This document shows positions 1 to 64,000 of a stretch of DNA of 64,000 nucleotides, one piece after another. The DNA is taken from contig CBDFJF010000002.1 of assembly GCA_965248265.1 (NCBI GenBank), forward strand, positions 864,001 to 928,000, read 5' to 3'. Source of the stretch: Candidatus Latescibacterota bacterium. GTDB lineage: Bacteria; Latescibacterota; UBA2968; UBA8231. The translations under genes were made by a program, and so were the position numbers. Below the pieces are notes generated by a model, which was not told the origin of the DNA, did no database searches, and was given only the letters and a program-made list of their open reading frames with translations. The stretch's first letter is position 1; every line of letters starts with the position of its first letter.

Positions 1-1961
1 TCGTAGATGACCAACAGCAGATCCTGGATGTGCTCGGCGACTTTGTCACCGACTGCGGCCACGATGTGTTGACAGCGACGAACGGCGCGGAGGCCCTTGA
101 AAGACTCGAGGACACCAACCAGGTCGGCGCCGTCCTCAGCGACATACGCATGCCCAAGATGGATGGGATCGATTTCCTCAAGGGAGTACGCGTGCGTTTC
201 CCCGGGATCCCGGTCGTACTCATGACGGGCCACGGAGACGAAAGCATCGCCACTACGGCGCTCAAGGAAGGCGCTTTCGACTACTTGAAGAAGCCGGTCC
301 GACTGACAGACCTGTTGGCCTGCATAACACGGATCGAAGAGCGCTCAAAACTGGAGGAAAGCTTCGTCGCTGATTACCCGCAACTCGCACAGTCGAGGTC
401 CGCAGATATCGACGATCCCGGGCAGGCGATTGAAGAGCCACAGCAGACCGGTCGTTTTCTGCTGGTAGATGTCGACGGACCTTCGCGCCGCGCGCTGCAC
501 CTGTGGCTAGTTGATCGAGGCCATCAGGTGGACCTGGCGGAAGGTGGGAAAGAGGCCGAGGAGCTGGTCCGTCGGACCGCCTATGACTCGGTGCTGAGCG
601 AACTCGAGCTCTTTGACACGGACGGGACCGATCTGATCCACAGACTCACTTCGGCCGATCCCTCGATAATCGCCGTGGCGATGACGGCCGACACTGATCG
701 CGACACCATCTTGCAGGCCATGCATGCCGGAGCCCGCGGGCTGCTGACGAAACCACTGGCAGATGAGGCCATTGCTGAACAGGTCCATATTGCGCTCAGG
801 GAGCGCAAGCGAGTCGTCGACGGCCGGTTGTTGATGGGCGACCTGATCAAGGTCCGCTCCGACCTGAGGCAGGAAGTCGTGGCACGGGAACGCTATCTGA
901 GCAACCTGATCGACAGTGCCCCCTTTGGCATCGTATCGACCGACACGAGCGGCTCTATCGTGACCTTCAACAGCAAGGCCGAGCAGATGTACGGCTACAA
1001 GGAAGCCGAGCTGCTGGGCAGGCCACTGTCCGTCCTGTGTGTGGATGGCGCCGAGGTCGTGGTTCCGCCAATGGAGGGCCGTTCCGTGAAGGCCGATCAC
1101 AGCCGTAAGGATCGGTCGAGGCTGCCGGTTCTCGTTTACGGGCGCAATGTCTTTGACAGCAACGGCAAGCATGTTGCGCGCCTGCATGTGTTGGAAGACC
1201 AGACCGCTCGCGAACAGATGGAAGCGCAACTGTTGCAGGCGGAGAGACTGTCGGTGCTGGGACAACTAGCGCCGCGCGTCGCCCACGAGTTCAAGACGCC
1301 GATGCAGGCCATCCTGGGCAACGCCGAGCTGGTGGGCATCGACCTGGACGAAGGCAGGTTGGATCGGGTGCGTGAGAACGCCAACGAGATCGTCGCCGCC
1401 GTGGAGCAGATGCAGTTCCTGGTAAAGCAGATGCTCAACCTTGGCAAGACAGTGGAGAGTAATGACGAAGAGCTGGATCTGGGAGAGGAAACCAACCGGA
1501 TTCTGGATCTGCTCAACCCTCTGAGGGTGCTCAAGCAGTGTCAGGTCATCACCGATTTCGATAGCGATCTGCCCCTGATCAATGGGGACGCCGCTCAGAT
1601 CAAACAGGCGCTGCGCAATCTGCTCGTCAACGCCAGCCATGCGGTGGAAGGCGAGGTTGAGCGAAAGATCACGTTGAGCGCAAAGGCTGATGAAACCCGT
1701 ACCAGGGTCATCTACACTGTAGAGGACAGCGGGTGCGGAATTGCGCCGGAGCTGAAGGACAAGGTGTTCCAACCGTTCTTCACGACCAAACCGGATGGCA
1801 AAGGCACGGGACTTGGTCTGCCGATCGTCAAAACCATCCTCGACCGGCACGGTGTCTCCCTCCGGGTGGATTCAGAGGTGGGCGAGGGCACTTGCTTCAC
1901 GCTCACCTTTCCGGCTGTGTGCGCGAGCCGGGTTCTCCAGGGAAAATTGGACAAGGAATGA
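1..1961 (+). CDS. Hybrid sensor histidine kinase (REC-REC-PAS-HisKA-HATPase), 5' truncated by window
   Basis: Frame open from base 3 (VDDQQQILDVLGD); receiver motif SDIRMPKMDG; second receiver with Glu at the phospho-site (VLSELELFDTDG); PAS (IVTFNSKAEQMYGY); H-box VAHEFKTP; N, G1, F, G2 boxes (NLLVNA, DSGCG, FFTTK, GTGLGL). Confidence 0.92.
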   Translation, partial: VDDQQQILDVLGDFVTDCGHDVLTATNGAEALERLEDTNQVGAVLSDIRMPKMDGIDFLKGVRVRFPGIPVVLMTGHGDESIATTALKEGAFDYLKKPVRLTDLLACITRIEERSKLEESFVADYPQLAQSRSADIDDPGQAIEEPQQTGRFLLVDVDGPSRRALHLWLVDRGHQVDLAEGGKEAEELVRRTAYDSVLSELELFDTDGTDLIHRLTSADPSIIAVAMTADTDRDTILQAMHAGARGLLTKPLADEAIAEQVHIALRERKRVVDGRLLMGDLIKVRSDLRQEVVARERYLSNLIDSAPFGIVSTDTSGSIVTFNSKAEQMYGYKEAELLGRPLSVLCVDGAEVVVPPMEGRSVKADHSRKDRSRLPVLVYGRNVFDSNGKHVARLHVLEDQTAREQMEAQLLQAERLSVLGQLAPRVAHEFKTPMQAILGNAELVGIDLDEGRLDRVRENANEIVAAVEQMQFLVKQMLNLGKTVESNDEELDLGEETNRILDLLNPLRVLKQCQVITDFDSDLPLINGDAAQIKQALRNLLVNASHAVEGEVERKITLSAKADETRTRVIYTVEDSGCGIAPELKDKVFQPFFTTKPDGKGTGLGLPIVKTILDRHGVSLRVDSEVGEGTCFTLTFPAVCASRVLQGKLDKE

Positions 1962-2187
1962 GCAAAACTGGACATCAGCAAAGATGAGTGACCTGCTGGC
2001 CATCGCCCTGCTGCTTGATTCCACCATCACGGAATACGTGGAGCATTCGCCTTACACCCTTCCAGCAAATAGATCTTCTTGCGTTGGAAGAGCTGGTTGC
2101 CGAATACCAGCGGCTGAGCGGCCAGGAGACCTCTACTCCCTTGTATCAGAGTAAGGTGAGGACACATCCACTGGCGTAGCTCGAGAT

Positions 2188-2226
2188 GTTGGCAACTGCC
2201 AAGTATTGTCAGCAAATGTTGCCAAC
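2188..2226. promoter_or_regulatory. 9-bp inverted repeat GTTGGCAAC...GTTGCCAAC, candidate enhancer-binding-protein site
   Basis: Arms at 2188-2196 and 2218-2226, about 80-115 bp upstream of a sigma54-like motif. Confidence 0.4.
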
Positions 2227-2271
2227 TCGGTACTGTCCGCCTTCAGAACGATATTTTCATAAATAGACAGT

Positions 2272-2284
2272 TATCAACAAGCTA
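2272..2284 (+). promoter_or_regulatory. IHF-like site TATCAACAAGCTA
   Basis: One mismatch to WATCAANNNNTTR, in an AT-rich tract between the inverted repeat and the sigma54 motif. Confidence 0.4.
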
Positions 2285-2302
2285 CATCAATAATTCCAAT
2301 TC

Positions 2303-2318
2303 AGGTATGTAACTTGCA
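2303..2318 (+). promoter_or_regulatory. sigma54 (-24/-12) promoter AGGTATGTAACTTGCA
   Basis: GG-N10-GC spacing with TTGCA -12 element, 80 bp upstream of ATG 2398. Confidence 0.55.
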
Positions 2319-2397
2319 GGTAGTCAGAGCATGATTCATTGCCCTGCCCAGAACGAAGCGAGGAGCGCTTCCAGAGTGGCAAGAAGGGGAGATACCC

Positions 2398-3360
2398 ATG
2401 GCAAACGAAAAAGACGCACGCGCATTGATCGAAGTCGTCAAGAAGGTGCCGATTTTCAACGGCCTGTCACCAACACAGATAAAGAAAATTCTTACGGGAT
2501 GCTTACCCCGAACTTTTGCCGAGAACGAAGCCGTCAGCGCGCGCGGTAAGCCGAGCGACGAGATGCTCGTGCTGTTAGCCGGTGAGTTATCGGTAAACAA
2601 GCAGGACGGATCCGTCATCGCCGTGCTGTCACCCGTAACCACGGTCGGCGAGGTGTCGCTGATCGCACGGCTGCCCCACGAGATGAATGTCGTTGCCACG
2701 AAGTCTTCCTCCGCCCTCGTGATCACGCGGACCAAGTTCGACGTGCTGATGCGCGAGGACGTTGACATGTCTCTGAGGATCTACCGCAACATCATCACGC
2801 TGATGGCATCCCGTTTCACGGGAGAGAGCGTTAACTCCTGCGACGTCGAGATGCTGCGGACCCGCAACAAATTGCTCGAAGTCAGGCAGCGCATATCCCT
2901 CGACATGATCACAGACAGTGGTGTCTCGCGTGAGGATGCTGCCCAGCAGATCGCGCAACGGCTGCGAGGAGTCATGCCGACAATTCTTGTCGTCGATGAC
3001 CAGGAGATGATCCGAACCGCTTTCAAGCGAGCATTCAGCAATTTCAACGTGATGGTTGCCTCCGACGGTGAGGAGGCGCTCAAGCTTGCCCAGGAGTGCC
3101 GTCCCGATATCGTCATCACCGACATCCACATGGACGGCATGGACGGATATCAGCTGCTCGAGCAACTCCGAGCTGACTACCCCGATATGCCGGTACTCGG
3201 GATTTCCGGTCAGGTCGAACCCGGTCACGGAGAACGCCTGGGCTTCGATGGATTCCTGGACAAACCGGTTCGTATTGCCGACATGCTGAAAGCCGTGCGA
3301 CAAAACCTGGATACCGAGGAGTCGGAAGAAGAAACTGTGACCGAACCTGAGCCGGTGTGA
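2398..3360 (+). CDS. Cyclic-nucleotide-binding domain + response regulator receiver protein
   Basis: KKVPIFNGLS...GEVSLIARLPH cNMP fold; C-terminal ILVVDD...TDIHMDGMDG...FLDKP receiver; RBS GGGGAG. Confidence 0.85.
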   Translation: MANEKDARALIEVVKKVPIFNGLSPTQIKKILTGCLPRTFAENEAVSARGKPSDEMLVLLAGELSVNKQDGSVIAVLSPVTTVGEVSLIARLPHEMNVVATKSSSALVITRTKFDVLMREDVDMSLRIYRNIITLMASRFTGESVNSCDVEMLRTRNKLLEVRQRISLDMITDSGVSREDAAQQIAQRLRGVMPTILVVDDQEMIRTAFKRAFSNFNVMVASDGEEALKLAQECRPDIVITDIHMDGMDGYQLLEQLRADYPDMPVLGISGQVEPGHGERLGFDGFLDKPVRIADMLKAVRQNLDTEESEEETVTEPEPV

Positions 3361-4454
3361 ACATGACGAAAAAGCATCTCCTTCTCGCTTTCATGATGGC
3401 GACGGCCCCAACGACGGTCAGTTTCGCCGACGAGCGTACACGCATCTTCGTCGTCAGTAGCTACCACGCAGAGTACCTGTGGTCGCAGTCGACTCAACAA
3501 GGATTGTGCGAGGCCATGCTGCAGTTTGGCTACCTGGACAACGGCGACCAGATCGACGAGTTCACGCGGACGGATTCCGTCATGAGTTCGACAGCTGTGG
3601 TGAAGAAGGAGTGGATGGACACCAAGCGAAAGAACACGACCTCCGATATTGCCGCGGCGACCGTCCGTATCACGGCGTCGATCGATCGGTTTCGGCCGGA
3701 TGTTGTTCTTCTCGGAGACGACAACGCCGCCAACTACATCGGCAATCAGCTCCTGGACGCGGAGGTTCCGGTGGTTTTCTGGGGCATCAATGGTTTGCCG
3801 CTCAAGTACGGTCTGCTGGATCGACTGGGTCGGCCGGGTCACAACGTGACCGGTGTCTGGCAATCGGGCTATCAGAAGGAAAGCCTGGAGCTGCTCCATG
3901 AGCTCGTGCCGGAGGCGCGGACTTTTGCCATTCTGGCGTGCGATTCGGAGACCTCGAGGCCGAAAGTCAAGCAACTGCAGGTACAGGCGAGACAGGGGGT
4001 TCTGCCCCTGCAGCTTGTCGAAGTGGTCGTAACCAATTCCTATTCCGAGTTCCAGCGCCGCGCTCTTGAACTCGCCGCCCGGGTAGACGCTTTCTTCGTC
4101 CTCAATCACGACACCATGAAGGACGATCAGGGCAATCACGTCGACATGATGACGGTGGGCAAGTGGTATCTGGAACACATCGACAAGCCAGAGACTTCAC
4201 ACGAGGGCCAGTTCGTGCGTGAAGGAATGCTCTGTACGGCGAATGATTCCGGGTACAACCAGGGTTTCGAGGCTTTGACGATGGCGGCGCAGATATTGCA
4301 GGATGGTTTGGATCCCGCGACGATGAGGCCGCGGACACCTGGAAGGGGCCCCCTGATGATGAATGTTCAGCGAGCCCGGATGCTGCGGATAGGGTTCGAA
4401 GCGAAGCTCGACCAAATCGACGAACTGGCACACGAAGCCCTGGCTCTGCAATGA
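3357..4454 (+). CDS. Periplasmic ABC-substrate-binding-like sensory protein
   Basis: Signal peptide; IFVVSSYHAEYLWS, PDVVLLGDDNA, PVVFWGIN, NVTGV motifs; GTGA overlap with the previous gene; no permease nearby. Confidence 0.75.
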   Translation: MNMTKKHLLLAFMMATAPTTVSFADERTRIFVVSSYHAEYLWSQSTQQGLCEAMLQFGYLDNGDQIDEFTRTDSVMSSTAVVKKEWMDTKRKNTTSDIAAATVRITASIDRFRPDVVLLGDDNAANYIGNQLLDAEVPVVFWGINGLPLKYGLLDRLGRPGHNVTGVWQSGYQKESLELLHELVPEARTFAILACDSETSRPKVKQLQVQARQGVLPLQLVEVVVTNSYSEFQRRALELAARVDAFFVLNHDTMKDDQGNHVDMMTVGKWYLEHIDKPETSHEGQFVREGMLCTANDSGYNQGFEALTMAAQILQDGLDPATMRPRTPGRGPLMMNVQRARMLRIGFEAKLDQIDELAHEALALQ

Positions 4455-6787
4455 AGAGTCAGTCCAAGGAGAGGCCTCTTTTCTTCCGGCTTCTACTCGC
4501 ATTCCTGGGTGTCACCCTCTCCATCAGTGCCCTGCTGGTCACCGTTTCGTATGTGTTCAGCAGCCGGTCCGTCGAGGCTCACGCGCGCGAGGCCGTGGAG
4601 ATTCAGCTGGCTGCCGCCGGACGCATGTTCGAGGCAACCTACAGTGACCACCTGGCGAAGACGCTCCAGCGTCTCATCGCCTCAACCGTACTGGACGACT
4701 ACCTGCTGGGATCCGAAGCGGTGAGATTGGTCACGGCCCGGAAACTGGAGAGACTGTTCAAGCAGTCCGCTCGCGAGCTCGAGGCCATCGAAAGCATCTA
4801 TTTCGTCGACTCGCAGGGAAGGGAACGCGTCGGTATCAGCGGCCAACGCAGGGCCGTGGATCTGGTCGATCTTGGGCGATTGTTGCAGAACTCCGGATCG
4901 CCTGCCAGCGAGTCCAACGTGCACAGTGCGGCGGCTGGCCGCGTCTGCGCCGCACTCGCATCGTTGTCGCCAGGCAGCATCTACGTCGACGGGCCGTACC
5001 TCGACGCCCTTGGGAAGGTTTCAATGTTGGTGGGGATCTCCAAGCTCGATCTAGATACGGGAGGGTTCGGCGGCAGCGTTCTCATACGCCTGATTCTCGA
5101 CCCGTTTTTTGACGACCTGGCCGAGCTGAAACTGCTCGGGGTTGCCAGTCCGATCTGGATCGTCTCAGCGACGGGGCATGTACTGCGCGCGCCAGTCAAC
5201 CAGGATGTCACGTTCCATCCCGAGCCCGCTCTGATACGCCAACTGGCATCAGAGCAGGCCGCCGACAAAGAGGTTAGCCTTATCAGTCTGAAGCAGGGGC
5301 TGATGGCGGTCCGTGAGTTGTCCGTCGTCTCCGGAACGACGCAGCTTCGATTAGTGGCCTGCCTGGCGGACGAGCTGCTGCTCAACGAAGTCGAGCCCGT
5401 GCTGCGGTTTTTCTCCATCGTTCTCTCCGTTTCCATCGTCCTGATCATCGTGGTGGCTGGGTGGATGGCACGGGTGTTGTCGTCGCCGATTCGCCGGCTT
5501 GCCGACGCAGCACTCGAGCTCGCCCAGGGTGACCTGTCAACGCGCGTCGAGGTGGAATCGGCAAGCAGTGAAGTCAGGCTTCTCGTGGACAGCTTCAACA
5601 CGATGGCAGAAGCGCGATATCGAGCGGAAGCACTGCTGCGAGTAAGCGAAGAGCGCTTTCGGTCTCTGGTGGAACAGGCCGCGGACGCGATGTTCGTCGT
5701 GGATAGAAGCAACGGCCGCTTCCTTGAGGTGAATCAACAGGCCTGCGTCAGTCTCGGATACAGCCGCGAGGAGCTTCTCGGTCTGCGTGTGCCCGAAATC
5801 CAGAGCAATCACAGTTGGGAAGAATTGGCGAAGAAATTTCAAGGATTGCTCCCAGGCGAGTCGGTCACCATCGAAGGCAACCATCGACGAAAAGACGGCG
5901 CGAAGTTTCCCGTAGAGGTCCGCGTAGGACTGTTCGAGTCAGGTGACCAGCCGTTGCTGGTTGCCCTGGCTCGGGACATTTCCGAACGACGCCGGAACGA
6001 GCAAGCGCGACAGGATGCCGAGGAAGCCCTGGAGCGCCAGCGCACATTAGGCATGCGAGCGGACCGGCTGCGGTCTCTCGGGGAGATGGCGGCCGGCATC
6101 GCCCACGAGCTCAATCAGCCGTTGGTGGGAGTGCGCGGTATAGCGGAGCACCTGCAGATCGCGCTGCAGAAAGGTTGGGATCTGAGCGACGACATGCTGT
6201 TGGAAAAAACGGGCAACATCGTCGCCCAGGCCGATCGCATGACGCACATCATCGAGCATGTGAGGATGTTCGCGCGAGAATCCGGCAAACCGGATCTTTC
6301 GCAGCTGCAGGTCAACGAAGTGGTGTCCGCCGGCATCGAGTTGCTGGGGGCGCAGCTAAGCACGCACGGGATCGAACTGGACGCCGACCTGGCCGAGGAG
6401 TTGCCCCCAGTAGCAGCTAATCCGTACTCGCTCGAGGAGGTTCTCATCAACCTGCTGACCAACGCGCGCGATGCGATCGATGAGCGACGCCAGATTCAGC
6501 CCTCGTTCTACGGCCGTATCACCGTGCGCACGCTGGCCAGGTCCAACGGCGGTGCTCACGATCTGGTCTGTATCGAGGTCGGCGACAACGGACCCGGGAT
6601 ACCGGAGGCTGTACTTCCCAAAATTTTCGATCCGTTTTTCACCACCAAAGATCCCAACAAGGGTACCGGACTTGGACTCGCCATATGTAAATCGATTATC
6701 GAACAATTCGCCGGTCACGTGTCGATCGAATCTACACACGATTCGGGCACGATGGCGACGGTGGCCCTGCCTGTCAGCATGCCGTAA
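4451..6787 (+). CDS. Membrane sensor histidine kinase (periplasmic Cache-like, HAMP, PAS, HisKA, HATPase)
   Basis: Two TM helices; HAMP ([17 protein letters not shown]); PAS; [10 protein letters not shown]; NLLTNA, DNGPG, FFTTK, GTGLGL. Confidence 0.93.
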
Positions 6788-6955
6788 ACGGATCCTTGCC
6801 CGAGAGCCCGGCAGAAGCTACTTTCCTCGCATTGACCCACGGCAACAACCTCTCCCTGAAATTGCTTCCCAGATCTTCCTCCCCGGGAGGATCACGACCT
6901 CCTGTCGTCCGCACCGATCCTGATTAATCGACAGCCGGGCAACCTCTGCCTGGCC

Positions 6956-8857
6956 GTGCTGCTGTGTATGGGTGCCACGGCTGCCTCCGGGCTCGCGTCG
7001 TACACCGATCCACCCGGTTATCCCAGCGCCTGGTCGTCCGCGCTGGGATCGCAAAGCTATACCTTCCAGGGCAGCTCACAGAGCGATCCCAGCGGTGCGG
7101 TGGACGCTTCCGGCGCTGATGTGCCACTTGCCCACGTTGATTTTTCCGCCGGGCCTTCTCAGGATCAGTCTTCCTTCTTCCACACGGCCACCAGTTCGGT
7201 TCTGTTTTTCCGGTTGCGTCTCGCCGGCTCGCCACTGCAGCTGGTGGCCCCTGGGCTTCCGGCAAAAGCGGCGACCTGGAACATCCTCATCGATATCGAT
7301 GGCGACGGTTACAAGGAATTCGCCGTCACCCTGGACGGTGCCGGTGGCAGCGCTGGGCCGGATGACCTAATCGTATGGTTCGGTGATACGGCATCGCAGA
7401 CGTTTTCTACCGGCCAGGAGGTGTGGCGCCAGGACAGTGCCGGTACCGACGATGATGCCGATGGGGCTGAGGGTGGCATACCGCTCTGGGACATCGATGC
7501 TGATCCCTACGTGTGGGATTTTCGCCGCGTCCGAGTCGTCCAGATCGACATGTCCTTGCCCCCGGGAGATGAGGCTTCTGAGTATTTCCTGGATGTACAG
7601 ATCCCGCTAACGGCCTTCGATGCGTCGACCGCAGGCGGAACCGCGCTGTCGTCGTCGACGGCAATCTCCATGACGGCGACCACCGGCTCGAGCTTCACGA
7701 ACCCGCTGCAGCACGATCTGTTGTTCGCGGGTGAGTTTGCCTTGGCCGATGTGCCGTTGCCGATGGGGGACCCGACCGCAGGCAGTAGCGTTTTTCAGGA
7801 GCCAATCGTGACAGCGGTGACGGCCACGGCGTGTCCGGCGCCGCTGTTTCTGAGTGCTACCGTTTTCGACGCGATCGGACCGGGGGGCGGGAGCGTTGCA
7901 ACCACCGTGGCGGCAGTGCAGTTCGAGTCCTACGCGGACTTGAATGCGGATGGGCAGGCGAAGGACGCGGACGGGGAATGGACTCTGATCGGCGGCGCTC
8001 AACAGGGCTCGGGTGGTTTGAGCCAGTGGGGAGGGAGCTGGAACGTCGACCTGTTGCCGAACGGCAATTATCTCGTGCGAGCGTTGGCCACTGATGCGCA
8101 GGGCAACGAGATGGTTTCAACCGAGCAACCGGCGCAATTGCAACAGGTGTCCGTGGTTGCCGGGGTGACCAACGAATGCAGCATCATCCTTTCGTTCGCC
8201 GGTTCAACCCAGTCGGTCATCGACCTCAACGGTGACCCGGTGGCGCCCGGAGACACCCTCGTCTACAACATCACGCTCAAGAACAGTGGTATCGAGGTGC
8301 CCAACGCGACGGTCCGCGATACGCTCGATGTCCAACTGGAGTACGTCGCAGGTTCAGCGGTCCCTGAACCGGCGCAATCCGGTGCGCAGCTGCTGTGGAA
8401 CGTGGGCACGGCCGCTGCCGGCGCTGAGCAAGCGTTTACCTTCGCTGCCCGAGTTCGCGAATCGACCGTCAACCAGACCACGATCGAGAGTCGTGGTTGG
8501 ATCACGACGGGAACGATAGCGGAGTTGGTGACGGCAATTGTGAGCGTGGTTTCCCTGCCGCGGATACAGTTATCGACGACCGTCGACGGCGACACCGGGC
8601 TTCCGGGAGATACCCTGGCCTACCGGGTCATGTACGCGAATGTCGGTACCGACGCGGCGACGGCCGTGCTGATTTCGGATGAGGCGCCGCCGACGGTTTC
8701 GTACGTCAGCAACAGCGTCACCGTAAACGGATTACCCAAAACCGACGCGTCTGATGGCGACAACGTCGAGGTCGCCGAGGACCTCATCTCCGTCGAGATC
8801 GATACCGTGGCCGTCGGGGAAACGGGAGAAATACGTTTCCTGGTTCGCATTGAATAG
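6956..8857 (+). CDS. Secreted DUF11-domain protein (putative tip subunit); true start may be upstream (in-frame CTG at 6902)
   Basis: Signal-like N-terminus; unique acidic beta-rich N-domain; Ig domain (LPNGNYLVRALATD); two DUF11-like domains (PGDTLVYNITLKN, PGDTLAYRVMYANVG). Confidence 0.78.
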   Translation: MLLCMGATAASGLASYTDPPGYPSAWSSALGSQSYTFQGSSQSDPSGAVDASGADVPLAHVDFSAGPSQDQSSFFHTATSSVLFFRLRLAGSPLQLVAPGLPAKAATWNILIDIDGDGYKEFAVTLDGAGGSAGPDDLIVWFGDTASQTFSTGQEVWRQDSAGTDDDADGAEGGIPLWDIDADPYVWDFRRVRVVQIDMSLPPGDEASEYFLDVQIPLTAFDASTAGGTALSSSTAISMTATTGSSFTNPLQHDLLFAGEFALADVPLPMGDPTAGSSVFQEPIVTAVTATACPAPLFLSATVFDAIGPGGGSVATTVAAVQFESYADLNADGQAKDADGEWTLIGGAQQGSGGLSQWGGSWNVDLLPNGNYLVRALATDAQGNEMVSTEQPAQLQQVSVVAGVTNECSIILSFAGSTQSVIDLNGDPVAPGDTLVYNITLKNSGIEVPNATVRDTLDVQLEYVAGSAVPEPAQSGAQLLWNVGTAAAGAEQAFTFAARVRESTVNQTTIESRGWITTGTIAELVTAIVSVVSLPRIQLSTTVDGDTGLPGDTLAYRVMYANVGTDAATAVLISDEAPPTVSYVSNSVTVNGLPKTDASDGDNVEVAEDLISVEIDTVAVGETGEIRFLVRIE

Positions 8858-8895
8858 TTGCATGAGTAAGTGACAGGAGGAGGTTGGAGATCAAC

Positions 8896-9441
8896 ATGAT
8901 ACGCATCAGGAGGACCTTGGTAACCGCTTGTATGATCGCATCGAGTGCTCAGGCTCAGGCGCCCGTTGACGAAGCGGCCGTGCCCACCGGGCCGCGGATC
9001 GAGATCGTCATCATGGACGATCTGTTGCTGCCATCGGGCGGAACCGGGACCGTGACCAGAGACGGCGCCGGCAATCTCGTAACTCGCCCCGGAGATGTCA
9101 TTCGCTATCGACTGACCGCTTCGAATCGCGGTAGTGAACCGGCACGCAATACCGAACTCCTCGACCCCATTCCCGCCGGGACGGAGTACGTCATCGGCAG
9201 CGCACGTGGGGACGGTATGCGACTGCTCTTCAGTATCGATGGGGGGCGAACATTCAAACCGCAGCCCGTGCGCTATGAAGTCCGGTCGGCGCAGGGGGAG
9301 GTAGTTGAGGTCGCGGCAGAGCCAACGATGTACACCCACGTGAAATGGTCGGATCTGGCTCCGATCTCCCCCGGTGATGCAGTCGAGGCGAGCTTCCAGG
9401 TGCGCGTTTCGCAGCGACAAGATGCTGAGCAGGCGAAATGA
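8896..9441 (+). CDS. Small secreted single-DUF11 protein
   Basis: GGAG RBS, signal peptide ending AQAQA, PGDVIRYRLTASNRG...LLDPIPAGTEYV, insertion FSIDGGRTF...YTHVKW. Confidence 0.82.
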   Translation: MIRIRRTLVTACMIASSAQAQAPVDEAAVPTGPRIEIVIMDDLLLPSGGTGTVTRDGAGNLVTRPGDVIRYRLTASNRGSEPARNTELLDPIPAGTEYVIGSARGDGMRLLFSIDGGRTFKPQPVRYEVRSAQGEVVEVAAEPTMYTHVKWSDLAPISPGDAVEASFQVRVSQRQDAEQAK

Positions 9442-11231
9442 TGATGACGGACATGATGATGAAAGGATGGACTCAGATGTCGACCCGACGATTGAACTGC
9501 CCCTCCCCTTTCACTCTAGGGGCGATGGGCGGTTTCGTGCTGGCGTGCACTCTCCTGTGCGGCGTTGTCCCTGCGGCAGCGGCCGGGACCCCGGCGGGCA
9601 CCATCATCCGCAATATCGCCATCGCAAACTACGAGGATACCAGTGGCAATCCGCTGCCTCCGGTGGAGTCGAACGAGGTGACGACGATCGTGGCGCAGGT
9701 TGCCGGCGTCGACGTTTCACCCGAAACCTCATTGCACAATGTCATCGCCGGGTCTGCTACCGTGTTCCTGGTGCAGGTTACCAACGTGGGCAATGGCGCG
9801 GACTCATTCCCGTTGACCTTGAGCGGCATCCCGGGTGGTTGGGGGGCGACCATCTACAATGACGTGAACGGCGATGGTGTTCTGGACGCGAGCGAAGAAA
9901 CCACCGAGAACGAGGTCGTGACGCTTTCATTGAACGCCGACGAAATGGCGTCCATCCTGATGAAAGTCGACGCGCCCATCGCGGCCGAGAGTGGTGAGGC
10001 CGTGACGATGACGCTGTCTGCAACATCTGACTTCGACGTCAGCATACAGGATACCGGGACCTACACGGCGAACGTAACGGCGGCGGCAGTCTCTGCATTT
10101 AAGTCAGCCACGCCAAACAATCCGAAGACCGGCGACGTCGTGACTTATACGATCACAGGAGTGAACGAGGGCACGAGTACGGCATTTGCCGTCGCCTATT
10201 CAGATCCATTGCCGACTGGCGTCACCTATGTTCCGGGTTCGATGCGTTTCGGACTCGAGGGGATTACCTATGACAGCGCCACGCCATTGAGCGACGGCGT
10301 CGACGCCGACATCGGTGATTTCAGTGGTTCCGCCGCGAACACGGTGACCTTTCTATGGGGTGATTCGCCTGGACAGCAGGTCGCCGTCCTGTTCTTCCGG
10401 GTCACCGTCATCGCGGAGCTATCCGCCGGCACCGTCGTCAGCAACACCGCCATCGTCAACTACGAAAGCCCACAGGGGATCCAGGCACCGGCCGTCGACA
10501 GCACGCCTGGTCTGTTCACAGTCGCGCCCACACCACTGCCGATCCTGTCGATCACCTCTACAGCCGGTGCCGCTGAAGCAGGTTCGTCGTTGCCTTATCC
10601 CGCCTCCGTGTCCAACGGCGGCAACGCTACTGACATATTCGATATAACGTCGTCTTCGACGGCCGGTCTGTTGTTACAGGTCTGGGTGGACGTCAACGGT
10701 GACGGTATCGCCGGAACAGCCGGTGATTTCGAGCTTACCGACACCGATGCCGACGGAGATCCGGACCTGGGCAGCATCGTCCCCGGCGCCACGGTGGAGT
10801 TGGTGTTCGTCGTAGAAGTCCCCGCTGGCGTCAGCGATGGCACCATCGACGTAACGACCATCATGGTGACGTCGTCGAATGATCCTGCCGTATCGGCTAC
10901 CGGGACGCTGACGACGACCGTCAGGGCGCCAATCGTCGCCGTGAGCAAGTCAGTCGATCCAGCGGGTACTCAGCCACCGGGTCAGGTACTGACCTATACC
11001 GCCATCGTCGCCAACGGCGGTCAGGGCAGTGCCACCAATGTGCTGTTCAGTGACGCGATTCCAACCAGCACGACCTATGTGCCCAACAGCACACTCGTCG
11101 ACGGCGTGCCCAAAACGGACATCGAGGACGGCGACAACGTCGAGTTTTCCAACCGCACCATCATCGTCGATCTGGGTACAATCGGGCCAGAGGGCAGCCA
11201 CACGATCCGCTTCAGCGTGACCATAGACTAG
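9438..11231 (+). CDS. Secreted DUF11 repeat protein (putative major fibre subunit)
   Basis: Signal peptide then GTPAGTIIRNIAIANY; TNVGNGADSF and SNGGNATDIF domains; DUF11 domains FKSATP..SDPLP..SNTA and VSKSVDP..SDAIP; DxNGDG Ca-binding loops. Confidence 0.85.
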   Translation: MMMTDMMMKGWTQMSTRRLNCPSPFTLGAMGGFVLACTLLCGVVPAAAAGTPAGTIIRNIAIANYEDTSGNPLPPVESNEVTTIVAQVAGVDVSPETSLHNVIAGSATVFLVQVTNVGNGADSFPLTLSGIPGGWGATIYNDVNGDGVLDASEETTENEVVTLSLNADEMASILMKVDAPIAAESGEAVTMTLSATSDFDVSIQDTGTYTANVTAAAVSAFKSATPNNPKTGDVVTYTITGVNEGTSTAFAVAYSDPLPTGVTYVPGSMRFGLEGITYDSATPLSDGVDADIGDFSGSAANTVTFLWGDSPGQQVAVLFFRVTVIAELSAGTVVSNTAIVNYESPQGIQAPAVDSTPGLFTVAPTPLPILSITSTAGAAEAGSSLPYPASVSNGGNATDIFDITSSSTAGLLLQVWVDVNGDGIAGTAGDFELTDTDADGDPDLGSIVPGATVELVFVVEVPAGVSDGTIDVTTIMVTSSNDPAVSATGTLTTTVRAPIVAVSKSVDPAGTQPPGQVLTYTAIVANGGQGSATNVLFSDAIPTSTTYVPNSTLVDGVPKTDIEDGDNVEFSNRTIIVDLGTIGPEGSHTIRFSVTID

Positions 11232-11281
11232 CGCCGCGACGGCGAGGAGAGAGCATGTTCGTCGCGCAAGGAGTGGGTTGA

Positions 11282-14200
11282 TTGACGATGCGGTTGAGCG
11301 CGCTAGCACTCAGCATCGTCGTCCTGGGATTGCTGGTCAGTGCAGGGGGAGCGCGGACGCCGGTCGGCACCGTCATCTCCAATCAGGCCACTGTTTCCTT
11401 TACTGACCACGGCGGACAGTCGCTCGTCAGCCACAGCGACATCGCCCGCCTGACCGTGGCCGCCGGCGTCCGCCTCGCCGTCACCGTCGACGCCCTTCCC
11501 AATCCCGTGGCGCCTGGCGACAGCCTCACGGTCGACGTCATCATAGAAAATCCAGGCAACACCGCGGCACAGGAAGTCCTCCTGACCATGGTGACGGACG
11601 TTGTCGGCTCGGTGGCCGCATTCGCCGACAGTGCTGCCATTGTTGAAGGACGGCAGATTTCCTGGCCGGCGGTGGAGATCACACCGGGTTCTCGCGTGCT
11701 GCGGCGATTTCGCGTCCACATCGATTCAACGGCTCAACACGGATCGGACTTCGGACTTGAGGCGACGGTGATCGCGGCCAATGTCGACGAACCACTGCTG
11801 CTCACCAGGCGGGTCAATATCGACTTCGCGCCCCGCCTCGTCCTCACGAAAGACGCTGATCGGGACAGCGTCACTGCCGGGGGGGTGGTTGAGTACTCCG
11901 TCCATTGCGTCAACACGGGCAATGCGACGGCGCGCGGAGTGAGGGTGCGCGATGATGTGGCGAGTGCGCTGACTCCATCATCCTCCTCACGGCCGTTCAC
12001 GAAAGCGGGATCGGTGCTGACCTGGGACGTCGGTGACCTGGAGGCCGGCGCGGTCGTTTCTTTCCAACTGCTCGTTCGCGTCAGTGACGGGGTAGTCACC
12101 GGCAGCAGCCTGCTCAACCAGGTAAGCGCGACGGCGATGGCCACCGGGCCGGATGGTGCCCCGCGATCGTTCGTCTCAGAGTCCCCCACCGTCACCGTGA
12201 CGGTGATCGATCCCGCCTTGAGTCTGGCCAAGATGGTTCAGTCAGAGTTGCCAGTTCCGGGGCGGGGTGATGTGATTGCGTATCGGCTGGAGTTGACGAA
12301 TGCCGCCGCCATTGCCGCCGGCTCCGTGGTGTTACGCGATACCCTGCCTGAACCCTTGCGGTTTGTATCGGCTGAGGCGGAGGTGCCAGTGTCGGTGAGG
12401 GAGCAGATCGTCGAGGCGACGTGGCCCGAGGTCGTTGCCGGCTCAACAGTCTTCCTGAGCATCCTGGCTCGGGTGGACTCCGTGGATACGCTGCCAGAGC
12501 TCATCACGAATCGGGCCTGGGCAGAGTCTTCCATTTCGGTGATTCCATCCAACGCCGTTGAGACGACGCTGCGCCTGGACGAGCCGACGGACGGCGAGTT
12601 GGAGCAACCCAGCAGAATCTTTGCCGGCGCGGACCTGACAATTGAGGTGCGCGACGCCGATGCCAACCACCATCCGACGGTAATCGACACCGTCACGGTC
12701 GGTGTCACCAATCAACGCAGCGGTGAGGTGGAGACACTGCTGCTACCGGAAACGGGCGTCGACACCGGTGTGTTCACGGGTGCAGTTGGAACCGCGCACA
12801 GCCAGGAACGGGGGGAGGATAACGATGGCCATCTGTTCGCTGTGCCAGCCGATCAGCTGGTCAGTACCTATTCAGACCTGCTAACGGCAACGGGCGAACC
12901 CGCGCAACGGTTGGCTCAGACCGAGGTGGCTTTGACATCGATCGCCTTGCGCGTTTATCCAGATGCCATCGTCGCCAACGGGACCGAGCGTGCCATTTTC
13001 ACAGCTACGCTGACCGATGACGAAGGCCTGCCGCTACCCGATGGCACGCCAGTGGTATGGCGGACGGATGCGGGAGTCTTCACGGAGGTGTCTGTCGACG
13101 ACGACGGACAGGCGATGACGAAGACGGTCGGGGGTGGTGGCGAAGCCAGGGTGGCGTTGACGGGGCCGCAGCTGACCCGGCGTGACACACTCATCGTCAT
13201 TGCCTCTCTAGCAGGTTTTGATTCGAATCCACTCGCACTGCAACTGCTGCCCGGCGCCATTGGTGTTCGTGTCTTCGACGATGAGCGCGGCATCGAGGTG
13301 ACGGCGGCCGATCCGGACCTGGAGGTGACGGTACGGGTTTCGGGAAGCACTTCAGCGGGGGCATCACTGTCGGAGGATATCGATCTGGACGACAATGGGG
13401 TCTTCGTCGTCGATCAGCTCCCACCGGGTGACTACTCTCTGGACGTCACGGTCGAAGACGCTGCCACGGGCAGGTTGGTTTTCGCCGGCTTGCTGCAACA
13501 GATCAGCGTCAACGACGACGGCACGGCCACCCCTCCAAAGAACAGCGTCAGCGGCAGCCTCCGTGGCCGTTCCGAATCCTCCGGAGGGCGCTATGCCGGT
13601 AGCATCGTCGAATTGCTGGACAGAGCCACAGGGGCCGTCGTCGACGAGGGTGTCGCGGATACCGATGGTGGCTATCAGTTCCACAACCTGAATCCGGGTG
13701 CCTACGATCTGCGTGTTGTCTTCGATGACGGGACCGTGGTCACGCGTCCAGTGCCCGAGCCGAGTGAGGTCATCGGAACGGCGCTCGTCAACACCGATAT
13801 CCTCATCGATCCGTTCGGTATCGTCTTCGACGCCAGCAGCGGGGAGGCTGTCCCCGGGGTGGAAGTCAGTCTGCGGATGGCCGATGACACGGTTGTGCCG
13901 CTTCCGGGTCTCAACGGAACGGGGGCCGTACCCAACGATGACAACGTCAACCCGTTTACGACAGGAGTTGACGGACGCTACGCCTTCCTGTTCGGCGGTA
14001 ACCAGGTAGGCGCCTTCGGCCGGCCACAGATGTACACCATGGCAGTCAATCCCGATGAGGGGTCTTCATTCTTGCCAAGACGGCTGCTGCTGAGTGTACA
14101 GCCGAGTCGAGCCGGACCGGTCGAATCGACGCCGATCACGATGCGGGTGAGTGCTGCCGATGGCTTGCCGTTGGCAGTTCCAAACTCCTTCGCCCTGACC

Positions 14201-16453
14201 ACGGATGATGTCGTACTCGCCGACATCGAAACCATCGCCCTGCACCTGCCGCTGTTCGCCCGCGCTGCAGTACTCGAATTCGCCAAGATCGCCCTCAGCG
14301 ACACCGTGGCACCCGGAGAATCAGTCGATTTCGGACTTGCCATCGCCAATACCGGCAATGACACCGCTCGCGCCGTACTACTGACCGACTCGCTGGGCGT
14401 CGGCTGGGAGATCGAATGGACAGACCGCGGGACCCTGGCGGCGACGGACGTCGTGCGCTGGGAACTGGGTGATATCGCACCGGGAAGGCGCGATACCCTC
14501 GGGCTGCGCGCCCGCGTCATCGCACCTCAGGCACACGGGACGGTCCTGACCAACCGTGCTCATCTGAGCGTCACGGAGGGCTTCCCGTTGCGTGCTGAGA
14601 CCGCGGTCGTCGTGCACAGTACACCCCTTTGGATACTCTCCAAACAGGCCCTGGCCGACAGTGTTACCTCCAGCCAGGACGTGGAGTACCTGCTTGAGTA
14701 CAGAAACGACGGCACGGGTGTGGCCCGCGGTGGTAGCCTCGTCGACACGCTCGCAGCCGGACTCAGTGTGGTGGCCGCAGAGGGAGCCCAGATAGACGGC
14801 AATGTCGTGCGTTGGTCGCTTGAAGATGTAGCCGTGGGCGCCACCGGCAGCCGGCGGTTGGTGGCGCGAGTCGACGCTGACTTGGTCCCGGGTAGCCTGG
14901 TTTCCAACAGAGCAGTCGTGCTCGCCCCTGATGGATCTGTCGCCGCCGCCGATTCGGCCAGCGTTATCACGCGCGCGCCGCGGATGAATCTGGTCAAGCG
15001 CGCCCTGGTCGATACTGTCACCCAGGGGGACCGGGCAACCTTCACGATCACCGTCACCAACGAGGGTGAAACGCCGGTCACTTCCGTGACGCTGGTGGAT
15101 TCACTGCCTCTTGAGTTGAGCATCGTCGACGCAGCCGATGCCGTCGTCCCGGATGCAGTCGCCGTCGAGCCGGGAGCCGTTACCTGGCAGCTTGACTCTC
15201 TGGCCGCGGGGGCAGCCGACACTTTCAGGGTAACGGTTGAAACGGAAGAAGCGGCGCTAGTCACGAACCAAGCGCGGCTGTTGATCGCATCGCAAACGAT
15301 CGCCACGGCGACGGCCACGATTGCCGTGCGTGAGCGTCCTCCGCTCGAAGTCGGTCTGGTCGCAGACGCCCCCACGCTGGAGGCGGGGGCAGTCATCACG
15401 TACACGGCACACCTGCGGGCGCCGTCATCGATCGCGGGTCAGGTCGTCGTCACCGACAGTCTGCCCGCAGCCCTCGTGTATCAAACCAGTCTGGATGGCC
15501 CGCAGCCTGAGTACGATTCCGACAGCAACGTGCTGACGTGGACGATCGCTGACCTGGGCCCAGAGGGTCCGCTGACGCTGATCTTCACGGCCGCGGTCTC
15601 GGAAGGTCTACCGCCCGGAGAATCGGTGGTGCAAAACCGGGTGGTCGCACAGCTGGGCGCTCAGCAGTTCGTTTCGGAGCGCGTCGAGACGCTGGTTACC
15701 GTGCCGTTTTTGAGGATCGAGAAGTCAGCTGATGTGACCGTCGTCGAGGTCGGTGACTTCGTCGAGTACCGCATTCAGTTACAGAACACGAGCGCGGGAA
15801 CGGACACGCTGCGCAACATCCTCATAAACGATTGGACACCGCCCGGTTTCCGCTATGCGGAAAGCACGGCCGTACTAGACGGAGTACCGCAGCAGCCGAG
15901 TCAACCCGGCTCAGGATTACTCCTGTGGTCCGTGCCGCCACTGGCGGGCAACGACGTTTCAGAGCTGATCTACCGACTGGTAGTCGGGCTCGATGCACCA
16001 TTTGGCGATGGCGACAACACGGTACGGGTCACGGCGCAGACGGCTCGCGGGGCCGATCAGGACGCTGGTCCCGTGTCGGCTCGGGTACGGGTACGCCCGG
16101 ATCTGTTCTCGCGCGGAGAGCTCATTCTGGGACGCGCCTGGATCGACGCCGATGGGGACGGTCTTTTCGACTACGACGAGGAGGTGGTCCCCGGCATCGC
16201 CCTGCTCATGGAAGATGGCACGCGCATCATCGCTGACCGCCACGGCAAGTTTTCGGTCCCCGAAGTCAGACCTGGAGATCACGTGCTGCGTGTACTCAAG
16301 CACAATCTCACCGGTCTGGAACCGACAGCCCTCGGCAGCAGGTCCGCCGGAGATCCCTGGTCGCGCTTCGTGACCGTACCGGTAGCCGGGTCTGCGAAGG
16401 CGAATTTCCCGTTCCGCCGACCAGATGAGAGTCAAACGGTGCAGGAGCCATGA
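11282..16453 (+). CDS. Large secreted multi-DUF11/Ig protein with Big_1-like, carboxypeptidase-regulatory-like and C-terminal SdrD-B-like domains
   Basis: 1723 aa; N-terminal TPVGTVISNQATVSF; about 8 DUF11-like repeats; IVANGTERAIFTATLTD (Big_1-like); GRAWIDADGDG...MEDGTRIIAD..GKFS. Confidence 0.85.
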   Translation: MTMRLSALALSIVVLGLLVSAGGARTPVGTVISNQATVSFTDHGGQSLVSHSDIARLTVAAGVRLAVTVDALPNPVAPGDSLTVDVIIENPGNTAAQEVLLTMVTDVVGSVAAFADSAAIVEGRQISWPAVEITPGSRVLRRFRVHIDSTAQHGSDFGLEATVIAANVDEPLLLTRRVNIDFAPRLVLTKDADRDSVTAGGVVEYSVHCVNTGNATARGVRVRDDVASALTPSSSSRPFTKAGSVLTWDVGDLEAGAVVSFQLLVRVSDGVVTGSSLLNQVSATAMATGPDGAPRSFVSESPTVTVTVIDPALSLAKMVQSELPVPGRGDVIAYRLELTNAAAIAAGSVVLRDTLPEPLRFVSAEAEVPVSVREQIVEATWPEVVAGSTVFLSILARVDSVDTLPELITNRAWAESSISVIPSNAVETTLRLDEPTDGELEQPSRIFAGADLTIEVRDADANHHPTVIDTVTVGVTNQRSGEVETLLLPETGVDTGVFTGAVGTAHSQERGEDNDGHLFAVPADQLVSTYSDLLTATGEPAQRLAQTEVALTSIALRVYPDAIVANGTERAIFTATLTDDEGLPLPDGTPVVWRTDAGVFTEVSVDDDGQAMTKTVGGGGEARVALTGPQLTRRDTLIVIASLAGFDSNPLALQLLPGAIGVRVFDDERGIEVTAADPDLEVTVRVSGSTSAGASLSEDIDLDDNGVFVVDQLPPGDYSLDVTVEDAATGRLVFAGLLQQISVNDDGTATPPKNSVSGSLRGRSESSGGRYAGSIVELLDRATGAVVDEGVADTDGGYQFHNLNPGAYDLRVVFDDGTVVTRPVPEPSEVIGTALVNTDILIDPFGIVFDASSGEAVPGVEVSLRMADDTVVPLPGLNGTGAVPNDDNVNPFTTGVDGRYAFLFGGNQVGAFGRPQMYTMAVNPDEGSSFLPRRLLLSVQPSRAGPVESTPITMRVSAADGLPLAVPNSFALTTDDVVLADIETIALHLPLFARAAVLEFAKIALSDTVAPGESVDFGLAIANTGNDTARAVLLTDSLGVGWEIEWTDRGTLAATDVVRWELGDIAPGRRDTLGLRARVIAPQAHGTVLTNRAHLSVTEGFPLRAETAVVVHSTPLWILSKQALADSVTSSQDVEYLLEYRNDGTGVARGGSLVDTLAAGLSVVAAEGAQIDGNVVRWSLEDVAVGATGSRRLVARVDADLVPGSLVSNRAVVLAPDGSVAAADSASVITRAPRMNLVKRALVDTVTQGDRATFTITVTNEGETPVTSVTLVDSLPLELSIVDAADAVVPDAVAVEPGAVTWQLDSLAAGAADTFRVTVETEEAALVTNQARLLIASQTIATATATIAVRERPPLEVGLVADAPTLEAGAVITYTAHLRAPSSIAGQVVVTDSLPAALVYQTSLDGPQPEYDSDSNVLTWTIADLGPEGPLTLIFTAAVSEGLPPGESVVQNRVVAQLGAQQFVSERVETLVTVPFLRIEKSADVTVVEVGDFVEYRIQLQNTSAGTDTLRNILINDWTPPGFRYAESTAVLDGVPQQPSQPGSGLLLWSVPPLAGNDVSELIYRLVVGLDAPFGDGDNTVRVTAQTARGADQDAGPVSARVRVRPDLFSRGELILGRAWIDADGDGLFDYDEEVVPGIALLMEDGTRIIADRHGKFSVPEVRPGDHVLRVLKHNLTGLEPTALGSRSAGDPWSRFVTVPVAGSAKANFPFRRPDESQTVQEP

Positions 16454-19400
16454 GGTTTATCGTCCTTGTCGGCTGCTGCATCGTCCTCGTTGTGGCCGAT
16501 GCCCTGGACGCCGTCGAAATCCAAACGCCGGCTGACAGCAGCGTCACCTACAGGGACCGGATAGCCGTTATCGCACTCGGATTGCCTGGAGTTCCCGCGA
16601 CGCTGGATGTCAATGGCGATCCCGTCGAGACCCTGGTCGTGCGCGCCGACGCGCGAGTTGACTTTCTGAATGTGGCTCTGCCCTCGGGGCCTGTCCTGTT
16701 GAGTGTGCGACAACGTATGCCGAACGGTGAGCGCAAGGCAGACAGTACTCGCATTCATGTTGTCGGCACGGCCAGTGAAGTCCTGATCGAGTTGGAGCAC
16801 ACGACGCTACCTGCTGACAGTTTGTCCCGGAGCCGCGTCGATGTCAGGGTTGTGGACGATTGGGGTATGACGCTCCCGGATGGTCAGCTCATCAATGTGA
16901 GTCTGGATCGCGGCCAAGTGCTGGCGGAAGATCTCTATGCGGCCGAACCCGGTGTACAGGTGCAGGTGCGGGATGGCCGGGCCTCGTTTGACATCATTTC
17001 GGCTGCTTCCGTGGGGGAGGGCCTGCTGCGGCTCAGCGCGGACGGGGCGCAATCAGTCCAATGGATCGGCTACACGCAACCCGTTGAGGATTGGACCGTG
17101 GTTGGGCTGGCTACTGCTCAGCTGGGTTGGCGCTCGGACAAACCGGCACCGCAAGGGATCGCGCCGCCGGCTGCCTTCAAGGGTGGCGCCTACGCCGACG
17201 GAAAAACGGCGGTGTATGCACGGGGCACGGTGGCTGACGACTACCTGCTTGTGACTTCCTACGATTTTGAACGCGACTACGACGATCGCGTCTTCCGCTT
17301 TCTCACCCCGGAACGGGTGTATCCCATCTATGGCGATGCCAGTTCCATCTTTTACGAAGCGCCATCGGCGAGTCCGTTCTACGCCAAACTATCGCGGGGA
17401 CGGGATCATCTGATGTACGGCGACTTTGCAACGCGGATGGGCGCAGACTCGGAAGTGGCTGCATACAACCGCTCCTTAACCGGAGTGTCGACGCGATTGG
17501 AAACCGAACGGGGGATGAAGGTGAAGGTCTTCGGGGCGTCCACGGATCAGTCCATACAGGTAGACGAGGTGCGGGGGGAAGGAGTCTCGGGGTACTACTA
17601 CCTGTCAGCCGCCGGCCGCGGCGTACCGATCGTCGAAGGCAGTGAACGCGTCGTCATTCAGGTGCGCGATCGCCTCCATCCCGAACTCGTCCTCAAGGAG
17701 GATGTCCGATATCGTTTTACTGACTACGAAATCGACTACGAGGCGGGCACGCTATTGTTCAAGCGACCGGTGCCCAGTGTCAGTCCCGAAGAGCACCCCG
17801 TCTTCATCGTGACGACGTACGAGGCCACCCGCTCGATCGAACAGCGCTGGACCGGAGGCGGCCATGTCGAGGTACCGATTCGGGAGCGCTGGCAACTCGG
17901 TGCCACGGCCGTGGGTGAAGAGGGGGAGGCGCGAGAGAACTATTGGCTCACAGCCGTCGACGGTCGCTTTGTGCCCACGGATGACGTCAGTGCACGGCTG
18001 GAGGTGGCGCGCTCGATGGCGGAGGCGGACGGCTGGGCATGGAAGGCGGCTGTGCGTGGTCGACTGACGGGGGAGCACCTGAGTTACGATCTTCAGGTAC
18101 GGGATGCGGGTCGCAACTTCGACAATCCCAGCAGCCCAACGGTACGGGCAGGAGTGCGCAAGGTGCGGGGTCGCGCGGTGTGGTCGCCCGCAAGTGGCAC
18201 CGAAGTGACGGCAGAATCACATAGCCTCAGCGACCGTGTCAATGATGAGGAGCGTTCCAGTGTCGCCCTGGCCACGCGCTGGTGCTGGCGGGCCCTGGAC
18301 AATCGGCTAGGCGTCGATCGTACTCGCAGCGACAGACGGAGTCAGTCCTTTCACAGTCGTACGGTCAGCGCCGCGACTTCGTGGGCGGCGTTGCCGCGGT
18401 GGACTCTCGGGGCGCAACGCGATCAGACCTTCGGTGATCAGGACCTCAGCTACCGGCCCACGCTCACGACCCTGCGCAGTCGATGGAAGCTCAACGAGCG
18501 CAGCGACCTGATCGTCGAACACGCCTTTCGTGATGGCAGTCCAATCGATTCCAGCTTCACGGCGGCGGCGCTGCAATCGAAGGTCGGCGACGATGCGACC
18601 GCCTACGCCAACTACCAGATCGACGGCGGCATTGCCGGCAGGCAGAACCAAGCTATCGTTGGTCTGCGCCATTCTTACCATCCGCGATCTCACCTGAGTG
18701 TGCACACGGCATTCGAGCGCACGTGGACGCTGCGTCAGAACGACGCCTCCAACTTCTACGCCTACAGCCTGGCAGCCGAATTTCTGCCGCCGAGAGATTT
18801 CAAGACGAGTGCTCGCTTCGAACAGCGCCGCGGCAGATCGCTGGACAAGACCGTTATCTCCGGGGCACTCGACCTGGCTGTGGGTGGAGACCTGTTCGTG
18901 TTGACGAAACAGGTCTATACGGATGAGGAGCGGGCACAGAGCAGCGGACCCAGCGGAGCGAAGGCGGGGATTCGAGCGTACCGAATCGCGAACGGGCTCG
19001 CCTATCGTCCCAGTCGTCACGATCACCTGAATGGGCTGGCTCGCTACGAACGGCGCTACGAACGCAACACCCTGGTCACGCCCGCGCATCGACGTTGGAC
19101 CGACATCGGCTCATTCGAGTTCATCTTCGAACCGAAGTCGCAGATCGAATGGTTCGCCCGCTATGCCTTCAAGATTGCTGACTTGACGACACGCGGGTTG
19201 TCAACGGAGACGCTGACGGATCTGTGGATGACGAACCTGCGCCTGGAGTGGGGGGCAAAGGCGCGCTGGGATGTGCTGGGGGAATACCGTCTGCTCACGC
19301 AGCATTACGCCGGAGAGCGCATCCACGGGGCGTCAGCGGAATGCGGCTGGATCTTCACCGGCAACGCTCGGGTGGCCGGCGGCTACAACTTTGCCGGTTT

Positions 19401-19530
19401 TCACGACGGTGATCTGGCCGGGCTTTCGTATTGGGCTCGCGGACCCTATCTCAAGATCCAGAGCAAGTTCTCGGAGGCCGCTGTTGCTCCATGGCTGGAG
19501 GGCATGCAGAGCGCGTGGGACAGCTGGTAG
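16450..19530 (+). CDS. Large outer-membrane beta-barrel protein with N-terminal Ig domains (putative secretion/assembly platform)
   Basis: Signal peptide; LPADSLSRSRVDVRV Ig domain; YPIYGDAS and YGDF motifs; long run of alternating amphipathic strands ending GPYLKIQSKF; ATGA overlap with the upstream gene. Confidence 0.78.
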   Translation: MRFIVLVGCCIVLVVADALDAVEIQTPADSSVTYRDRIAVIALGLPGVPATLDVNGDPVETLVVRADARVDFLNVALPSGPVLLSVRQRMPNGERKADSTRIHVVGTASEVLIELEHTTLPADSLSRSRVDVRVVDDWGMTLPDGQLINVSLDRGQVLAEDLYAAEPGVQVQVRDGRASFDIISAASVGEGLLRLSADGAQSVQWIGYTQPVEDWTVVGLATAQLGWRSDKPAPQGIAPPAAFKGGAYADGKTAVYARGTVADDYLLVTSYDFERDYDDRVFRFLTPERVYPIYGDASSIFYEAPSASPFYAKLSRGRDHLMYGDFATRMGADSEVAAYNRSLTGVSTRLETERGMKVKVFGASTDQSIQVDEVRGEGVSGYYYLSAAGRGVPIVEGSERVVIQVRDRLHPELVLKEDVRYRFTDYEIDYEAGTLLFKRPVPSVSPEEHPVFIVTTYEATRSIEQRWTGGGHVEVPIRERWQLGATAVGEEGEARENYWLTAVDGRFVPTDDVSARLEVARSMAEADGWAWKAAVRGRLTGEHLSYDLQVRDAGRNFDNPSSPTVRAGVRKVRGRAVWSPASGTEVTAESHSLSDRVNDEERSSVALATRWCWRALDNRLGVDRTRSDRRSQSFHSRTVSAATSWAALPRWTLGAQRDQTFGDQDLSYRPTLTTLRSRWKLNERSDLIVEHAFRDGSPIDSSFTAAALQSKVGDDATAYANYQIDGGIAGRQNQAIVGLRHSYHPRSHLSVHTAFERTWTLRQNDASNFYAYSLAAEFLPPRDFKTSARFEQRRGRSLDKTVISGALDLAVGGDLFVLTKQVYTDEERAQSSGPSGAKAGIRAYRIANGLAYRPSRHDHLNGLARYERRYERNTLVTPAHRRWTDIGSFEFIFEPKSQIEWFARYAFKIADLTTRGLSTETLTDLWMTNLRLEWGAKARWDVLGEYRLLTQHYAGERIHGASAECGWIFTGNARVAGGYNFAGFHDGDLAGLSYWARGPYLKIQSKFSEAAVAPWLEGMQSAWDSW

Positions 19531-19541
19531 GGGTGAGTGTG

Positions 19542-20579
19542 CTACCAGCCGATTTGTCCGCTCAACTCGACTTTGCCATCGCCGGCGACAATTTCTCCGA
19601 TAGGCCAGGCTTCGAAGCCCTGTGCGTGAAAGTGTTCGGCGAAGCGTTGGGCCGAGTCACTGGCGCATACCAGAGCAAGGCCGACGCCGAGATTGAATGT
19701 CCTCGTCATGTCTTCATCCGAGACTCCGCCCAAGCGGCGGATGGTCTTGAAGACCTCCGGTACCTGCAGTTTTCCCAGGTCGATGCGCGCCGTGGCCGTC
19801 GACGGCAACACCCGGATGATGTTGTCGTGGAGGCCGCCGCCGGTGATGTGGGCGAGGCCGGTCAGTGATGGATCTGAGAACAGACCGCGTACGCCGTGGT
19901 AGTAGCACAGATGGGGTCTCATGATGACATCGGCGAATGTTTCGTTACCCAGAACGATCTCTCCGACCGCCGGATCGCGATCGAGGAGGGTTCGTACCAG
20001 GGTGTAGCCATTGGTATGCAGTCCGTTGGAGGCAACGCCAAGGACGGTGTGGCCGCTCTCGATGCGCGTGCCGTCGACGACGTGCGCCCGCTCGGCGACG
20101 CCGATGGCGCTGGCCGACAACACGTAAACCCCGTCCGCGACGATGCCGGGTTGGACGGAGGTCTCACCTCCGACGAGGACGGCGCCCTGGGCCCGACAGG
20201 CTTCCGACATACCGCTGACGAGGCGATTGACGATGGTCTTGTCGAGCTCACTGCAGACGATACAATCCATCAGGTACACCGGGTGGGCACCCATGACGAC
20301 GATGTCGTTTACCAGATGGTTGATGAGGTCGTAACACAGGCTCTCGACGCGATCCGTGTCGAAGGCCAGCTTCTGCTTCGATCCGGGCTCGTCGGTTTTG
20401 AGCACCATCACCGGATCTTCGAACCCGGGGAAGCGGGCGTCGACGAGCGGTGCGAAGGCGCCAAACCTGTTGAGAACACGCGGGTCATCAGAGTCGATGC
20501 TCTTTGCCATCTCGCGTTTGGCCGCGTCGGTGGCATTGATGTCGACGCCGGACTTGGCGTAGGAGAGATTGTCAGTCAC
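19542..20579 (-). CDS. purM: Phosphoribosylformylglycinamidine cyclo-ligase (AIR synthase)
   Basis: LSYAKSGVDI, VNDIVVMGA, GGET, SNGLHTNGY, HITGGG, RTFNLGVG; start placed at GTG 20579. Confidence 0.92.
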   Translation of the reverse strand: MTDNLSYAKSGVDINATDAAKREMAKSIDSDDPRVLNRFGAFAPLVDARFPGFEDPVMVLKTDEPGSKQKLAFDTDRVESLCYDLINHLVNDIVVMGAHPVYLMDCIVCSELDKTIVNRLVSGMSEACRAQGAVLVGGETSVQPGIVADGVYVLSASAIGVAERAHVVDGTRIESGHTVLGVASNGLHTNGYTLVRTLLDRDPAVGEIVLGNETFADVIMRPHLCYYHGVRGLFSDPSLTGLAHITGGGLHDNIIRVLPSTATARIDLGKLQVPEVFKTIRRLGGVSDEDMTRTFNLGVGLALVCASDSAQRFAEHFHAQGFEAWPIGEIVAGDGKVELSGQIGW

Positions 20580-20655
20580 AGATCCTGCTCTGGAATCGAG
20601 TATGCGGGGATCGTGCTCTGAAGTAGAGCAAATCATCCATGTCCGTCAACGCGCC

Positions 20656-21603
20656 TCACTCCTGCCGCGTCTCCCACTTCTCTATTTCGACCAGCGCAGC
20701 CGCTATGCGCTGCCGCAATGCCGCGGCGGACTCCGGCGTCCAATCGTAGAATCCCTTGCCTGACTTGGCGCCGAGATCGCCGGCGGCAACCTTCTGTTTC
20801 ACCAATGGTGACACATCGGGCGCCGATGCGAGACCGGGATTGACGGCCGTCGTCATCGCTTCCAGCACGTCCCACCCGGCCATGTCGAAGATCTCGAATA
20901 CGCCGGCAACCGCCCAGCGGCGACCGAGGCTGCTCCTGATGCCCAGGTCGATGTCCTGCGGACTGGCCACTCCGTTTTCGACCATCCACAGTGCTTCGCG
21001 CAGCAGCGCCGCCTGCAATCTGTTGAGGAGAAAGCCCGGGACTTCCTTGCCTAAGACGATCGGCCGTTTGCCCATTACAGTCAGCAATTCGGTCACGGTG
21101 TCGATGGTTTCGGCCGAGGTCTGCGCTGTCGGCACGATCTCGACCAGCGGCACCAGATGGGGTGGATTGACGAAGTGGGCTACAAGAATCTTGTCCGTCC
21201 GTCCGGTGTTCGCGGCGAGCATACTCGGCATGAAACTCGAGGTGTTGCTGGCCAGGATGGTGTGTTCGGGGCAAGTGCGGTCCAGGCGTTCGAAGAGTTG
21301 CTGTTTTACCGCGAGATCTTCGGACACGGTTTCGATCACGAGGTCAGCGTCTTCGACGGCCTTCTCGAATACGGTTGTCGCCTGTATCCGCTCGGGGGCC
21401 ACATTGGCGCGCTCAGGTGTTACGAGTTCGAAGTGAACTAGTTTGTCGAGGCTGAGTTGGATCTCGGTCCGCGCCCAGTCGAGGCTGGCCTGTGTGCGCG
21501 AATGCAGGCTGACGTCATAGCCGGCGACAGCGAACTCCAGAGCGATGCCGTGGCCCATAAGACCGGCGCCGACAACACTGATGTAGCGGATCTCAGCGCT
21601 CAT
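20656..21603 (-). CDS. 3-hydroxyacyl-CoA dehydrogenase family protein
   Basis: VVGAGLMGHGIA, ETVSEDL..K, ASNTSS, HFVNPP, PGFLLNR, GAKSGKGFY. Confidence 0.92.
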   Translation of the reverse strand: MSAEIRYISVVGAGLMGHGIALEFAVAGYDVSLHSRTQASLDWARTEIQLSLDKLVHFELVTPERANVAPERIQATTVFEKAVEDADLVIETVSEDLAVKQQLFERLDRTCPEHTILASNTSSFMPSMLAANTGRTDKILVAHFVNPPHLVPLVEIVPTAQTSAETIDTVTELLTVMGKRPIVLGKEVPGFLLNRLQAALLREALWMVENGVASPQDIDLGIRSSLGRRWAVAGVFEIFDMAGWDVLEAMTTAVNPGLASAPDVSPLVKQKVAAGDLGAKSGKGFYDWTPESAAALRQRIAAALVEIEKWETRQE

Positions 21604-21641
21604 GATGAGAAAGCTGCCGTTGTGGAAATCATTGAATCGAT

Positions 21642-23255
21642 TCAAATACGGTCGAAGAAAGTAAGGTCGCAGCCGAAATCGTCCATGGCCTCGACAGCGT
21701 CCCCGCGCAGCCGCACTCGGATCGGCCGGACATGGATACTTCCAGAGAGGGTAAGATCCTGAGGCGCGAGCGGGAAGGAAATGTGAATAGGTAAGCCGAG
21801 GGGGGGCTGCGCGAAAAACAGGTAACCGTTGGAGATCCGGGGAAGAGCCGTGCCCACACCCTCAATGCGCAGTTCTTTCGCGTCCACCCACGAGGGCAGG
21901 CGTACGAACAGGGGGCCTTCGCCGTCCACCTCGATCTCCAGTGCGTCATGGGTATACGGAGAGCGCACGACGATGCCTTCGCCTTCGTGATCGAATAAGA
22001 GATTTACCCATTGCCCCGCGGCGTCTTTCCGGGTTACCTCACGGTACGCCTCGCACAATGAGCCGACCGTTCCTCCCACGACATCCATGTTGAAGGACAT
22101 GCTGTGCCGGCCGTCACCCAAGGGCAGGTGGCCGTAGGGCGCGGGAAAACCGAATGCGCCGAGGTGGCGGTCAGCCAAATCACGCAATCCATCCACGGAG
22201 TCAGGGTTGGGTGGATCTTGTATGAATGACACATCTCGTAACTGCGAGGGCAGGATGTGACACCGGAGGATGCGTTCGGCGTCCTCGTAGTACTCGGTGA
22301 ATCCGTGGCGAGCCAGAATCAGGGCGGTCTCCAGAATGTCGCCGGAGTTGTTCATCTCGCCGTCGTCGATGTTGTCGGCCAACGCACTTTCCGGTGACCA
22401 ACCCAGCTGATCCCGCATCATCCACAGACCGTTGTCGTAGAACGCCTTGACTCTAAGCAGCAGGGCAGCGTCTCCGAGCAGGTCCGCCAGTTGCGCCAAC
22501 GACGACATCACGCAGGTGATGGAGTGCGAGTGCGTGGTGGTGAAGCGATCGGGAAAATCATAAGCGCCGTCGGCCAGGTAATATTCGGAGATCGCCTTGT
22601 CCTTGAAGACGAGGGCCAGGTCCAGGGCTGGCGCGTACCCGGTGGCGCGATACAGCTTCACCAGGGGTCCCACCATCCGGGCCTCGCCGTGGATGAAATC
22701 GACGCATGGCTTGTAGTTCAACCCCATTCCTTCCAGTCGAGGCTCATCCCATCCGCGATCAGCACTCCACAGGCTCAAGACGGAAGCGATGCAGCGTTGT
22801 GCCATCTCGAAGGCCTCAGCGTCATCGCGGTACTTGACCAGGGCGTAAAGAGCGTGCAACCCCTCGCGCAGATTGTGCGGGGAGAAGTTGACCAGCGGGC
22901 CCCCGACGACCTCCCGGTTGAGAGACAGAGGCGCGGCCCCGCTGTGGGAGAAAAATGCGGCGTTTCGGTGTTTCTCTATGGCGCTTTCATCCAGCTCGAT
23001 GTTGACGATGTCCTGAGCGTTCAGGAGGGCATTCAGGTGTCGCCCAGGGACATGGGATTCCGCGTGGCCAGAGTGATACGCCAGGAATGCTTCCGGGTAG
23101 ACGACCGATTTGAAGAAAGGCCGGTCTTCGTCGTCGGCGTTGAAGACGCTCTGCATCGTCCGGCAACCCAGGTGGATGGCATCGGCGATGTTCGTCGTAT
23201 TGACGTCGGCGACCCTGCTCACGAACGCAGACCACGCAGTGGATGCGATTTCCAC
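21642..23255 (-). CDS. Hypothetical protein, possibly GH127/GH146-like (alpha/alpha) barrel hydrolase
   Basis: HVPGRHLNALL, LVKLYRATG, HSHS, YYEDAERILRCH, and C-terminal VNLLFD...LFVRLPSW resemble beta-L-arabinofuranosidase-like proteins. Confidence 0.55.
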   Translation of the reverse strand: MEIASTAWSAFVSRVADVNTTNIADAIHLGCRTMQSVFNADDEDRPFFKSVVYPEAFLAYHSGHAESHVPGRHLNALLNAQDIVNIELDESAIEKHRNAAFFSHSGAAPLSLNREVVGGPLVNFSPHNLREGLHALYALVKYRDDAEAFEMAQRCIASVLSLWSADRGWDEPRLEGMGLNYKPCVDFIHGEARMVGPLVKLYRATGYAPALDLALVFKDKAISEYYLADGAYDFPDRFTTTHSHSITCVMSSLAQLADLLGDAALLLRVKAFYDNGLWMMRDQLGWSPESALADNIDDGEMNNSGDILETALILARHGFTEYYEDAERILRCHILPSQLRDVSFIQDPPNPDSVDGLRDLADRHLGAFGFPAPYGHLPLGDGRHSMSFNMDVVGGTVGSLCEAYREVTRKDAAGQWVNLLFDHEGEGIVVRSPYTHDALEIEVDGEGPLFVRLPSWVDAKELRIEGVGTALPRISNGYLFFAQPPLGLPIHISFPLAPQDLTLSGSIHVRPIRVRLRGDAVEAMDDFGCDLTFFDRI

Positions 23256-24589
23256 GATGGCCGCGGTGTCCTCTCACCCATGGGCAACTCAACCCGCCCG
23301 ATACTGGCGTAGGCAAATCCCAACTCCTGCATCTCGTGAGGGTCGTAGAGGTTGCGACAATCCAGCAGCCGCGGTTGGGACATCAGCTCGCGGATACGCG
23401 GCATGTCCATGTTGCGGAATTCGTTCCACTCGGTCATCAAAGCCAGTCCGTCGGCGCCCCGAGCGGCATCGTAGGGGTCGGGGCAACAGATCAGATCTGG
23501 CAAGCGTCGTTGTGCATGTTCCATTGAGGCCGGGTCGTAGGCGCGTACGCTGGCCCCTTCTGTCAGAAGGGACTCGACCAATCCGATCGCTGGCGATTCG
23601 CGCAGGTCATCGGTGTTGGCTTTGAACGACAGACCCAGGACGCTGATGGTCTTTCCAGAGAACGCTCCGACCAGACCTCGCAGTTTTTCGACCATCTCCT
23701 GCTTCTGCCGGGCATTGGTCTGTGCGATCGATTTGATGAGCGGAACATCGACGTCGCCGCTTGCGGCCGTGGCGGCAAGTGCGGCCACATCCTTGGGGAA
23801 GCAGCTGCCGCCGTAGCCGGGACCGGCATTCAGATTGTGCGGGCCGATGCGGTCGTCCAGCCCAATGCCGCGCGCCACCTCGGTCACGTCGGCACCATAG
23901 GCCTCGCAGATGCAGGCGATCTCGTTGATGAAGGAAATCTTGGCCGCCAGGAAGGCATTCGAGGCGTACTTGATCATTTCAGCGCTCTCGACATCCGTCA
24001 GCACCATCGGCACATCATTCTTGTAGAGTGGTCGATAGATGTCGAGGATGCCCTCCATGGCGCGCTCGCTGCTACCCCCGATGACGACCCGATCGGGATT
24101 CATGAAGTCGTCGATGGCCGATCCTTCGCGCAGAAATTCCGGGTTCGAGACCACGTCAAAGTCGTCGTGGTTGCACTTTGAACGGATGATCGTGGCTACC
24201 CGGTCACCGGTGCCCGTGGGGACCGTACTCTTGTTGACGACGATCTTGCAAGCATCCATGTAACCGCCAATCGACTCGGCCGCCGCATGCACGAACGACA
24301 TGTCGACTTCGCCACTTGGCAAGGATGGAGTGCCCACACATATGAAGACAATTTCCGACGATCTGATGGCGGGTTCGAGCTCAGCCGAGAAGGACAACCT
24401 GCCCAGCCGTGCGTTGCGCTCGAGAACTTCCTGTAATCCGGGCTCGTAGATCGGCACCTGGCCGGCTTGGAGCTGGGCGATACGCCCTTCGTCGATGTCG
24501 ACGCAGACTACTGTATTGCCGAAGTCAGCCAGGCATGTGCCTGTGACGAGACCGGCGTAGCCAGTGCCCATTACGCAGATGCTTTTCAT
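23219..24589 (-). CDS. ugd: UDP-glucose/GDP-mannose dehydrogenase
   Basis: GTGYAG, ICVGTP, NKSTVP, SNPEFLREG, KYASNAFLA, GYGGSCFPKD, FKANTDDLRESP. Confidence 0.93.
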   Translation of the reverse strand: MKSICVMGTGYAGLVTGTCLADFGNTVVCVDIDEGRIAQLQAGQVPIYEPGLQEVLERNARLGRLSFSAELEPAIRSSEIVFICVGTPSLPSGEVDMSFVHAAAESIGGYMDACKIVVNKSTVPTGTGDRVATIIRSKCNHDDFDVVSNPEFLREGSAIDDFMNPDRVVIGGSSERAMEGILDIYRPLYKNDVPMVLTDVESAEMIKYASNAFLAAKISFINEIACICEAYGADVTEVARGIGLDDRIGPHNLNAGPGYGGSCFPKDVAALAATAASGDVDVPLIKSIAQTNARQKQEMVEKLRGLVGAFSGKTISVLGLSFKANTDDLRESPAIGLVESLLTEGASVRAYDPASMEHAQRRLPDLICCPDPYDAARGADGLALMTEWNEFRNMDMPRIRELMSQPRLLDCRNLYDPHEMQELGFAYASIGRVELPMGERTPRPSWKSHPLRGLRS

Positions 24590-24710
24590 CTACCTCTCGC
24601 TCCGTGAAAATGTTAACAATCGACTCACAGTAAAAGATAGAGAAACAGAGGGGTGGATGACTCGGAGCCAGTTGATAAACCCCATTTGGCCTGAGGCCGG
24701 TCCTTTGCTC

Positions 24711-25592
24711 CTAGACGGCGAAGAAAGGCTGGCTCCAGGCGCGCTTGATACCCAGGTGCGCTTCGATGCGGAAGTAGCTCAGATCGGGCTCGGTCTGCCA
24801 CTCGAGTGTCGGGCCCTCCTGTGAATGCAGGGTACGGCCGCCGGGCCCGATGACGTGCAGATGCTGAACCCTGTGGCCGCCGGTGACGCGCAAAGTATCA
24901 TCCTCGAGGGTGATCTGCTCGAAACGGGGATAGGTGGATGCGAAGAAGGCAGCTTCCTTCAGCTGAGAGACGATCATCTGCCAGGTGACGGGTTCGTCTT
25001 CATCCTCCAGTGCCTGGACACAAACCCAGCCGTGTCCGGGGCTTATCAGGGCGAAGTGAAAGTCGTCGTTGGCGCACGCCCACAATCGATTGCCGGCCGT
25101 CAACAATTCATCCCACAATGGCACATTCGCGGCTTCGTCACAGCCGATGGATTCCCGCAGGCCATTGAAGATCTCAACGGCGTGCAGGTCATCGGCGGCA
25201 CTGAAGATATTCTCGGCGCCGTGTTCGGGGTACTGTTGCGGATGGCAGGCAATTGTGAAACCGCCGCCGGATCTGAGCGCATTGGCACGTTCGGCGAACA
25301 CGTCGCTCGGGGTCGGTGTAACCTCGTGAACGCCGATCTCGAGGATGTGTCCGTCATCGCCGTTTTCCTCCCCGGGGACCAGCAGCAGACCAACTTGATC
25401 CTGCCATTTTCGCCACTGCCGTTCGTCGGGTGCTTGGTTGTGGTCGGTGACCGCCAGGAAATCGTAGCCCAGGTTGGCGAATATCGGACCGCTTTGGGAG
25501 ATGTCCATGAAACCGCTGCAGCAGGTGTGGGCGTGCAGATTGCCGCGCAACCAGCGGGTCGAAGTCGAGTAGGGGTTCTGATATGTATTCAT
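24711..25592 (-). CDS. PHP-domain metallohydrolase (CehA/McbA-like)
   Basis: WLRGNLHAHT, DFLAVTDHN, GEE, CHP, VEIFNG, NDDFH, AWSQP. Confidence 0.85.
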   Translation of the reverse strand: MNTYQNPYSTSTRWLRGNLHAHTCCSGFMDISQSGPIFANLGYDFLAVTDHNQAPDERQWRKWQDQVGLLLVPGEENGDDGHILEIGVHEVTPTPSDVFAERANALRSGGGFTIACHPQQYPEHGAENIFSAADDLHAVEIFNGLRESIGCDEAANVPLWDELLTAGNRLWACANDDFHFALISPGHGWVCVQALEDEDEPVTWQMIVSQLKEAAFFASTYPRFEQITLEDDTLRVTGGHRVQHLHVIGPGGRTLHSQEGPTLEWQTEPDLSYFRIEAHLGIKRAWSQPFFAV

Positions 25593-25680
25593 GGCGGAAT
25601 AACATACATCAGTGGGGGAATCGCGGATAGGTGACGGGCCGGCATGACATTGACCAGAATCGCGCTTATTGTTTGCCCGG

Positions 25681-27036
25681 ATGGAAACAATAAAGGAAAA
25701 TCACAGCATCAGCGTATCGACCTGTCACAGGTCGAGCATTCGGCGCAGGGAGAATGTCCCTCGCCTTGTCCGCACCATCGCCCGGTGTTGCGCCGGCATC
25801 ATGATCGGACTGGGGCCGCCCTCTACCGCAGCGGAGTCTGAGCCGATCGACCAGACCCCGGTCCAGGAACTCAACCACCTGCTGTCTCAGGCGACGACGA
25901 CAGCGCAGTGGCTGGAGCAACGGCAGCAGTTCGAGTGGCGTGGCGCTCCCTACGGGCTCACCGGCATGCCCGTTACCGTCATCAACGCGCAAAGACGATA
26001 GACCTACGGCGGTCGAATGCACTTGGCCAACTACAGTGCCGTGCCGTACCACTTTCGCGTTGTCTCTGAGTGGGTGCGATCTTCCGGAGGTGACGGCCGC
26101 TTGGTGGTTCGAGTGGCGCTGCCTGACATCGGTTCCGGATTCGGCTTGAAGGCTCTGCTGGATCTGGGACGCGCTGAGGGCCGCTTTCACGGGTGGGGGA
26201 ACGCCAGCTCGTACCACCAGAGTTACACCGATCACGACAGCCCCGAATACATCGATTCTGACTACTATAATTACTTCGTCGAGCGCCGTAGGGTTCTGCT
26301 CATGTTGAGCAAACAGCTATGGCATTCTCTGTGGCTCGATGTCGGAGGCGGAGTGGAAGATGCAGACACCAAGGTTCATTCCGATCAGTCGATGCTGATG
26401 CAGCGCGCTCCCGGCCGTATCGGCAGTACGGACTTCAGTTTGTTGACGATGGCGTTGCGCTGGGACACCCGTGATGATCCCGCCTATCCAAGCTCCGGCA
26501 AATTTCACGAATGGACGTATGAGCGCTCGGAGAATTCGCTGTGGGGAGCGCTGACCGGAGGGGCAGATACGGAACGCTTTACGATAACGGATCGTCGATA
26601 CATAAGATTGCGGCCGCGGCTGGTGTTTGCTGTCCGCAACCTGTTCGAAGTCCTGGACGGTACCGTGCCGATGGATCTGTACGGTGAGGTTGGCAACAGC
26701 TTCGATCGCGTCGACGGGCTCGGCGGTAACAACTCGCTGCGTGGATTTTCGCTGCACCGCTTCATGGATGACGTGCGCTTCCTGTCGAATTCAGAGCTGC
26801 GATACATGCTGCACAGCACGCGGTTGTTCGGCCAGCTGGTCGAGATCAACGGTGTCGGCTTCGTCGATTTGGGACGCGTGTGGGAGGATCTGGACTCGTT
26901 CAGTCTGTCGGATCCACACGGATCGGTGGGTGCGGGGCTGCGCTTCGTGTGGAATCGAGATTTCACCATGCGCGTCGAGGCCGCCCATTCCGGGGAGCAG
27001 AATTCGGCGCTGGCGACGATGGACCGGAATTTCTAA
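25681..27036 (+). pseudogene. Omp85/BamA-TamA-family surface antigen barrel interrupted by an in-frame TAG at 25999-26001
   Basis: ORFs 25669-26001 and 26017-27036 share a frame (INAQRR*TYGGRMH); RWDTRDD, LGGNNSLRGF, FVDLGRV, GAGLR and terminal Phe are Omp85 barrel motifs. Confidence 0.7.
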
Positions 27037-27044
27037 GCCTGAAG

Positions 27045-27887
27045 CTACTCACATGCCGTAGTCCAGTCATGACCGGGCGCCAGACCGAGCAGGCGTTGCG
27101 CCTTGACGCTGCTGATGACGCTGGCATTGCGAGCCAAATCGCCGCGGATCTCAACACGGTCACCGAAGTTGTGTCGGATGAGATCAATGGTCGGCTCGCG
27201 GAAACGCGTTGGTGGCTGGGCGATCAGGAAGGACTCGTGGCCATCGATGTCCGCATCCAGCGACAGGCAGTGTGCCTCAGCGACGGTGTCGATGTGAGCG
27301 TAAGCCCACATCACCAGGGTCACCGGGTCCTCTGGCGTCGGCGGAGGTAAGGGGAATTTCTCAAGCATGTCAGGGCGAGCTACATTGGTGAAGCGCAAGC
27401 TCACGGCACTCGTCAAGGTGCTACGCGAAAGCATCCGCGCGATGCACTCGCCAACCTGCTTCGAGAGACCGTAGGGTTCGAATGGGGTCATCTCGTGCTC
27501 TTCATCGAGAGGGAGATAGGCGGGGACGAAGGCCTCGGGATCGTCGGCCCAACCCATGCCGAAGGCGCTGGACGAGAACACGATTCGCCGCACCTGTTGA
27601 TTCGCCGCCGCCATCATGACGTTGAAGGTGCTCAGCCCATTGTTCCGGAACATCTCGTAAGGGGCGGCGCCGTTGGGACCCGGAATGGCACCCATGTGGA
27701 TGAGGGCCTCGGCGCCATCGACGACTGACTCGGCGGCATCGGGATCGCACAGGTCGGCCTCGATGAAGGGCGTTGGGGATTCCTCAAATGGAACTCGGTC
27801 CGTTCCACGAACCTCCCGTCCTTGTTCCACAAGGCGACGGACGACGTGTTGTCCCAGGCGCCCCGCGGCTCCTGTCACTACGATCAT
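27045..27887 (-). CDS. NAD-dependent epimerase/dehydratase
   Basis: VVTGAAGRLG, FSSS, PYGLSK, LRFTNV; AAGGAG RBS. Confidence 0.9.
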   Translation of the reverse strand: MIVVTGAAGRLGQHVVRRLVEQGREVRGTDRVPFEESPTPFIEADLCDPDAAESVVDGAEALIHMGAIPGPNGAAPYEMFRNNGLSTFNVMMAAANQQVRRIVFSSSAFGMGWADDPEAFVPAYLPLDEEHEMTPFEPYGLSKQVGECIARMLSRSTLTSAVSLRFTNVARPDMLEKFPLPPPTPEDPVTLVMWAYAHIDTVAEAHCLSLDADIDGHESFLIAQPPTRFREPTIDLIRHNFGDRVEIRGDLARNASVISSVKAQRLLGLAPGHDWTTACE

Positions 27888-27934
27888 GGGAGTCTCCTTG
27901 CTGCCCAATCACAACCGATGAGGGATTTCGATTC

Positions 27935-28954
27935 ATGAACCAGAGATTACCGCATACAGTCGCGACCGATCCCGGCACCGAGTGGGTAAAAGATAGTGTC
28001 GCCATCGATGTACCGCCGGATAGCGAAAGCGATCCAGCCCCCGAGGGGCAGTGGCCGGCTGAAGCCCCACGAGGCGGCAAGTACGGTTCGGTGGCCGCGA
28101 CCATCATCGAGTTGGCCGGTGGTGGATACCGCATGTACTACACCCAGATCATGCCGCGACCCGGCTTTCCGAAGGGGGCCAACGACTACGACAATGCCAC
28201 CACGCGAATCCTGAGCGCGACGTCCCCCGACTGTTCGACCTGGACGCCGGAGGCCGGGGTGCGGCTTTCAGCGCGCGAAGGCGGGGCCGGTGAGTTTCGC
28301 GTCGTCGCCCCTGAAGTCGTACCGATTCAGGACGGCAGCGGCCGTTTACGCATGTATTACGAGTGCGCTCCTGGGCAGCAAGCGGTGGCCAGCAGCATTC
28401 GCAGCGCCATCTCCGACGATGGTTTGGAGTGGACGGTGGAGCCCGGCGACCGGCTCAGCGGCCAGGGTGGCAGCTACAACGCCCCGCGTGTTCTCTTCCT
28501 CGACGACGGTACCTGCCGGCTCTACTGCAGTGACACCGTGGAGGGCATCGTCAGTGCCCTCTCAGAGGATGGCGGCACCACATTTCAGCTCGACCCAGGG
28601 CGACGTATCGTGAGGGAGTTGAGCTACGAAGCTCGCACCGCCTACGCTCCCGACGTTGTGAGGATCGAAGGCGGTGGATACCGCATGTACTACTCCGGCT
28701 ACAGCGATGCCACCCGCGCCCAGATTCTCACAGCCGTTTCCGACGACGGCCTGAAATGGTACAAACACCCGGAACCCGTGATTGCGCCCGGAGGCCGGTA
28801 CGATGCAGCCAAATGCTCGGAGATGGTGGTGATGGAATTACCAGAAAAACCCGGGGAAGCGCCGCGTTACCGAATGGTGTACGAGGCCTGTGACGGCACG
28901 GCTGCGGACCAGCGTGGCGTCTGGCGTCTACTCAGCGCGACATCACATGCATGA
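27935..28954 (+). CDS. Beta-propeller glycosidase-like protein
   Basis: Repeated blades GYRMYY...SA.S.DG..W (about 5 copies). Confidence 0.7.
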   Translation: MNQRLPHTVATDPGTEWVKDSVAIDVPPDSESDPAPEGQWPAEAPRGGKYGSVAATIIELAGGGYRMYYTQIMPRPGFPKGANDYDNATTRILSATSPDCSTWTPEAGVRLSAREGGAGEFRVVAPEVVPIQDGSGRLRMYYECAPGQQAVASSIRSAISDDGLEWTVEPGDRLSGQGGSYNAPRVLFLDDGTCRLYCSDTVEGIVSALSEDGGTTFQLDPGRRIVRELSYEARTAYAPDVVRIEGGGYRMYYSGYSDATRAQILTAVSDDGLKWYKHPEPVIAPGGRYDAAKCSEMVVMELPEKPGEAPRYRMVYEACDGTAADQRGVWRLLSATSHA

Positions 28955-29011
28955 GCCTAATGCGGTGAGCGCCGTGTTCGCTCACGTGTCGCCATGTCCG
29001 TTCTCCGACCC

Positions 29012-30745
29012 TCAGCCCGCTTCGGCTTCGCGCACGGTCAGCCTGGATCCTGAGGGCACTGCTGTGAGCCGGCTGACCTTGCCCGAAGGCCAGTAGACGA
29101 CAATCTCGTCTGCCTGTTTGGCGGAGCCGATGCCGAAGGTCATCGTCTTCGCCGACTGCGAACAATACGAGTGCGCGGCCCGCGTCCACGCCGTCTGCAC
29201 ATCGCCGCTCACGTCGACCGTGATGCGAGCCCCGTAACCGTCTGGGTTTGAACCGGCGCCGCCGACCAGGTCCAGGTGAATGGCCTGACGTCCGTCAGCG
29301 CCATCGTTGCGAAACAGCCTGGCCGGTCCGTCCTTGGTGGTTACCAGCACATCGAGGTCGCCGTCGCCATCGAAATCAGCCGTCGCCGCACCACGCGCGA
29401 CGATGGGCTCACTCAACGCCGCACTCTGTGGGGCCACGTCATCGAAGCGTCCGGTACCCAGGTTGCGGAACAGATGCGGGGCCTGCTCGTAGGTGACCCG
29501 TTCCTGCACCTTGTGGATCTCGTCTTCGACATGGCCGTTGGCGACGAAGATGTCCGGGAAGCCGTCGAGGTCGAAGTCGAAGAAGAAGGTCGCGAACGCC
29601 AACGTCAGTAAGGATTGGCGCCCCACGGCTGAGGTCGGTGCCGAATCGATGAAAAAGCCAGCGCCTTCATTGTCATAAATGGCCAGCATCTCGTTGGAAA
29701 AGTTGCCGACCACGAGGCTGGGCTTGCCCGAACGATCGAAGTCGGCGATGTCGACCCCCATGGCGCCGCGGGCGACACCAGCCTCGTCGAAGGCGACGCC
29801 CGCCATCATACCCTGCTCGCTGAAGGTGCCGTCCCGTTCATTGCGAAACAGGAAATTGGGTTGGGTGTCGTTGGCGACGAAGACATCGTCAAAGCCGTCC
29901 CCGTCATAATCGAAACAGACGATCCCCAACGCCTTGCCGGTGGCGTCGAGAATGCCTGCTGATTCCGTCACATCGGCGAAGCCGGCCTCGCCGTCGTTGC
30001 GGAAGAGCCTTGACGTAGCGCCTGGGTAGACCTCGGGAGTGCAGTAAGATTTATTGACGCCATCCAGAGCGCAGAAAATGTCCGTCTCCGGGGTCCATTC
30101 GACGTAGTTGAGGGTGAACAGGTCGAGGTCGCCGTCGCGGTCGAAGTCGAACCAGGACGCCGATGAACCGAAGCCATCGTCGTCGACGCCAAGATCTCCA
30201 GCAACATCGACGAATCTGCCACTGTCGTTGCGATACAGCCGATTGCGCCCCAGAGTAGTGATATAGAGGTCCGGGTCGCCGTCCGCGTCGTAGTCGCCGT
30301 AGGTCACTCCCATGCTGTAAGCAGGATCAGCAAGACCCGCGGCAACGGTGATGTCTACGAAGCGCCCGCCATCGTTTCTGAACAGGGCCATGGACTGGCG
30401 TCTGGAGGTGGTGTGTCCGGAGAAGTCGTTTCCGGAGAGCAACAGGGCGTCGGGATCACCGTCAAGATCGTAGTCGACGAATGCGCACCCGGAGCCCATG
30501 GTCTCGGGCAGCCATTTCTGGCCGAAGGCGCCAGTGTTGTGGACGAAGTCGATGCCGAGTTCCAAAGCCACTTCCGTGAAGACGACGGGCGTCGTCTGAG
30601 CCGGAGCGGGATCCGGCGAGGCGGGTGGCTCTGACTCGCGTAGACCCTCGCCGCATCCGGTTGCGATCAAAGCGGCGAGCAGCACCATGGCACGCCGGAG
30701 CAGCAAGCTGGCGCACCGGTAGTCGTCAAGACCCCGCACGGCCAT
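29012..30745 (-). CDS. CRTAC1-family FG-GAP/VCBS repeat lipoprotein with ASPIC/UnbV domain
   Basis: Lipobox LIATGC; FTEVA..LGIDFVH; repeated D[YF]DxDGDxDL; LFRN; C-terminal GARITV...YCSQS...FGIG...VYWPSG. Confidence 0.9.
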   Translation of the reverse strand: MAVRGLDDYRCASLLLRRAMVLLAALIATGCGEGLRESEPPASPDPAPAQTTPVVFTEVALELGIDFVHNTGAFGQKWLPETMGSGCAFVDYDLDGDPDALLLSGNDFSGHTTSRRQSMALFRNDGGRFVDITVAAGLADPAYSMGVTYGDYDADGDPDLYITTLGRNRLYRNDSGRFVDVAGDLGVDDDGFGSSASWFDFDRDGDLDLFTLNYVEWTPETDIFCALDGVNKSYCTPEVYPGATSRLFRNDGEAGFADVTESAGILDATGKALGIVCFDYDGDGFDDVFVANDTQPNFLFRNERDGTFSEQGMMAGVAFDEAGVARGAMGVDIADFDRSGKPSLVVGNFSNEMLAIYDNEGAGFFIDSAPTSAVGRQSLLTLAFATFFFDFDLDGFPDIFVANGHVEDEIHKVQERVTYEQAPHLFRNLGTGRFDDVAPQSAALSEPIVARGAATADFDGDGDLDVLVTTKDGPARLFRNDGADGRQAIHLDLVGGAGSNPDGYGARITVDVSGDVQTAWTRAAHSYCSQSAKTMTFGIGSAKQADEIVVYWPSGKVSRLTAVPSGSRLTVREAEAG

Positions 30746-33700
30746 CCTCGATATTTCCTTTATAAACCTGTTTGTCATGACTCTGTTTGCCCGACTTGTC
30801 CGGTTCCATTCTCGTCGGTCGTACGGTTTCGGCTTCAACCGGTCCAAGGTAGCGGTCAGCACCTTCACCCGCTTCGATCAACCGTTGTCCACGCTCGATT
30901 ACCCTTCGCGCGTACTCTGCAGCCTGGCCCGGCAAGACCACGTGTGGGTCGCCGTCGCGCCGGCGCAACTCGATCTCTCTGGCGATCATCTGTGGCGACA
31001 CCGAAATCTGCTCGTGGATGCGCTGGCGCATGCGATTGTCGTCGGGATTGTCGCGCAGGTAGGGGCCCAGAATCATCTGTGCATCTTCGTCGGCCTTGAA
31101 GCGCTCGTATAGCCGGCGCTCGGCATCGGCCTTGTCGTTCTCTCCGAGACCCCGATAACACAACATCAGATTGTAATGTGCCATCAAATCCTCGGGGTCG
31201 ATGGAGATGACGTGCTGCAATTCCTCCACCGCGTCGGCGAACCGTCGCTGCAAAAACAGAATGCGACCGATGCCGTTGCGGACGACGCGATCGCGAGGAT
31301 ACTGCTCTGCGGCCCGCCGCATGTGCTCGAGGGCGTTGTCGTACTGGCCCTGTTCCTTGAGGACGACGCCGAGGAAGTAATGTGACTTAGCCAGGTTGGG
31401 ATCGATTGTCAGTGACTGGTCCAACGCCGTCGCGGCCTCTTCGAGTAATCCCTCCCTCAACGCCACCCGGGCACGGTTGACCCAGCCGTCCGCGTACGCC
31501 GGGTCGAGGTCCGTAACCCTGGTGAAGGCACGACGGGCTCCCTGCAGATCACCCTGGCGCAGCAAGCCGATGCCGAAATCGTTCCAGCGTCCACGGTCGA
31601 GCTGCTGGCCCGCGGGCGACGCGTTGGTGGAGGCCGCACCGGAGTCGACGACTCGAAGTTGGAGGGTGTCCAACGCCATGACGACGATCGGCAGGGCCGG
31701 GACCTCGCGCACCTGAGCGGAGACGTCACCGGGCACCGTGCCGAAAACGAATTCACGGTCGTCGTAATCCCGGGTGACCCGATCGATTCCGGGACCAGCC
31801 GCTGCCGGCTCTCCCGGCGCCGGCACTCCTGAGAACGAGAAGTGGGTGTTGAAGTGGGTGAACTTTCGGTAGTTGAGGCGCGCTTCCAGCGTGAGCACGT
31901 CGCCGCAGTCCTCGGGGATGGCCAGCCGGAAATGGGCGACATCGGCGGCTCCAGGCGGGATCAGGTTGATCCACGCCGCCGTGCGCGCGGCGAAGGCGTT
32001 GCGCTTGTCGATCGGGTTGCCGTGGCCGTCGACGAGGCGTGCGGCGTAAAAATGGGCTCCCCCGTCGACCGGGCCGTTGCCTCCGTCCTCGACGACGCCG
32101 GACCAGAACACGGTGCGTCCGTTCTCATCGGTGGCCTTGAGCTCCAGCCAGACATCGTAGGCATCGACGGTACCGCCGGGGAAGAAGTGCCCGACGTTGC
32201 GCGTGCGGACGACGACATCGATGCGGGTTTCGTCCCCACGATGGACTTCGATGTCCGCTACATCCAGAGGTGCCCAAACCGGTGCCAGTTCATGCCGTCG
32301 CCCTCCTCCGCGCCCGACCGGCATGGCTGCTTCTTCTCCCGCGGCGAAGGTACTAGCCAGCTGCGGCGTTTTCCTGCGTCCACCCGCTTCCGATCCAGGT
32401 CTACTGTCGTTGGCGCGTACCGGGCCGGCGGCGAAAATGTCGACGCTGATTTGCTCATGCTGCAAAAACTCGATGGTGCGACGCAGCTGCGTCTCGTCGA
32501 GGTTGGCGCTGGGCACGGCCGTGTTGGCGGCGAGGAATGAATGATCGTGGATGAGCCCATTGATGTTGCCGGGATCGTCTGAGCTGACCGTTGGCATGTG
32601 ACAATCGCCGCAATCAAGCGGCGCCGATGGATAGTAAAAGGAGCGGGCTCCCTGCCCCGATACGCCCGAGGCCTGCCAGTTGTCGTATTCATTGAAGCCA
32701 CGCAACCAGCGGTAGTCATTGACCGGTTCGTCGAGGTGGACCTTGTGGCAGGGAGAACAGAACTCGGCCGTCTGCTCCCGGTGAAACGGTTTGAGGAAAA
32801 CCTGGCGATGCGGTTCCGGGTCGAGACGCAGGGCGTAATCATGAATCCAGCGCAGGGCGGCATTATCGCTGACCGCCAGATCGTGCAGCGGTGGGTACTC
32901 GATGTGAAAGCCGCCGTTGCCCATGGAGCCGATGACCCGGGTGATGGCGTGGCAGGAGTTGCAGCCAATACCGGTATGGGCTTCCTGCGTTTCCAAGAAA
33001 GCCTCTACGGGCTCGTCCATCATGCCGTTGAAGAGGACGGCGTGGTCGTGACAGCCAGCGCACCACTTGGAAGCCTGGACTGCACCGATGTTCTGCATGT
33101 ACTCGATGCTCTTGCGATACCATTGATTGTTGAACGACGAGAAATGGTGAGCTGAGCCCTGCCACTGCTCATAGATGTCGCTGTGGCAACGGCTGCACGA
33201 CTTTGAGGTCATGAAGAAGTCGGAGGGAATGCGGCCGCCCGTGGAGGTAGCCGCCGAGGACGGAAAAAACGGTCCATCGGCGCCTCCCATCGATTCATCC
33301 GTCATCGCGAACGGCGGTTGCGCCGGGTTGAGGATCAGGTCATCACCCGGTCCGGTGACAACCCCCGAACTGACTATTAGAAGTACGACGATAGCAGATG
33401 CAACTACACCGAGGCTACTGATGCGCAGAGCCCAGTCGGCAATCGCGTAGGATGAGCGAGCGGACACCAGGGCGGACAATGCGAACAACACCGCCAGACA
33501 GGCCAGGCCGATATGCAGATGAAGAATCCAACTCGTGGCGCGGGTATTGTGCAGTTCGACGAGGACGAGGGCGGCGACCACGGAGGCAACGAACAGTACC
33601 AGGGCGATCCTGCCCAAGGTCCTGGTGATGCCCTCGACAGCTCGAAGCCCTCGCCGCGCCAGCCAGGCGAACATGATCGCCAGGACCAGGCCTCCGAAGT

Positions 33701-33833
33701 GGTGTGCGAAGACACCGGTCACGTAAAAGGCGTCGGGGGATGAGACGACGCCCAGGTAAGCACTGTGGACGAGGTACAGCGCTCCTGCTATGATGAGGAG
33801 TGATCGGTACCTACCTTGCCCTTGCAGCTTCAT
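30726..33833 (-). CDS. Membrane-anchored multiheme cytochrome c with C-terminal TPR repeats
   Basis: About 5 N-terminal TM helices; five CxxCH motifs (CSRCH, CAGCH, CNSCH, CSPCH, CGDCH); TPRs from RWNDFGIGLLRQG; start overlaps the stop of the upstream reductase (ATGA). Confidence 0.88.
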   Translation of the reverse strand: MKLQGQGRYRSLLIIAGALYLVHSAYLGVVSSPDAFYVTGVFAHHFGGLVLAIMFAWLARRGLRAVEGITRTLGRIALVLFVASVVAALVLVELHNTRATSWILHLHIGLACLAVLFALSALVSARSSYAIADWALRISSLGVVASAIVVLLIVSSGVVTGPGDDLILNPAQPPFAMTDESMGGADGPFFPSSAATSTGGRIPSDFFMTSKSCSRCHSDIYEQWQGSAHHFSSFNNQWYRKSIEYMQNIGAVQASKWCAGCHDHAVLFNGMMDEPVEAFLETQEAHTGIGCNSCHAITRVIGSMGNGGFHIEYPPLHDLAVSDNAALRWIHDYALRLDPEPHRQVFLKPFHREQTAEFCSPCHKVHLDEPVNDYRWLRGFNEYDNWQASGVSGQGARSFYYPSAPLDCGDCHMPTVSSDDPGNINGLIHDHSFLAANTAVPSANLDETQLRRTIEFLQHEQISVDIFAAGPVRANDSRPGSEAGGRRKTPQLASTFAAGEEAAMPVGRGGGRRHELAPVWAPLDVADIEVHRGDETRIDVVVRTRNVGHFFPGGTVDAYDVWLELKATDENGRTVFWSGVVEDGGNGPVDGGAHFYAARLVDGHGNPIDKRNAFAARTAAWINLIPPGAADVAHFRLAIPEDCGDVLTLEARLNYRKFTHFNTHFSFSGVPAPGEPAAAGPGIDRVTRDYDDREFVFGTVPGDVSAQVREVPALPIVVMALDTLQLRVVDSGAASTNASPAGQQLDRGRWNDFGIGLLRQGDLQGARRAFTRVTDLDPAYADGWVNRARVALREGLLEEAATALDQSLTIDPNLAKSHYFLGVVLKEQGQYDNALEHMRRAAEQYPRDRVVRNGIGRILFLQRRFADAVEELQHVISIDPEDLMAHYNLMLCYRGLGENDKADAERRLYERFKADEDAQMILGPYLRDNPDDNRMRQRIHEQISVSPQMIAREIELRRRDGDPHVVLPGQAAEYARRVIERGQRLIEAGEGADRYLGPVEAETVRPTRMEPDKSGKQSHDKQVYKGNIEDGRAGS

Positions 33834-35233
33834 ATCCCAACGCCAGCCTGGCGGGCCAGTGCCCGCATCACCCCGGCCTGTTTCTCGGACATCTCCATCA
33901 GCCAGCTGCTCGTCCACTCCGGATCGTCAACGGCGTTGCGCCAGCGGTCCATCGACCATCTCATCGCCTCGCCGTCAAGATTGCGCATCCAGCTGGAAGG
34001 GTCGCTGAGCAGGGGCTTCAAGAAGAAACCAGGATCCAGTCCGATGCGAGCCGGCAGAATCCCTGTGAGCATGCCTCCGGCCTGCAGGGCAAAGGAGCGA
34101 TCGCGGCTCGCGGTCTGGCTCATCGTCTTCATCGACGACAACCAGACATCGACGAGATCCCTGTTGCGGGAGGCTGTGAGCATGAGGTTGGACAAACCAT
34201 GGTCCAGGTCGTACTCCTGACGCCACTGCTGTTCGTACTCGGAGAGAAAAGCGGCACTGAAGTCTTCGGCCGAAAAGGCTTCCACGATACGCACGGAGGC
34301 CATTTTCGCCGTCTCCATGGCGACGGGAATTCCCTCTCCGTTCAGCGGGTCGGCGAAACAACCTGCATCGCCGATGAGCAGTCCTCTGTCGAAATAGCTG
34401 GCGCTGGCCCCACCATAGACGCCGATGCTCCAGCCTTTAGGTGTGTCGATGGTGGCTCCGGTGAAATCACGGTCAGCCGCCATGCGCAGGAGAAAATCTC
34501 GAGCCTCTTCGAAAAATCGAGGAAGGCTGAGCCGGTATTTCTTGATGGTTTCCGACATCATGCCGACGCCGAAGTTGATGCGCCCGTCCTTGATCGGTAC
34601 TGCCCAGGCGAATCCGGGGAAGTAGTCTCGGGTGTAGTAGAGGATGGCCTCGCGCAGCGGGAAGTCGTAACCATACCCTCTCATGACCGCACTGATATGT
34701 CGATCGTCACGCGTAATGCCGGCCGATTTCGCTACTACAGATTGCGCGCCGTCGGCGCCGACGATGAAACGGCTCTTGAGGGTGCGCACTTCCCCATCTG
34801 CGGTTTGCGCGTCGATGACGACGCCGTCGGTGGCAGTCGCGAACCCCGTCACGCGGCAATCCTGCAGGCTGTCGACTCCCAGCTCCAGAGCGTGCTCGAA
34901 CAGGAGGTTGTCGAGAATGTAGCGGGGAACGGCATACGAGTGATCGACATAACCGGGCACCGCCGGCAGGTAGCCATCGGAGAGGGGCTCTCCATCGAGG
35001 AAGGTTGCACACTTGCGGATCTTGAAATAACAAGAGTTCTCGAGTGGGGCCAGGCAATCGAGGTCGTCGAGGTGCCGCAGTGCTCTCGGGCTGAGGATAT
35101 CGCCGCAGGCCTTGTCACGCGGGAATCGCTGCTTGTCGACGAGGAGCGTCTCGAGTCCGGAATCGGCCAGATAAGCAGCCAGGGAGCTGCCCGCCGGTCC
35201 GGCGCCGACGATGACAACGTCGAAGGTTTTCAT
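33830..35233 (-). CDS. Geranylgeranyl-reductase-family FAD-dependent oxidoreductase
   Basis: DVVIVGAGPAGS, FPRDKACGD, IVGADGAQS, LIGDAG..DPLNGEGI. Confidence 0.88.
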   Translation of the reverse strand: MKTFDVVIVGAGPAGSSLAAYLADSGLETLLVDKQRFPRDKACGDILSPRALRHLDDLDCLAPLENSCYFKIRKCATFLDGEPLSDGYLPAVPGYVDHSYAVPRYILDNLLFEHALELGVDSLQDCRVTGFATATDGVVIDAQTADGEVRTLKSRFIVGADGAQSVVAKSAGITRDDRHISAVMRGYGYDFPLREAILYYTRDYFPGFAWAVPIKDGRINFGVGMMSETIKKYRLSLPRFFEEARDFLLRMAADRDFTGATIDTPKGWSIGVYGGASASYFDRGLLIGDAGCFADPLNGEGIPVAMETAKMASVRIVEAFSAEDFSAAFLSEYEQQWRQEYDLDHGLSNLMLTASRNRDLVDVWLSSMKTMSQTASRDRSFALQAGGMLTGILPARIGLDPGFFLKPLLSDPSSWMRNLDGEAMRWSMDRWRNAVDDPEWTSSWLMEMSEKQAGVMRALARQAGVGI

Positions 35234-35411
35234 GAATCGGTCCTCTGTTATTGACCCGGCACACCCGAGAGATGGTGTAACAATGTATTTGTTTTGAAGT
35301 TGCAGCGGAAGTGTGTATATTGCGCAACGCTTCGAAGAACACTAGAAAATCGACACCATGCGGGAGCCTTGCTGGCGTCATCGAATCCATCCACAGTTGC
35401 GAGACAGAGCC

Positions 35412-35819
35412 ATGGCAAAAAAGAAAACGAGCAGTGAGTTGGTTGACAATCTCGCTGACATATGGGTCGAGATGTTTTCAGCGAGCATCAAAGCACCGAT
35501 GAGTCTCTTGGCAACCCAGATTGAGCTCGGAACGACCCTCGTAGACACCTTGTCGACGACAACTCAGAAAGCGGTTCAGAGTTACGTGCGTTCGGTGGAG
35601 AAGCTGACTGACGCGCTGGAGGGCAAGAAATCGGCCAAGAAGGAAGTGACCAAGAAGGAAGCGACCAAGAAGGAAGCGACCAAGAAGAAGGCACCCAAGA
35701 AGAAGGCACCCAAGAAGAAGGCACCCAAGAAGAAGGCACCCAAGAAGAAGGCACCCAAGAAGAAGGCACCCAAGAAGAAGGCACCCAAGAAGAAGGCACC
35801 GAAGAAGAAGAGCAAATAG
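35412..35819 (+). CDS. Small protein with amphipathic N-terminal helices and a histone-H1-like KKKAP tail (phasin PhaF-like architecture)
   Basis: MAKKKTSSELVDNLADIW...; C-terminal KKEVT, 2xKKEAT, 8xKKKAP. Confidence 0.7.
   Translation: MAKKKTSSELVDNLADIWVEMFSASIKAPMSLLATQIELGTTLVDTLSTTTQKAVQSYVRSVEKLTDALEGKKSAKKEVTKKEATKKEATKKKAPKKKAPKKKAPKKKAPKKKAPKKKAPKKKAPKKKAPKKKSK
35637..35810 (+). repeat. 15-bp coding tandem repeat (AAGAAGAAGGCACCC x8 plus 3 variant units)
   Basis: Directly visible; units at 35637, 35652, 35667 and 35682-35801. Confidence 0.97.
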
Positions 35820-35856
35820 CACCAATGAAGAAAGCAGTTCCTAAAAGGAAGTCTCG

Positions 35857-36618
35857 ATGAGTTCAGAAGACAGGATGCGACGGGAAGATCCCGAACGAGA
35901 TGCCCCTCGGCGAAGCTGGTTCGAAGGTTTTGACCGGCAACAGCCACCCTCCAACGGCCAGAGCGAAGCTGGAGGAACTGCCAACTCAGCCGCTGGCTGG
36001 CAAAATGCGGTGGAGCAGAGCGTGCGGATGGGGTACGAGGTCATCGACGCTCAAATCAAGGAAGGGCGTCGAGTGGCTGAGCAGTTGAGCGGACAGATGT
36101 CCTCCGGGGGGGGCGCCTACGGCTCCGACAGTATACGCGGCATGACTGACGGGTTCTTTCGCAGTTTCGCCGACCTGACGACACGTTGGCTCGAGGTCAT
36201 GTCCGCGTCGACTACCGGTATGGCCGGCCCCGGCAGCAACGCCTCTGCCAACCACGGAAGCGAGCAGCCATCGCAAAATGGCGTAGCGTCGGCCTCGTCA
36301 TCGAGTTCGGTGCCCGTGGCCATCGAAGTCGATTCCAAACGACCGACAACGGTCACCCTCGACTTGAGACCCGGTTCACAAGCGCGGGCGCTTGGTAACC
36401 AGCCGCTGTCGGATCCGGATCCCGACAAGCCACCTCTGCGCGATGTTCTATTCGAGCCCCCGGGAGATGACTCGCCCCTGACAATCAAGATTCGAGTGCC
36501 AGAGTCCCATCCTGCCGGGGTCTTCTCAGCCGTCGTCTTCGAGCGCGAGGGGGGGCAGCCTCAGGGCACCCTGAGCGTCGCCATCACCGATCCGCCTCCT
36601 TCCGAGAATTCTGCATGA
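35857..36618 (+). CDS. Hypothetical protein (helical N-region plus C-terminal beta domain)
   Basis: AVEQSVRMGYEVIDAQIKEGRRVAEQL helix; IRVPESHPAGVFSAVV...GTLSV beta domain; ATGA overlap with polyprenyl synthase. Confidence 0.75.
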   Translation: MSSEDRMRREDPERDAPRRSWFEGFDRQQPPSNGQSEAGGTANSAAGWQNAVEQSVRMGYEVIDAQIKEGRRVAEQLSGQMSSGGGAYGSDSIRGMTDGFFRSFADLTTRWLEVMSASTTGMAGPGSNASANHGSEQPSQNGVASASSSSSVPVAIEVDSKRPTTVTLDLRPGSQARALGNQPLSDPDPDKPPLRDVLFEPPGDDSPLTIKIRVPESHPAGVFSAVVFEREGGQPQGTLSVAITDPPPSENSA

Positions 36619-37649
36619 CGACGGTCGAAGCGCCCCTGGTCGCCGAAGTTCTCGAGGAGTACGGCGAGGCAACGCGGGCTGCGCTGATCGACTACCTGCC
36701 CCGCAAAGAGCCCCGGCGTCACCTGTATGACCTGCTGCCCGAATATCCACACCGGGGTGGCAAGATGCTGCGACCCAGCCTCTGCATCGCCACTGCCCGC
36801 GCGTTCGGCGCACGCCTCGACGAGGCCCTGCGTTCGGCCGTGGCCATAGAGTTGCTGCACAACGCCATCCTGATACACGACGACATCGAGGACCAGAGCG
36901 AGGAGCGGCGCGGCAAGCCCACTATGCACATGCTGAGCGGCGTGCCTCTTGCCATCAATGTCGGAGACAGCCTGGCGCTCATGAGCCTGCGACCATTGAT
37001 GGACAACCAGAATGAGCTTGGCCCCTGGCTGTCTATTCAGATTCTGGAGGAAACGGAACGGGTCGCGCGGGAATCGGCGGAAGGCCAGGCCATGGAACTG
37101 GGCTGGCGCCGGGACAACTCCATGATGGTCAGTGACGAAGACTACCTGGAGATGATCCTGAAAAAGACCTGCTGGCTGATGGCGATCTATCCCAGTCGTG
37201 TCGGGGCCCTTATCGGCACGCGCGGCAACACTGATCTGGATGCCTTCATTCGGTTCGGATTCTTCGTAGGAGCAGCCTTCCAGATTCAAGACGATCTGTT
37301 GAATCTTGTAGGGGGGGAAAGCTACGGCAAAGAGCTCGACGGTGACTTGTATGAGGGCAAACGTACGCTGATGATGATCCGCCTCTTCAACGAGATGGAT
37401 GCGGACGAGGGCGCGCGTCTTGCCGCGATCCTGGAGCCGAGCAGGAATCAGCGGACCGAAGAGGAAGTCGGCTGGATACGAGATCGCATGGAGGTTTACG
37501 GCTGCATCGAACACGCTCGCCAGGTAGGCTATGGCCTGGCAGGGGCGGCACTGCACGAGTTCGAGCTGCTATACGGAGAGTTGCCTGACTCTCGCGACAA
37601 GCGTTTCATCGAAGAGCTGGTAACCTGGATGATCGAGAGGCCGTTTTGA
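36615..37649 (+). CDS. Polyprenyl diphosphate synthase family protein
   Basis: GGKMLRP, ELLHNAILIHDDIED..RRG.PT, GQ..EL, KKT, FQIQDDLLN, DLYEGKRT. Confidence 0.92.
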   Translation: MTTVEAPLVAEVLEEYGEATRAALIDYLPRKEPRRHLYDLLPEYPHRGGKMLRPSLCIATARAFGARLDEALRSAVAIELLHNAILIHDDIEDQSEERRGKPTMHMLSGVPLAINVGDSLALMSLRPLMDNQNELGPWLSIQILEETERVARESAEGQAMELGWRRDNSMMVSDEDYLEMILKKTCWLMAIYPSRVGALIGTRGNTDLDAFIRFGFFVGAAFQIQDDLLNLVGGESYGKELDGDLYEGKRTLMMIRLFNEMDADEGARLAAILEPSRNQRTEEEVGWIRDRMEVYGCIEHARQVGYGLAGAALHEFELLYGELPDSRDKRFIEELVTWMIERPF

Positions 37650-40588
37650 ACGATCTGCCCGATTTCAACCTGGCCAGAGGTGCAGCGAACCTTACATCGA
37701 GCCCCCCGTACGATCTTCCCGGGGTGTCGACGCGGGTGTTTCCCGTGCCCGCCTCTATCGACCGCCTGCGCGAGCTCTGCAACAAGTACCTGAACATCGC
37801 ACCTCCCGAAATCGCAGAGTTTCGTCCTTCGGTTCCGTATGTCTTCATCTTTCTCTCCTACTACCCGGAGATGAGTCAGGAAGTGTTGGCCGGTGGCTGG
37901 GTGGCGCAGAACGAGATCACCTTTTCCATTTTTCTCGATCGCTACCAGAAAGTCGATGGAGAGTACGTTTTTCAGGACAGCGGGTCGGTGTCGCCGTTCA
38001 TCTTCGTCGATCAGGAAACTTCGCAGGCAACCGGACGTGAGGTCTACGGTTGGCCCAAGGTGCAGGGGTGGGCTACCCCAGCGAACCCATGGCCCGAGTC
38101 CCCAGATTCCAGCGAGCCATTGGTCCGGGTGACCACGAATGTATTCCCGAAGGTGTTCAGGAATACCCGGATTGAAAAGCGAGTGTTTCTGGAGATCGAC
38201 CGCGAGACTCGGGGCAATGATCTGACGCGGAGTCCACCGAACTTTCGGTCCATTCTCAATCCATTATCGACTCTCGCGGAAATGGTCTCGAACGGAATGG
38301 ACCTGTGGTCGAAGACCATGGATCTGACCGCGGCATCCTCGGCGCGCGGGTACGACCCCCGGGAACTGGCGGCTCGTCCCGGAAAGCTGACGCAGATGTT
38401 CTCGGACCGGCTCCTATTCACGATGTTCAACACCTTCAACATCAAACAGTTTCGTGACGCCAAGGACACCGAACATATCTGCTACCAGGCACTGGTTAAT
38501 TCGCGGATTGAGGTAGTCCGTTACAACACCGGCAGTATGCTTGGCAACTCGGGGTTACTCCTTGGCGACCCCAGTGGCGGTTTCAGGATTCGCATGCACC
38601 GGTTTCCCAGCCTGCCCATCGTTCGCACTCTCGGCATCGAAGTTGAGCGACGGGAAGCTGGTCCCGAGGCGGAAGTGGCCATTTTGCGGCCGGAGTTCCC
38701 ATTCTGGCTCGAAGCGGATGTTCGCTACCAGGCAGGTAGAAACATATGCTGGCGGAGACGAGTTACTAAGGACGCAGACAAGGGTTGGTTCACATGCTCG
38801 GAAGAGGGGAAGTCCGTTCCCTATCGCAACGCGGATGGCGATCAGGAGGGCGAAGATGAGGCATACAACACCACTCGAGGTCCAGCAATCGTCTCGCTGC
38901 CGGGGCCATCGTTTACCTTCCCGGACGCCACGGTCAGGGTGCTGCCACTTCTGGCAAGCGAAGACCAGCTCGGGAGGTTCTGCGCCAAGTACCTGAATGG
39001 CCGAGACGATCCCCGAAACAAACTGACCGATGACGACGATCCCAAGATCCCAAAGGGGTTGGTTGATCAAGACGACTTTCGCTTCGAGCCCTATGGGCGA
39101 TACGTCTACATGCTGATATGGGGTTACGACCAAGTGTCATCAAAAACGGGCGATATCGGTGATTTTGCCAGTCACGACGTACGATTTTCAATACCGGTGA
39201 GGGTCTACGAGAAGAAAACGGAAGAATTGCTGACCATGGGCCTGGTGACCCCCTTCGTCTATTCCAACAGCGAGATAACCACCGTGACAGCGCGAGAGCT
39301 CTACGGGCTGCCCGTCTTGCGCTCAGTCATAACATCGCCTGAAGACCGCTGGCTCGAACGGCTCGGTCCCGAGCCAACGGTTAATCAGGGTTTGATGGAA
39401 TTGAGAGCTCCCGTGCTTGCTGACCAGCAGCAGGGTCCGCAAATGGAGTTTCGCCAGTTGATCGAAGTGTTTCAGGGGGATATAGGGTATCGCGTTGAGG
39501 GGGAGAGGGCACGAGAGGCCGGAAAAGCGTGGAGCAGAGTTCTTCTGGATGAGTTGAATTCAAAAGAAAAGAAACTGGACGACGACAAAGAAAATCCGAC
39601 CGGTAAAACCCCGTCCTCCAAATTAAAGGATGCGATGGCCCTCGCCCTTGAGCTGTTGGCCAACAAGAACCCGATCAACGAGTTCTCGCTGAAGCAATTC
39701 CGAGACGCCGGGGATCCGAGCAAGGCCTGCTATCAATCTATCGTTCGAACGCCGATGGAGATCGATCAGCTCCGTGACCTGCGCGAGATCGAGACTCAGA
39801 TGCACGTGTGCATTCACGAGATAGCCAGTCAACCTATCGTCGAAGAATTGGGCCTCGAAACGAAGGTAAAAGAGGGGGAGGACGAGACGCGTATTCTCGA
39901 GCCCGTGCGGCCCTTCTGGATGCGACTCGATCTCACCGTGGCTGAAGCGGAAAACATCTGGGTGGCGCACGACAAACACAATCGTAGCGGGTTCGCAAAC
40001 AATGGCTATTTGAAGATTAGAGATAATATCGGGGTCCGCGTGGACATGCTTGAGGGGATCAGAGAACGCAAACGCAACCCCAACGCACCTGCGCCGTCTT
40101 TCAGAGGCAAGGTTGACATACGAAGCAACCGCGTGCGGATGTGGGCGTTCTGGCTTCGACTCGCCAAGCGACAAAACTTGGCAGAGTGGGTCGAGCATTG
40201 GCGACGGTCTAACCCGCGTCTTCGTATGATGACCCTCGGGAAGGCAAAGGCGGCACTCGCCAGTATCGAGCCACAGCTGGTAATCGAGTGCATTCTGAGC
40301 GAGGAATGGGCCAACTGGGGAGCCTGCCGCAAATTCATGAGAGATTTCCTCAAGGACAATAAGGTCAAGACGAAACCGTATTTCTGCGTGCGGCGTGACT
40401 CTGCTGGCCATGCCGCCGACAGGGTATTTCCCAAGGCTGTCAACGACCGCGCGTACGCGCTGTCTGTGGACGATCTGGACGGCTGGTACCCAGGCGAAGA
40501 GACCAAACCTCAGCGCAAAAACATGCCCCGAAAAGGGGGTGACGACCCCAATCAAGAGCCCAATGAGCGACGCGGGCCCGGCGGCTAA
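37646..40588 (+). CDS. Tandem acetoacetate-decarboxylase-like (ADC superfamily) protein
   Basis: Two internal repeats (LC.KYLN...PF....GREVYGWPK/ARELYGLPV...KQFRDA....CYQ); TTGA overlap with the upstream gene. Confidence 0.7.
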   Translation: MNDLPDFNLARGAANLTSSPPYDLPGVSTRVFPVPASIDRLRELCNKYLNIAPPEIAEFRPSVPYVFIFLSYYPEMSQEVLAGGWVAQNEITFSIFLDRYQKVDGEYVFQDSGSVSPFIFVDQETSQATGREVYGWPKVQGWATPANPWPESPDSSEPLVRVTTNVFPKVFRNTRIEKRVFLEIDRETRGNDLTRSPPNFRSILNPLSTLAEMVSNGMDLWSKTMDLTAASSARGYDPRELAARPGKLTQMFSDRLLFTMFNTFNIKQFRDAKDTEHICYQALVNSRIEVVRYNTGSMLGNSGLLLGDPSGGFRIRMHRFPSLPIVRTLGIEVERREAGPEAEVAILRPEFPFWLEADVRYQAGRNICWRRRVTKDADKGWFTCSEEGKSVPYRNADGDQEGEDEAYNTTRGPAIVSLPGPSFTFPDATVRVLPLLASEDQLGRFCAKYLNGRDDPRNKLTDDDDPKIPKGLVDQDDFRFEPYGRYVYMLIWGYDQVSSKTGDIGDFASHDVRFSIPVRVYEKKTEELLTMGLVTPFVYSNSEITTVTARELYGLPVLRSVITSPEDRWLERLGPEPTVNQGLMELRAPVLADQQQGPQMEFRQLIEVFQGDIGYRVEGERAREAGKAWSRVLLDELNSKEKKLDDDKENPTGKTPSSKLKDAMALALELLANKNPINEFSLKQFRDAGDPSKACYQSIVRTPMEIDQLRDLREIETQMHVCIHEIASQPIVEELGLETKVKEGEDETRILEPVRPFWMRLDLTVAEAENIWVAHDKHNRSGFANNGYLKIRDNIGVRVDMLEGIRERKRNPNAPAPSFRGKVDIRSNRVRMWAFWLRLAKRQNLAEWVEHWRRSNPRLRMMTLGKAKAALASIEPQLVIECILSEEWANWGACRKFMRDFLKDNKVKTKPYFCVRRDSAGHAADRVFPKAVNDRAYALSVDDLDGWYPGEETKPQRKNMPRKGGDDPNQEPNERRGPGG

Positions 40589-42746
40589 GGTCGCCGTCAT
40601 CGGAGGCGGCTGCGCCTCCATGGCGACCGCCTTCGAGCTGACCCGTCCCGAACACGAAGGCCGATACCACGTCACCGTCTACCAGCAGGGTTGGCGCCTG
40701 GGTGGCAAAGGCGCGTCCGGTCGTGGTCCGGCCGGCCGTATCGAGGAGCACGGGCTGCACCTCTGGCTCGGTTACTACGACAACGCCTTTCGCCTGTTGC
40801 GCGAGTGTTACGCCGAACTCGGGCGGGATTCCGACACCAGCCCGATGGCGGACTGGCGGGATGCGATCTATCCCGAGAAGCAGGTCGGGCTGGCCGATCG
40901 GTCCCCTGACGGCAGCTGGTCGAGTTGGGTGGCGAGCTTTCCGCCCATTCCCGGTGAGCCGGGGGATCCGCCTGATGGTAGCGGCATGTACTCGGTCCAG
41001 TCCTACATGCTGCGCACGTCGCAGTTGATCGTCTCACTTCTCGCTTCGATCCAAGAACGTCAGGCGGATGTCACCTCCGACGCCCCTCCGAGCATCTTCC
41101 CGGATATTGGGGAAGGCGGGTTGTCCCCTGAAGCCATCGTCGATACCATTGGACGCTTTCTTCGCTATGGCGGAGTGGCAACCCTGGCGGCCGTAAACCA
41201 GGCGGCGCAGTTGCTAGCCGATGTATGCAAATCCATCCCAGGATTACCAACCAGTCCGGCGCTGCGGTTGATCGACGCAGTCAGTTCCGGCGCCGAGGGT
41301 CTGCTCAAGAACGCGATCAACACGGACCCGGAAACCCGGCGCCTGTGGGAGATCATCGATCTGGCCCTGGCCGGTCTGCGCGGCTCCATTCGTTTTGGCC
41401 TGGCCACGGATCCGAAGGGTTTCGATGCCATCAACGACTACGAGATGCGGGAGTGGCTGCGCCTGAATGGCGCCTCCGACGCCACTCTCAACTCGGCCTT
41501 CGTGCGCGGTCTGTACGACCTGGGGTTCGCCTACGAGAATGGCGATTTGAGCCGGCCTGCGATTGCCGCCGGTGTGGGGCTGCGCGGCACGATGCGCATG
41601 CTCTTCACCTACAAGGGCTCCCTGTTCTGGAAGATGCGCGCCGGCATGGGCGATGTGGTTTTTGCGCCCTTGTATGAAGTCTTGAAACGACGCGGCGTGA
41701 GCTTCAAGTATTTTCACCGGTTGGACAGCGTACGGTTGGTTGATGCTGATCGACTGGAGCCTGATGAGAAGCCGTATGTCGATTCCCTGGAATTCGACGT
41801 CCAGGCAAACATCGATGGGGGAGGGGAGTATGAGCCGCTCTTCGACGTCGGCGGCTTGCCCTGTTGGCCTTCTGAACCGGATTACGGCCAACTCGTCGAC
41901 GGGGAGCGCATCAAGCAGGAAGAGTGGAAGTTCGAATCCCATTGGGATCGCCGTAAGGCTGGGACGCAGGTGCTGCGTGTCGGTGAGGATTTCGACTTTG
42001 TCGTGCTCGGTGTCAGCCTTGGTGCCATTCCCCATGTGTGTAAGGACATCCTGGATCGCGATGCCCGCTGGCGGGCGATGGTGCAGAAGGTCAAGACGGT
42101 GGCGACCCAGGCTTTTCAACTCTGGCTGCGCGAAGACATGCGCCAGCTGGGTTGGGAGAAGGGCCCGATCAGTCTGTCCGGCTACGTAAAACCCTTCGAC
42201 ACCTGGGCTGACATGACCCAGGTCATCGAGGCGGAGTCGTGGCGCGAGGATCCGCAGGCCATTGCCTACTTCTGCAGCACCCTGGCGACACCAGCGAATT
42301 CCCAGGATATGGCCGCGTCCGAGTGCCCGGAGCAGCTACGGGCAGCAGTGCGGGAGAACGCGATCGCGTTCCTGAAAAAAGACATTGCCGCGCTGTGGCC
42401 TCAGGCGAACCATACTCCGAAGGGGTTCCGTTGGGAGTTGCTGATGGATGCCGCAGATCCGGGGAAACTACCCGATGATGCCGACGAGAGCACCTTCGAC
42501 TCGCAGTTCTGGACCGCGAATGTCAATCCGACGGATCGCTACGTGCTTTCCGTTCCGGGCAGTCCGCGTTACCGCATCTCACCGCTCGACAATACGTATG
42601 ACAACCTCACCATCGCTGGGGATTGGACTGATTGTGGTCACAACATGGGCTGTGTGGAAGCGGCGGTGATGTCGGGTCTGCTGGCCGCGCACGCCCTGTG
42701 CAAGTCGCCGGCCCTGGAAGATATCGTCGGTTACGACCATCCCTGA
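40563..42746 (+). CDS. FAD/NAD(P)-binding oxidoreductase, carotenoid-desaturase/HpnE-like
   Basis: KVAVIGGG, WRLGGKGASGR, IEEHGLHLWLGYYDNAF, NLTIAGDWT...GCVEAAVMSG. Confidence 0.8.
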   Translation: MSDAGPAAKVAVIGGGCASMATAFELTRPEHEGRYHVTVYQQGWRLGGKGASGRGPAGRIEEHGLHLWLGYYDNAFRLLRECYAELGRDSDTSPMADWRDAIYPEKQVGLADRSPDGSWSSWVASFPPIPGEPGDPPDGSGMYSVQSYMLRTSQLIVSLLASIQERQADVTSDAPPSIFPDIGEGGLSPEAIVDTIGRFLRYGGVATLAAVNQAAQLLADVCKSIPGLPTSPALRLIDAVSSGAEGLLKNAINTDPETRRLWEIIDLALAGLRGSIRFGLATDPKGFDAINDYEMREWLRLNGASDATLNSAFVRGLYDLGFAYENGDLSRPAIAAGVGLRGTMRMLFTYKGSLFWKMRAGMGDVVFAPLYEVLKRRGVSFKYFHRLDSVRLVDADRLEPDEKPYVDSLEFDVQANIDGGGEYEPLFDVGGLPCWPSEPDYGQLVDGERIKQEEWKFESHWDRRKAGTQVLRVGEDFDFVVLGVSLGAIPHVCKDILDRDARWRAMVQKVKTVATQAFQLWLREDMRQLGWEKGPISLSGYVKPFDTWADMTQVIEAESWREDPQAIAYFCSTLATPANSQDMAASECPEQLRAAVRENAIAFLKKDIAALWPQANHTPKGFRWELLMDAADPGKLPDDADESTFDSQFWTANVNPTDRYVLSVPGSPRYRISPLDNTYDNLTIAGDWTDCGHNMGCVEAAVMSGLLAAHALCKSPALEDIVGYDHP

Positions 42747-42763
42747 CCCGCTGTCCTGTCCCG

Positions 42764-43978
42764 CTACGATTCCACCTCCAGCGTCATCCCGGCTGAGCGC
42801 AGTCTGTCCATGAGCACAGATCCAAGCGCGGTAGCCGGTGTCAGGATGCCGCCCCGCGCCTCGCCCCCGGGCAGCTCGGATCGCTGAGTCGCCAACGCCA
42901 GAGCGGCTTCGCACAGAATCTTGACGGTGACGCGGTTGGCCGGATCCCCCCGATCGGCCAGGCGTGCCCAGGCGAGGCTACCGTCGTGGGCGGAGGCCAC
43001 CAGCCGGCAGCGGAAATGGCCGTCGTCCATTTCACGCTCGGAGGGCCCGGTGCCCGGTTTCGGCGAGAAGATCTCGGCCAGTTGGCGCCCTCCCGGAAAG
43101 AGCAAGGAAGCCCGACCCGCGGCCAGGCCAGACGCGGCCATGGTCGCCGACACCCAGGAAAACGGCGAGCCCGTATCGAGGTACTCCTGGTAGGTAAAAT
43201 CAGTCCCGTAGGGTTCGCGCCACTGTTCCATCAGGGCGGCGCTGCGTCTGACGACCCGGGTGTTGACGGGAGCCATCACGAAGGGTGCGACCCAGGCGCC
43301 CAGATCGCTGTCGTAGTGCGCGGCCACGGGATCCTGGCTGGTGCCGGCCGGCGGCCTTGTCCCTTGCGGATTCAGTAGGAAGGGGTCATTGAGCCGTTGC
43401 ACTTCACCGCTTTCGTAGACGTTGAGGATGGAAGCCGCCGTGCCGCCGTTGATGCCACCGGATACAACGAAAAACGCTTTGACGGCGCGGCACGTGCGGC
43501 CTTGCCGACGCAGGGCATCGACGAGAACGAGTGTGCCGATGTCGGAGGGAACCGCGTCGAAGCCGCAACACGGGACGATCCTTGTGCCGTCTGACTGCGC
43601 CCGGTCGTGGTAGCGGTCAATCATGTCGCGGACCCAGGGGGTCTCACCAGTGAGATCCAGGTAGTCGGTTCGATGTTGCACGCAGGCGGCGACGACGGGC
43701 TCGCCGATGCGGCCATACGGACTGGCGACGGCAACCACGGTCCGCGTACTGCGCACCATTTCCTCGATCGCTGGCGGCGACTGTCCGTCAGCTACAATCA
43801 CTGACACCTGGTCCGTGAGCCCGAGTGCGCCTGCCAGGTCCTCGAGTTTGCGGCGATCGCGCCCGGCAATGGCCCAACGTGTGGATGGGGCGGCGTAGTC
43901 CTTCAAGTAACGGGCGCACTGGTTGCCGATGAAACCGGTGGCGCCGTAGAGGACGAGGTCGAGCTCTCTATCTGTCAA
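42764..43978 (-). CDS. Saccharopine-dehydrogenase-like / trans-acting enoyl reductase
   Basis: DLVLYGATGFIG, WAIAGR, PY...G..VV.AC...T.YLDLTGE, CCGFDAVPSD, NTRVVRRS, GGILTPA; start at TTG 43978 inferred. Confidence 0.88.
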   Translation of the reverse strand: MTDRELDLVLYGATGFIGNQCARYLKDYAAPSTRWAIAGRDRRKLEDLAGALGLTDQVSVIVADGQSPPAIEEMVRSTRTVVAVASPYGRIGEPVVAACVQHRTDYLDLTGETPWVRDMIDRYHDRAQSDGTRIVPCCGFDAVPSDIGTLVLVDALRRQGRTCRAVKAFFVVSGGINGGTAASILNVYESGEVQRLNDPFLLNPQGTRPPAGTSQDPVAAHYDSDLGAWVAPFVMAPVNTRVVRRSAALMEQWREPYGTDFTYQEYLDTGSPFSWVSATMAASGLAAGRASLLFPGGRQLAEIFSPKPGTGPSEREMDDGHFRCRLVASAHDGSLAWARLADRGDPANRVTVKILCEAALALATQRSELPGGEARGGILTPATALGSVLMDRLRSAGMTLEVES

Positions 43979-44119
43979 ACTGCATCTATTTCCGCTGACA
44001 ACGTGGGGTCTGTGGGACAACGTTTGCTTGGGACTTATACAACATAGCAAGTATATTACGGCCTCTCGACCCAGTCGTCGCACTCCAGACGCATCACCGA
44101 TACAGGAAACAAGACCGAG

Positions 44120-46150
44120 TTGGCTCTATATCTCAAGAAACCGCGCCGATTATTGGCACTATTGCTGGCGGTGGCGTGTCTGACAACGTCTGCATCCGCA
44201 GTTGGAGCCGCACCGCCACTGATTCTGACGGATGGTCAAAGCGAGTACCCCCTCGGCATGTACCTGGACGTGCTTGAGGATGGCAAGCCATCCTGGTCGA
44301 TCGACGACGTGAGCAGCACGCCGGTATCAGAGCGTTTCACCGCCAGCGAGCAAGAGTCACCCTACTTCGGCCCGGTACCCGTAGGCTATGTGTGGGTCAA
44401 GTTCACGGTGCGCAACGATTCTGCCGATCCGACCTGGATCGTCGAGGCACTGCCAGCGGTCAACTACGAGATTGACCTCTACACCTCTCAGACTCGCAAT
44501 GACGGTTCGCGATTCTGGCAAATCGAAAAGACCGGCGGCCAGGTGCCCTTCGTGGATTGGCCGGTTAAACATCGACACTTCCCATTGCGCCTCGCCATCC
44601 AGCCGGGCGAGAGTCGAACCTTCTACATGCACATCGGCGCCAACGTCGTGTTCCTCAACATGACGTTGCGGTCAGAGGAATCGTTCGCCAAGCACGATCA
44701 TGACGAGCAGATCGTCCTCGGGCTGTTTTACGGTCTCACCGCCGTCATGGTGCTGTACAATCTTTTCCTGTTTTTTGCACTGCGCGAAACCACCTACCTC
44801 TACTACGTGCTGATGATCGGCTTCGGCGGCCTCTGGTTCGCCCAATTCAATGGCATGGCGCCGGAATATTTGTGGCCGCGAACCACGTGGGGATGGTACC
44901 GGGTGCACATTCTCGTCGCTCCGCTGTACCTGTTCTGGGGTCTGCGATTCGTCCAGACCTTTCTGTTGACGCGGACGTACGCCCCAAGAATACACAAGGT
45001 GATCTCTGTGTTGATGGGGACGAACTTGGTGTTTGCGTTGCTGGCCGTGGCCGACATGCACACCGGCATCATCCCATTTTTCGATTCAGTCTATCAATGG
45101 AGCATCTGGATCTGCGTGTTCTCGGCCGGGATCGTCACCTGGCGAAGAGGCTTTCGTCCAGCGCGCTATTTCTTGATTGCCTGGGGGGCTTACGTGGGCG
45201 GCGCGCTATCCATCCTCGCGGTCGCCGTCGGCGTGTTCCCGTTCAATTTCGTCACCTGGCACAGTTTTCAGTTCGGACAGGCGCTCGAGGCCGTGCTGTT
45301 GTCGCTGGCCCTGGCGAATCGAATCAACATTCTGCGCCATGAAAAAGAGCTCGAAGAGGCAGCTGCCCGGGAGGCGGAGTTGCGGGCGCGCGGCGCCGAG
45401 TTGGAGGCGCGGGCGATGGAAGAGGAGCTGCGCACCGCCCACAATCTGCAGATGGGCTTGATGCCCAGAGAGCAGCCTAATGTCCCCGGGATCGACGTTG
45501 CGGGACTGTGCGTGCCGGCCGAACACGTCGGTGGTGATTTCTACCAGTACTACAACTTGCCGGACGGTCGCTTTGCCGTGTCGATGGCCGATGTGACGGG
45601 TCACTCCATGGAAGCGGCCATTCCGATGGTCTTGTTCAGCGGTGTGCTCAGCAGTCAGATGACGTCCGGGGTTTCCATCGAGGAACTGTTTCCCCACCTC
45701 AATGATACAATGCACGAGACCCTCGATACGTACACCTTCGTGTGTTTCACCATGGCGGAATTCGATCCCACGACGCGTCGCTTGAGGCTTTCCAACGGAG
45801 GCTGTCCCTCTCCCTACCACTACCGTGCAGCTTCCAGAGACATGGTGGAGCTGGAGATGGGTGCTTATCCACTCGGCGTGCGCAAGCAGACCGAATACGG
45901 TGTACTGGAGACGCAGCTGGAGGTCGGTGACTATCTCGTGTTCTACTCCGATGGGATAACCGAGGCCGAAAAACGTCCTGGGAATCAATTCGGCCCGGAG
46001 CGCACGGCCAACATAATTCAAGGTGGATGTGAGGAAGGATTGTCCGCCACCGCGGTGCTGGAGCGGGTCATAGAGGAAGTCCGAGCGTTCACCGGGGCCA
46101 ATACCGAAGCGGACGACCAGACCATCGTGGTGTTGAAGGTCGAGAGCTGA
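44120..46150 (+). CDS. 7TMR-DISM extracellular/7TM sensor fused to a PP2C (SpoIIE) phosphatase
   Basis: LEDG..WSIDDV..WVKF DISMED2; GLFYG..VMVLYNLFLF...YLYY 7TM; VGGDFY, ADVTGH, YSDGITEA, DDQT. Confidence 0.9.
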   Translation: MALYLKKPRRLLALLLAVACLTTSASAVGAAPPLILTDGQSEYPLGMYLDVLEDGKPSWSIDDVSSTPVSERFTASEQESPYFGPVPVGYVWVKFTVRNDSADPTWIVEALPAVNYEIDLYTSQTRNDGSRFWQIEKTGGQVPFVDWPVKHRHFPLRLAIQPGESRTFYMHIGANVVFLNMTLRSEESFAKHDHDEQIVLGLFYGLTAVMVLYNLFLFFALRETTYLYYVLMIGFGGLWFAQFNGMAPEYLWPRTTWGWYRVHILVAPLYLFWGLRFVQTFLLTRTYAPRIHKVISVLMGTNLVFALLAVADMHTGIIPFFDSVYQWSIWICVFSAGIVTWRRGFRPARYFLIAWGAYVGGALSILAVAVGVFPFNFVTWHSFQFGQALEAVLLSLALANRINILRHEKELEEAAAREAELRARGAELEARAMEEELRTAHNLQMGLMPREQPNVPGIDVAGLCVPAEHVGGDFYQYYNLPDGRFAVSMADVTGHSMEAAIPMVLFSGVLSSQMTSGVSIEELFPHLNDTMHETLDTYTFVCFTMAEFDPTTRRLRLSNGGCPSPYHYRAASRDMVELEMGAYPLGVRKQTEYGVLETQLEVGDYLVFYSDGITEAEKRPGNQFGPERTANIIQGGCEEGLSATAVLERVIEEVRAFTGANTEADDQTIVVLKVES

Positions 46151-46151
46151 C

Positions 46152-49109
46152 ATGGTAGCTCGAATGATCACGGCGGATGACCTGGGGCAGTTGCCGGCGT
46201 GGGCGATCGTGGCGCTCTATGCGCGGGCATCGTTGAGGGCTTTACCGGCGGCAGCTGAGCTGATACAGGACCAGTCCTTGGCCCTGGATGCCGTCCACAT
46301 TGAAGCTGCTGCTGCTGCCACCCTGAGGGCGGCGGTGGCGGGTCAGACTGGCGCGCAGGACGAAAGGTTGCTCGGGGGACTCGCCGAGCGCTTGAATCAG
46401 TCAGAGCCGTCCGGAAGGCTCGCCGCAGGGGCAATGGCCTCGACACTTTCGACATCGGGTGTCGGTGATCTGGATGTCCTTGTAAACGAACTGTCGGAGC
46501 TTGATTACATAGCCGCGAATCTGGACGACTATCAGCTCTTGATGGATCGGTCCGGGGGCGGCCGCCCCGATGATCGCTCGCGGCCAGCTCCCAGAGAGCT
46601 ACTGGAGTATCCTCTGTGGCCCGACGACCCGCCACAGGAGGTAGTTGAGCTCAGCGATCAACTCTTCAAGAACCTGCAGCGATTCGGCCAAGCCGATGCA
46701 GGTGAGATCTATCACATGCTGTCGGGCGGCAAAACTGACTGGGGACAGGTCGAGAGATTCCTCGGCGGCCTGGTAGAAAGCACGTCCACCTCGCAGGATC
46801 AATCCACAGACCCCTCGAATACCACCACGCAGGACCAGGCAGAGACCAAGTCAGGCGGCTCGGGCGGAGGCCCACCGCAACCACCTGCCGACCCGCCGCG
46901 CCTGAGCATGATCGCCGATGAGGCGCTGCAGAGTGACGCGGATGACCGTCTCGGCTTCAGTGATTACGCCAATTCGCTGGCCGATCTGATCCACAATCCG
47001 AAGACGGGGACACCGCTGACCCTGGCCATCAACGCGCCATGGGGAGCCGGCAAGACGACGCTGGCGCGCATGGTCGAGCGCCGGCTGATAGAGCGAAAAT
47101 CCCACGTCACCTGCTGGTTCAATGCCTGGCTGCACGACGAGGCCGGGGATCTGGCCGGTGCTTTCGCCGGCGTGGTGGCGCGCGAAGCCAATCGCAACCG
47201 CCCGCGCTGGCGGCGGATCATCTCTCCCGTGCCGCTGTCGCTGCTGTCTCCGACCCAGCGGCTGACCCGCCGGTTGTTGTTTCTCGCTATCGTCATCCTG
47301 TTGGCTCTCGGGATCAGCTTGTGGGGCCCGGAGTCCGAAGCCCTCGACCAATTCTCGACCTGGGCACTGCAGCAATCCGTCGGGGCGAAGGCTCTCGTCA
47401 ACGCCAGTGCGGATTCCCTGCGCACCTACGACATAGCAATGGTGAGCGATGGTGCTGACACTACACGACTGTCCATAGCCGTCAATCAGAGTGCACCAAG
47501 CCCGGAGGACTCACCCTTCGAAGGTGGGGTCTGGTCCTGGTTTTTGAGCAGCCTGGGGATTCTGGCCGGCCTTGGTAAACTGGCCAACATGTTCAGCCCG
47601 GTGGCCCGTTCCCTCGCCGACTTTGTGCAGAACAGACAGAAGACTTCCAACGAGCAATCGCTGAATGAGGTCAGGTCGCAATTGAGAAGGCTGATCCGCC
47701 AGGCAACGCCGGACAACAACCGCTTCGTCATCTTCGTCGACGACCTCGAGCGTTGTCAGCCGCCGCGGCCCGTCGAGGTGATGGAAGTAGTCAGCCAGCT
47801 GCTGGCGCACCAGGACGTAGTCACCGTCATCGTCGCCGACATGCCGGCCGTCGCCGCCTGTGCCGAGATCAAGTACGAGGCGCTGGCACAGCGCTATCAA
47901 CCCAGCGGCGGCACTGCTCTCCGCACGGATGAGAGCAGCAGCCGGCAGGCATACGGCCGTCTCTATCTCCAGAAAATCGTCCAGCTCCAGTTCGATCTGC
48001 CATCGCAGGCATCGGGGCAGATCGAGAAGCTGATCAAGGATTACGTGGTAGAGCAGGAAGAAGACGTTGAGCAGGGGAATGCGGAAGAGCCGTCGGATGA
48101 CAAGAGCAGCGACACTCTATCGCTCATCGCTCGCGCGGGTGGAATCCTTCAGCCCGCCTCGAATGATCATTCATCAGAAGAGTCGATCGAAGACCTGATC
48201 AAAGAGGCCTGGCGGAGCAAGATCTGGCTCATCGGTGTCCTGCGGACGCTGCTGACTGTCGTCGCCGCGCCGTTCCTATGGTCGGTTCAGGCCGGGCGCA
48301 AGCTGGGATATCCGACTACCCGGCGAGGTCATCTATCGAACCGATCTGGTCTAGATCAATTCGTGTACGGCGTGAATTATCTGGGATGCTTCGGCTACAT
48401 GTATTTCGTCGTCCTCTATTGGAGCCTCTGCGCCTACAACAGCCATCTATTCAACGCGTACGGCGCGTCCGTGCCCGTCGTCCTGCTTCCAGTCGTTCTT
48501 CTGTTCAATGGTTTCTTCGCCTACGCCAAGTTCCGGGGCGACCGGGCCATGGTCGCGGTTGTGGAGGCCGAGATCGACCAGACATTTCGCCGGGCAAAAG
48601 ACGTCGACGCGGTCACGGAGGCGCTCATGGACAGCAGTTTCGCGAAGCAGATCGACCTCACTGAACTGATCCAGGAGCGCGAGCGATTCTACGTCACCAG
48701 TGATTCAGAGCTGATGGCCGAGGCCGAACGGGCGGCCCTGGAGTTCGTACCGCCTTTGCCGCGCAATGCCAAGCGATTCCTCAATCGGCTCCGTCTGGTC
48801 CTCAGCATTGCCTACCAGCGAGGTGTCTTTGTCGGTGAGCCCGTCGTTACGGCGCGGCATGTTGCCAAGTGGGCGGTGTTGCAGGAGCGCTGGCCCGAGC
48901 TGGCTCAAGCCCTGGGTACCAAACCGGAGGTCATCGACGATCTGGAAGGAAGCTTAACAGACAGGACAGCGCTGCGATCGACGATCGAGAGACTGGCGCC
49001 TTCGTACGTCGAGGATGATGACCTGGCTGTTTTTCTCAAGAAAGAGACGTTCGGCGCGCCCGTTTTGAGCCGGTTGGTGCGGTTCGAAAGGATGGCTGAA
49101 GCCGACTAG
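46152..49109 (+). CDS. KAP-family P-loop NTPase with TM segments and an uncharacterised N-terminal domain
   Basis: DRLGF, APWGAGKTT, FNAW, FVIFVDDLERC, YLQKIVQLQFDLP, PRNAKRFLN. Confidence 0.9.
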   Translation: MVARMITADDLGQLPAWAIVALYARASLRALPAAAELIQDQSLALDAVHIEAAAAATLRAAVAGQTGAQDERLLGGLAERLNQSEPSGRLAAGAMASTLSTSGVGDLDVLVNELSELDYIAANLDDYQLLMDRSGGGRPDDRSRPAPRELLEYPLWPDDPPQEVVELSDQLFKNLQRFGQADAGEIYHMLSGGKTDWGQVERFLGGLVESTSTSQDQSTDPSNTTTQDQAETKSGGSGGGPPQPPADPPRLSMIADEALQSDADDRLGFSDYANSLADLIHNPKTGTPLTLAINAPWGAGKTTLARMVERRLIERKSHVTCWFNAWLHDEAGDLAGAFAGVVAREANRNRPRWRRIISPVPLSLLSPTQRLTRRLLFLAIVILLALGISLWGPESEALDQFSTWALQQSVGAKALVNASADSLRTYDIAMVSDGADTTRLSIAVNQSAPSPEDSPFEGGVWSWFLSSLGILAGLGKLANMFSPVARSLADFVQNRQKTSNEQSLNEVRSQLRRLIRQATPDNNRFVIFVDDLERCQPPRPVEVMEVVSQLLAHQDVVTVIVADMPAVAACAEIKYEALAQRYQPSGGTALRTDESSSRQAYGRLYLQKIVQLQFDLPSQASGQIEKLIKDYVVEQEEDVEQGNAEEPSDDKSSDTLSLIARAGGILQPASNDHSSEESIEDLIKEAWRSKIWLIGVLRTLLTVVAAPFLWSVQAGRKLGYPTTRRGHLSNRSGLDQFVYGVNYLGCFGYMYFVVLYWSLCAYNSHLFNAYGASVPVVLLPVVLLFNGFFAYAKFRGDRAMVAVVEAEIDQTFRRAKDVDAVTEALMDSSFAKQIDLTELIQERERFYVTSDSELMAEAERAALEFVPPLPRNAKRFLNRLRLVLSIAYQRGVFVGEPVVTARHVAKWAVLQERWPELAQALGTKPEVIDDLEGSLTDRTALRSTIERLAPSYVEDDDLAVFLKKETFGAPVLSRLVRFERMAEAD

Positions 49110-49114
49110 GCACT

Positions 49115-49474
49115 TCAGAGTTTGATCAAGGCTGTCATGTAAGCTGCGTTTATGGCAAACAGGGTGGCCATGAATCCGAGTGTCCAGAAGAAATGCGAGT
49201 CAGCTTGTTTTTGCATCTCCCCGAATTGCCTCTGCATCTCTCCGAATTGGCTCTGCACATCCCCGAAGCGGCTCTGCACATCCCCAAAGCGGCCCTGCAC
49301 ATCCCCAAATTGCCCCTGCACCTCCGTAAACCGTGCCTGCATCTCCACACGGATTTCCCGGATGTCCAGGCGGATGTCCTGGAGGTCCTCGCGTAGATAG
49401 TTGATGCCCCAGTGCATGTCCTCGGGTGCCTGGTTGGGGGAAGAGTCAGGGGTTGACCGATCGCGATCTGCCAT
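49115..49474 (-). CDS. Small coiled-coil protein with C-terminal TM anchor (paralog 1, long stalk)
   Basis: MHWGINYLREDLQDIR, heptads such as FGDVQGR, TM FFWTLGFMATLFAINAAYMTALIKL. Confidence 0.82.
   Translation of the reverse strand: MADRDRSTPDSSPNQAPEDMHWGINYLREDLQDIRLDIREIRVEMQARFTEVQGQFGDVQGRFGDVQSRFGDVQSQFGEMQRQFGEMQKQADSHFFWTLGFMATLFAINAAYMTALIKL
49211..49336 (-). repeat. 21-bp imperfect tandem repeat x6 encoding heptads
   Basis: Units such as CTGCACATCCCCGAAGCGGCT at 49211, 49232, 49253, 49274, 49295, 49316. Confidence 0.9.
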
Positions 49475-49520
49475 GTTGTGTCTCCGGAGAAGGTAGTTGT
49501 CGATACGCAGGCAGACAAAC

Positions 49521-49535
49521 GCAATTTCAGTACCT
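49521..49535 (-). promoter_or_regulatory. sigma54 promoter AGGTACTGAAATTGC
   Basis: GG-N10-GC, 47 nt from ATG 49474; same position as in the paralog. Confidence 0.6.
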
Positions 49536-49689
49536 GCGCGACCTCCTCAGTGAGCACCTCATTGGCGTTGGGCAAGTGTAACCCTCACGACACAGGTATG
49601 TTCCTGAATGGCGCCAGAAGGCGTGGGGTTGGAGAAAAGCGAAAAGCGCCACAGCTGATGCTGCAGCGCTCAATTTGGAGGTAAAGGCC

Positions 49690-49716
49690 GGAGTGCCAGT
49701 AAGGACCGGCACTTCA
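49690..49716 (-). terminator. Stem-loop at the stop of paralog 2
   Basis: Minus-strand AGTGCCGGT-CCTT-ACTGGCACT stem; weak U-tract. Confidence 0.35.
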
Positions 49717-49989
49717 GAGCTTGATCAAGGCCGTCATGTAAGCTGCGTTTATGGCAAACAGGGTCGCCATGAACCCGAGTGTCCAGAAGAAACGCGAGTC
49801 CAATTGTTTCTGCATTGCGGTAAATTTGCTCTCCACATCCCCGAAGCGGCCCTGTATCTCGACGCGGATCTCCCGAATGTCCAGACGGATATCCTGGATG
49901 TCCTCGCGCAGGTAGTTGATACCCCAGTGCATGTCCTCGGGTGTCTGGTTGGGGGAAGAGTCAGGGGTTGGCCGGTCGCGATCTGCCAT
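49714..49989 (-). CDS. Small coiled-coil protein with C-terminal TM anchor (paralog 2, short stalk)
   Basis: Near-identical to 49115-49474 but 28 aa (4 heptads) shorter. Confidence 0.82.
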   Translation of the reverse strand: MADRDRPTPDSSPNQTPEDMHWGINYLREDIQDIRLDIREIRVEIQGRFGDVESKFTAMQKQLDSRFFWTLGFMATLFAINAAYMTALIKL

Positions 49990-50036
49990 AGGTTAAGCTC
50001 CAATAGAAGATAATCGTGGAATCACCAGCGCACAAC

Positions 50037-50051
50037 GCAATTCCGGTGCCA
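50037..50051 (-). promoter_or_regulatory. sigma54 promoter TGGCACCGGAATTGC
   Basis: Consensus TGGCAC-N5-TTGC, 48 nt from ATG 49989. Confidence 0.72.
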
Positions 50052-50148
50052 CATCAAACCCTCTGACGAGGATGCCCTCACGTCCCAAATAGTGTTACCT
50101 CATGCGCCCACCAGTGTTTCCCGACAACCTCATGCGGACGGTGGCACT

Positions 50149-50484
50149 CTAGAAATCAGCGTACTCCGGCCGCGACGGCGCGAATACCTCAACCACAACC
50201 GAATCCTCCAGCGCATCGGCCGCGTGGACCTTGTCGCCCTCCATCACATACCCATCACCCGCCTCAGCGATGAACTCGTCTTCCGGGTTCTCGCCATAGA
50301 ACCTAATCTTGCCCGAGATGCACATGCCGATCTGCACCGGTCCATGGCTGTGCAGGGGTATCTGTGAGCCCTTATTCAATGTTATGTGGCAGAGCATGGC
50401 GTCGTCGTTGTAGGTCAGGGTGCGGCGGGTGATGCCGTCGAGCATTTCTACGGCATTGGCAGTGTCGATGCTTTTCTGTTTCAC
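50149..50484 (-). CDS. Cupin domain protein
   Basis: PLHSH..VQIG..ISG, HAA.ALEDS.VVEVFAP.R. Confidence 0.88.
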   Translation of the reverse strand: MKQKSIDTANAVEMLDGITRRTLTYNDDAMLCHITLNKGSQIPLHSHGPVQIGMCISGKIRFYGENPEDEFIAEAGDGYVMEGDKVHAADALEDSVVVEVFAPSRPEYADF

Positions 50485-50526
50485 AGGTGATGAATCCTTT
50501 CAGTCAGATGGTGGGAAGTTTCGATA

Positions 50527-51297
50527 TCATTGCCGAATGAGATTGGCGCCGAATTCGCGGATGGCATTTTCGTCGGCTTTTTCCAGCGGCGTGTAGCGCG
50601 AGTGGTGGCTGTCTTTGTAGGGATCGTTGCGAGCGGCGTTGTAGCAGCAGACCATCGACCACCGCCGATCGTCGGAGAGATTCTGGTCGGAACGATGGAG
50701 GAGATTGCAATGGAAGAACAGGGCATCGCCGGGATCGAGCTCGCAGTAGACGAGATCCAGGCGCTGAGTGGCCATTTCCACGCGCTCGGGATCGGCGCCG
50801 CGCAGCTCGCCGACATCGACGTGATCGATGCGTCCCATGTGATGAGATCCGGACAGCACCTGCATGCAGCCGTTGGTGCGGGTGGCCGGGTCGACGGCGA
50901 TGGCGACACTGGCCATCAGCGGATACAGGCAGGCGCCATTGTACCAGTAGCCGTAGTCCTGATGCCAGGCAAAGGCGCCTCCTGTGCGCGGGTCCTTCAG
51001 GATCATCTTCGAGTGGTAGTGATAGACCTCACCGTCCAGGAGCTTCTCCATCGAGTCGACGAGTCTGCGGCTGCGTGAGAATAGCCCATAAATGCCATCC
51101 GCCGGTTGGTCCCACACTTTCAGTCTGATCGCGCCACCTTCGCCGTCATTGAGGCCGACGGCCTGTTCATCGAGAGCCTGGTCCTCGAGGGCTGCATCGC
51201 GCAGCAAGTCGATTTCATCGGCGCTGAACATCCGCCGGGCGATACAGAAGCCGTCGCGGTTGAAGCCCGCGAGTTGACTATCGTCAAGAATCGTCAT
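50527..51297 (-). CDS. Phytanoyl-CoA dioxygenase (PhyH) family Fe(II)/2OG enzyme
   Basis: WHQDYGYW, NGCMQVLSGSH, PGDALFFHCNLLHRS. Confidence 0.9.
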   Translation of the reverse strand: MTILDDSQLAGFNRDGFCIARRMFSADEIDLLRDAALEDQALDEQAVGLNDGEGGAIRLKVWDQPADGIYGLFSRSRRLVDSMEKLLDGEVYHYHSKMILKDPRTGGAFAWHQDYGYWYNGACLYPLMASVAIAVDPATRTNGCMQVLSGSHHMGRIDHVDVGELRGADPERVEMATQRLDLVYCELDPGDALFFHCNLLHRSDQNLSDDRRWSMVCCYNAARNDPYKDSHHSRYTPLEKADENAIREFGANLIRQ

Positions 51298-51323
51298 AGC
51301 CGTAATAACAATAGACCGCGGGA

Positions 51324-52163
51324 TTACCCACGAGCGGGTTCAGCCGCCTCGGCGCGGTATTTGGCCGACAGGGCGGCCAGATGTCCGTCATTAGCCATTA
51401 GTTGCTCAAGGTGGATCATGCGCTGCGGGCTGGCGGTGGAAACCATCTTCTCACCATAGGCGCGTTCGACCCAGAACCGGGACATTCCCCCCATATCCTG
51501 CTTGAGCATGTCGATGTGATCGTCAGAGACGCGCTCGCAGCAGTTGATTGTGAACATGCGCCGGCGCTGGCTGCCACCGAAGGCGGCGTGCTTGGTGTTG
51601 TGGCGGAAGGCGACGATGTCGCCGGGTTCGACTTCGAGGGCCACGGCCGGCACTGCTTTCCCGATCACACCCCACATTTCTTCTGAGTTCTTCACATTCT
51701 CCTCGAGGCTCTCGGAATAGTCGTCGCCCATGAGATGACTGCCAGGAATCACCCGGAGGCACCCGTTGTCTTTATCAAGCGTATCCAGGTAGAAGGCGAT
51801 CTTGACGTAGCGGATTTCCTTGTGGAAGCCGTCGGAATGCCACCGGGTGTCGCCGGCGTAGTAGTTGCCGTCCGAACCGGTGTAGTTAAAGTCATCGCCG
51901 AGCAGGCTGCTGAGGGTTCCTTCGATGCGCGGGTCATCGAGAAGGGCACACAGCCTTTCGTGCTGGTCCAGGAAGGGGAAGATGCACGAGCGGTTGACGC
52001 CGTCGTGCGGCTTGCCATTGTGGCCGCCGCCGTGCTCGGTCCATATCTGTTCGAAGGCATCGGTGATTTCGGCGATCGAATCGGTCATGAGGCCCGGCAG
52101 GGAGAGGTAACCGAAGGTTTCGAAGAAATTGAGTTGCTCTCGGGTGAGGTGGAACTGGGTCAT
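51324..52163 (-). CDS. Phytanoyl-CoA dioxygenase (PhyH) family protein
   Basis: FFETFGYL, WHSD, NGCLRVIPGSH, PGDIVAF.H..KH. Confidence 0.88.
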   Translation of the reverse strand: MTQFHLTREQLNFFETFGYLSLPGLMTDSIAEITDAFEQIWTEHGGGHNGKPHDGVNRSCIFPFLDQHERLCALLDDPRIEGTLSSLLGDDFNYTGSDGNYYAGDTRWHSDGFHKEIRYVKIAFYLDTLDKDNGCLRVIPGSHLMGDDYSESLEENVKNSEEMWGVIGKAVPAVALEVEPGDIVAFRHNTKHAAFGGSQRRRMFTINCCERVSDDHIDMLKQDMGGMSRFWVERAYGEKMVSTASPQRMIHLEQLMANDGHLAALSAKYRAEAAEPARG

Positions 52164-52456
52164 GGTTCTCTCAGCGTGATTTCGCTTGGGTCGCATTCGA
52201 TCTCATCAGGACAGACAAAAATGCTGTGCGGCGGCCGGACCGGCAAGCAAGTCCAATATCTATTCATAGACGCACGCGGACGCACGCGAATGCCACGGTA
52301 GAGGCAAGGGGGACCGCAACAGACGGTCCGCCGGCCGGCCGAAGGATCTGCAAGACGTAGAGTACTTGGATTCTGCTTCCGAGAATCCTGATTCCGAATG
52401 ACTCTCGCCTCTGAGCTCTGAAGCGGACTCTACCTGCCTACCCGAAATCGCTTGGC

Positions 52457-55400
52457 CTATCGTAACAGCAAGAGCTTACGCGAGAACACCTCGTTTCCAG
52501 CCTCCAGACGATACCAGTAAACACCACTGGCCACGCTCCGACCCTCATCGTCGCGGCCATCCCACCGCACAGTGTGAACCCCTCTCCCCCGCGGACCCTG
52601 GGCCAATACGGCTACGCGCTGGCCGACCAGGTCAAACAGGGTGACCGCCACCGGGCCAGGTTCAGCTAGGGCGAACCGGATCGTCGTCATGCTGTTGAAC
52701 GGGTTGGGGAAGTTCTGCTCAAGCCCGGAGGAGGTGGGCAGACCCAGATGCTCCCGGGCCAGCACTAGCAGCTTCGCATGCGCCTCCCCACCAAAATGGT
52801 CGGCGAAGACGAAGAAATCTGCGGCGTCAACGGTACCCCCGCCGTCCAGGTCGAAAAGGGGGTTCGTGCCGCCAAACGCATCGACGAACAGGAAGAAGTC
52901 GCCGAATCCGACGATGCCGTCGGCGTCGAAATCGGCTGCTACCGTGTTGGGATCCGGCAGAATCACAGCGTCAGCGAGGTGCTGCGTGTTGTCAGAAGGA
53001 TCAGTTTCGATTTCGTCGGCGGTGAAGGTGAGCTCGAAATCCAGCTCACCACTCTGCAGGGGAGTGAAATACAGGAAAATATCCAGCAGGCTGTTCTCAT
53101 CCGAAAAGTCACCACAGTTGAACACCCCACCGAAGGCACTTTGCTCGATGCTGACACAATCGCTCAGGCTCTGCTCGTTCACGACCGTGTCTTCGAAGCG
53201 AATCGGCGTGGCCGAGGTGAAGGTGAGGCGCACGTTGGTCGCTGTGCCGCCACCTACCAGTCTCAGGCCCGCGTACACCGTCATCGAGCGGAAGTCGTTG
53301 ACCCTTGGATCGGAACTGTCGTTGCGCAGGAACGTGAGCAGATTCACCACTGGCGGCAGCGAGGCTGCGTTGAGTGGATCGGTGCCGCGGGTGAACTCGA
53401 CGAGATTGCTGACACCATCCAGATCGGCATCCTCCAGGGCGTCGGCGGAGTCGTCGGGGTCGAAACCGAAGACGAGCTCGAATCCGTCCGGCAGTCCGTC
53501 CATGTCAGTGTCCGGCATCTCCTCCGGATTCAGCATGCCGTCGTCGTTGTCATCCGACCAGCCCAGATAGTCGTCGGGGAAATCGTCCAGCTCATCCGGC
53601 ACCCCATCGGCGTCCGAGTCCAGGCTCAAAGCCGGATCTCGCAGCGGTCCGTCGCAGAAATAGGATGCTTCGGGCAGAGCACCAAGGCTGATCTGTGAAA
53701 AATGACAATTCATGGCCTCGAAGTTGTTCAAACGGCCATCGATGATGCTGGCGCCTATCATTTCATCCAGAGTCTGGCTGAAGAAACGGTTCGTCTCTCC
53801 AGGGTCTCCGCTGACCTCAAGCGTACCCAGCAGTTGTCCTTGGCATCCAAAACGGTGATTGAGCTCGGTAGCGGTGACCGCACACTCGGCATCGGAGTCG
53901 CCGGCCGTCTGGCGAAGAACAGTGGTGACATCATCTGCGAGTTCGGTCTGCAGTGAAGCCAGCCTGGGAAACGAAGTCGAGGGATCCTGAAGCTGCTCGT
54001 TGATGGCCAGTTGTGTGTCGATGAACGACTGATATTCAGTCTCCAGTTCCGCGTCGCCTTTCATCCCGTCGACTATGGTATCAAAAGCCAGCACATCCCC
54101 AGCGCGAACCGCGTCGAGTAATTGGATCAACTGAGTGCGACGGCTCTCGTAGAAGTGATTGAAGATGAGGCCGCCGTAGCGGTAAAACTTGAAGCCCTCG
54201 CTGTAGCAGGAGTTCATGGTCTGAGCGACGGTCAACCGATCGGCACCGTCGAAACCGATGCTCTCGACCAGACCTCGTCGCACCGGAATCCCATCAGCCT
54301 GCGTGCTCGCCGCCAGGAACTCGGCCAGCCCCTCGTCGACCCAGGTCAGACGACAGTCCTCATACAATTCCGTGGTCCCCCACAGTCCCTCATGGACGTA
54401 GCGGGCGAACAGGTAGTGGACGTACTCGTGGCGGAACAGTTCCTCCAGGGTGAAGGTGCTCTCCTGCGGGGTTCTCTGATAGGTATAGAACGTGGCATCC
54501 CCCTCGATGTAAATGCCGCCATTGTCGGTGTCCAGACCATATAGGAAGCCCTGGTAGCGTTCGTACTCAGTTTTGGTCCCGTAGACCTTCATGATGAGGG
54601 TTTCATTGACATCACCGGTAACCGGCGTCGTCGACTCGATGACCCGGTAGAACTGAGACTGGACCTGCTTGGCTGCGTGATAGAGCCCCTGGACCACGTT
54701 GGCTTCGAGCGAGGTTTCGACGACCATGGCGCCGTCGTCGAAGCGGAAGGTATGCGGAAATGCCAGTCCGGTGATCTCGTCGACGAGGTCATCCCTGCAG
54801 ATGCCCTGAGTCTCGCAGTCGATGTGGTCCTCGAGCCCTTCCGTCACCAGAAGGAAGGCCGCGCTCAGACGGGGATAGACCGGCAGGATCTCCGTCAGCG
54901 CAGCAACGACCTCATCCCGTAGTTCCTCCATTTCGACGAGCCGTGCCAGTTCACGGATGGCGTTCTCGACGAGATAGGCCTGGTCGGGGTAGAGATACTC
55001 AAACAACGAGGCCTGTTGCATGACCGAGACGATTTCGGGGTCCTCGCCGATTGCCTCCAGGTAGTCCTCGTCGCTGTTGACGAAGCCGCGGAAGAGGATG
55101 AAGAAGGTGTTGTTGTAGGCTGCCCGTTGGCTCGTGGACTCGGATCGCTCAGGCGTCATGTTGAGCAAGATCTGCTTGATCTCGGCCAAATGGCGATGCC
55201 TCAGCCCATCGTGGTCGGTGACCGTCAGCCACTCCGCCAGGATGTCGGCCGCGTCGTCGTTCAAATCGTAGATGCGGTCATTCGCCGCAAACGCGGCAGA
55301 GGCGGCTACGTGTGCGGTGAGGGTTTCCTCGGAAAACGCCGCTACCTCCTCCTCGAAGAATTCGTAGAAGTAGCCGACATGGGGGAAGAACCAGAGCTGA

Positions 55401-55831
55401 TGCAGGCCCAGGGTATTGGTGCCGTCGTAGTCGGGGGACAATTCTGCGATTGAATCGAAAACGGCTTGCATGTTCTCGTCGCTGAACGCCTCGACGAGGT
55501 TCACATCGAAGTCCCACAGAAAATCTGCCAGGCAGCCATCAACCGGGTGCGTCCTCAGGTAGTCGACGAGCTCCTGCGCATCCAATGCGGCCACGAAGAC
55601 GGAGGAGCACTCAGGGTCCTGGAGGACGGCCGTCGGCTTGGCGCTGGTCGACAGCCAGGAATCCCTGGGCAGGCGGTGCGAATCCATCGGTTCCACGATC
55701 CCATCGACGACGGGTCTGTCGGGGCGTAGCGGTGAGCGCTCGCCGCTCGGAGGGCGAAGGTCCTGCGCAGATAGCAGGGACATCGTTCCGGAGGAGAGAC
55801 CCAAGGCGATCGCCAGTATCGTCTTTGTCAT
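52457..55831 (-). CDS. Secreted M9-family collagenase with Ca-binding repeats, Ig-like domain, EF-hand/dockerin-like motif and FlgD-Ig/T9SS-like C-terminal domain
   Basis: Signal peptide; TDNGGIYIEG, LEELFRHEYVHYL..RY, W..EGLAEF; DSDADGVPD repeats; DFDADGIVGFGDF; QNFPNPFN...WDGRD..G..VASGVYWYRL. Confidence 0.9.
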   Translation of the reverse strand: MTKTILAIALGLSSGTMSLLSAQDLRPPSGERSPLRPDRPVVDGIVEPMDSHRLPRDSWLSTSAKPTAVLQDPECSSVFVAALDAQELVDYLRTHPVDGCLADFLWDFDVNLVEAFSDENMQAVFDSIAELSPDYDGTNTLGLHQLWFFPHVGYFYEFFEEEVAAFSEETLTAHVAASAAFAANDRIYDLNDDAADILAEWLTVTDHDGLRHRHLAEIKQILLNMTPERSESTSQRAAYNNTFFILFRGFVNSDEDYLEAIGEDPEIVSVMQQASLFEYLYPDQAYLVENAIRELARLVEMEELRDEVVAALTEILPVYPRLSAAFLLVTEGLEDHIDCETQGICRDDLVDEITGLAFPHTFRFDDGAMVVETSLEANVVQGLYHAAKQVQSQFYRVIESTTPVTGDVNETLIMKVYGTKTEYERYQGFLYGLDTDNGGIYIEGDATFYTYQRTPQESTFTLEELFRHEYVHYLFARYVHEGLWGTTELYEDCRLTWVDEGLAEFLAASTQADGIPVRRGLVESIGFDGADRLTVAQTMNSCYSEGFKFYRYGGLIFNHFYESRRTQLIQLLDAVRAGDVLAFDTIVDGMKGDAELETEYQSFIDTQLAINEQLQDPSTSFPRLASLQTELADDVTTVLRQTAGDSDAECAVTATELNHRFGCQGQLLGTLEVSGDPGETNRFFSQTLDEMIGASIIDGRLNNFEAMNCHFSQISLGALPEASYFCDGPLRDPALSLDSDADGVPDELDDFPDDYLGWSDDNDDGMLNPEEMPDTDMDGLPDGFELVFGFDPDDSADALEDADLDGVSNLVEFTRGTDPLNAASLPPVVNLLTFLRNDSSDPRVNDFRSMTVYAGLRLVGGGTATNVRLTFTSATPIRFEDTVVNEQSLSDCVSIEQSAFGGVFNCGDFSDENSLLDIFLYFTPLQSGELDFELTFTADEIETDPSDNTQHLADAVILPDPNTVAADFDADGIVGFGDFFLFVDAFGGTNPLFDLDGGGTVDAADFFVFADHFGGEAHAKLLVLAREHLGLPTSSGLEQNFPNPFNSMTTIRFALAEPGPVAVTLFDLVGQRVAVLAQGPRGRGVHTVRWDGRDDEGRSVASGVYWYRLEAGNEVFSRKLLLLR

Positions 55832-55940
55832 ATCAGCACCTACCTTGAACATCGGCAGATTCCACCAATATCCGGGTGATCGAGGTCACCCTTTCCAACT
55901 CCTTCTGACAGAGGGTTTTCAGCGGTTCTCCGTCTCTTTC

Positions 55941-55969
55941 TTGCCATACGCGAATACCTCATATATGCT
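55941..55969 (+). promoter_or_regulatory. sigma70 promoter TTGCCA-N17-TATGCT
   Basis: Canonical spacing, upstream of the AGGAG RBS of 55996. Confidence 0.55.
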
Positions 55970-55995
55970 GTACACAAACTCGATAGGAGATTGCC

Positions 55996-56238
55996 ATGCG
56001 TACCACCCTGATCATCCCAGACTCGATATATCATCGGGCAAAGCAGGCTGCCAGGGCACAAGGACGCACACTATCAGACATCGTCACAGAGGCCATGACA
56101 ATACACCTGGCACGCAACAAGCAGGAGGTTCAGTCAGGGACGGCGCTCTACAGAATCAAGCCAGTGTCGATGGGGGTCCAGCAAGTCGATGTCAATGATC
56201 GTGAGGCGCTTTCGCGAAGAATGGGCGAAGGGCAGTAG
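55996..56238 (+). CDS. Ribbon-helix-helix antitoxin-like protein (VapB-like)
   Basis: MRTTLIIPDSIYHRAKQAARAQGRTLSDIVTEAM; C-terminal VDVNDREAL. Confidence 0.78.
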   Translation: MRTTLIIPDSIYHRAKQAARAQGRTLSDIVTEAMTIHLARNKQEVQSGTALYRIKPVSMGVQQVDVNDREALSRRMGEGQ

Positions 56239-56288
56239 TTGGTCCGCGCCGAAGAATCGGATCACGACGCCCAAATAGAGCAGGATAA

Positions 56289-57557
56289 ATGACCACATTG
56301 AACGTAACCATCAACGGCACCGGTTTCGCCGCCGAATTCACCGCCGGCGCCTATGGGTTGATCCCGCACCAGAACGGCGTCGACATCAACCTGGCCGGGG
56401 TCTGCTCCGGACGCATCGAAAACGCCAGAAAATTCGCCGAAGCTCAAAGCGTGAACGCCGTCTTTGAATCGCACGCCCAGATGATCAAGTCAATCAAGCC
56501 GGACATCGACAACATCGTCAGTGCCAACCACACCCACGGCCCCTTCGTCATCGAAGCAGCACAGGGTGGCGCCAAGCTCGTCACCCTCGAGAAGCCGCCG
56601 GTCATCTGGCCCGGGTACGCGGAAGGCAGGGAGGCCTCGGCCGAAGTCCGCAAGCGCGAGTCAATGGAGTACCTGGCCACCGTCCTCGATGCCGTGCGCG
56701 CCAACGGCACCAAGCTCCTCTACGCCGAGAACTTCATCTACGTCAGTGCCGTCTTCGGCATGGTCAACATCCTGGAACAGGCGATGAAGACGGGCAAAGG
56801 CAAGATCCTGCATCAGTCCGGAGTCTGTGCCCACCAGGGATCACACGCCCCCGTCTACGACACACCTGCCCAGTCCGGCGGCGGCGCGCTGTTCAACAAG
56901 GCCTGTCATCCACTGGGTCCGACGCTGTACCTGAAACAGATCGAGGGACTCCTGCGCGATGGCAAGCCGATACGTCCGGCAAAGGTATCCGCCCTGGCGC
57001 TGCAGATCCTCAAGCATCAGCCCGAGTCTGCGGCCGAGCATTTCCGGGTGATGGAGAACGTCGATGACTTTTCCCGTATCACCGTCCTCTTCGAGGACCA
57101 GACCGTCGCCGAGGTCTACGGCTCCGATCTGTGTATCAGCGGCATCCGCGGCGAGGTCTCCGTGACCACGGACTTTGCCCAGTACGACATGCGGGTCAAT
57201 CCGCACAGCGGGACGGAGTTGTTCATGCCGAAGGGAGAGGCATCGGGGAATCTGCTGTTCAGAGAGAAGCTACCGACAACGCAGGGAACATCATACCCGA
57301 TGCCCAGGCAGGCGCTGGCCTTTGGTCATGTTGGCGAGATCGAGGATGCAGTGGCTTGCGTGCTGGATGAGACCCGCTATCCGCAGTCCGGTCCGATGAT
57401 GGCGTGGGACTCGATGGCGGTGCTGATGGCGGCTTATGAGTCGGCGGAGAAGGAATCGGCTTTTGTGGATATCAGTGAGTATGTTGAGGAGCGGGAGTTC
57501 GACGAGACAGAGATGCCTTCACCGGATGTTGTGGAGCATGTGTTTCAGACCATGTGA
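56289..57557 (+). CDS. Gfo/Idh/MocA family oxidoreductase
   Basis: INGTGFAA, NHTH, LEKP, YAEN, SGGGAL..ACH, VDD. Confidence 0.88.
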   Translation: MTTLNVTINGTGFAAEFTAGAYGLIPHQNGVDINLAGVCSGRIENARKFAEAQSVNAVFESHAQMIKSIKPDIDNIVSANHTHGPFVIEAAQGGAKLVTLEKPPVIWPGYAEGREASAEVRKRESMEYLATVLDAVRANGTKLLYAENFIYVSAVFGMVNILEQAMKTGKGKILHQSGVCAHQGSHAPVYDTPAQSGGGALFNKACHPLGPTLYLKQIEGLLRDGKPIRPAKVSALALQILKHQPESAAEHFRVMENVDDFSRITVLFEDQTVAEVYGSDLCISGIRGEVSVTTDFAQYDMRVNPHSGTELFMPKGEASGNLLFREKLPTTQGTSYPMPRQALAFGHVGEIEDAVACVLDETRYPQSGPMMAWDSMAVLMAAYESAEKESAFVDISEYVEEREFDETEMPSPDVVEHVFQTM

Positions 57558-57705
57558 ATGGCCGTTTTGTAGACCGAAGCAGGACTGCTTCACAAAACAA
57601 AGCAGTTTAAACTTCTCGCTCAACCAGCAATTCTGCGGCATGTTATTCGAATGAACGAGTAGCATGCCGCATCTGCGTACGGAGTGAAAAGGGGGAGTGC
57701 ATCTC

Positions 57706-59094
57706 ATGAAGCGCAAAGAGTACCCGATCGTTTTCGTCCACGGCTGGAACTTCAAAGAGAAAAAACGCAACAATACTACTTACTGCGGGTGGAATGATAC
57801 CGGGGACGGTATCGGGGGTATGATGGGCCGGCTGCGCAAGGAGGCCAATTCATTGCTAGGCCGTGGAGAGGCGAGGTACACGATTTCTCCACTGGTAACA
57901 GGCCAGGATGTCCAACTCAGCCCCAGGGCCAAGGACAAAAAGCGGACACTCTGGGCGATCAACTACTATGCGGGGGTGCAGACGGGCACTTACGCACTGG
58001 GCCTTCCGGGGTATGGTGCGTACGCGGCTCAGATCGTGCGTAAAATCTGCCGGATTACCAATTCTCCCAAGGTTAAGATTGTCAGTCACTCCATGGGCAC
58101 GGTGGTTTCGCGGTGGGCGATTCAGAAAGAGGGGATTGTCAGCCGGGTCGACACCTTCATAACCATGTGTGCGCCGAATAACGGGGCGAGGGCGGCCAAC
58201 AAAGGCAAGGCGTTGCTCGCCGTCCTCGACACCGTCCTCGGCCCACTACTCGACCTCAATGACGAGGACATGAAGTACCTGCAACCAAAATGGGTTAAAA
58301 GAAATCTGGGCGGCCGCTACCCGAAGGTCTGGTACCGAGGGCGCCGGGTAGGGTTGGCGGATGCTATCCCCCACTGCTTCTGTCTGATCGGCTGCGACGA
58401 CGACAGCATTCTCGGTTACGCGAGGGACGTGGTGTCGCTGAATGCTCCCGAGGGAGTGCCGTTCAATACCGGTGTGGCCAGTGACAGCATCGTGCGCCTC
58501 GACGAGGCCTACTACGATGGCGCAACGCGGATGTATGGTTATCGAGAGCACACCGACAAGATGGGACTCAACCATCGGCTCGAGGGGTTCGAGATGGTCA
58601 AGCGCTGTCTGTTCGGGGACAAGCTGGTGCGGATCACGCAGACCAAGGCCGAGATCAGTGATCCCCACGAAATGGTGTTCACCGAAGCAGAGTTTTGCTT
58701 CGAGTTCTCGGTGAGCTTACGCCGCGTGGGTAATCGAAAGTTTGGAGGGACCGTACTGCATGAAGTCAGCCGGCGCTGCGAAAACGCACCGACGATCAGG
58801 CGTAGAGTGCCATGGCGTGGATTGATTCAGATCAAGCGCGATCTACCCGTGTTCGAAGGGCCGATTATTACGCCATTGGCAAGAGCAGGACGGAGCCGGA
58901 GAGACAAATCCGTGCTGTTTGTACAGGTGCGTTGCCTGGAGCAGGATCCGGTCGGGGACGACACGGTGGGGGAGATGGAGAATAGCCGGGTGGATGTGTG
59001 GGTCAAGAATGAGGGCAATGAGACCAAGGAATTCTTCAAAGCGTTTGGGGATTGCATCGGGTGGTATTCGGTGGAGACGAGTGATATGGCGTGA
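57706..59094 (+). CDS. Alpha/beta hydrolase (lipase/esterase-like) with C-terminal beta domain
   Basis: PIVFVHG, IVSHSMG, ITMCAPNNG, SDSIV; GGGGGAG RBS. Confidence 0.8.
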   Translation: MKRKEYPIVFVHGWNFKEKKRNNTTYCGWNDTGDGIGGMMGRLRKEANSLLGRGEARYTISPLVTGQDVQLSPRAKDKKRTLWAINYYAGVQTGTYALGLPGYGAYAAQIVRKICRITNSPKVKIVSHSMGTVVSRWAIQKEGIVSRVDTFITMCAPNNGARAANKGKALLAVLDTVLGPLLDLNDEDMKYLQPKWVKRNLGGRYPKVWYRGRRVGLADAIPHCFCLIGCDDDSILGYARDVVSLNAPEGVPFNTGVASDSIVRLDEAYYDGATRMYGYREHTDKMGLNHRLEGFEMVKRCLFGDKLVRITQTKAEISDPHEMVFTEAEFCFEFSVSLRRVGNRKFGGTVLHEVSRRCENAPTIRRRVPWRGLIQIKRDLPVFEGPIITPLARAGRSRRDKSVLFVQVRCLEQDPVGDDTVGEMENSRVDVWVKNEGNETKEFFKAFGDCIGWYSVETSDMA

Positions 59095-59378
59095 TAGATG
59101 GTGGTTATGATTGGCCAACTAGGCGCTAAAAATATATACGCCGGAGTCATTTGTAATGGCGGCAGTGACATTCTCCTCTTTAACGAAATCCTGCTCCGAG
59201 CTTTGTAAATGGGGTCCCTATGCCATGGTGACGGGTATGTTCAAACCCGCCAATTGTCCAACACCTCTGCGAACGCGAGGCTACCGCAGCACTGGATCAC
59301 GCAAACATGAAATATCCTTGTCAACGCGCCGCCGTCGCTGTATCCACTCTATTCGGTCCAGTACGTGCGACTGGTGTT

Positions 59379-61893
59379 CTATGTCCTACCCACTTTCGCT
59401 ATTTCCTTCGCAAGCTGGATTGCGTGTTCCGTCGGACTACTTGGTGTCTTGCTGAACTCCAATTTGTCCGAACTTAGGAGGTCTGCCAACGTAGCCGCTG
59501 TCAATTTTTGCTCAGAATCTAGCACCTGTAAGAAATCTGCTCTCGAATCATAAAATGCTGCTAACCGCATGCTGTACCTGTACAGACTAACTAAGATCTG
59601 AACAAGAAACAGAAGCATCAACACCGAACCAACTTTCGTACTCAGAGTAGACACGATGAACGTTGTGGTATCCTGCTGCAAAGTCTCTTCAAACTCGATT
59701 TCTTTGTTCAGTACGATTCTCTGATTTTCTAAACTGAGGATCTGTCCAGGGATTCGGCTGAGTTCATCCTTCAGCGCAAACGTGTCCGGCCACGATTCCT
59801 CGTTTCCCTGCGGTTTCTCTCCTTTTCGAAACGAGTCAAGCACACTCTGATGCTCAATTTTGTCGATGTTTAGCCTGTTGACGTTTGTTTCAACGGTCCC
59901 AACCTCCTGAAATAGGTCCCTAATTCTTTCGGACGTTGCCTGCCGAACGCCTGTCTCAGCTCTTGCAAAAAGAAAAAAGCCATAGATGAGGACAGCGAAA
60001 ATCACAAAAAGAACTGTACGAGCAAGAAAGCGGACCTTGCGAGCTCTTGATCTGAGTTGTTTGATGACGAATTCGTATGTCGCATCCCCTATGCGACTGC
60101 TGTAGGAAGCACTCGGCAAAGTTATCTGCGAGATTCGTGCAAATCCTGAAATCAACACTCTCATTATGACGATTACCAAGAACAAAGCTTCGACTGAGGT
60201 AACGACTTCGGTTTTATAGAGAAATCCATCTGGAACGAAGTCCCAGCGGTAATTGCTGGCGACTGAGTGGCAAATCGCTATCAGCATCCACGCAGTAACG
60301 CCGTAAGCGCCACAATAGCAGTTTGTCAACATGTGCTCGCAAGCTATGCAGCCGATCGGTGAAGAATAGCGCTAAAGCTTGACTGGAGTCGGCGCTTATG
60401 TCGTCCATGCCGGCCGGCCGGCTCGCATTCTTAGGTTCATCCTTCGCATCTGTGGCCGCGGCCATGGGAGCTCGAAATCGCCACCTAACAGGGCCCACGA
60501 ACACGTACGCGAAATACAGGAGCAAAGCGATTGACAGAGTGGGAATCAGACGGAGCTCTAAAGAAGAGTTCACGAAACTAGAATCTGCCACCAAGTCCCC
60601 GAGCATGTAAGGGTATTCAGCGGGTTCCCAAACAACGTTGCCTAGCGCATCGTAGACTTTATCCCTCTCCATATGAAAACTTCTGCGGAGCGGCGCCCAC
60701 CCATACGGAATCGAGGACACTTCACCACGCCACTCGAAATCGTGGTAGCTGAACCATCGCGTTTGTGGTGTTCTCAGCCATTTTAAATTTCCCCAAGCGT
60801 CACCCGATAGTTCAGCATCATATGCCAGGTTGCGGTACACTTGATAGTACTCTGCATAAAGGAGACCGTCCTCCCCACGGTAGGCCGATTCTACCGCCCA
60901 CGCGGTGTCTGCGTCGATTGGAAATGCCAAATAAGGTACTCGAGTGACCGTCGGCTGCCGCCCGCCGTCGATTTCCAAAATCACAGGTACATGACCGGTT
61001 GAGATAGCGTCACCGATCAAATACAAGCCCGCGCTGGGGTCAAAGGAGTCGGAGTACGGTATGACGCCGTGTATGTCCGGAGCCGTCGCTTGCTGTGTCC
61101 AAGTGGAATCACCCAATAACCATACAGCAAGCGTGGAGTCACTTTCCTGCGCCCAGGCAACGACATTGTCTACGGCGGTGGCGACTGACGCATCCGCCGT
61201 CGGGCGTGCGAGATTGGTGAGGCGCCAGGAGTGGTCAACCTGTGTGGCGATGTAATCAGCAGTGTCGCCCAAGATAAAAAGTGCGTTTGGTCGGATTAAC
61301 TGCACACCATAAGCGGGCATGACGAAGTAACGGTTCTGACTATTGACCATCGGCAGATGCCGCCATTCCTGGTCTGGCCTCTTGTAGAAAAATGCGGCTG
61401 CGCCATCGACTTCGCCAATCGCCACTGTATTGTCTTCATTTCGCCACAGAGCGGCGATGGATTTCGCCGCAGGGATATAGTCTTCAAACCTTCCGCCGGT
61501 TTGTGTCCTGCCGCCGATGAAGCCCATGCGTTCGGTCGCGGGACCGATAACAGTTCCGAAGACGAATATGTTGCCAAGATGGTCTTCCGAAGACGTCTTT
61601 GACAAATAAAGCTCTCGCTCGAAATCTGCACTCAGTCCGACGGAGAAAAGAAGAGACGGGGTCAAGTGTATCGAACCTGATTCCCCGCGAAGCCGTCTAA
61701 AGGCCTGGCTCTGAGTGTCGTCAGACAGCGAGGCTATCTGTTGCGCAATAAATTCTGACTTGTCGCCGTCCACCCAGAATTGATATAACGGAGCAACGAA
61801 CCAGACGTAAGCAACAACAGTAATCACTATGTGCAGGAGCACCTGACCGATGTCAGGTTTCCGACGGACGAATGTCATCAATTGATGAGCCAT
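59379..61893 (-). pseudogene. Multi-TM membrane protein with a large extracytoplasmic domain, apparently split by a 1-nt frameshift near 60309
   Basis: ORFs 60214-61893 and 59379-60332 overlap by 119 nt; removing one base gives the continuous helix KLLLWAYGVTAWMLIAI; visibly lower GC than flanks. Confidence 0.6.
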
Positions 61894-62213
61894 CTCAAAT
61901 TCCTCGGGGTTGTAATCCGAGGTCCGCAGTGTCCAGTAAGCAGATGGGTACCAACCAACTGTCAGCAGCTCCCGGGTTCAGAATAGGCTGTACAATAAGA
62001 AATGGGCGAGCCGATGAACAGGTCGAAGACCCTCCGTGCCAGCACGCTTTACAGGTTTGCCAGCCGGCGTTAGTAGCGGAGAGCCAGTGCATTCTGACAC
62101 GTTGTCCGGATGGATTGCGGGTTAACCGATCTCGCGGACCAGAAACCAGCTTGCTGAATTCCAAGAGACATCCATTTGCTCTTTCTCCCGAAAGCATCCG
62201 CCAGCTCACACCG

Positions 62214-64000
62214 TCACGTCGAGTTGATTTCCCAACAGTTATGCATCCGCTTCCTGCGCACGAAGTCCTGCGGCAAGGTGGCAGCCGAGGTGTCCCTCGC
62301 CTGCAGGCCTGACAGACCGGATTCGTCAAACTCGAAGCGCCGGTAGTTGGTGGAGAACAGAAGCGTCCCACCCAGTGCTAGCAACCGCACCGCTTTGTGG
62401 ATCAATTCGACATGATCCCGCTGCACATCAAACTCGCGCTTCATGCGTCTCGAATTCGAAAACGTCGGCGGCTCCAGCCAAATCAAGTCAAAATCGGGGC
62501 GTTTATCACGGCCCCGCTCTTCCAGCCACTCAAAACACTCAGCTCGAATCAACTCATGATCTGCACCCGCATACCCGTTGAGTCCCAGATTACGCCGCGC
62601 CCAATCCAGGTAAGTCGTTGACATATCAACAGTAGTGGTGGACTTCGCCCCACCCGCGACAGCCCGAACTGTGGCAGCGCCAGTGTAGGCAAACAGATTG
62701 AGGAAGCGTCCACCTGCACTCCGTTGCTGTATCATGCGTCTGGTCAAACGCTGATCCAGAAACAAACCGGTATCCAAATAATCTGCGAAGTTGACCCAGA
62801 ACTGGCAGCCGTCTTCGGCGACCTGGAAGAATTTCTCCGTGGCACCCTGTTTTTCATACTGAGCCTTGCCTCTCTGTTGCCGGCGCATCTTGAAAAAGAC
62901 CTGGGACGCCGGCACCTCCAGCACCATTGCCACCGTCTCCAACCCTTCCTGACGACGACGGCTGGCCGCACCCGGGTCGACCGAGGCCGGACGCTCGTAT
63001 TCCTGCACATGCACCCAGCGCTCGTCTCCCTGGTAGATATCCACGGCGAATGCGTACTCGGGTAGGTCGGCGTCGTAGAGACGGTAACAGGTGATACCTT
63101 CACGTCGCGCCCAACGACCGGTAATGCGCAGGTTTTTGCGCAGGCGGTTGGCGAGCATTTCACTGCCGGCGCTTGAGTTCGGGGGTGCAATCGGCTGCGC
63201 CTGTTGCGTAGTCTCAACCTTCTGCACCTGAGGCGGGGCAGCAGCCGCCGAACCGATCGAAAAACACAAGAGCCGGCACTTGATCGGCCCGTTATACAGC
63301 GAATAGCTCCGGTGTGGTCGCAGGTGCAGTGCGCCTGCCAGTTTGGGATTGCCCGTGAGTACGGCGGCCTTCCAGTCACCGAAGTGAGTTTTCAGCGTTG
63401 CGCCGAGTCGGGTGTACAGGGGTTCAATCTCTTTTTGATCTCCAAGTCGTTCGCCGTAAGGCGGGTTTGCGATAAACAACCCGGAAGCATCACCAACACC
63501 GCACTTCCTCGCGTCAGCCAGTTCACCCTGAGTGACCTGCACTTTGCCTCCCAATCCCGCCCGCTCCGCATTCTGTTTGGTGATGCGCACAGCATCGGGA
63601 TCCCGGTCATAGCCGGCAATCGGTACCAAGTTTGGTAGTCCTGCTTCCCGGCGCGTCCTGGCCTCGTCCATCAAGGCTGCCCACACGGTGGCATCGAAGC
63701 CTTTCCACCCCTTGAACCCGAAGTAGGGCCGCCTCAAACCCGGAGCGATGTCGGCCGCTATCATGGCAGCTTCGATACACAGCGTCCCCGAGCCACACAT
63801 CGGATCGACCAACCCGCCCCCATTCGCCGCAATCTCGGGCCAGCCTGCCCGTGTGAGTATTGCTGCCGCCAGGTTCTCCTTGAGCGGTGCCTGGCCGCCT
63901 TCGCGGCGGTATCCCCGCCGATGCAGACTTTCGCCAGCCAGGTCGATGGCCAGGCGAGCTTCGTTGCGGTAGAGGTAGAGATTCACTCGCACGTGGGGTC
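62214..64000 (-). CDS. rlmL: Bifunctional 23S rRNA methyltransferase RlmKL, 5' part outside window
   Basis: GESLHRRGYR, APLKENLAAA, DPMCGSGT, NPPYGERL, YRLYDADLPEY, DYLDTGLFLD, FLNLFAYTG, PPTFSNS. Confidence 0.95.
   Translation of the reverse strand, partial: PHVRVNLYLYRNEARLAIDLAGESLHRRGYRREGGQAPLKENLAAAILTRAGWPEIAANGGGLVDPMCGSGTLCIEAAMIAADIAPGLRRPYFGFKGWKGFDATVWAALMDEARTRREAGLPNLVPIAGYDRDPDAVRITKQNAERAGLGGKVQVTQGELADARKCGVGDASGLFIANPPYGERLGDQKEIEPLYTRLGATLKTHFGDWKAAVLTGNPKLAGALHLRPHRSYSLYNGPIKCRLLCFSIGSAAAAPPQVQKVETTQQAQPIAPPNSSAGSEMLANRLRKNLRITGRWARREGITCYRLYDADLPEYAFAVDIYQGDERWVHVQEYERPASVDPGAASRRRQEGLETVAMVLEVPASQVFFKMRRQQRGKAQYEKQGATEKFFQVAEDGCQFWVNFADYLDTGLFLDQRLTRRMIQQRSAGGRFLNLFAYTGAATVRAVAGGAKSTTTVDMSTTYLDWARRNLGLNGYAGADHELIRAECFEWLEERGRDKRPDFDLIWLEPPTFSNSRRMKREFDVQRDHVELIHKAVRLLALGGTLLFSTNYRRFEFDESGLSGLQARDTSAATLPQDFVRRKRMHNCWEINST

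Follow-up and report, generated by a model that had tools for sequence, protein, structure and literature searches.

The 64,000-nt stretch of DNA analysed here (the window) comes from Candidatus Latescibacterota bacterium, assembly GCA_965248265.1, contig CBDFJF010000002.1, positions 864,001-928,000 of the forward strand. Open reading frames and their translations place five co-directional genes on the + strand, from 6902 or 6956 to 19530 (Table 1). Genes 1 to 4 code for four secreted DUF11/CLIPPER proteins, and gene 5 for a 1026-aa protein modelled as a very large beta-barrel. Profile searches gave TIGR01451 (NCBIfam) matches in all of genes 1 to 4, and PF01345 scores of 55 bits for gene 1, 24.9 for gene 2 (cut-off 24.6), 53.5 for gene 3 and 249.9 for gene 4. 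An earlier note on this DNA had proposed that the cluster encodes a sortase-free, covalently linked pilus with its own usher-like barrel. The sequence features that it listed were all found in place when the translations were checked, and its interpretation as a whole is partly supported by the results below.

Table 1. Position of the five genes and of their main features in the window
Feature	Position	Strand	Description
Gene 1, tip candidate	6902..8857	+	ORF; 633 aa from first canonical start GTG 6956
Gene 1 acceptor, incomplete CLIPPER	8561..8854	+	aa 536-633, ends ...IRFLVRIE then stop; iE 1.1e-20
Gene 2	8884..9441	+	185 aa; homologues suggest start ATG 8896
Gene 3, shaft candidate	9438..11231	+	597 aa; homologues suggest start Met14 at 9477
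Gene 3 donor hairpin	9585..9704	+	aa 50-89, GTPAGTIIRNIAIANYEDTSGNPLPPVESNEVTTIV...; Asn59 codon 9612-9614
Gene 3 acceptor, incomplete CLIPPER	10929..11228	+	aa 498-597, ends ...IRFSVTID then stop; iE 5.4e-38
Gene 4, anchor or stalk candidate	11282..16453	+	1723 aa; signal peptide, donor hairpin, many complete domains
Gene 4 donor hairpin	11357-11461	+	aa 26-60; donor HMM iE 9.3e-06 at aa 26-50
Gene 5	16450..19530	+	1026 aa; overlaps gene 4 by ATGA; signal peptide
Gene 5 Ig-like domains, two	16516-17079	+	aa 23-210
Gene 5 strand region	17095-19473	+	aa 216-1008, ~40 long beta strands

The gene 3 protein is made, in order, of a signal peptide, a donor hairpin and four Ig-like domains, the final one incomplete. 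As the earlier note had read it, an internal, complete domain runs FKSATP...SDPLP...FFRVTV and continues with AGTVVSNTAIVNYE, the C-terminus runs VSKSV...SDAIP...IRFSVTID directly into the stop codon, and the strand TPAGTIIRNIAIANYE (9588-9635) follows the signal peptide. The missing piece had been described as a single strand; it is actually a hairpin of two strands, some 35-40 residues long, with the pattern GT.I.N.A...Y.D....SN.VTT.V. Judged from sequence, the C-terminus of gene 3 is a CLIPPER domain minus its last two strands, with the isopeptide Lys and the catalytic Asp kept, and the mature N-terminus reads as the missing hairpin, bearing the isopeptide Asn. The residues concerned are Asn59, Lys504 (codon 10947-10949) and Asp539 (codon 11052-11054), or Asn10, Lys455 and Asp490 in mature numbering; a Lys-Asp-Asn triad is present in the internal domain as well.

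This arrangement is strongly conserved among the 58 homologues of gene 3. In the alignment, 57 of them share one C-terminal column and none goes past it, P0020 being the sole homologue that stops earlier. Asn is retained in 55, Lys in 56 and Asp in 57 of the 58, and in P0019 the triad is wholly lost and reads H, R, G. The hairpin is the most conserved region of the protein, with an entropy of 1.16 bits vs 1.60-1.98 for the domains. In the family profile, the Lys and Asp motifs align to those of the CLIPPER structure 9IFR. According to the available part of PMC12617251, the triad of 9IFR is Lys715, Asp748 and Asn806 and forms an isopeptide bond in the solved domain, the bond being missing in some DUF11 domains.

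A donor HMM (N-terminal piece) and an acceptor HMM (C-terminal incomplete domain) were run over the six-frame ORFs of the 7.3-Mb genome (19,849 ORFs of at least 100 aa). Donor matches were confined to gene 3 (aa 50-89 and, for the internal copy, 330-355) and gene 4 (26-50). Acceptor matches reaching the end of the model left 0 residues before the protein end and its stop in genes 3 and 1, and the complete domain of gene 3 was the sole place where they were internal. As these matches are restricted, genome-wide, to genes of the cluster, the donor/acceptor feature is not a chance resemblance.

The other three secreted proteins carry one half of the split domain each. Gene 1 starts with an N-terminal region of unknown family, followed by DUF11 domains (E 1.2e-14) and by the incomplete acceptor, which the HMM follows up to the stop; no match to the donor HMM was found, and the truncated, donor-less protein of the earlier note is thus recovered. 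Its reading frame stays open upstream of GTG 6956, and a start at CTG 6902, 9 nt past GGAGGA, would give a signal-peptide-like N-terminus, unlike GTG 6956. Asp is retained in its acceptor (position 42), and the isopeptide Lys site (position 7) is Thr in the window, where 3 of 3 relatives have K. A joint of this tip could therefore only be non-covalent by this chemistry, which differs from the covalent linkage of the earlier note.

Gene 4 shows the reverse situation. The protein begins with the donor strand TPVGTVISNQATVSF (11357-11401) and has no incomplete C-terminal domain, both as noted before. Beyond the hairpin come many complete DUF11, Big_1 and SdrD_B-like domains (DUF11 E 4.1e-75 in 7 stretches; TIGR04226 54.8 bits). 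One relative's anchor has Ser instead of Asn. In G035 and G094, gene 4 is fused to the gene 5 module, and a donor motif was present within the first 90 residues of 67 of the 86 long proteins with this module vs 1 of the 30 short ones.

Gene 2, for which 25 homologues were collected, has a signal peptide and one DUF11-like domain (TIGR01451 match 2.1e-11), which stops soon after the F.VRV strand. The earlier note had described it as truncated and lacking a donor. No donor hairpin was found, and the end point agrees with a truncation; the acceptor HMM covers it over model positions 15-60 only, so that the truncation is called from where the protein ends, and a full-length match is not part of the argument. 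The same type of domain also terminates donor-bearing proteins of about 900 aa. Gene 2 has Arg at the place expected for Lys, and our guess from this residue is that it may accept donors without crosslinking to them, in the role of a donor-capping chaperone or of a cap.

The gene neighbourhood survey that the earlier note had suggested returned the same parts list across phyla. In a sample of 79 barrel loci, drawn from many phyla, 140 acceptor-HMM matches reached the end of the model: 96 lay 0-3 aa from a stop, 1 lay at 4-25 aa, and 43 were internal. ORFs of 547-667 aa with both donor and acceptor numbered 38, in 36 of the 79 loci, and all 120 donor/acceptor ORFs were on the strand of the barrel. 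Among the 38 loci whose upstream sequence spans at least 8 kb, a shaft-type ORF was present in 28 and a terminal-acceptor ORF in 37. The N/K/D triad is intact in 27 of the 38 shaft-type ORFs, and five read N/-/N. Shaft and anchor donors resembled each other no more within a locus (0.444) than between loci (0.434), which gives no hint of locus-specific co-evolution. These data bear on the possibility that the proteins are ordinary, independent fibrillar adhesins, their partial repeats functionless ragged ends and the barrel an unrelated neighbour. DUF11 proteins are commonly stalk-forming adhesins (PMC12617251, in its available part), yet ragged ends would hardly give the exact ends counted above, nor would the hairpin be the best-conserved segment of gene 3, nor gene order be kept across phyla with a terminal-acceptor ORF at 37 of 38 barrel loci. 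This reading is disfavoured, and we give it hardly any weight.

The division of parts proposed earlier is also conserved: across four genomes, the acceptor stands alone in genes 1 and 2, gene 3 has both halves, and gene 4, which adjoins the barrel or is fused to it, has a donor only. Orphan donors together with orphan acceptors require pairing between chains. This argues against a closure within one chain, in which the hairpin of gene 3 would complete its own C-terminal domain and give a loop-shaped, closed monomer. The conservation and co-loss of the triad fit intra- and inter-chain pairing alike, and the AF2 monomer does form strands in residues 7-35. In that monomer, however, the hairpin has a pLDDT of 51-62, the rest being near 90, against 91 for the partner chain in the trans model below; moreover, the hairpin joins domain 1 without a linker, like adjacent domains in a tandem array. 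We regard closure in one chain as very improbable.

Pairing in trans was modelled with cut pieces of protein 9438, domains D3-D4 (acceptor end) and the hairpin with D1 (donor end), which corresponds to the homodimer check put forward by the earlier note. The model passed, with ipSAE values of 0.71, 0.71 and 0.69, the best of 3 controls being at 0.00; among solved complexes 58 of 80 attain this mark, vs 2 of 110 mismatched pairs. Contact agreement between runs was 100%, and mature residues 1-39 were placed against 451-457, 460-475, 481-496 and 530-548, that is, the hairpin on the strands bearing Lys455 and Asp490. The Asn-Lys pair is absent among the 25 lowest-error contacts listed for this model. 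Since the two pieces are halves of one known fold, the good score may stem from their similarity to intact domains, and because cut pieces were used the model is also compatible with a hairpin that folds back on the chain it belongs to.

The AF2 model of gene 5 (pLDDT 82.4, pTM 0.69) predicts a very large outer-membrane barrel, with a barrel module of about 800 aa, a small beta-domain insert (aa 376-449) and, at aa 273-309, a conserved loop of low confidence. No Pfam or NCBIfam match was found for the protein; 2815 cluster representatives match its barrel module at E<=1e-3, and the module is without family annotation. The model matches large outer-membrane barrels (SprA, SlpA, LptD, FimD-type). 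With VIA-align, FimD gave Z 17.1 (rmsd 14.0, 362 aligned) and its translocation domain Z 14.5 (rmsd 5.7, 312 aligned); the first value is near that of porins, Z 15.6. An usher-like fold is a 24-strand barrel with a plug, and the model has about 40 strands. The "usher-like" barrel of the earlier note is not borne out, for want of a sequence match and of a clear distance from ordinary porins. Autotransporter-type barrel families (12/16-strand) were found neither in genes 4 and 5 nor in the fused relatives P0123, P0133, P0150 and P0176; P0123 carries an OmpA-like domain.

Known assembly machineries were searched by profile in the genome, which is 92% complete. No sortase (PF04203) was found in it, and the proteins end in ...VRIE, ...AEQAK, ...VTID and ...TVQEP, with no LPXTG or other sorting signal, in agreement with a sortase-free system. 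Neither the usher family PF00577 (positive in the E. coli control) nor the PapD-like chaperone family PF00345 was detected in the operon or the genome, in line with the earlier note, which had seen no PapD/PapC homologue, and none of the cluster proteins matched a FimA-type family. A full-text literature search gave no published description of this operon.

We propose, with a probability of about 0.6, that the five genes code for the parts of a diderm surface fibre, in whose assembly a split CLIPPER domain (DUF11, CnaA-like) is made whole by two chains. Each subunit would insert its hairpin in the incomplete domain of the next and rebuild a normal domain there, and the rebuilt domains would form a continuous beads-on-a-string rod. 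With the Lys-Asp-Asn triad rebuilt, an autocatalytic isopeptide bond would probably lock the joint without a sortase. Gene 1, acceptor only, would form the distal tip of the fibre; gene 4, which has a donor only and is barrel-fused in some relatives, would be the chain end that ties the fibre to the cell; and the very large outer-membrane barrel of gene 5 would anchor the fibre and probably let it pass. Gene 2, acceptor-like with Arg for Lys, could hold donor hairpins reversibly, either as a periplasmic chaperone against premature polymerisation or as a removable cap. In a compartment without ATP, the driving force would come from folding upon insertion and from the irreversible bond. Polymer formation, the covalent bond, the site and direction of growth, and the parts played by genes 2 and 5 are what we infer from the parts described above.

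The bond and the length of the fibre each admit another reading. The joints could be made by hairpin complementation and stay non-covalent, as in chaperone-usher pili, with Lys, Asp and Asn merely stabilising the fold. The Thr at the Lys site of the window's tip fits such joints, as do the 11 of 38 shaft-type ORFs of the survey without a clean N/K/D triad and the bond-free DUF11 domains of PMC12617251 (available part). Against them stand the near-complete retention of the three residues in gene 3 homologues and their joint loss in one, and the bond that the same triad makes in the solved CLIPPER domain (PMC12617251, same part). Non-covalent joints are, in our opinion, unlikely. Alternatively, ligation could be limited, gene 3 serving as a single adaptor or short oligomer between an exchangeable tip and a stalk anchored by the barrel, in a modular adhesin. 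The anchor by itself already provides 1723 aa of stalk, a single-chain giant version adjoins the same barrel in related genomes, and the acceptor-only tips vary from 421 to 3081 aa, all of which would suit an adhesin of this kind. Gene 3 nevertheless has both donor and acceptor and its sequence holds no bar to self-addition; in addition, the self-complementary class is conserved in the 36 loci of the survey, and a second such class, of about 900 aa, exists beside it. Limited ligation seems rather unlikely to us.

Covalent pili are, in textbooks, Gram-positive and made by sortases, whereas in Gram-negative bacteria the donor-strand pili depend on the PapD/PapC pair and are held together non-covalently. 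The proposed fibre would resemble chaperone-usher pili (type 1 and P pili: FimA/PapA, FimH/PapG, FimI/PapH, FimD/PapC, FimC/PapD) by an incomplete fold that the next N-terminus completes, a tip without donor, a terminator that has a donor but lacks a usable acceptor, a large outer-membrane barrel dedicated to the system and encoded in the operon, and no need for an ATP source. It differs from them by the lack of a PapD-like chaperone or usher family match in operon and genome, by a CnaA-like CLIPPER short of two strands rather than a pilin fold short of one, by the isopeptide triad at the joint, by a candidate helper (gene 2) that is acceptor-like instead of a strand donor, and by an anchor that is a 1723-aa stalk, barrel-fused in some genomes. 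Type V pili of Bacteroidia (FimA/Mfa1), as far as the available source describes them, are likewise diderm strand-exchange polymers with a tip and an anchor and without an usher family. Their subunits start out as lipoprotein precursors, and proteolysis activates them.

Sortase-assembled pili of Gram-positive bacteria share with the cluster a covalent fibre of Ig domains (CnaA/CnaB-type) with tip, shaft and base; here, no sortase or sorting signal is present and the link is proposed to be autocatalytic, inside a rebuilt domain. In SpyTag-type systems, a peptide with one reactive residue docks in the remaining domain and an isopeptide bond forms spontaneously. These pairs are laboratory cuts of intact domains, whereas the cluster may hold a natural split serving head-to-tail polymerisation. 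SpyTag/SpyCatcher, SnoopTag and isopeptag are such engineered split isopeptide domains (PMC6539128, available part). CLIPPER/DUF11 adhesins, such as Acinetobacter silvestris B9T28_05395 (9IFR), belong to the same family, have the same triad and are, like the proteins of the cluster, stalk proteins of Gram-negative bacteria (PMC12617251, available part), and the OmpA-like domain of the fused relative P0123 is a further likeness; in them the domain is whole and the bond intra-chain, whereas in the cluster the domain is split across the termini of two chains. The thread of Sulfolobus acidocaldarius, Saci_0406, compared by mechanism only, uses N-terminal donor-strand complementation, and a covalent bond that links the Asp24 alpha-amino group to Asn57, across subunits n and n+2, is proposed for it, without a sortase (PMC9715654, available part). 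According to the same part of that source, the thread is an archaeal structure that lacks an outer membrane and a barrel, and its subunit has no Pfam domain; the bond proposed here would involve a Lys-Asn-Asp triad in one rebuilt domain.

That the cluster represents an unrecognised, widespread class of diderm pili, with a native split isopeptide domain akin to a natural SpyTag/SpyCatcher, enzyme-free covalent head-to-tail polymerisation, assembly and anchoring by giant outer-membrane barrels of a new family and an inverted, triad-dead chaperone that caps donor hairpins instead of donating a strand, is a more tentative proposal, to which we give slightly less than even odds. If true, strand complementation and a self-forming isopeptide bond would be combined, with unrelated machinery, in a new route of bacterial fibre assembly; the large, unexplained DUF11 proteins of many environmental phyla and an unannotated barrel family would gain a function; and natural, mutually similar tag-and-catcher pairs would become available for protein engineering. 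The cluster occurs in Gemmatimonadota, Latescibacterota, Bacteroidota, Ignavibacteriota, Chlorobiaceae, Fidelibacterota, Neomarinimicrobiota, Desulfobacterota (including Geomonas) and Lentisphaerota, and its cultured carriers include Desulfatibacillum alkenivorans DSM 16219 and Geomonas species.

The five genes considered here all lie on the + strand, separated by short gaps or overlapping, and are listed in the table below. TIGR04226, matched by gene 4, is an isopeptide-forming fimbrial domain, and gene 5 matched no Pfam or NCBIfam family.

Positions in the window, products and family matches of the five genes of the cluster
Gene	Candidate role	Position	Strand	Product (aa)	Family matches	Remark
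gene 1	tip	6956-8857	+	633	DUF11 (PF01345), TIGR01451	
gene 2	small acceptor-like protein	8884-9441	+	185	DUF11 (PF01345), TIGR01451	
gene 3	shaft	9438-11231	+	597	DUF11 (PF01345), TIGR01451	
gene 4	anchor or stalk	11282-16453	+	1723	DUF11 (PF01345), TIGR01451, TIGR04226	
gene 5	barrel	16450-19530	+	1026		ATGA overlap with gene 4

DUF11 has been given the new name CLIPPER (PMC12617251), which describes it as a CnaA-like Ig domain with an intrachain isopeptide bond, Lys715-Asn806, catalysed by Asp748 (PDB 9IFR). Upon translation, the motifs quoted in the earlier note were each found in their place. The product of gene 3 ends with ...VSKSV...SDAIP...IRFSVTID, directly followed by the stop codon, and in its internal complete domain the strand equivalent to this end continues into AGTVVSNTAIVNYE...STPGLFTV. 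These two strands, absent from the last domain, recur at the mature N-terminus as GTPAGTIIRNIAIANYEDTSGNPLPPVESNEVTTIV. The free N-terminal copy of the missing piece, proposed earlier, is therefore present, as a two-strand hairpin rather than a single strand, because both missing strands are copied. This hairpin, which carries the isopeptide Asn, is called the donor below, and the incomplete C-terminal domain, with the Lys and the Asp, the acceptor.

The alignment of gene 3 comprised 58 homologues of similar length. The end column was identical in 57 of them, none extended past it, and one (P0020) ended earlier. The hairpin is the most conserved part of the protein, with a mean entropy of 1.16 bits versus 1.60-1.98 for the four domains; its Asn was kept in 55 of the 58 homologues, and in the last domain Lys was kept in 56 and Asp in 57. 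In homologue P0019 all three residues are lost and read H, R and G, a joint loss that is expected if they cooperate. A scan of the 7.3-Mb genome with donor and acceptor HMMs covered every one of its 19,849 six-frame ORFs: over this whole set, the donor matched genes 3 and 4 only, and a terminal acceptor was found in genes 3 and 1 only. A chance partial repeat was rejected, as the ends are exact and conserved.

Several observations count against the assembly model set out further below. The Lys position is a Thr in gene 1 of the window, the Asn position is a Ser in the anchor of one relative, and a clean N/K/D triad was present in 27 of the 38 shaft-type ORFs of the barrel-locus survey reported below. 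No locus-specific co-variation of the donor was detected, identity being 0.444 within the same locus (n=11) versus 0.434 between different loci (n=110). Finally, gene 2 fits the acceptor HMM in part, with only positions 15-60 aligned. Its Lys position falls outside this match, and would be occupied by an Arg, which in the gene 2 alignment A4 lies at the same distance from the PGD motif. Of the survey's 16 acceptor-only ORFs of 301-450 aa, 10 have an Asn in place of the Asp and only 3 have the Lys. Because of this Arg, and in line with these other ORFs, gene 2 would bind the hairpin without being crosslinked to it.

The hairpin could complete the last domain of its own chain or that of another one. 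Three lines of evidence favour pairing between chains. First, the parts are unequally shared out: in gene 4 the donor hairpin is accompanied by complete domains only, whereas in genes 1 and 2 the last domain is incomplete and a donor is absent, and such an uneven distribution is repeated in three relatives of the phylum (genomes G035, G033 and G094). Second, in the AF2 monomer model of gene 3 (mean pLDDT 87.8, pTM 0.61) the hairpin has a pLDDT of 51-62, the remainder being near 90. A Foldseek search with this whole model returned generic multi-Ig proteins only. Third, a complex was modelled between domains 3-4 of gene 3 and its hairpin-domain 1 piece, with alignments supplied for both. The ipSAE reached 0.71, 0.71 and 0.69, the best of the three controls scoring 0.00; of 80 solved complexes 58 attain this mark, as do 2 of 110 mismatched pairs. 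Contacts were 100% concordant between runs, and the pLDDT of the partner was 91. In the modelled interface, donor residues 1-39 face acceptor residues 451-457, 460-475, 481-496 and 530-548 (mature numbering), that is, the strands bearing Lys455 and Asp490. In this model of cut pieces, the hairpin of the shaft candidate docks on the terminal domain of its partner, as the earlier note had anticipated. Modelled in this way, the pieces would be compatible also with a hairpin folding back into its own chain, and the pass may be due to a likeness with intact domains, since together the two pieces make up a single known fold.

The sequences themselves show that donor and acceptor are complementary, that this complementarity is conserved, that the parts are unevenly distributed among the genes and that they are linked to the barrel gene. 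Given pairing between chains, subunits would be joined head to tail by hairpin insertion, each joint corresponding to one rebuilt whole CLIPPER domain, whose triad would then make the Lys-Asn bond. Gene 1 would be the tip, and gene 4 would end the chain and tie it to the barrel. Two orders of assembly would fit the parts. Growth might take place at the base, through the barrel and tip first, until capture of the anchor donor ends it, a scheme similar to that of chaperone-usher pili. Alternatively, the chain might grow at its distal end on an exposed anchor, and acceptor-only proteins would cap it and end growth.

The principles involved are already known, the combination and the machinery are not. 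In the literature found, CLIPPER bonds are reported within one chain (PMC12617251) and DUF11 grappling hooks as single chains, archaeal threads have donor strands and an unusual intersubunit bond (PMC9715654), and the strand exchange reported is of the TasA-type and type V kind. Within the searchable full-text literature, we found no published description of a split CLIPPER domain, of covalent donor-strand pili made by diderms or of the gene 5 barrel family, nor any prior account of this operon.

Gene 5 was modelled with AF2 (pLDDT 82.4, pTM 0.69) as a signal helix, two Ig-like domains (23-210), some 40 long strands (216-1008) into which a small beta domain is inserted at 376-449, and a terminal helix. 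Foldseek retrieved SprA, SlpA, LptD, MtrB and TonB-dependent receptors, all with low TM-scores. With VIA-align, FimD came first (Z 17.1, rmsd 14.0, 362 residues aligned) and porins next (Z 15.6). From its model, gene 5 is predicted to be a very large outer-membrane barrel; the fold comparisons do not set ushers apart, porins coming close behind FimD. Of the usher-like barrel proposed earlier, the large barrel fold is retained, and a kinship with ushers in particular would be no more than possible. Members of the usher, PapD and sortase families were not found in the genome, in agreement with the previously noted lack of PapD/PapC homologues. Secretion of the autotransporter or intimin type was rejected, since no family matched and the barrel's size is much too great, and type V pili were rejected for want of a FimA family. 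A conserved loop of the barrel, residues 273-309 (window 17266-17376), was modelled with a pLDDT <50 and contains the YPIYGD motif of the barrel alignment A3; it might form a latch or lie as a loop in the lumen. The most conserved stretch of gene 5 is YPIYGD.S, in which G295 and D296 are invariant.

At E<=1e-3 the gene 5 module was matched by 2815 cluster representatives, and at 1e-30 by 1176; in the majority it forms the last ~1000 residues of proteins of 1900-2700 aa. The donor motif was present within the first 90 residues of 67 of the 86 long, Met-starting barrel-module proteins among the best 150, and in 1 of 30 short barrel-only proteins. Scanning one genome per species with the seven-sequence alignment A5 yielded 79 loci, from Gemmatimonadota (the closest relatives), Latescibacterota, Bacteroidota including Chitinophagaceae, Ignavibacteriota, Chlorobiaceae, Fidelibacterota, Neomarinimicrobiota, Smithella, Syntrophobacterales, Desulfatibacillum alkenivorans DSM 16219, Geobacter and Geomonas, Lentisphaerae, and one Halieaceae MAG. 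The two HMMs were applied to the 2245 ORFs of these loci. Among 140 acceptor matches reaching the model end, 96 ended 0-3 residues from the stop and 1 at 4-25 residues, the other 43 being internal complete domains. An N-terminal donor was carried by 62 ORFs and a terminal acceptor by 96, with both in 38 ORFs of 547-667 aa distributed over 36 loci; all donor or acceptor ORFs (120/120) shared the strand of the barrel gene. The gene neighbourhood proposed as a check in the earlier note was recovered: where at least 8 kb lay upstream of the barrel gene, 37 of 38 loci had at least one terminal-acceptor ORF and 28 of 38 a shaft-type ORF.

A Fidelibacterota MAG and Smithella share the gene order of the cluster, from the tip through the small acceptor protein, the shaft and the anchor to the barrel; in D. 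alkenivorans the tip-like gene lies downstream. Anchor and barrel are fused in 16 of the 79 loci, including those of G035 and G094, and in P0123, a fused relative, the stalk and the barrel module are separated by an OmpA peptidoglycan-binding domain. A second class of donor-bearing proteins, of ~900 aa, may represent another shaft class: among the matches listed, the donor was at the start in 60 of 60, 59 of them of this class, and the C-terminal end falls after an F.VRI strand, in a domain like that of gene 2. These proteins (P0061-P0120) come from Krumholzibacteria and Latescibacteria, judging by source names. In the phylum of the window the distribution is patchy: of 168 genomes, 7 have gene 3 and 32 have the barrel.

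Some loci departed from these arrangements. In L034 (G112:C22), L033 and L035, one giant chain (at least 2167 aa) 5′ of the barrel takes the place of individual genes for tip, shaft and anchor; the N-terminus of this chain weakly resembles the N-terminal region of gene 1 (26% identity, E 7e-4), and the contigs are partly N. In L018 (G033:C18, 6848-14587), anchor and barrel appear as ORFs of 1894 and 659 aa, and a single in-frame TAG was recorded within a 2592-aa open frame, possibly a sequencing error, a pseudogene or a read-through site. In a genus of the same class, 17 of 21 genomes (G072-G092) hold ~1000-aa proteins that match positions 314-560 of the barrel profile only, the region of the inserted domain. 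They look like a remote offshoot of the barrel family that lacks the DUF11 partners.

Signal-peptide-like N-termini were found on all five genes, for gene 1 only with a start 5′ of the first canonical codon. Its frame is open from about 6857, and between 6857 and 6958 no canonical start codon yields a signal peptide; a CTG at 6902, the start used in the earlier note, lies 9 nt after GGAGGA. This suggests a start codon other than ATG, GTG or TTG, or else a sequence error. An ESM Atlas search using gene 1's N-terminal region gave scores of at most 0.89, and the sole named family, Glucodextran_C (0.85), is a lead only. A scan of promoters and terminators gave counts close to those of shuffled sequences. 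Two genes that overlap by 4 nt lie immediately upstream on the strand of the cluster, one for a secreted protein of 365 aa (3357-4454), the other for a membrane sensor histidine kinase of 778 aa (4451-6787). The pair ends 115-170 nt 5′ of gene 1, and may regulate the five-gene cluster.
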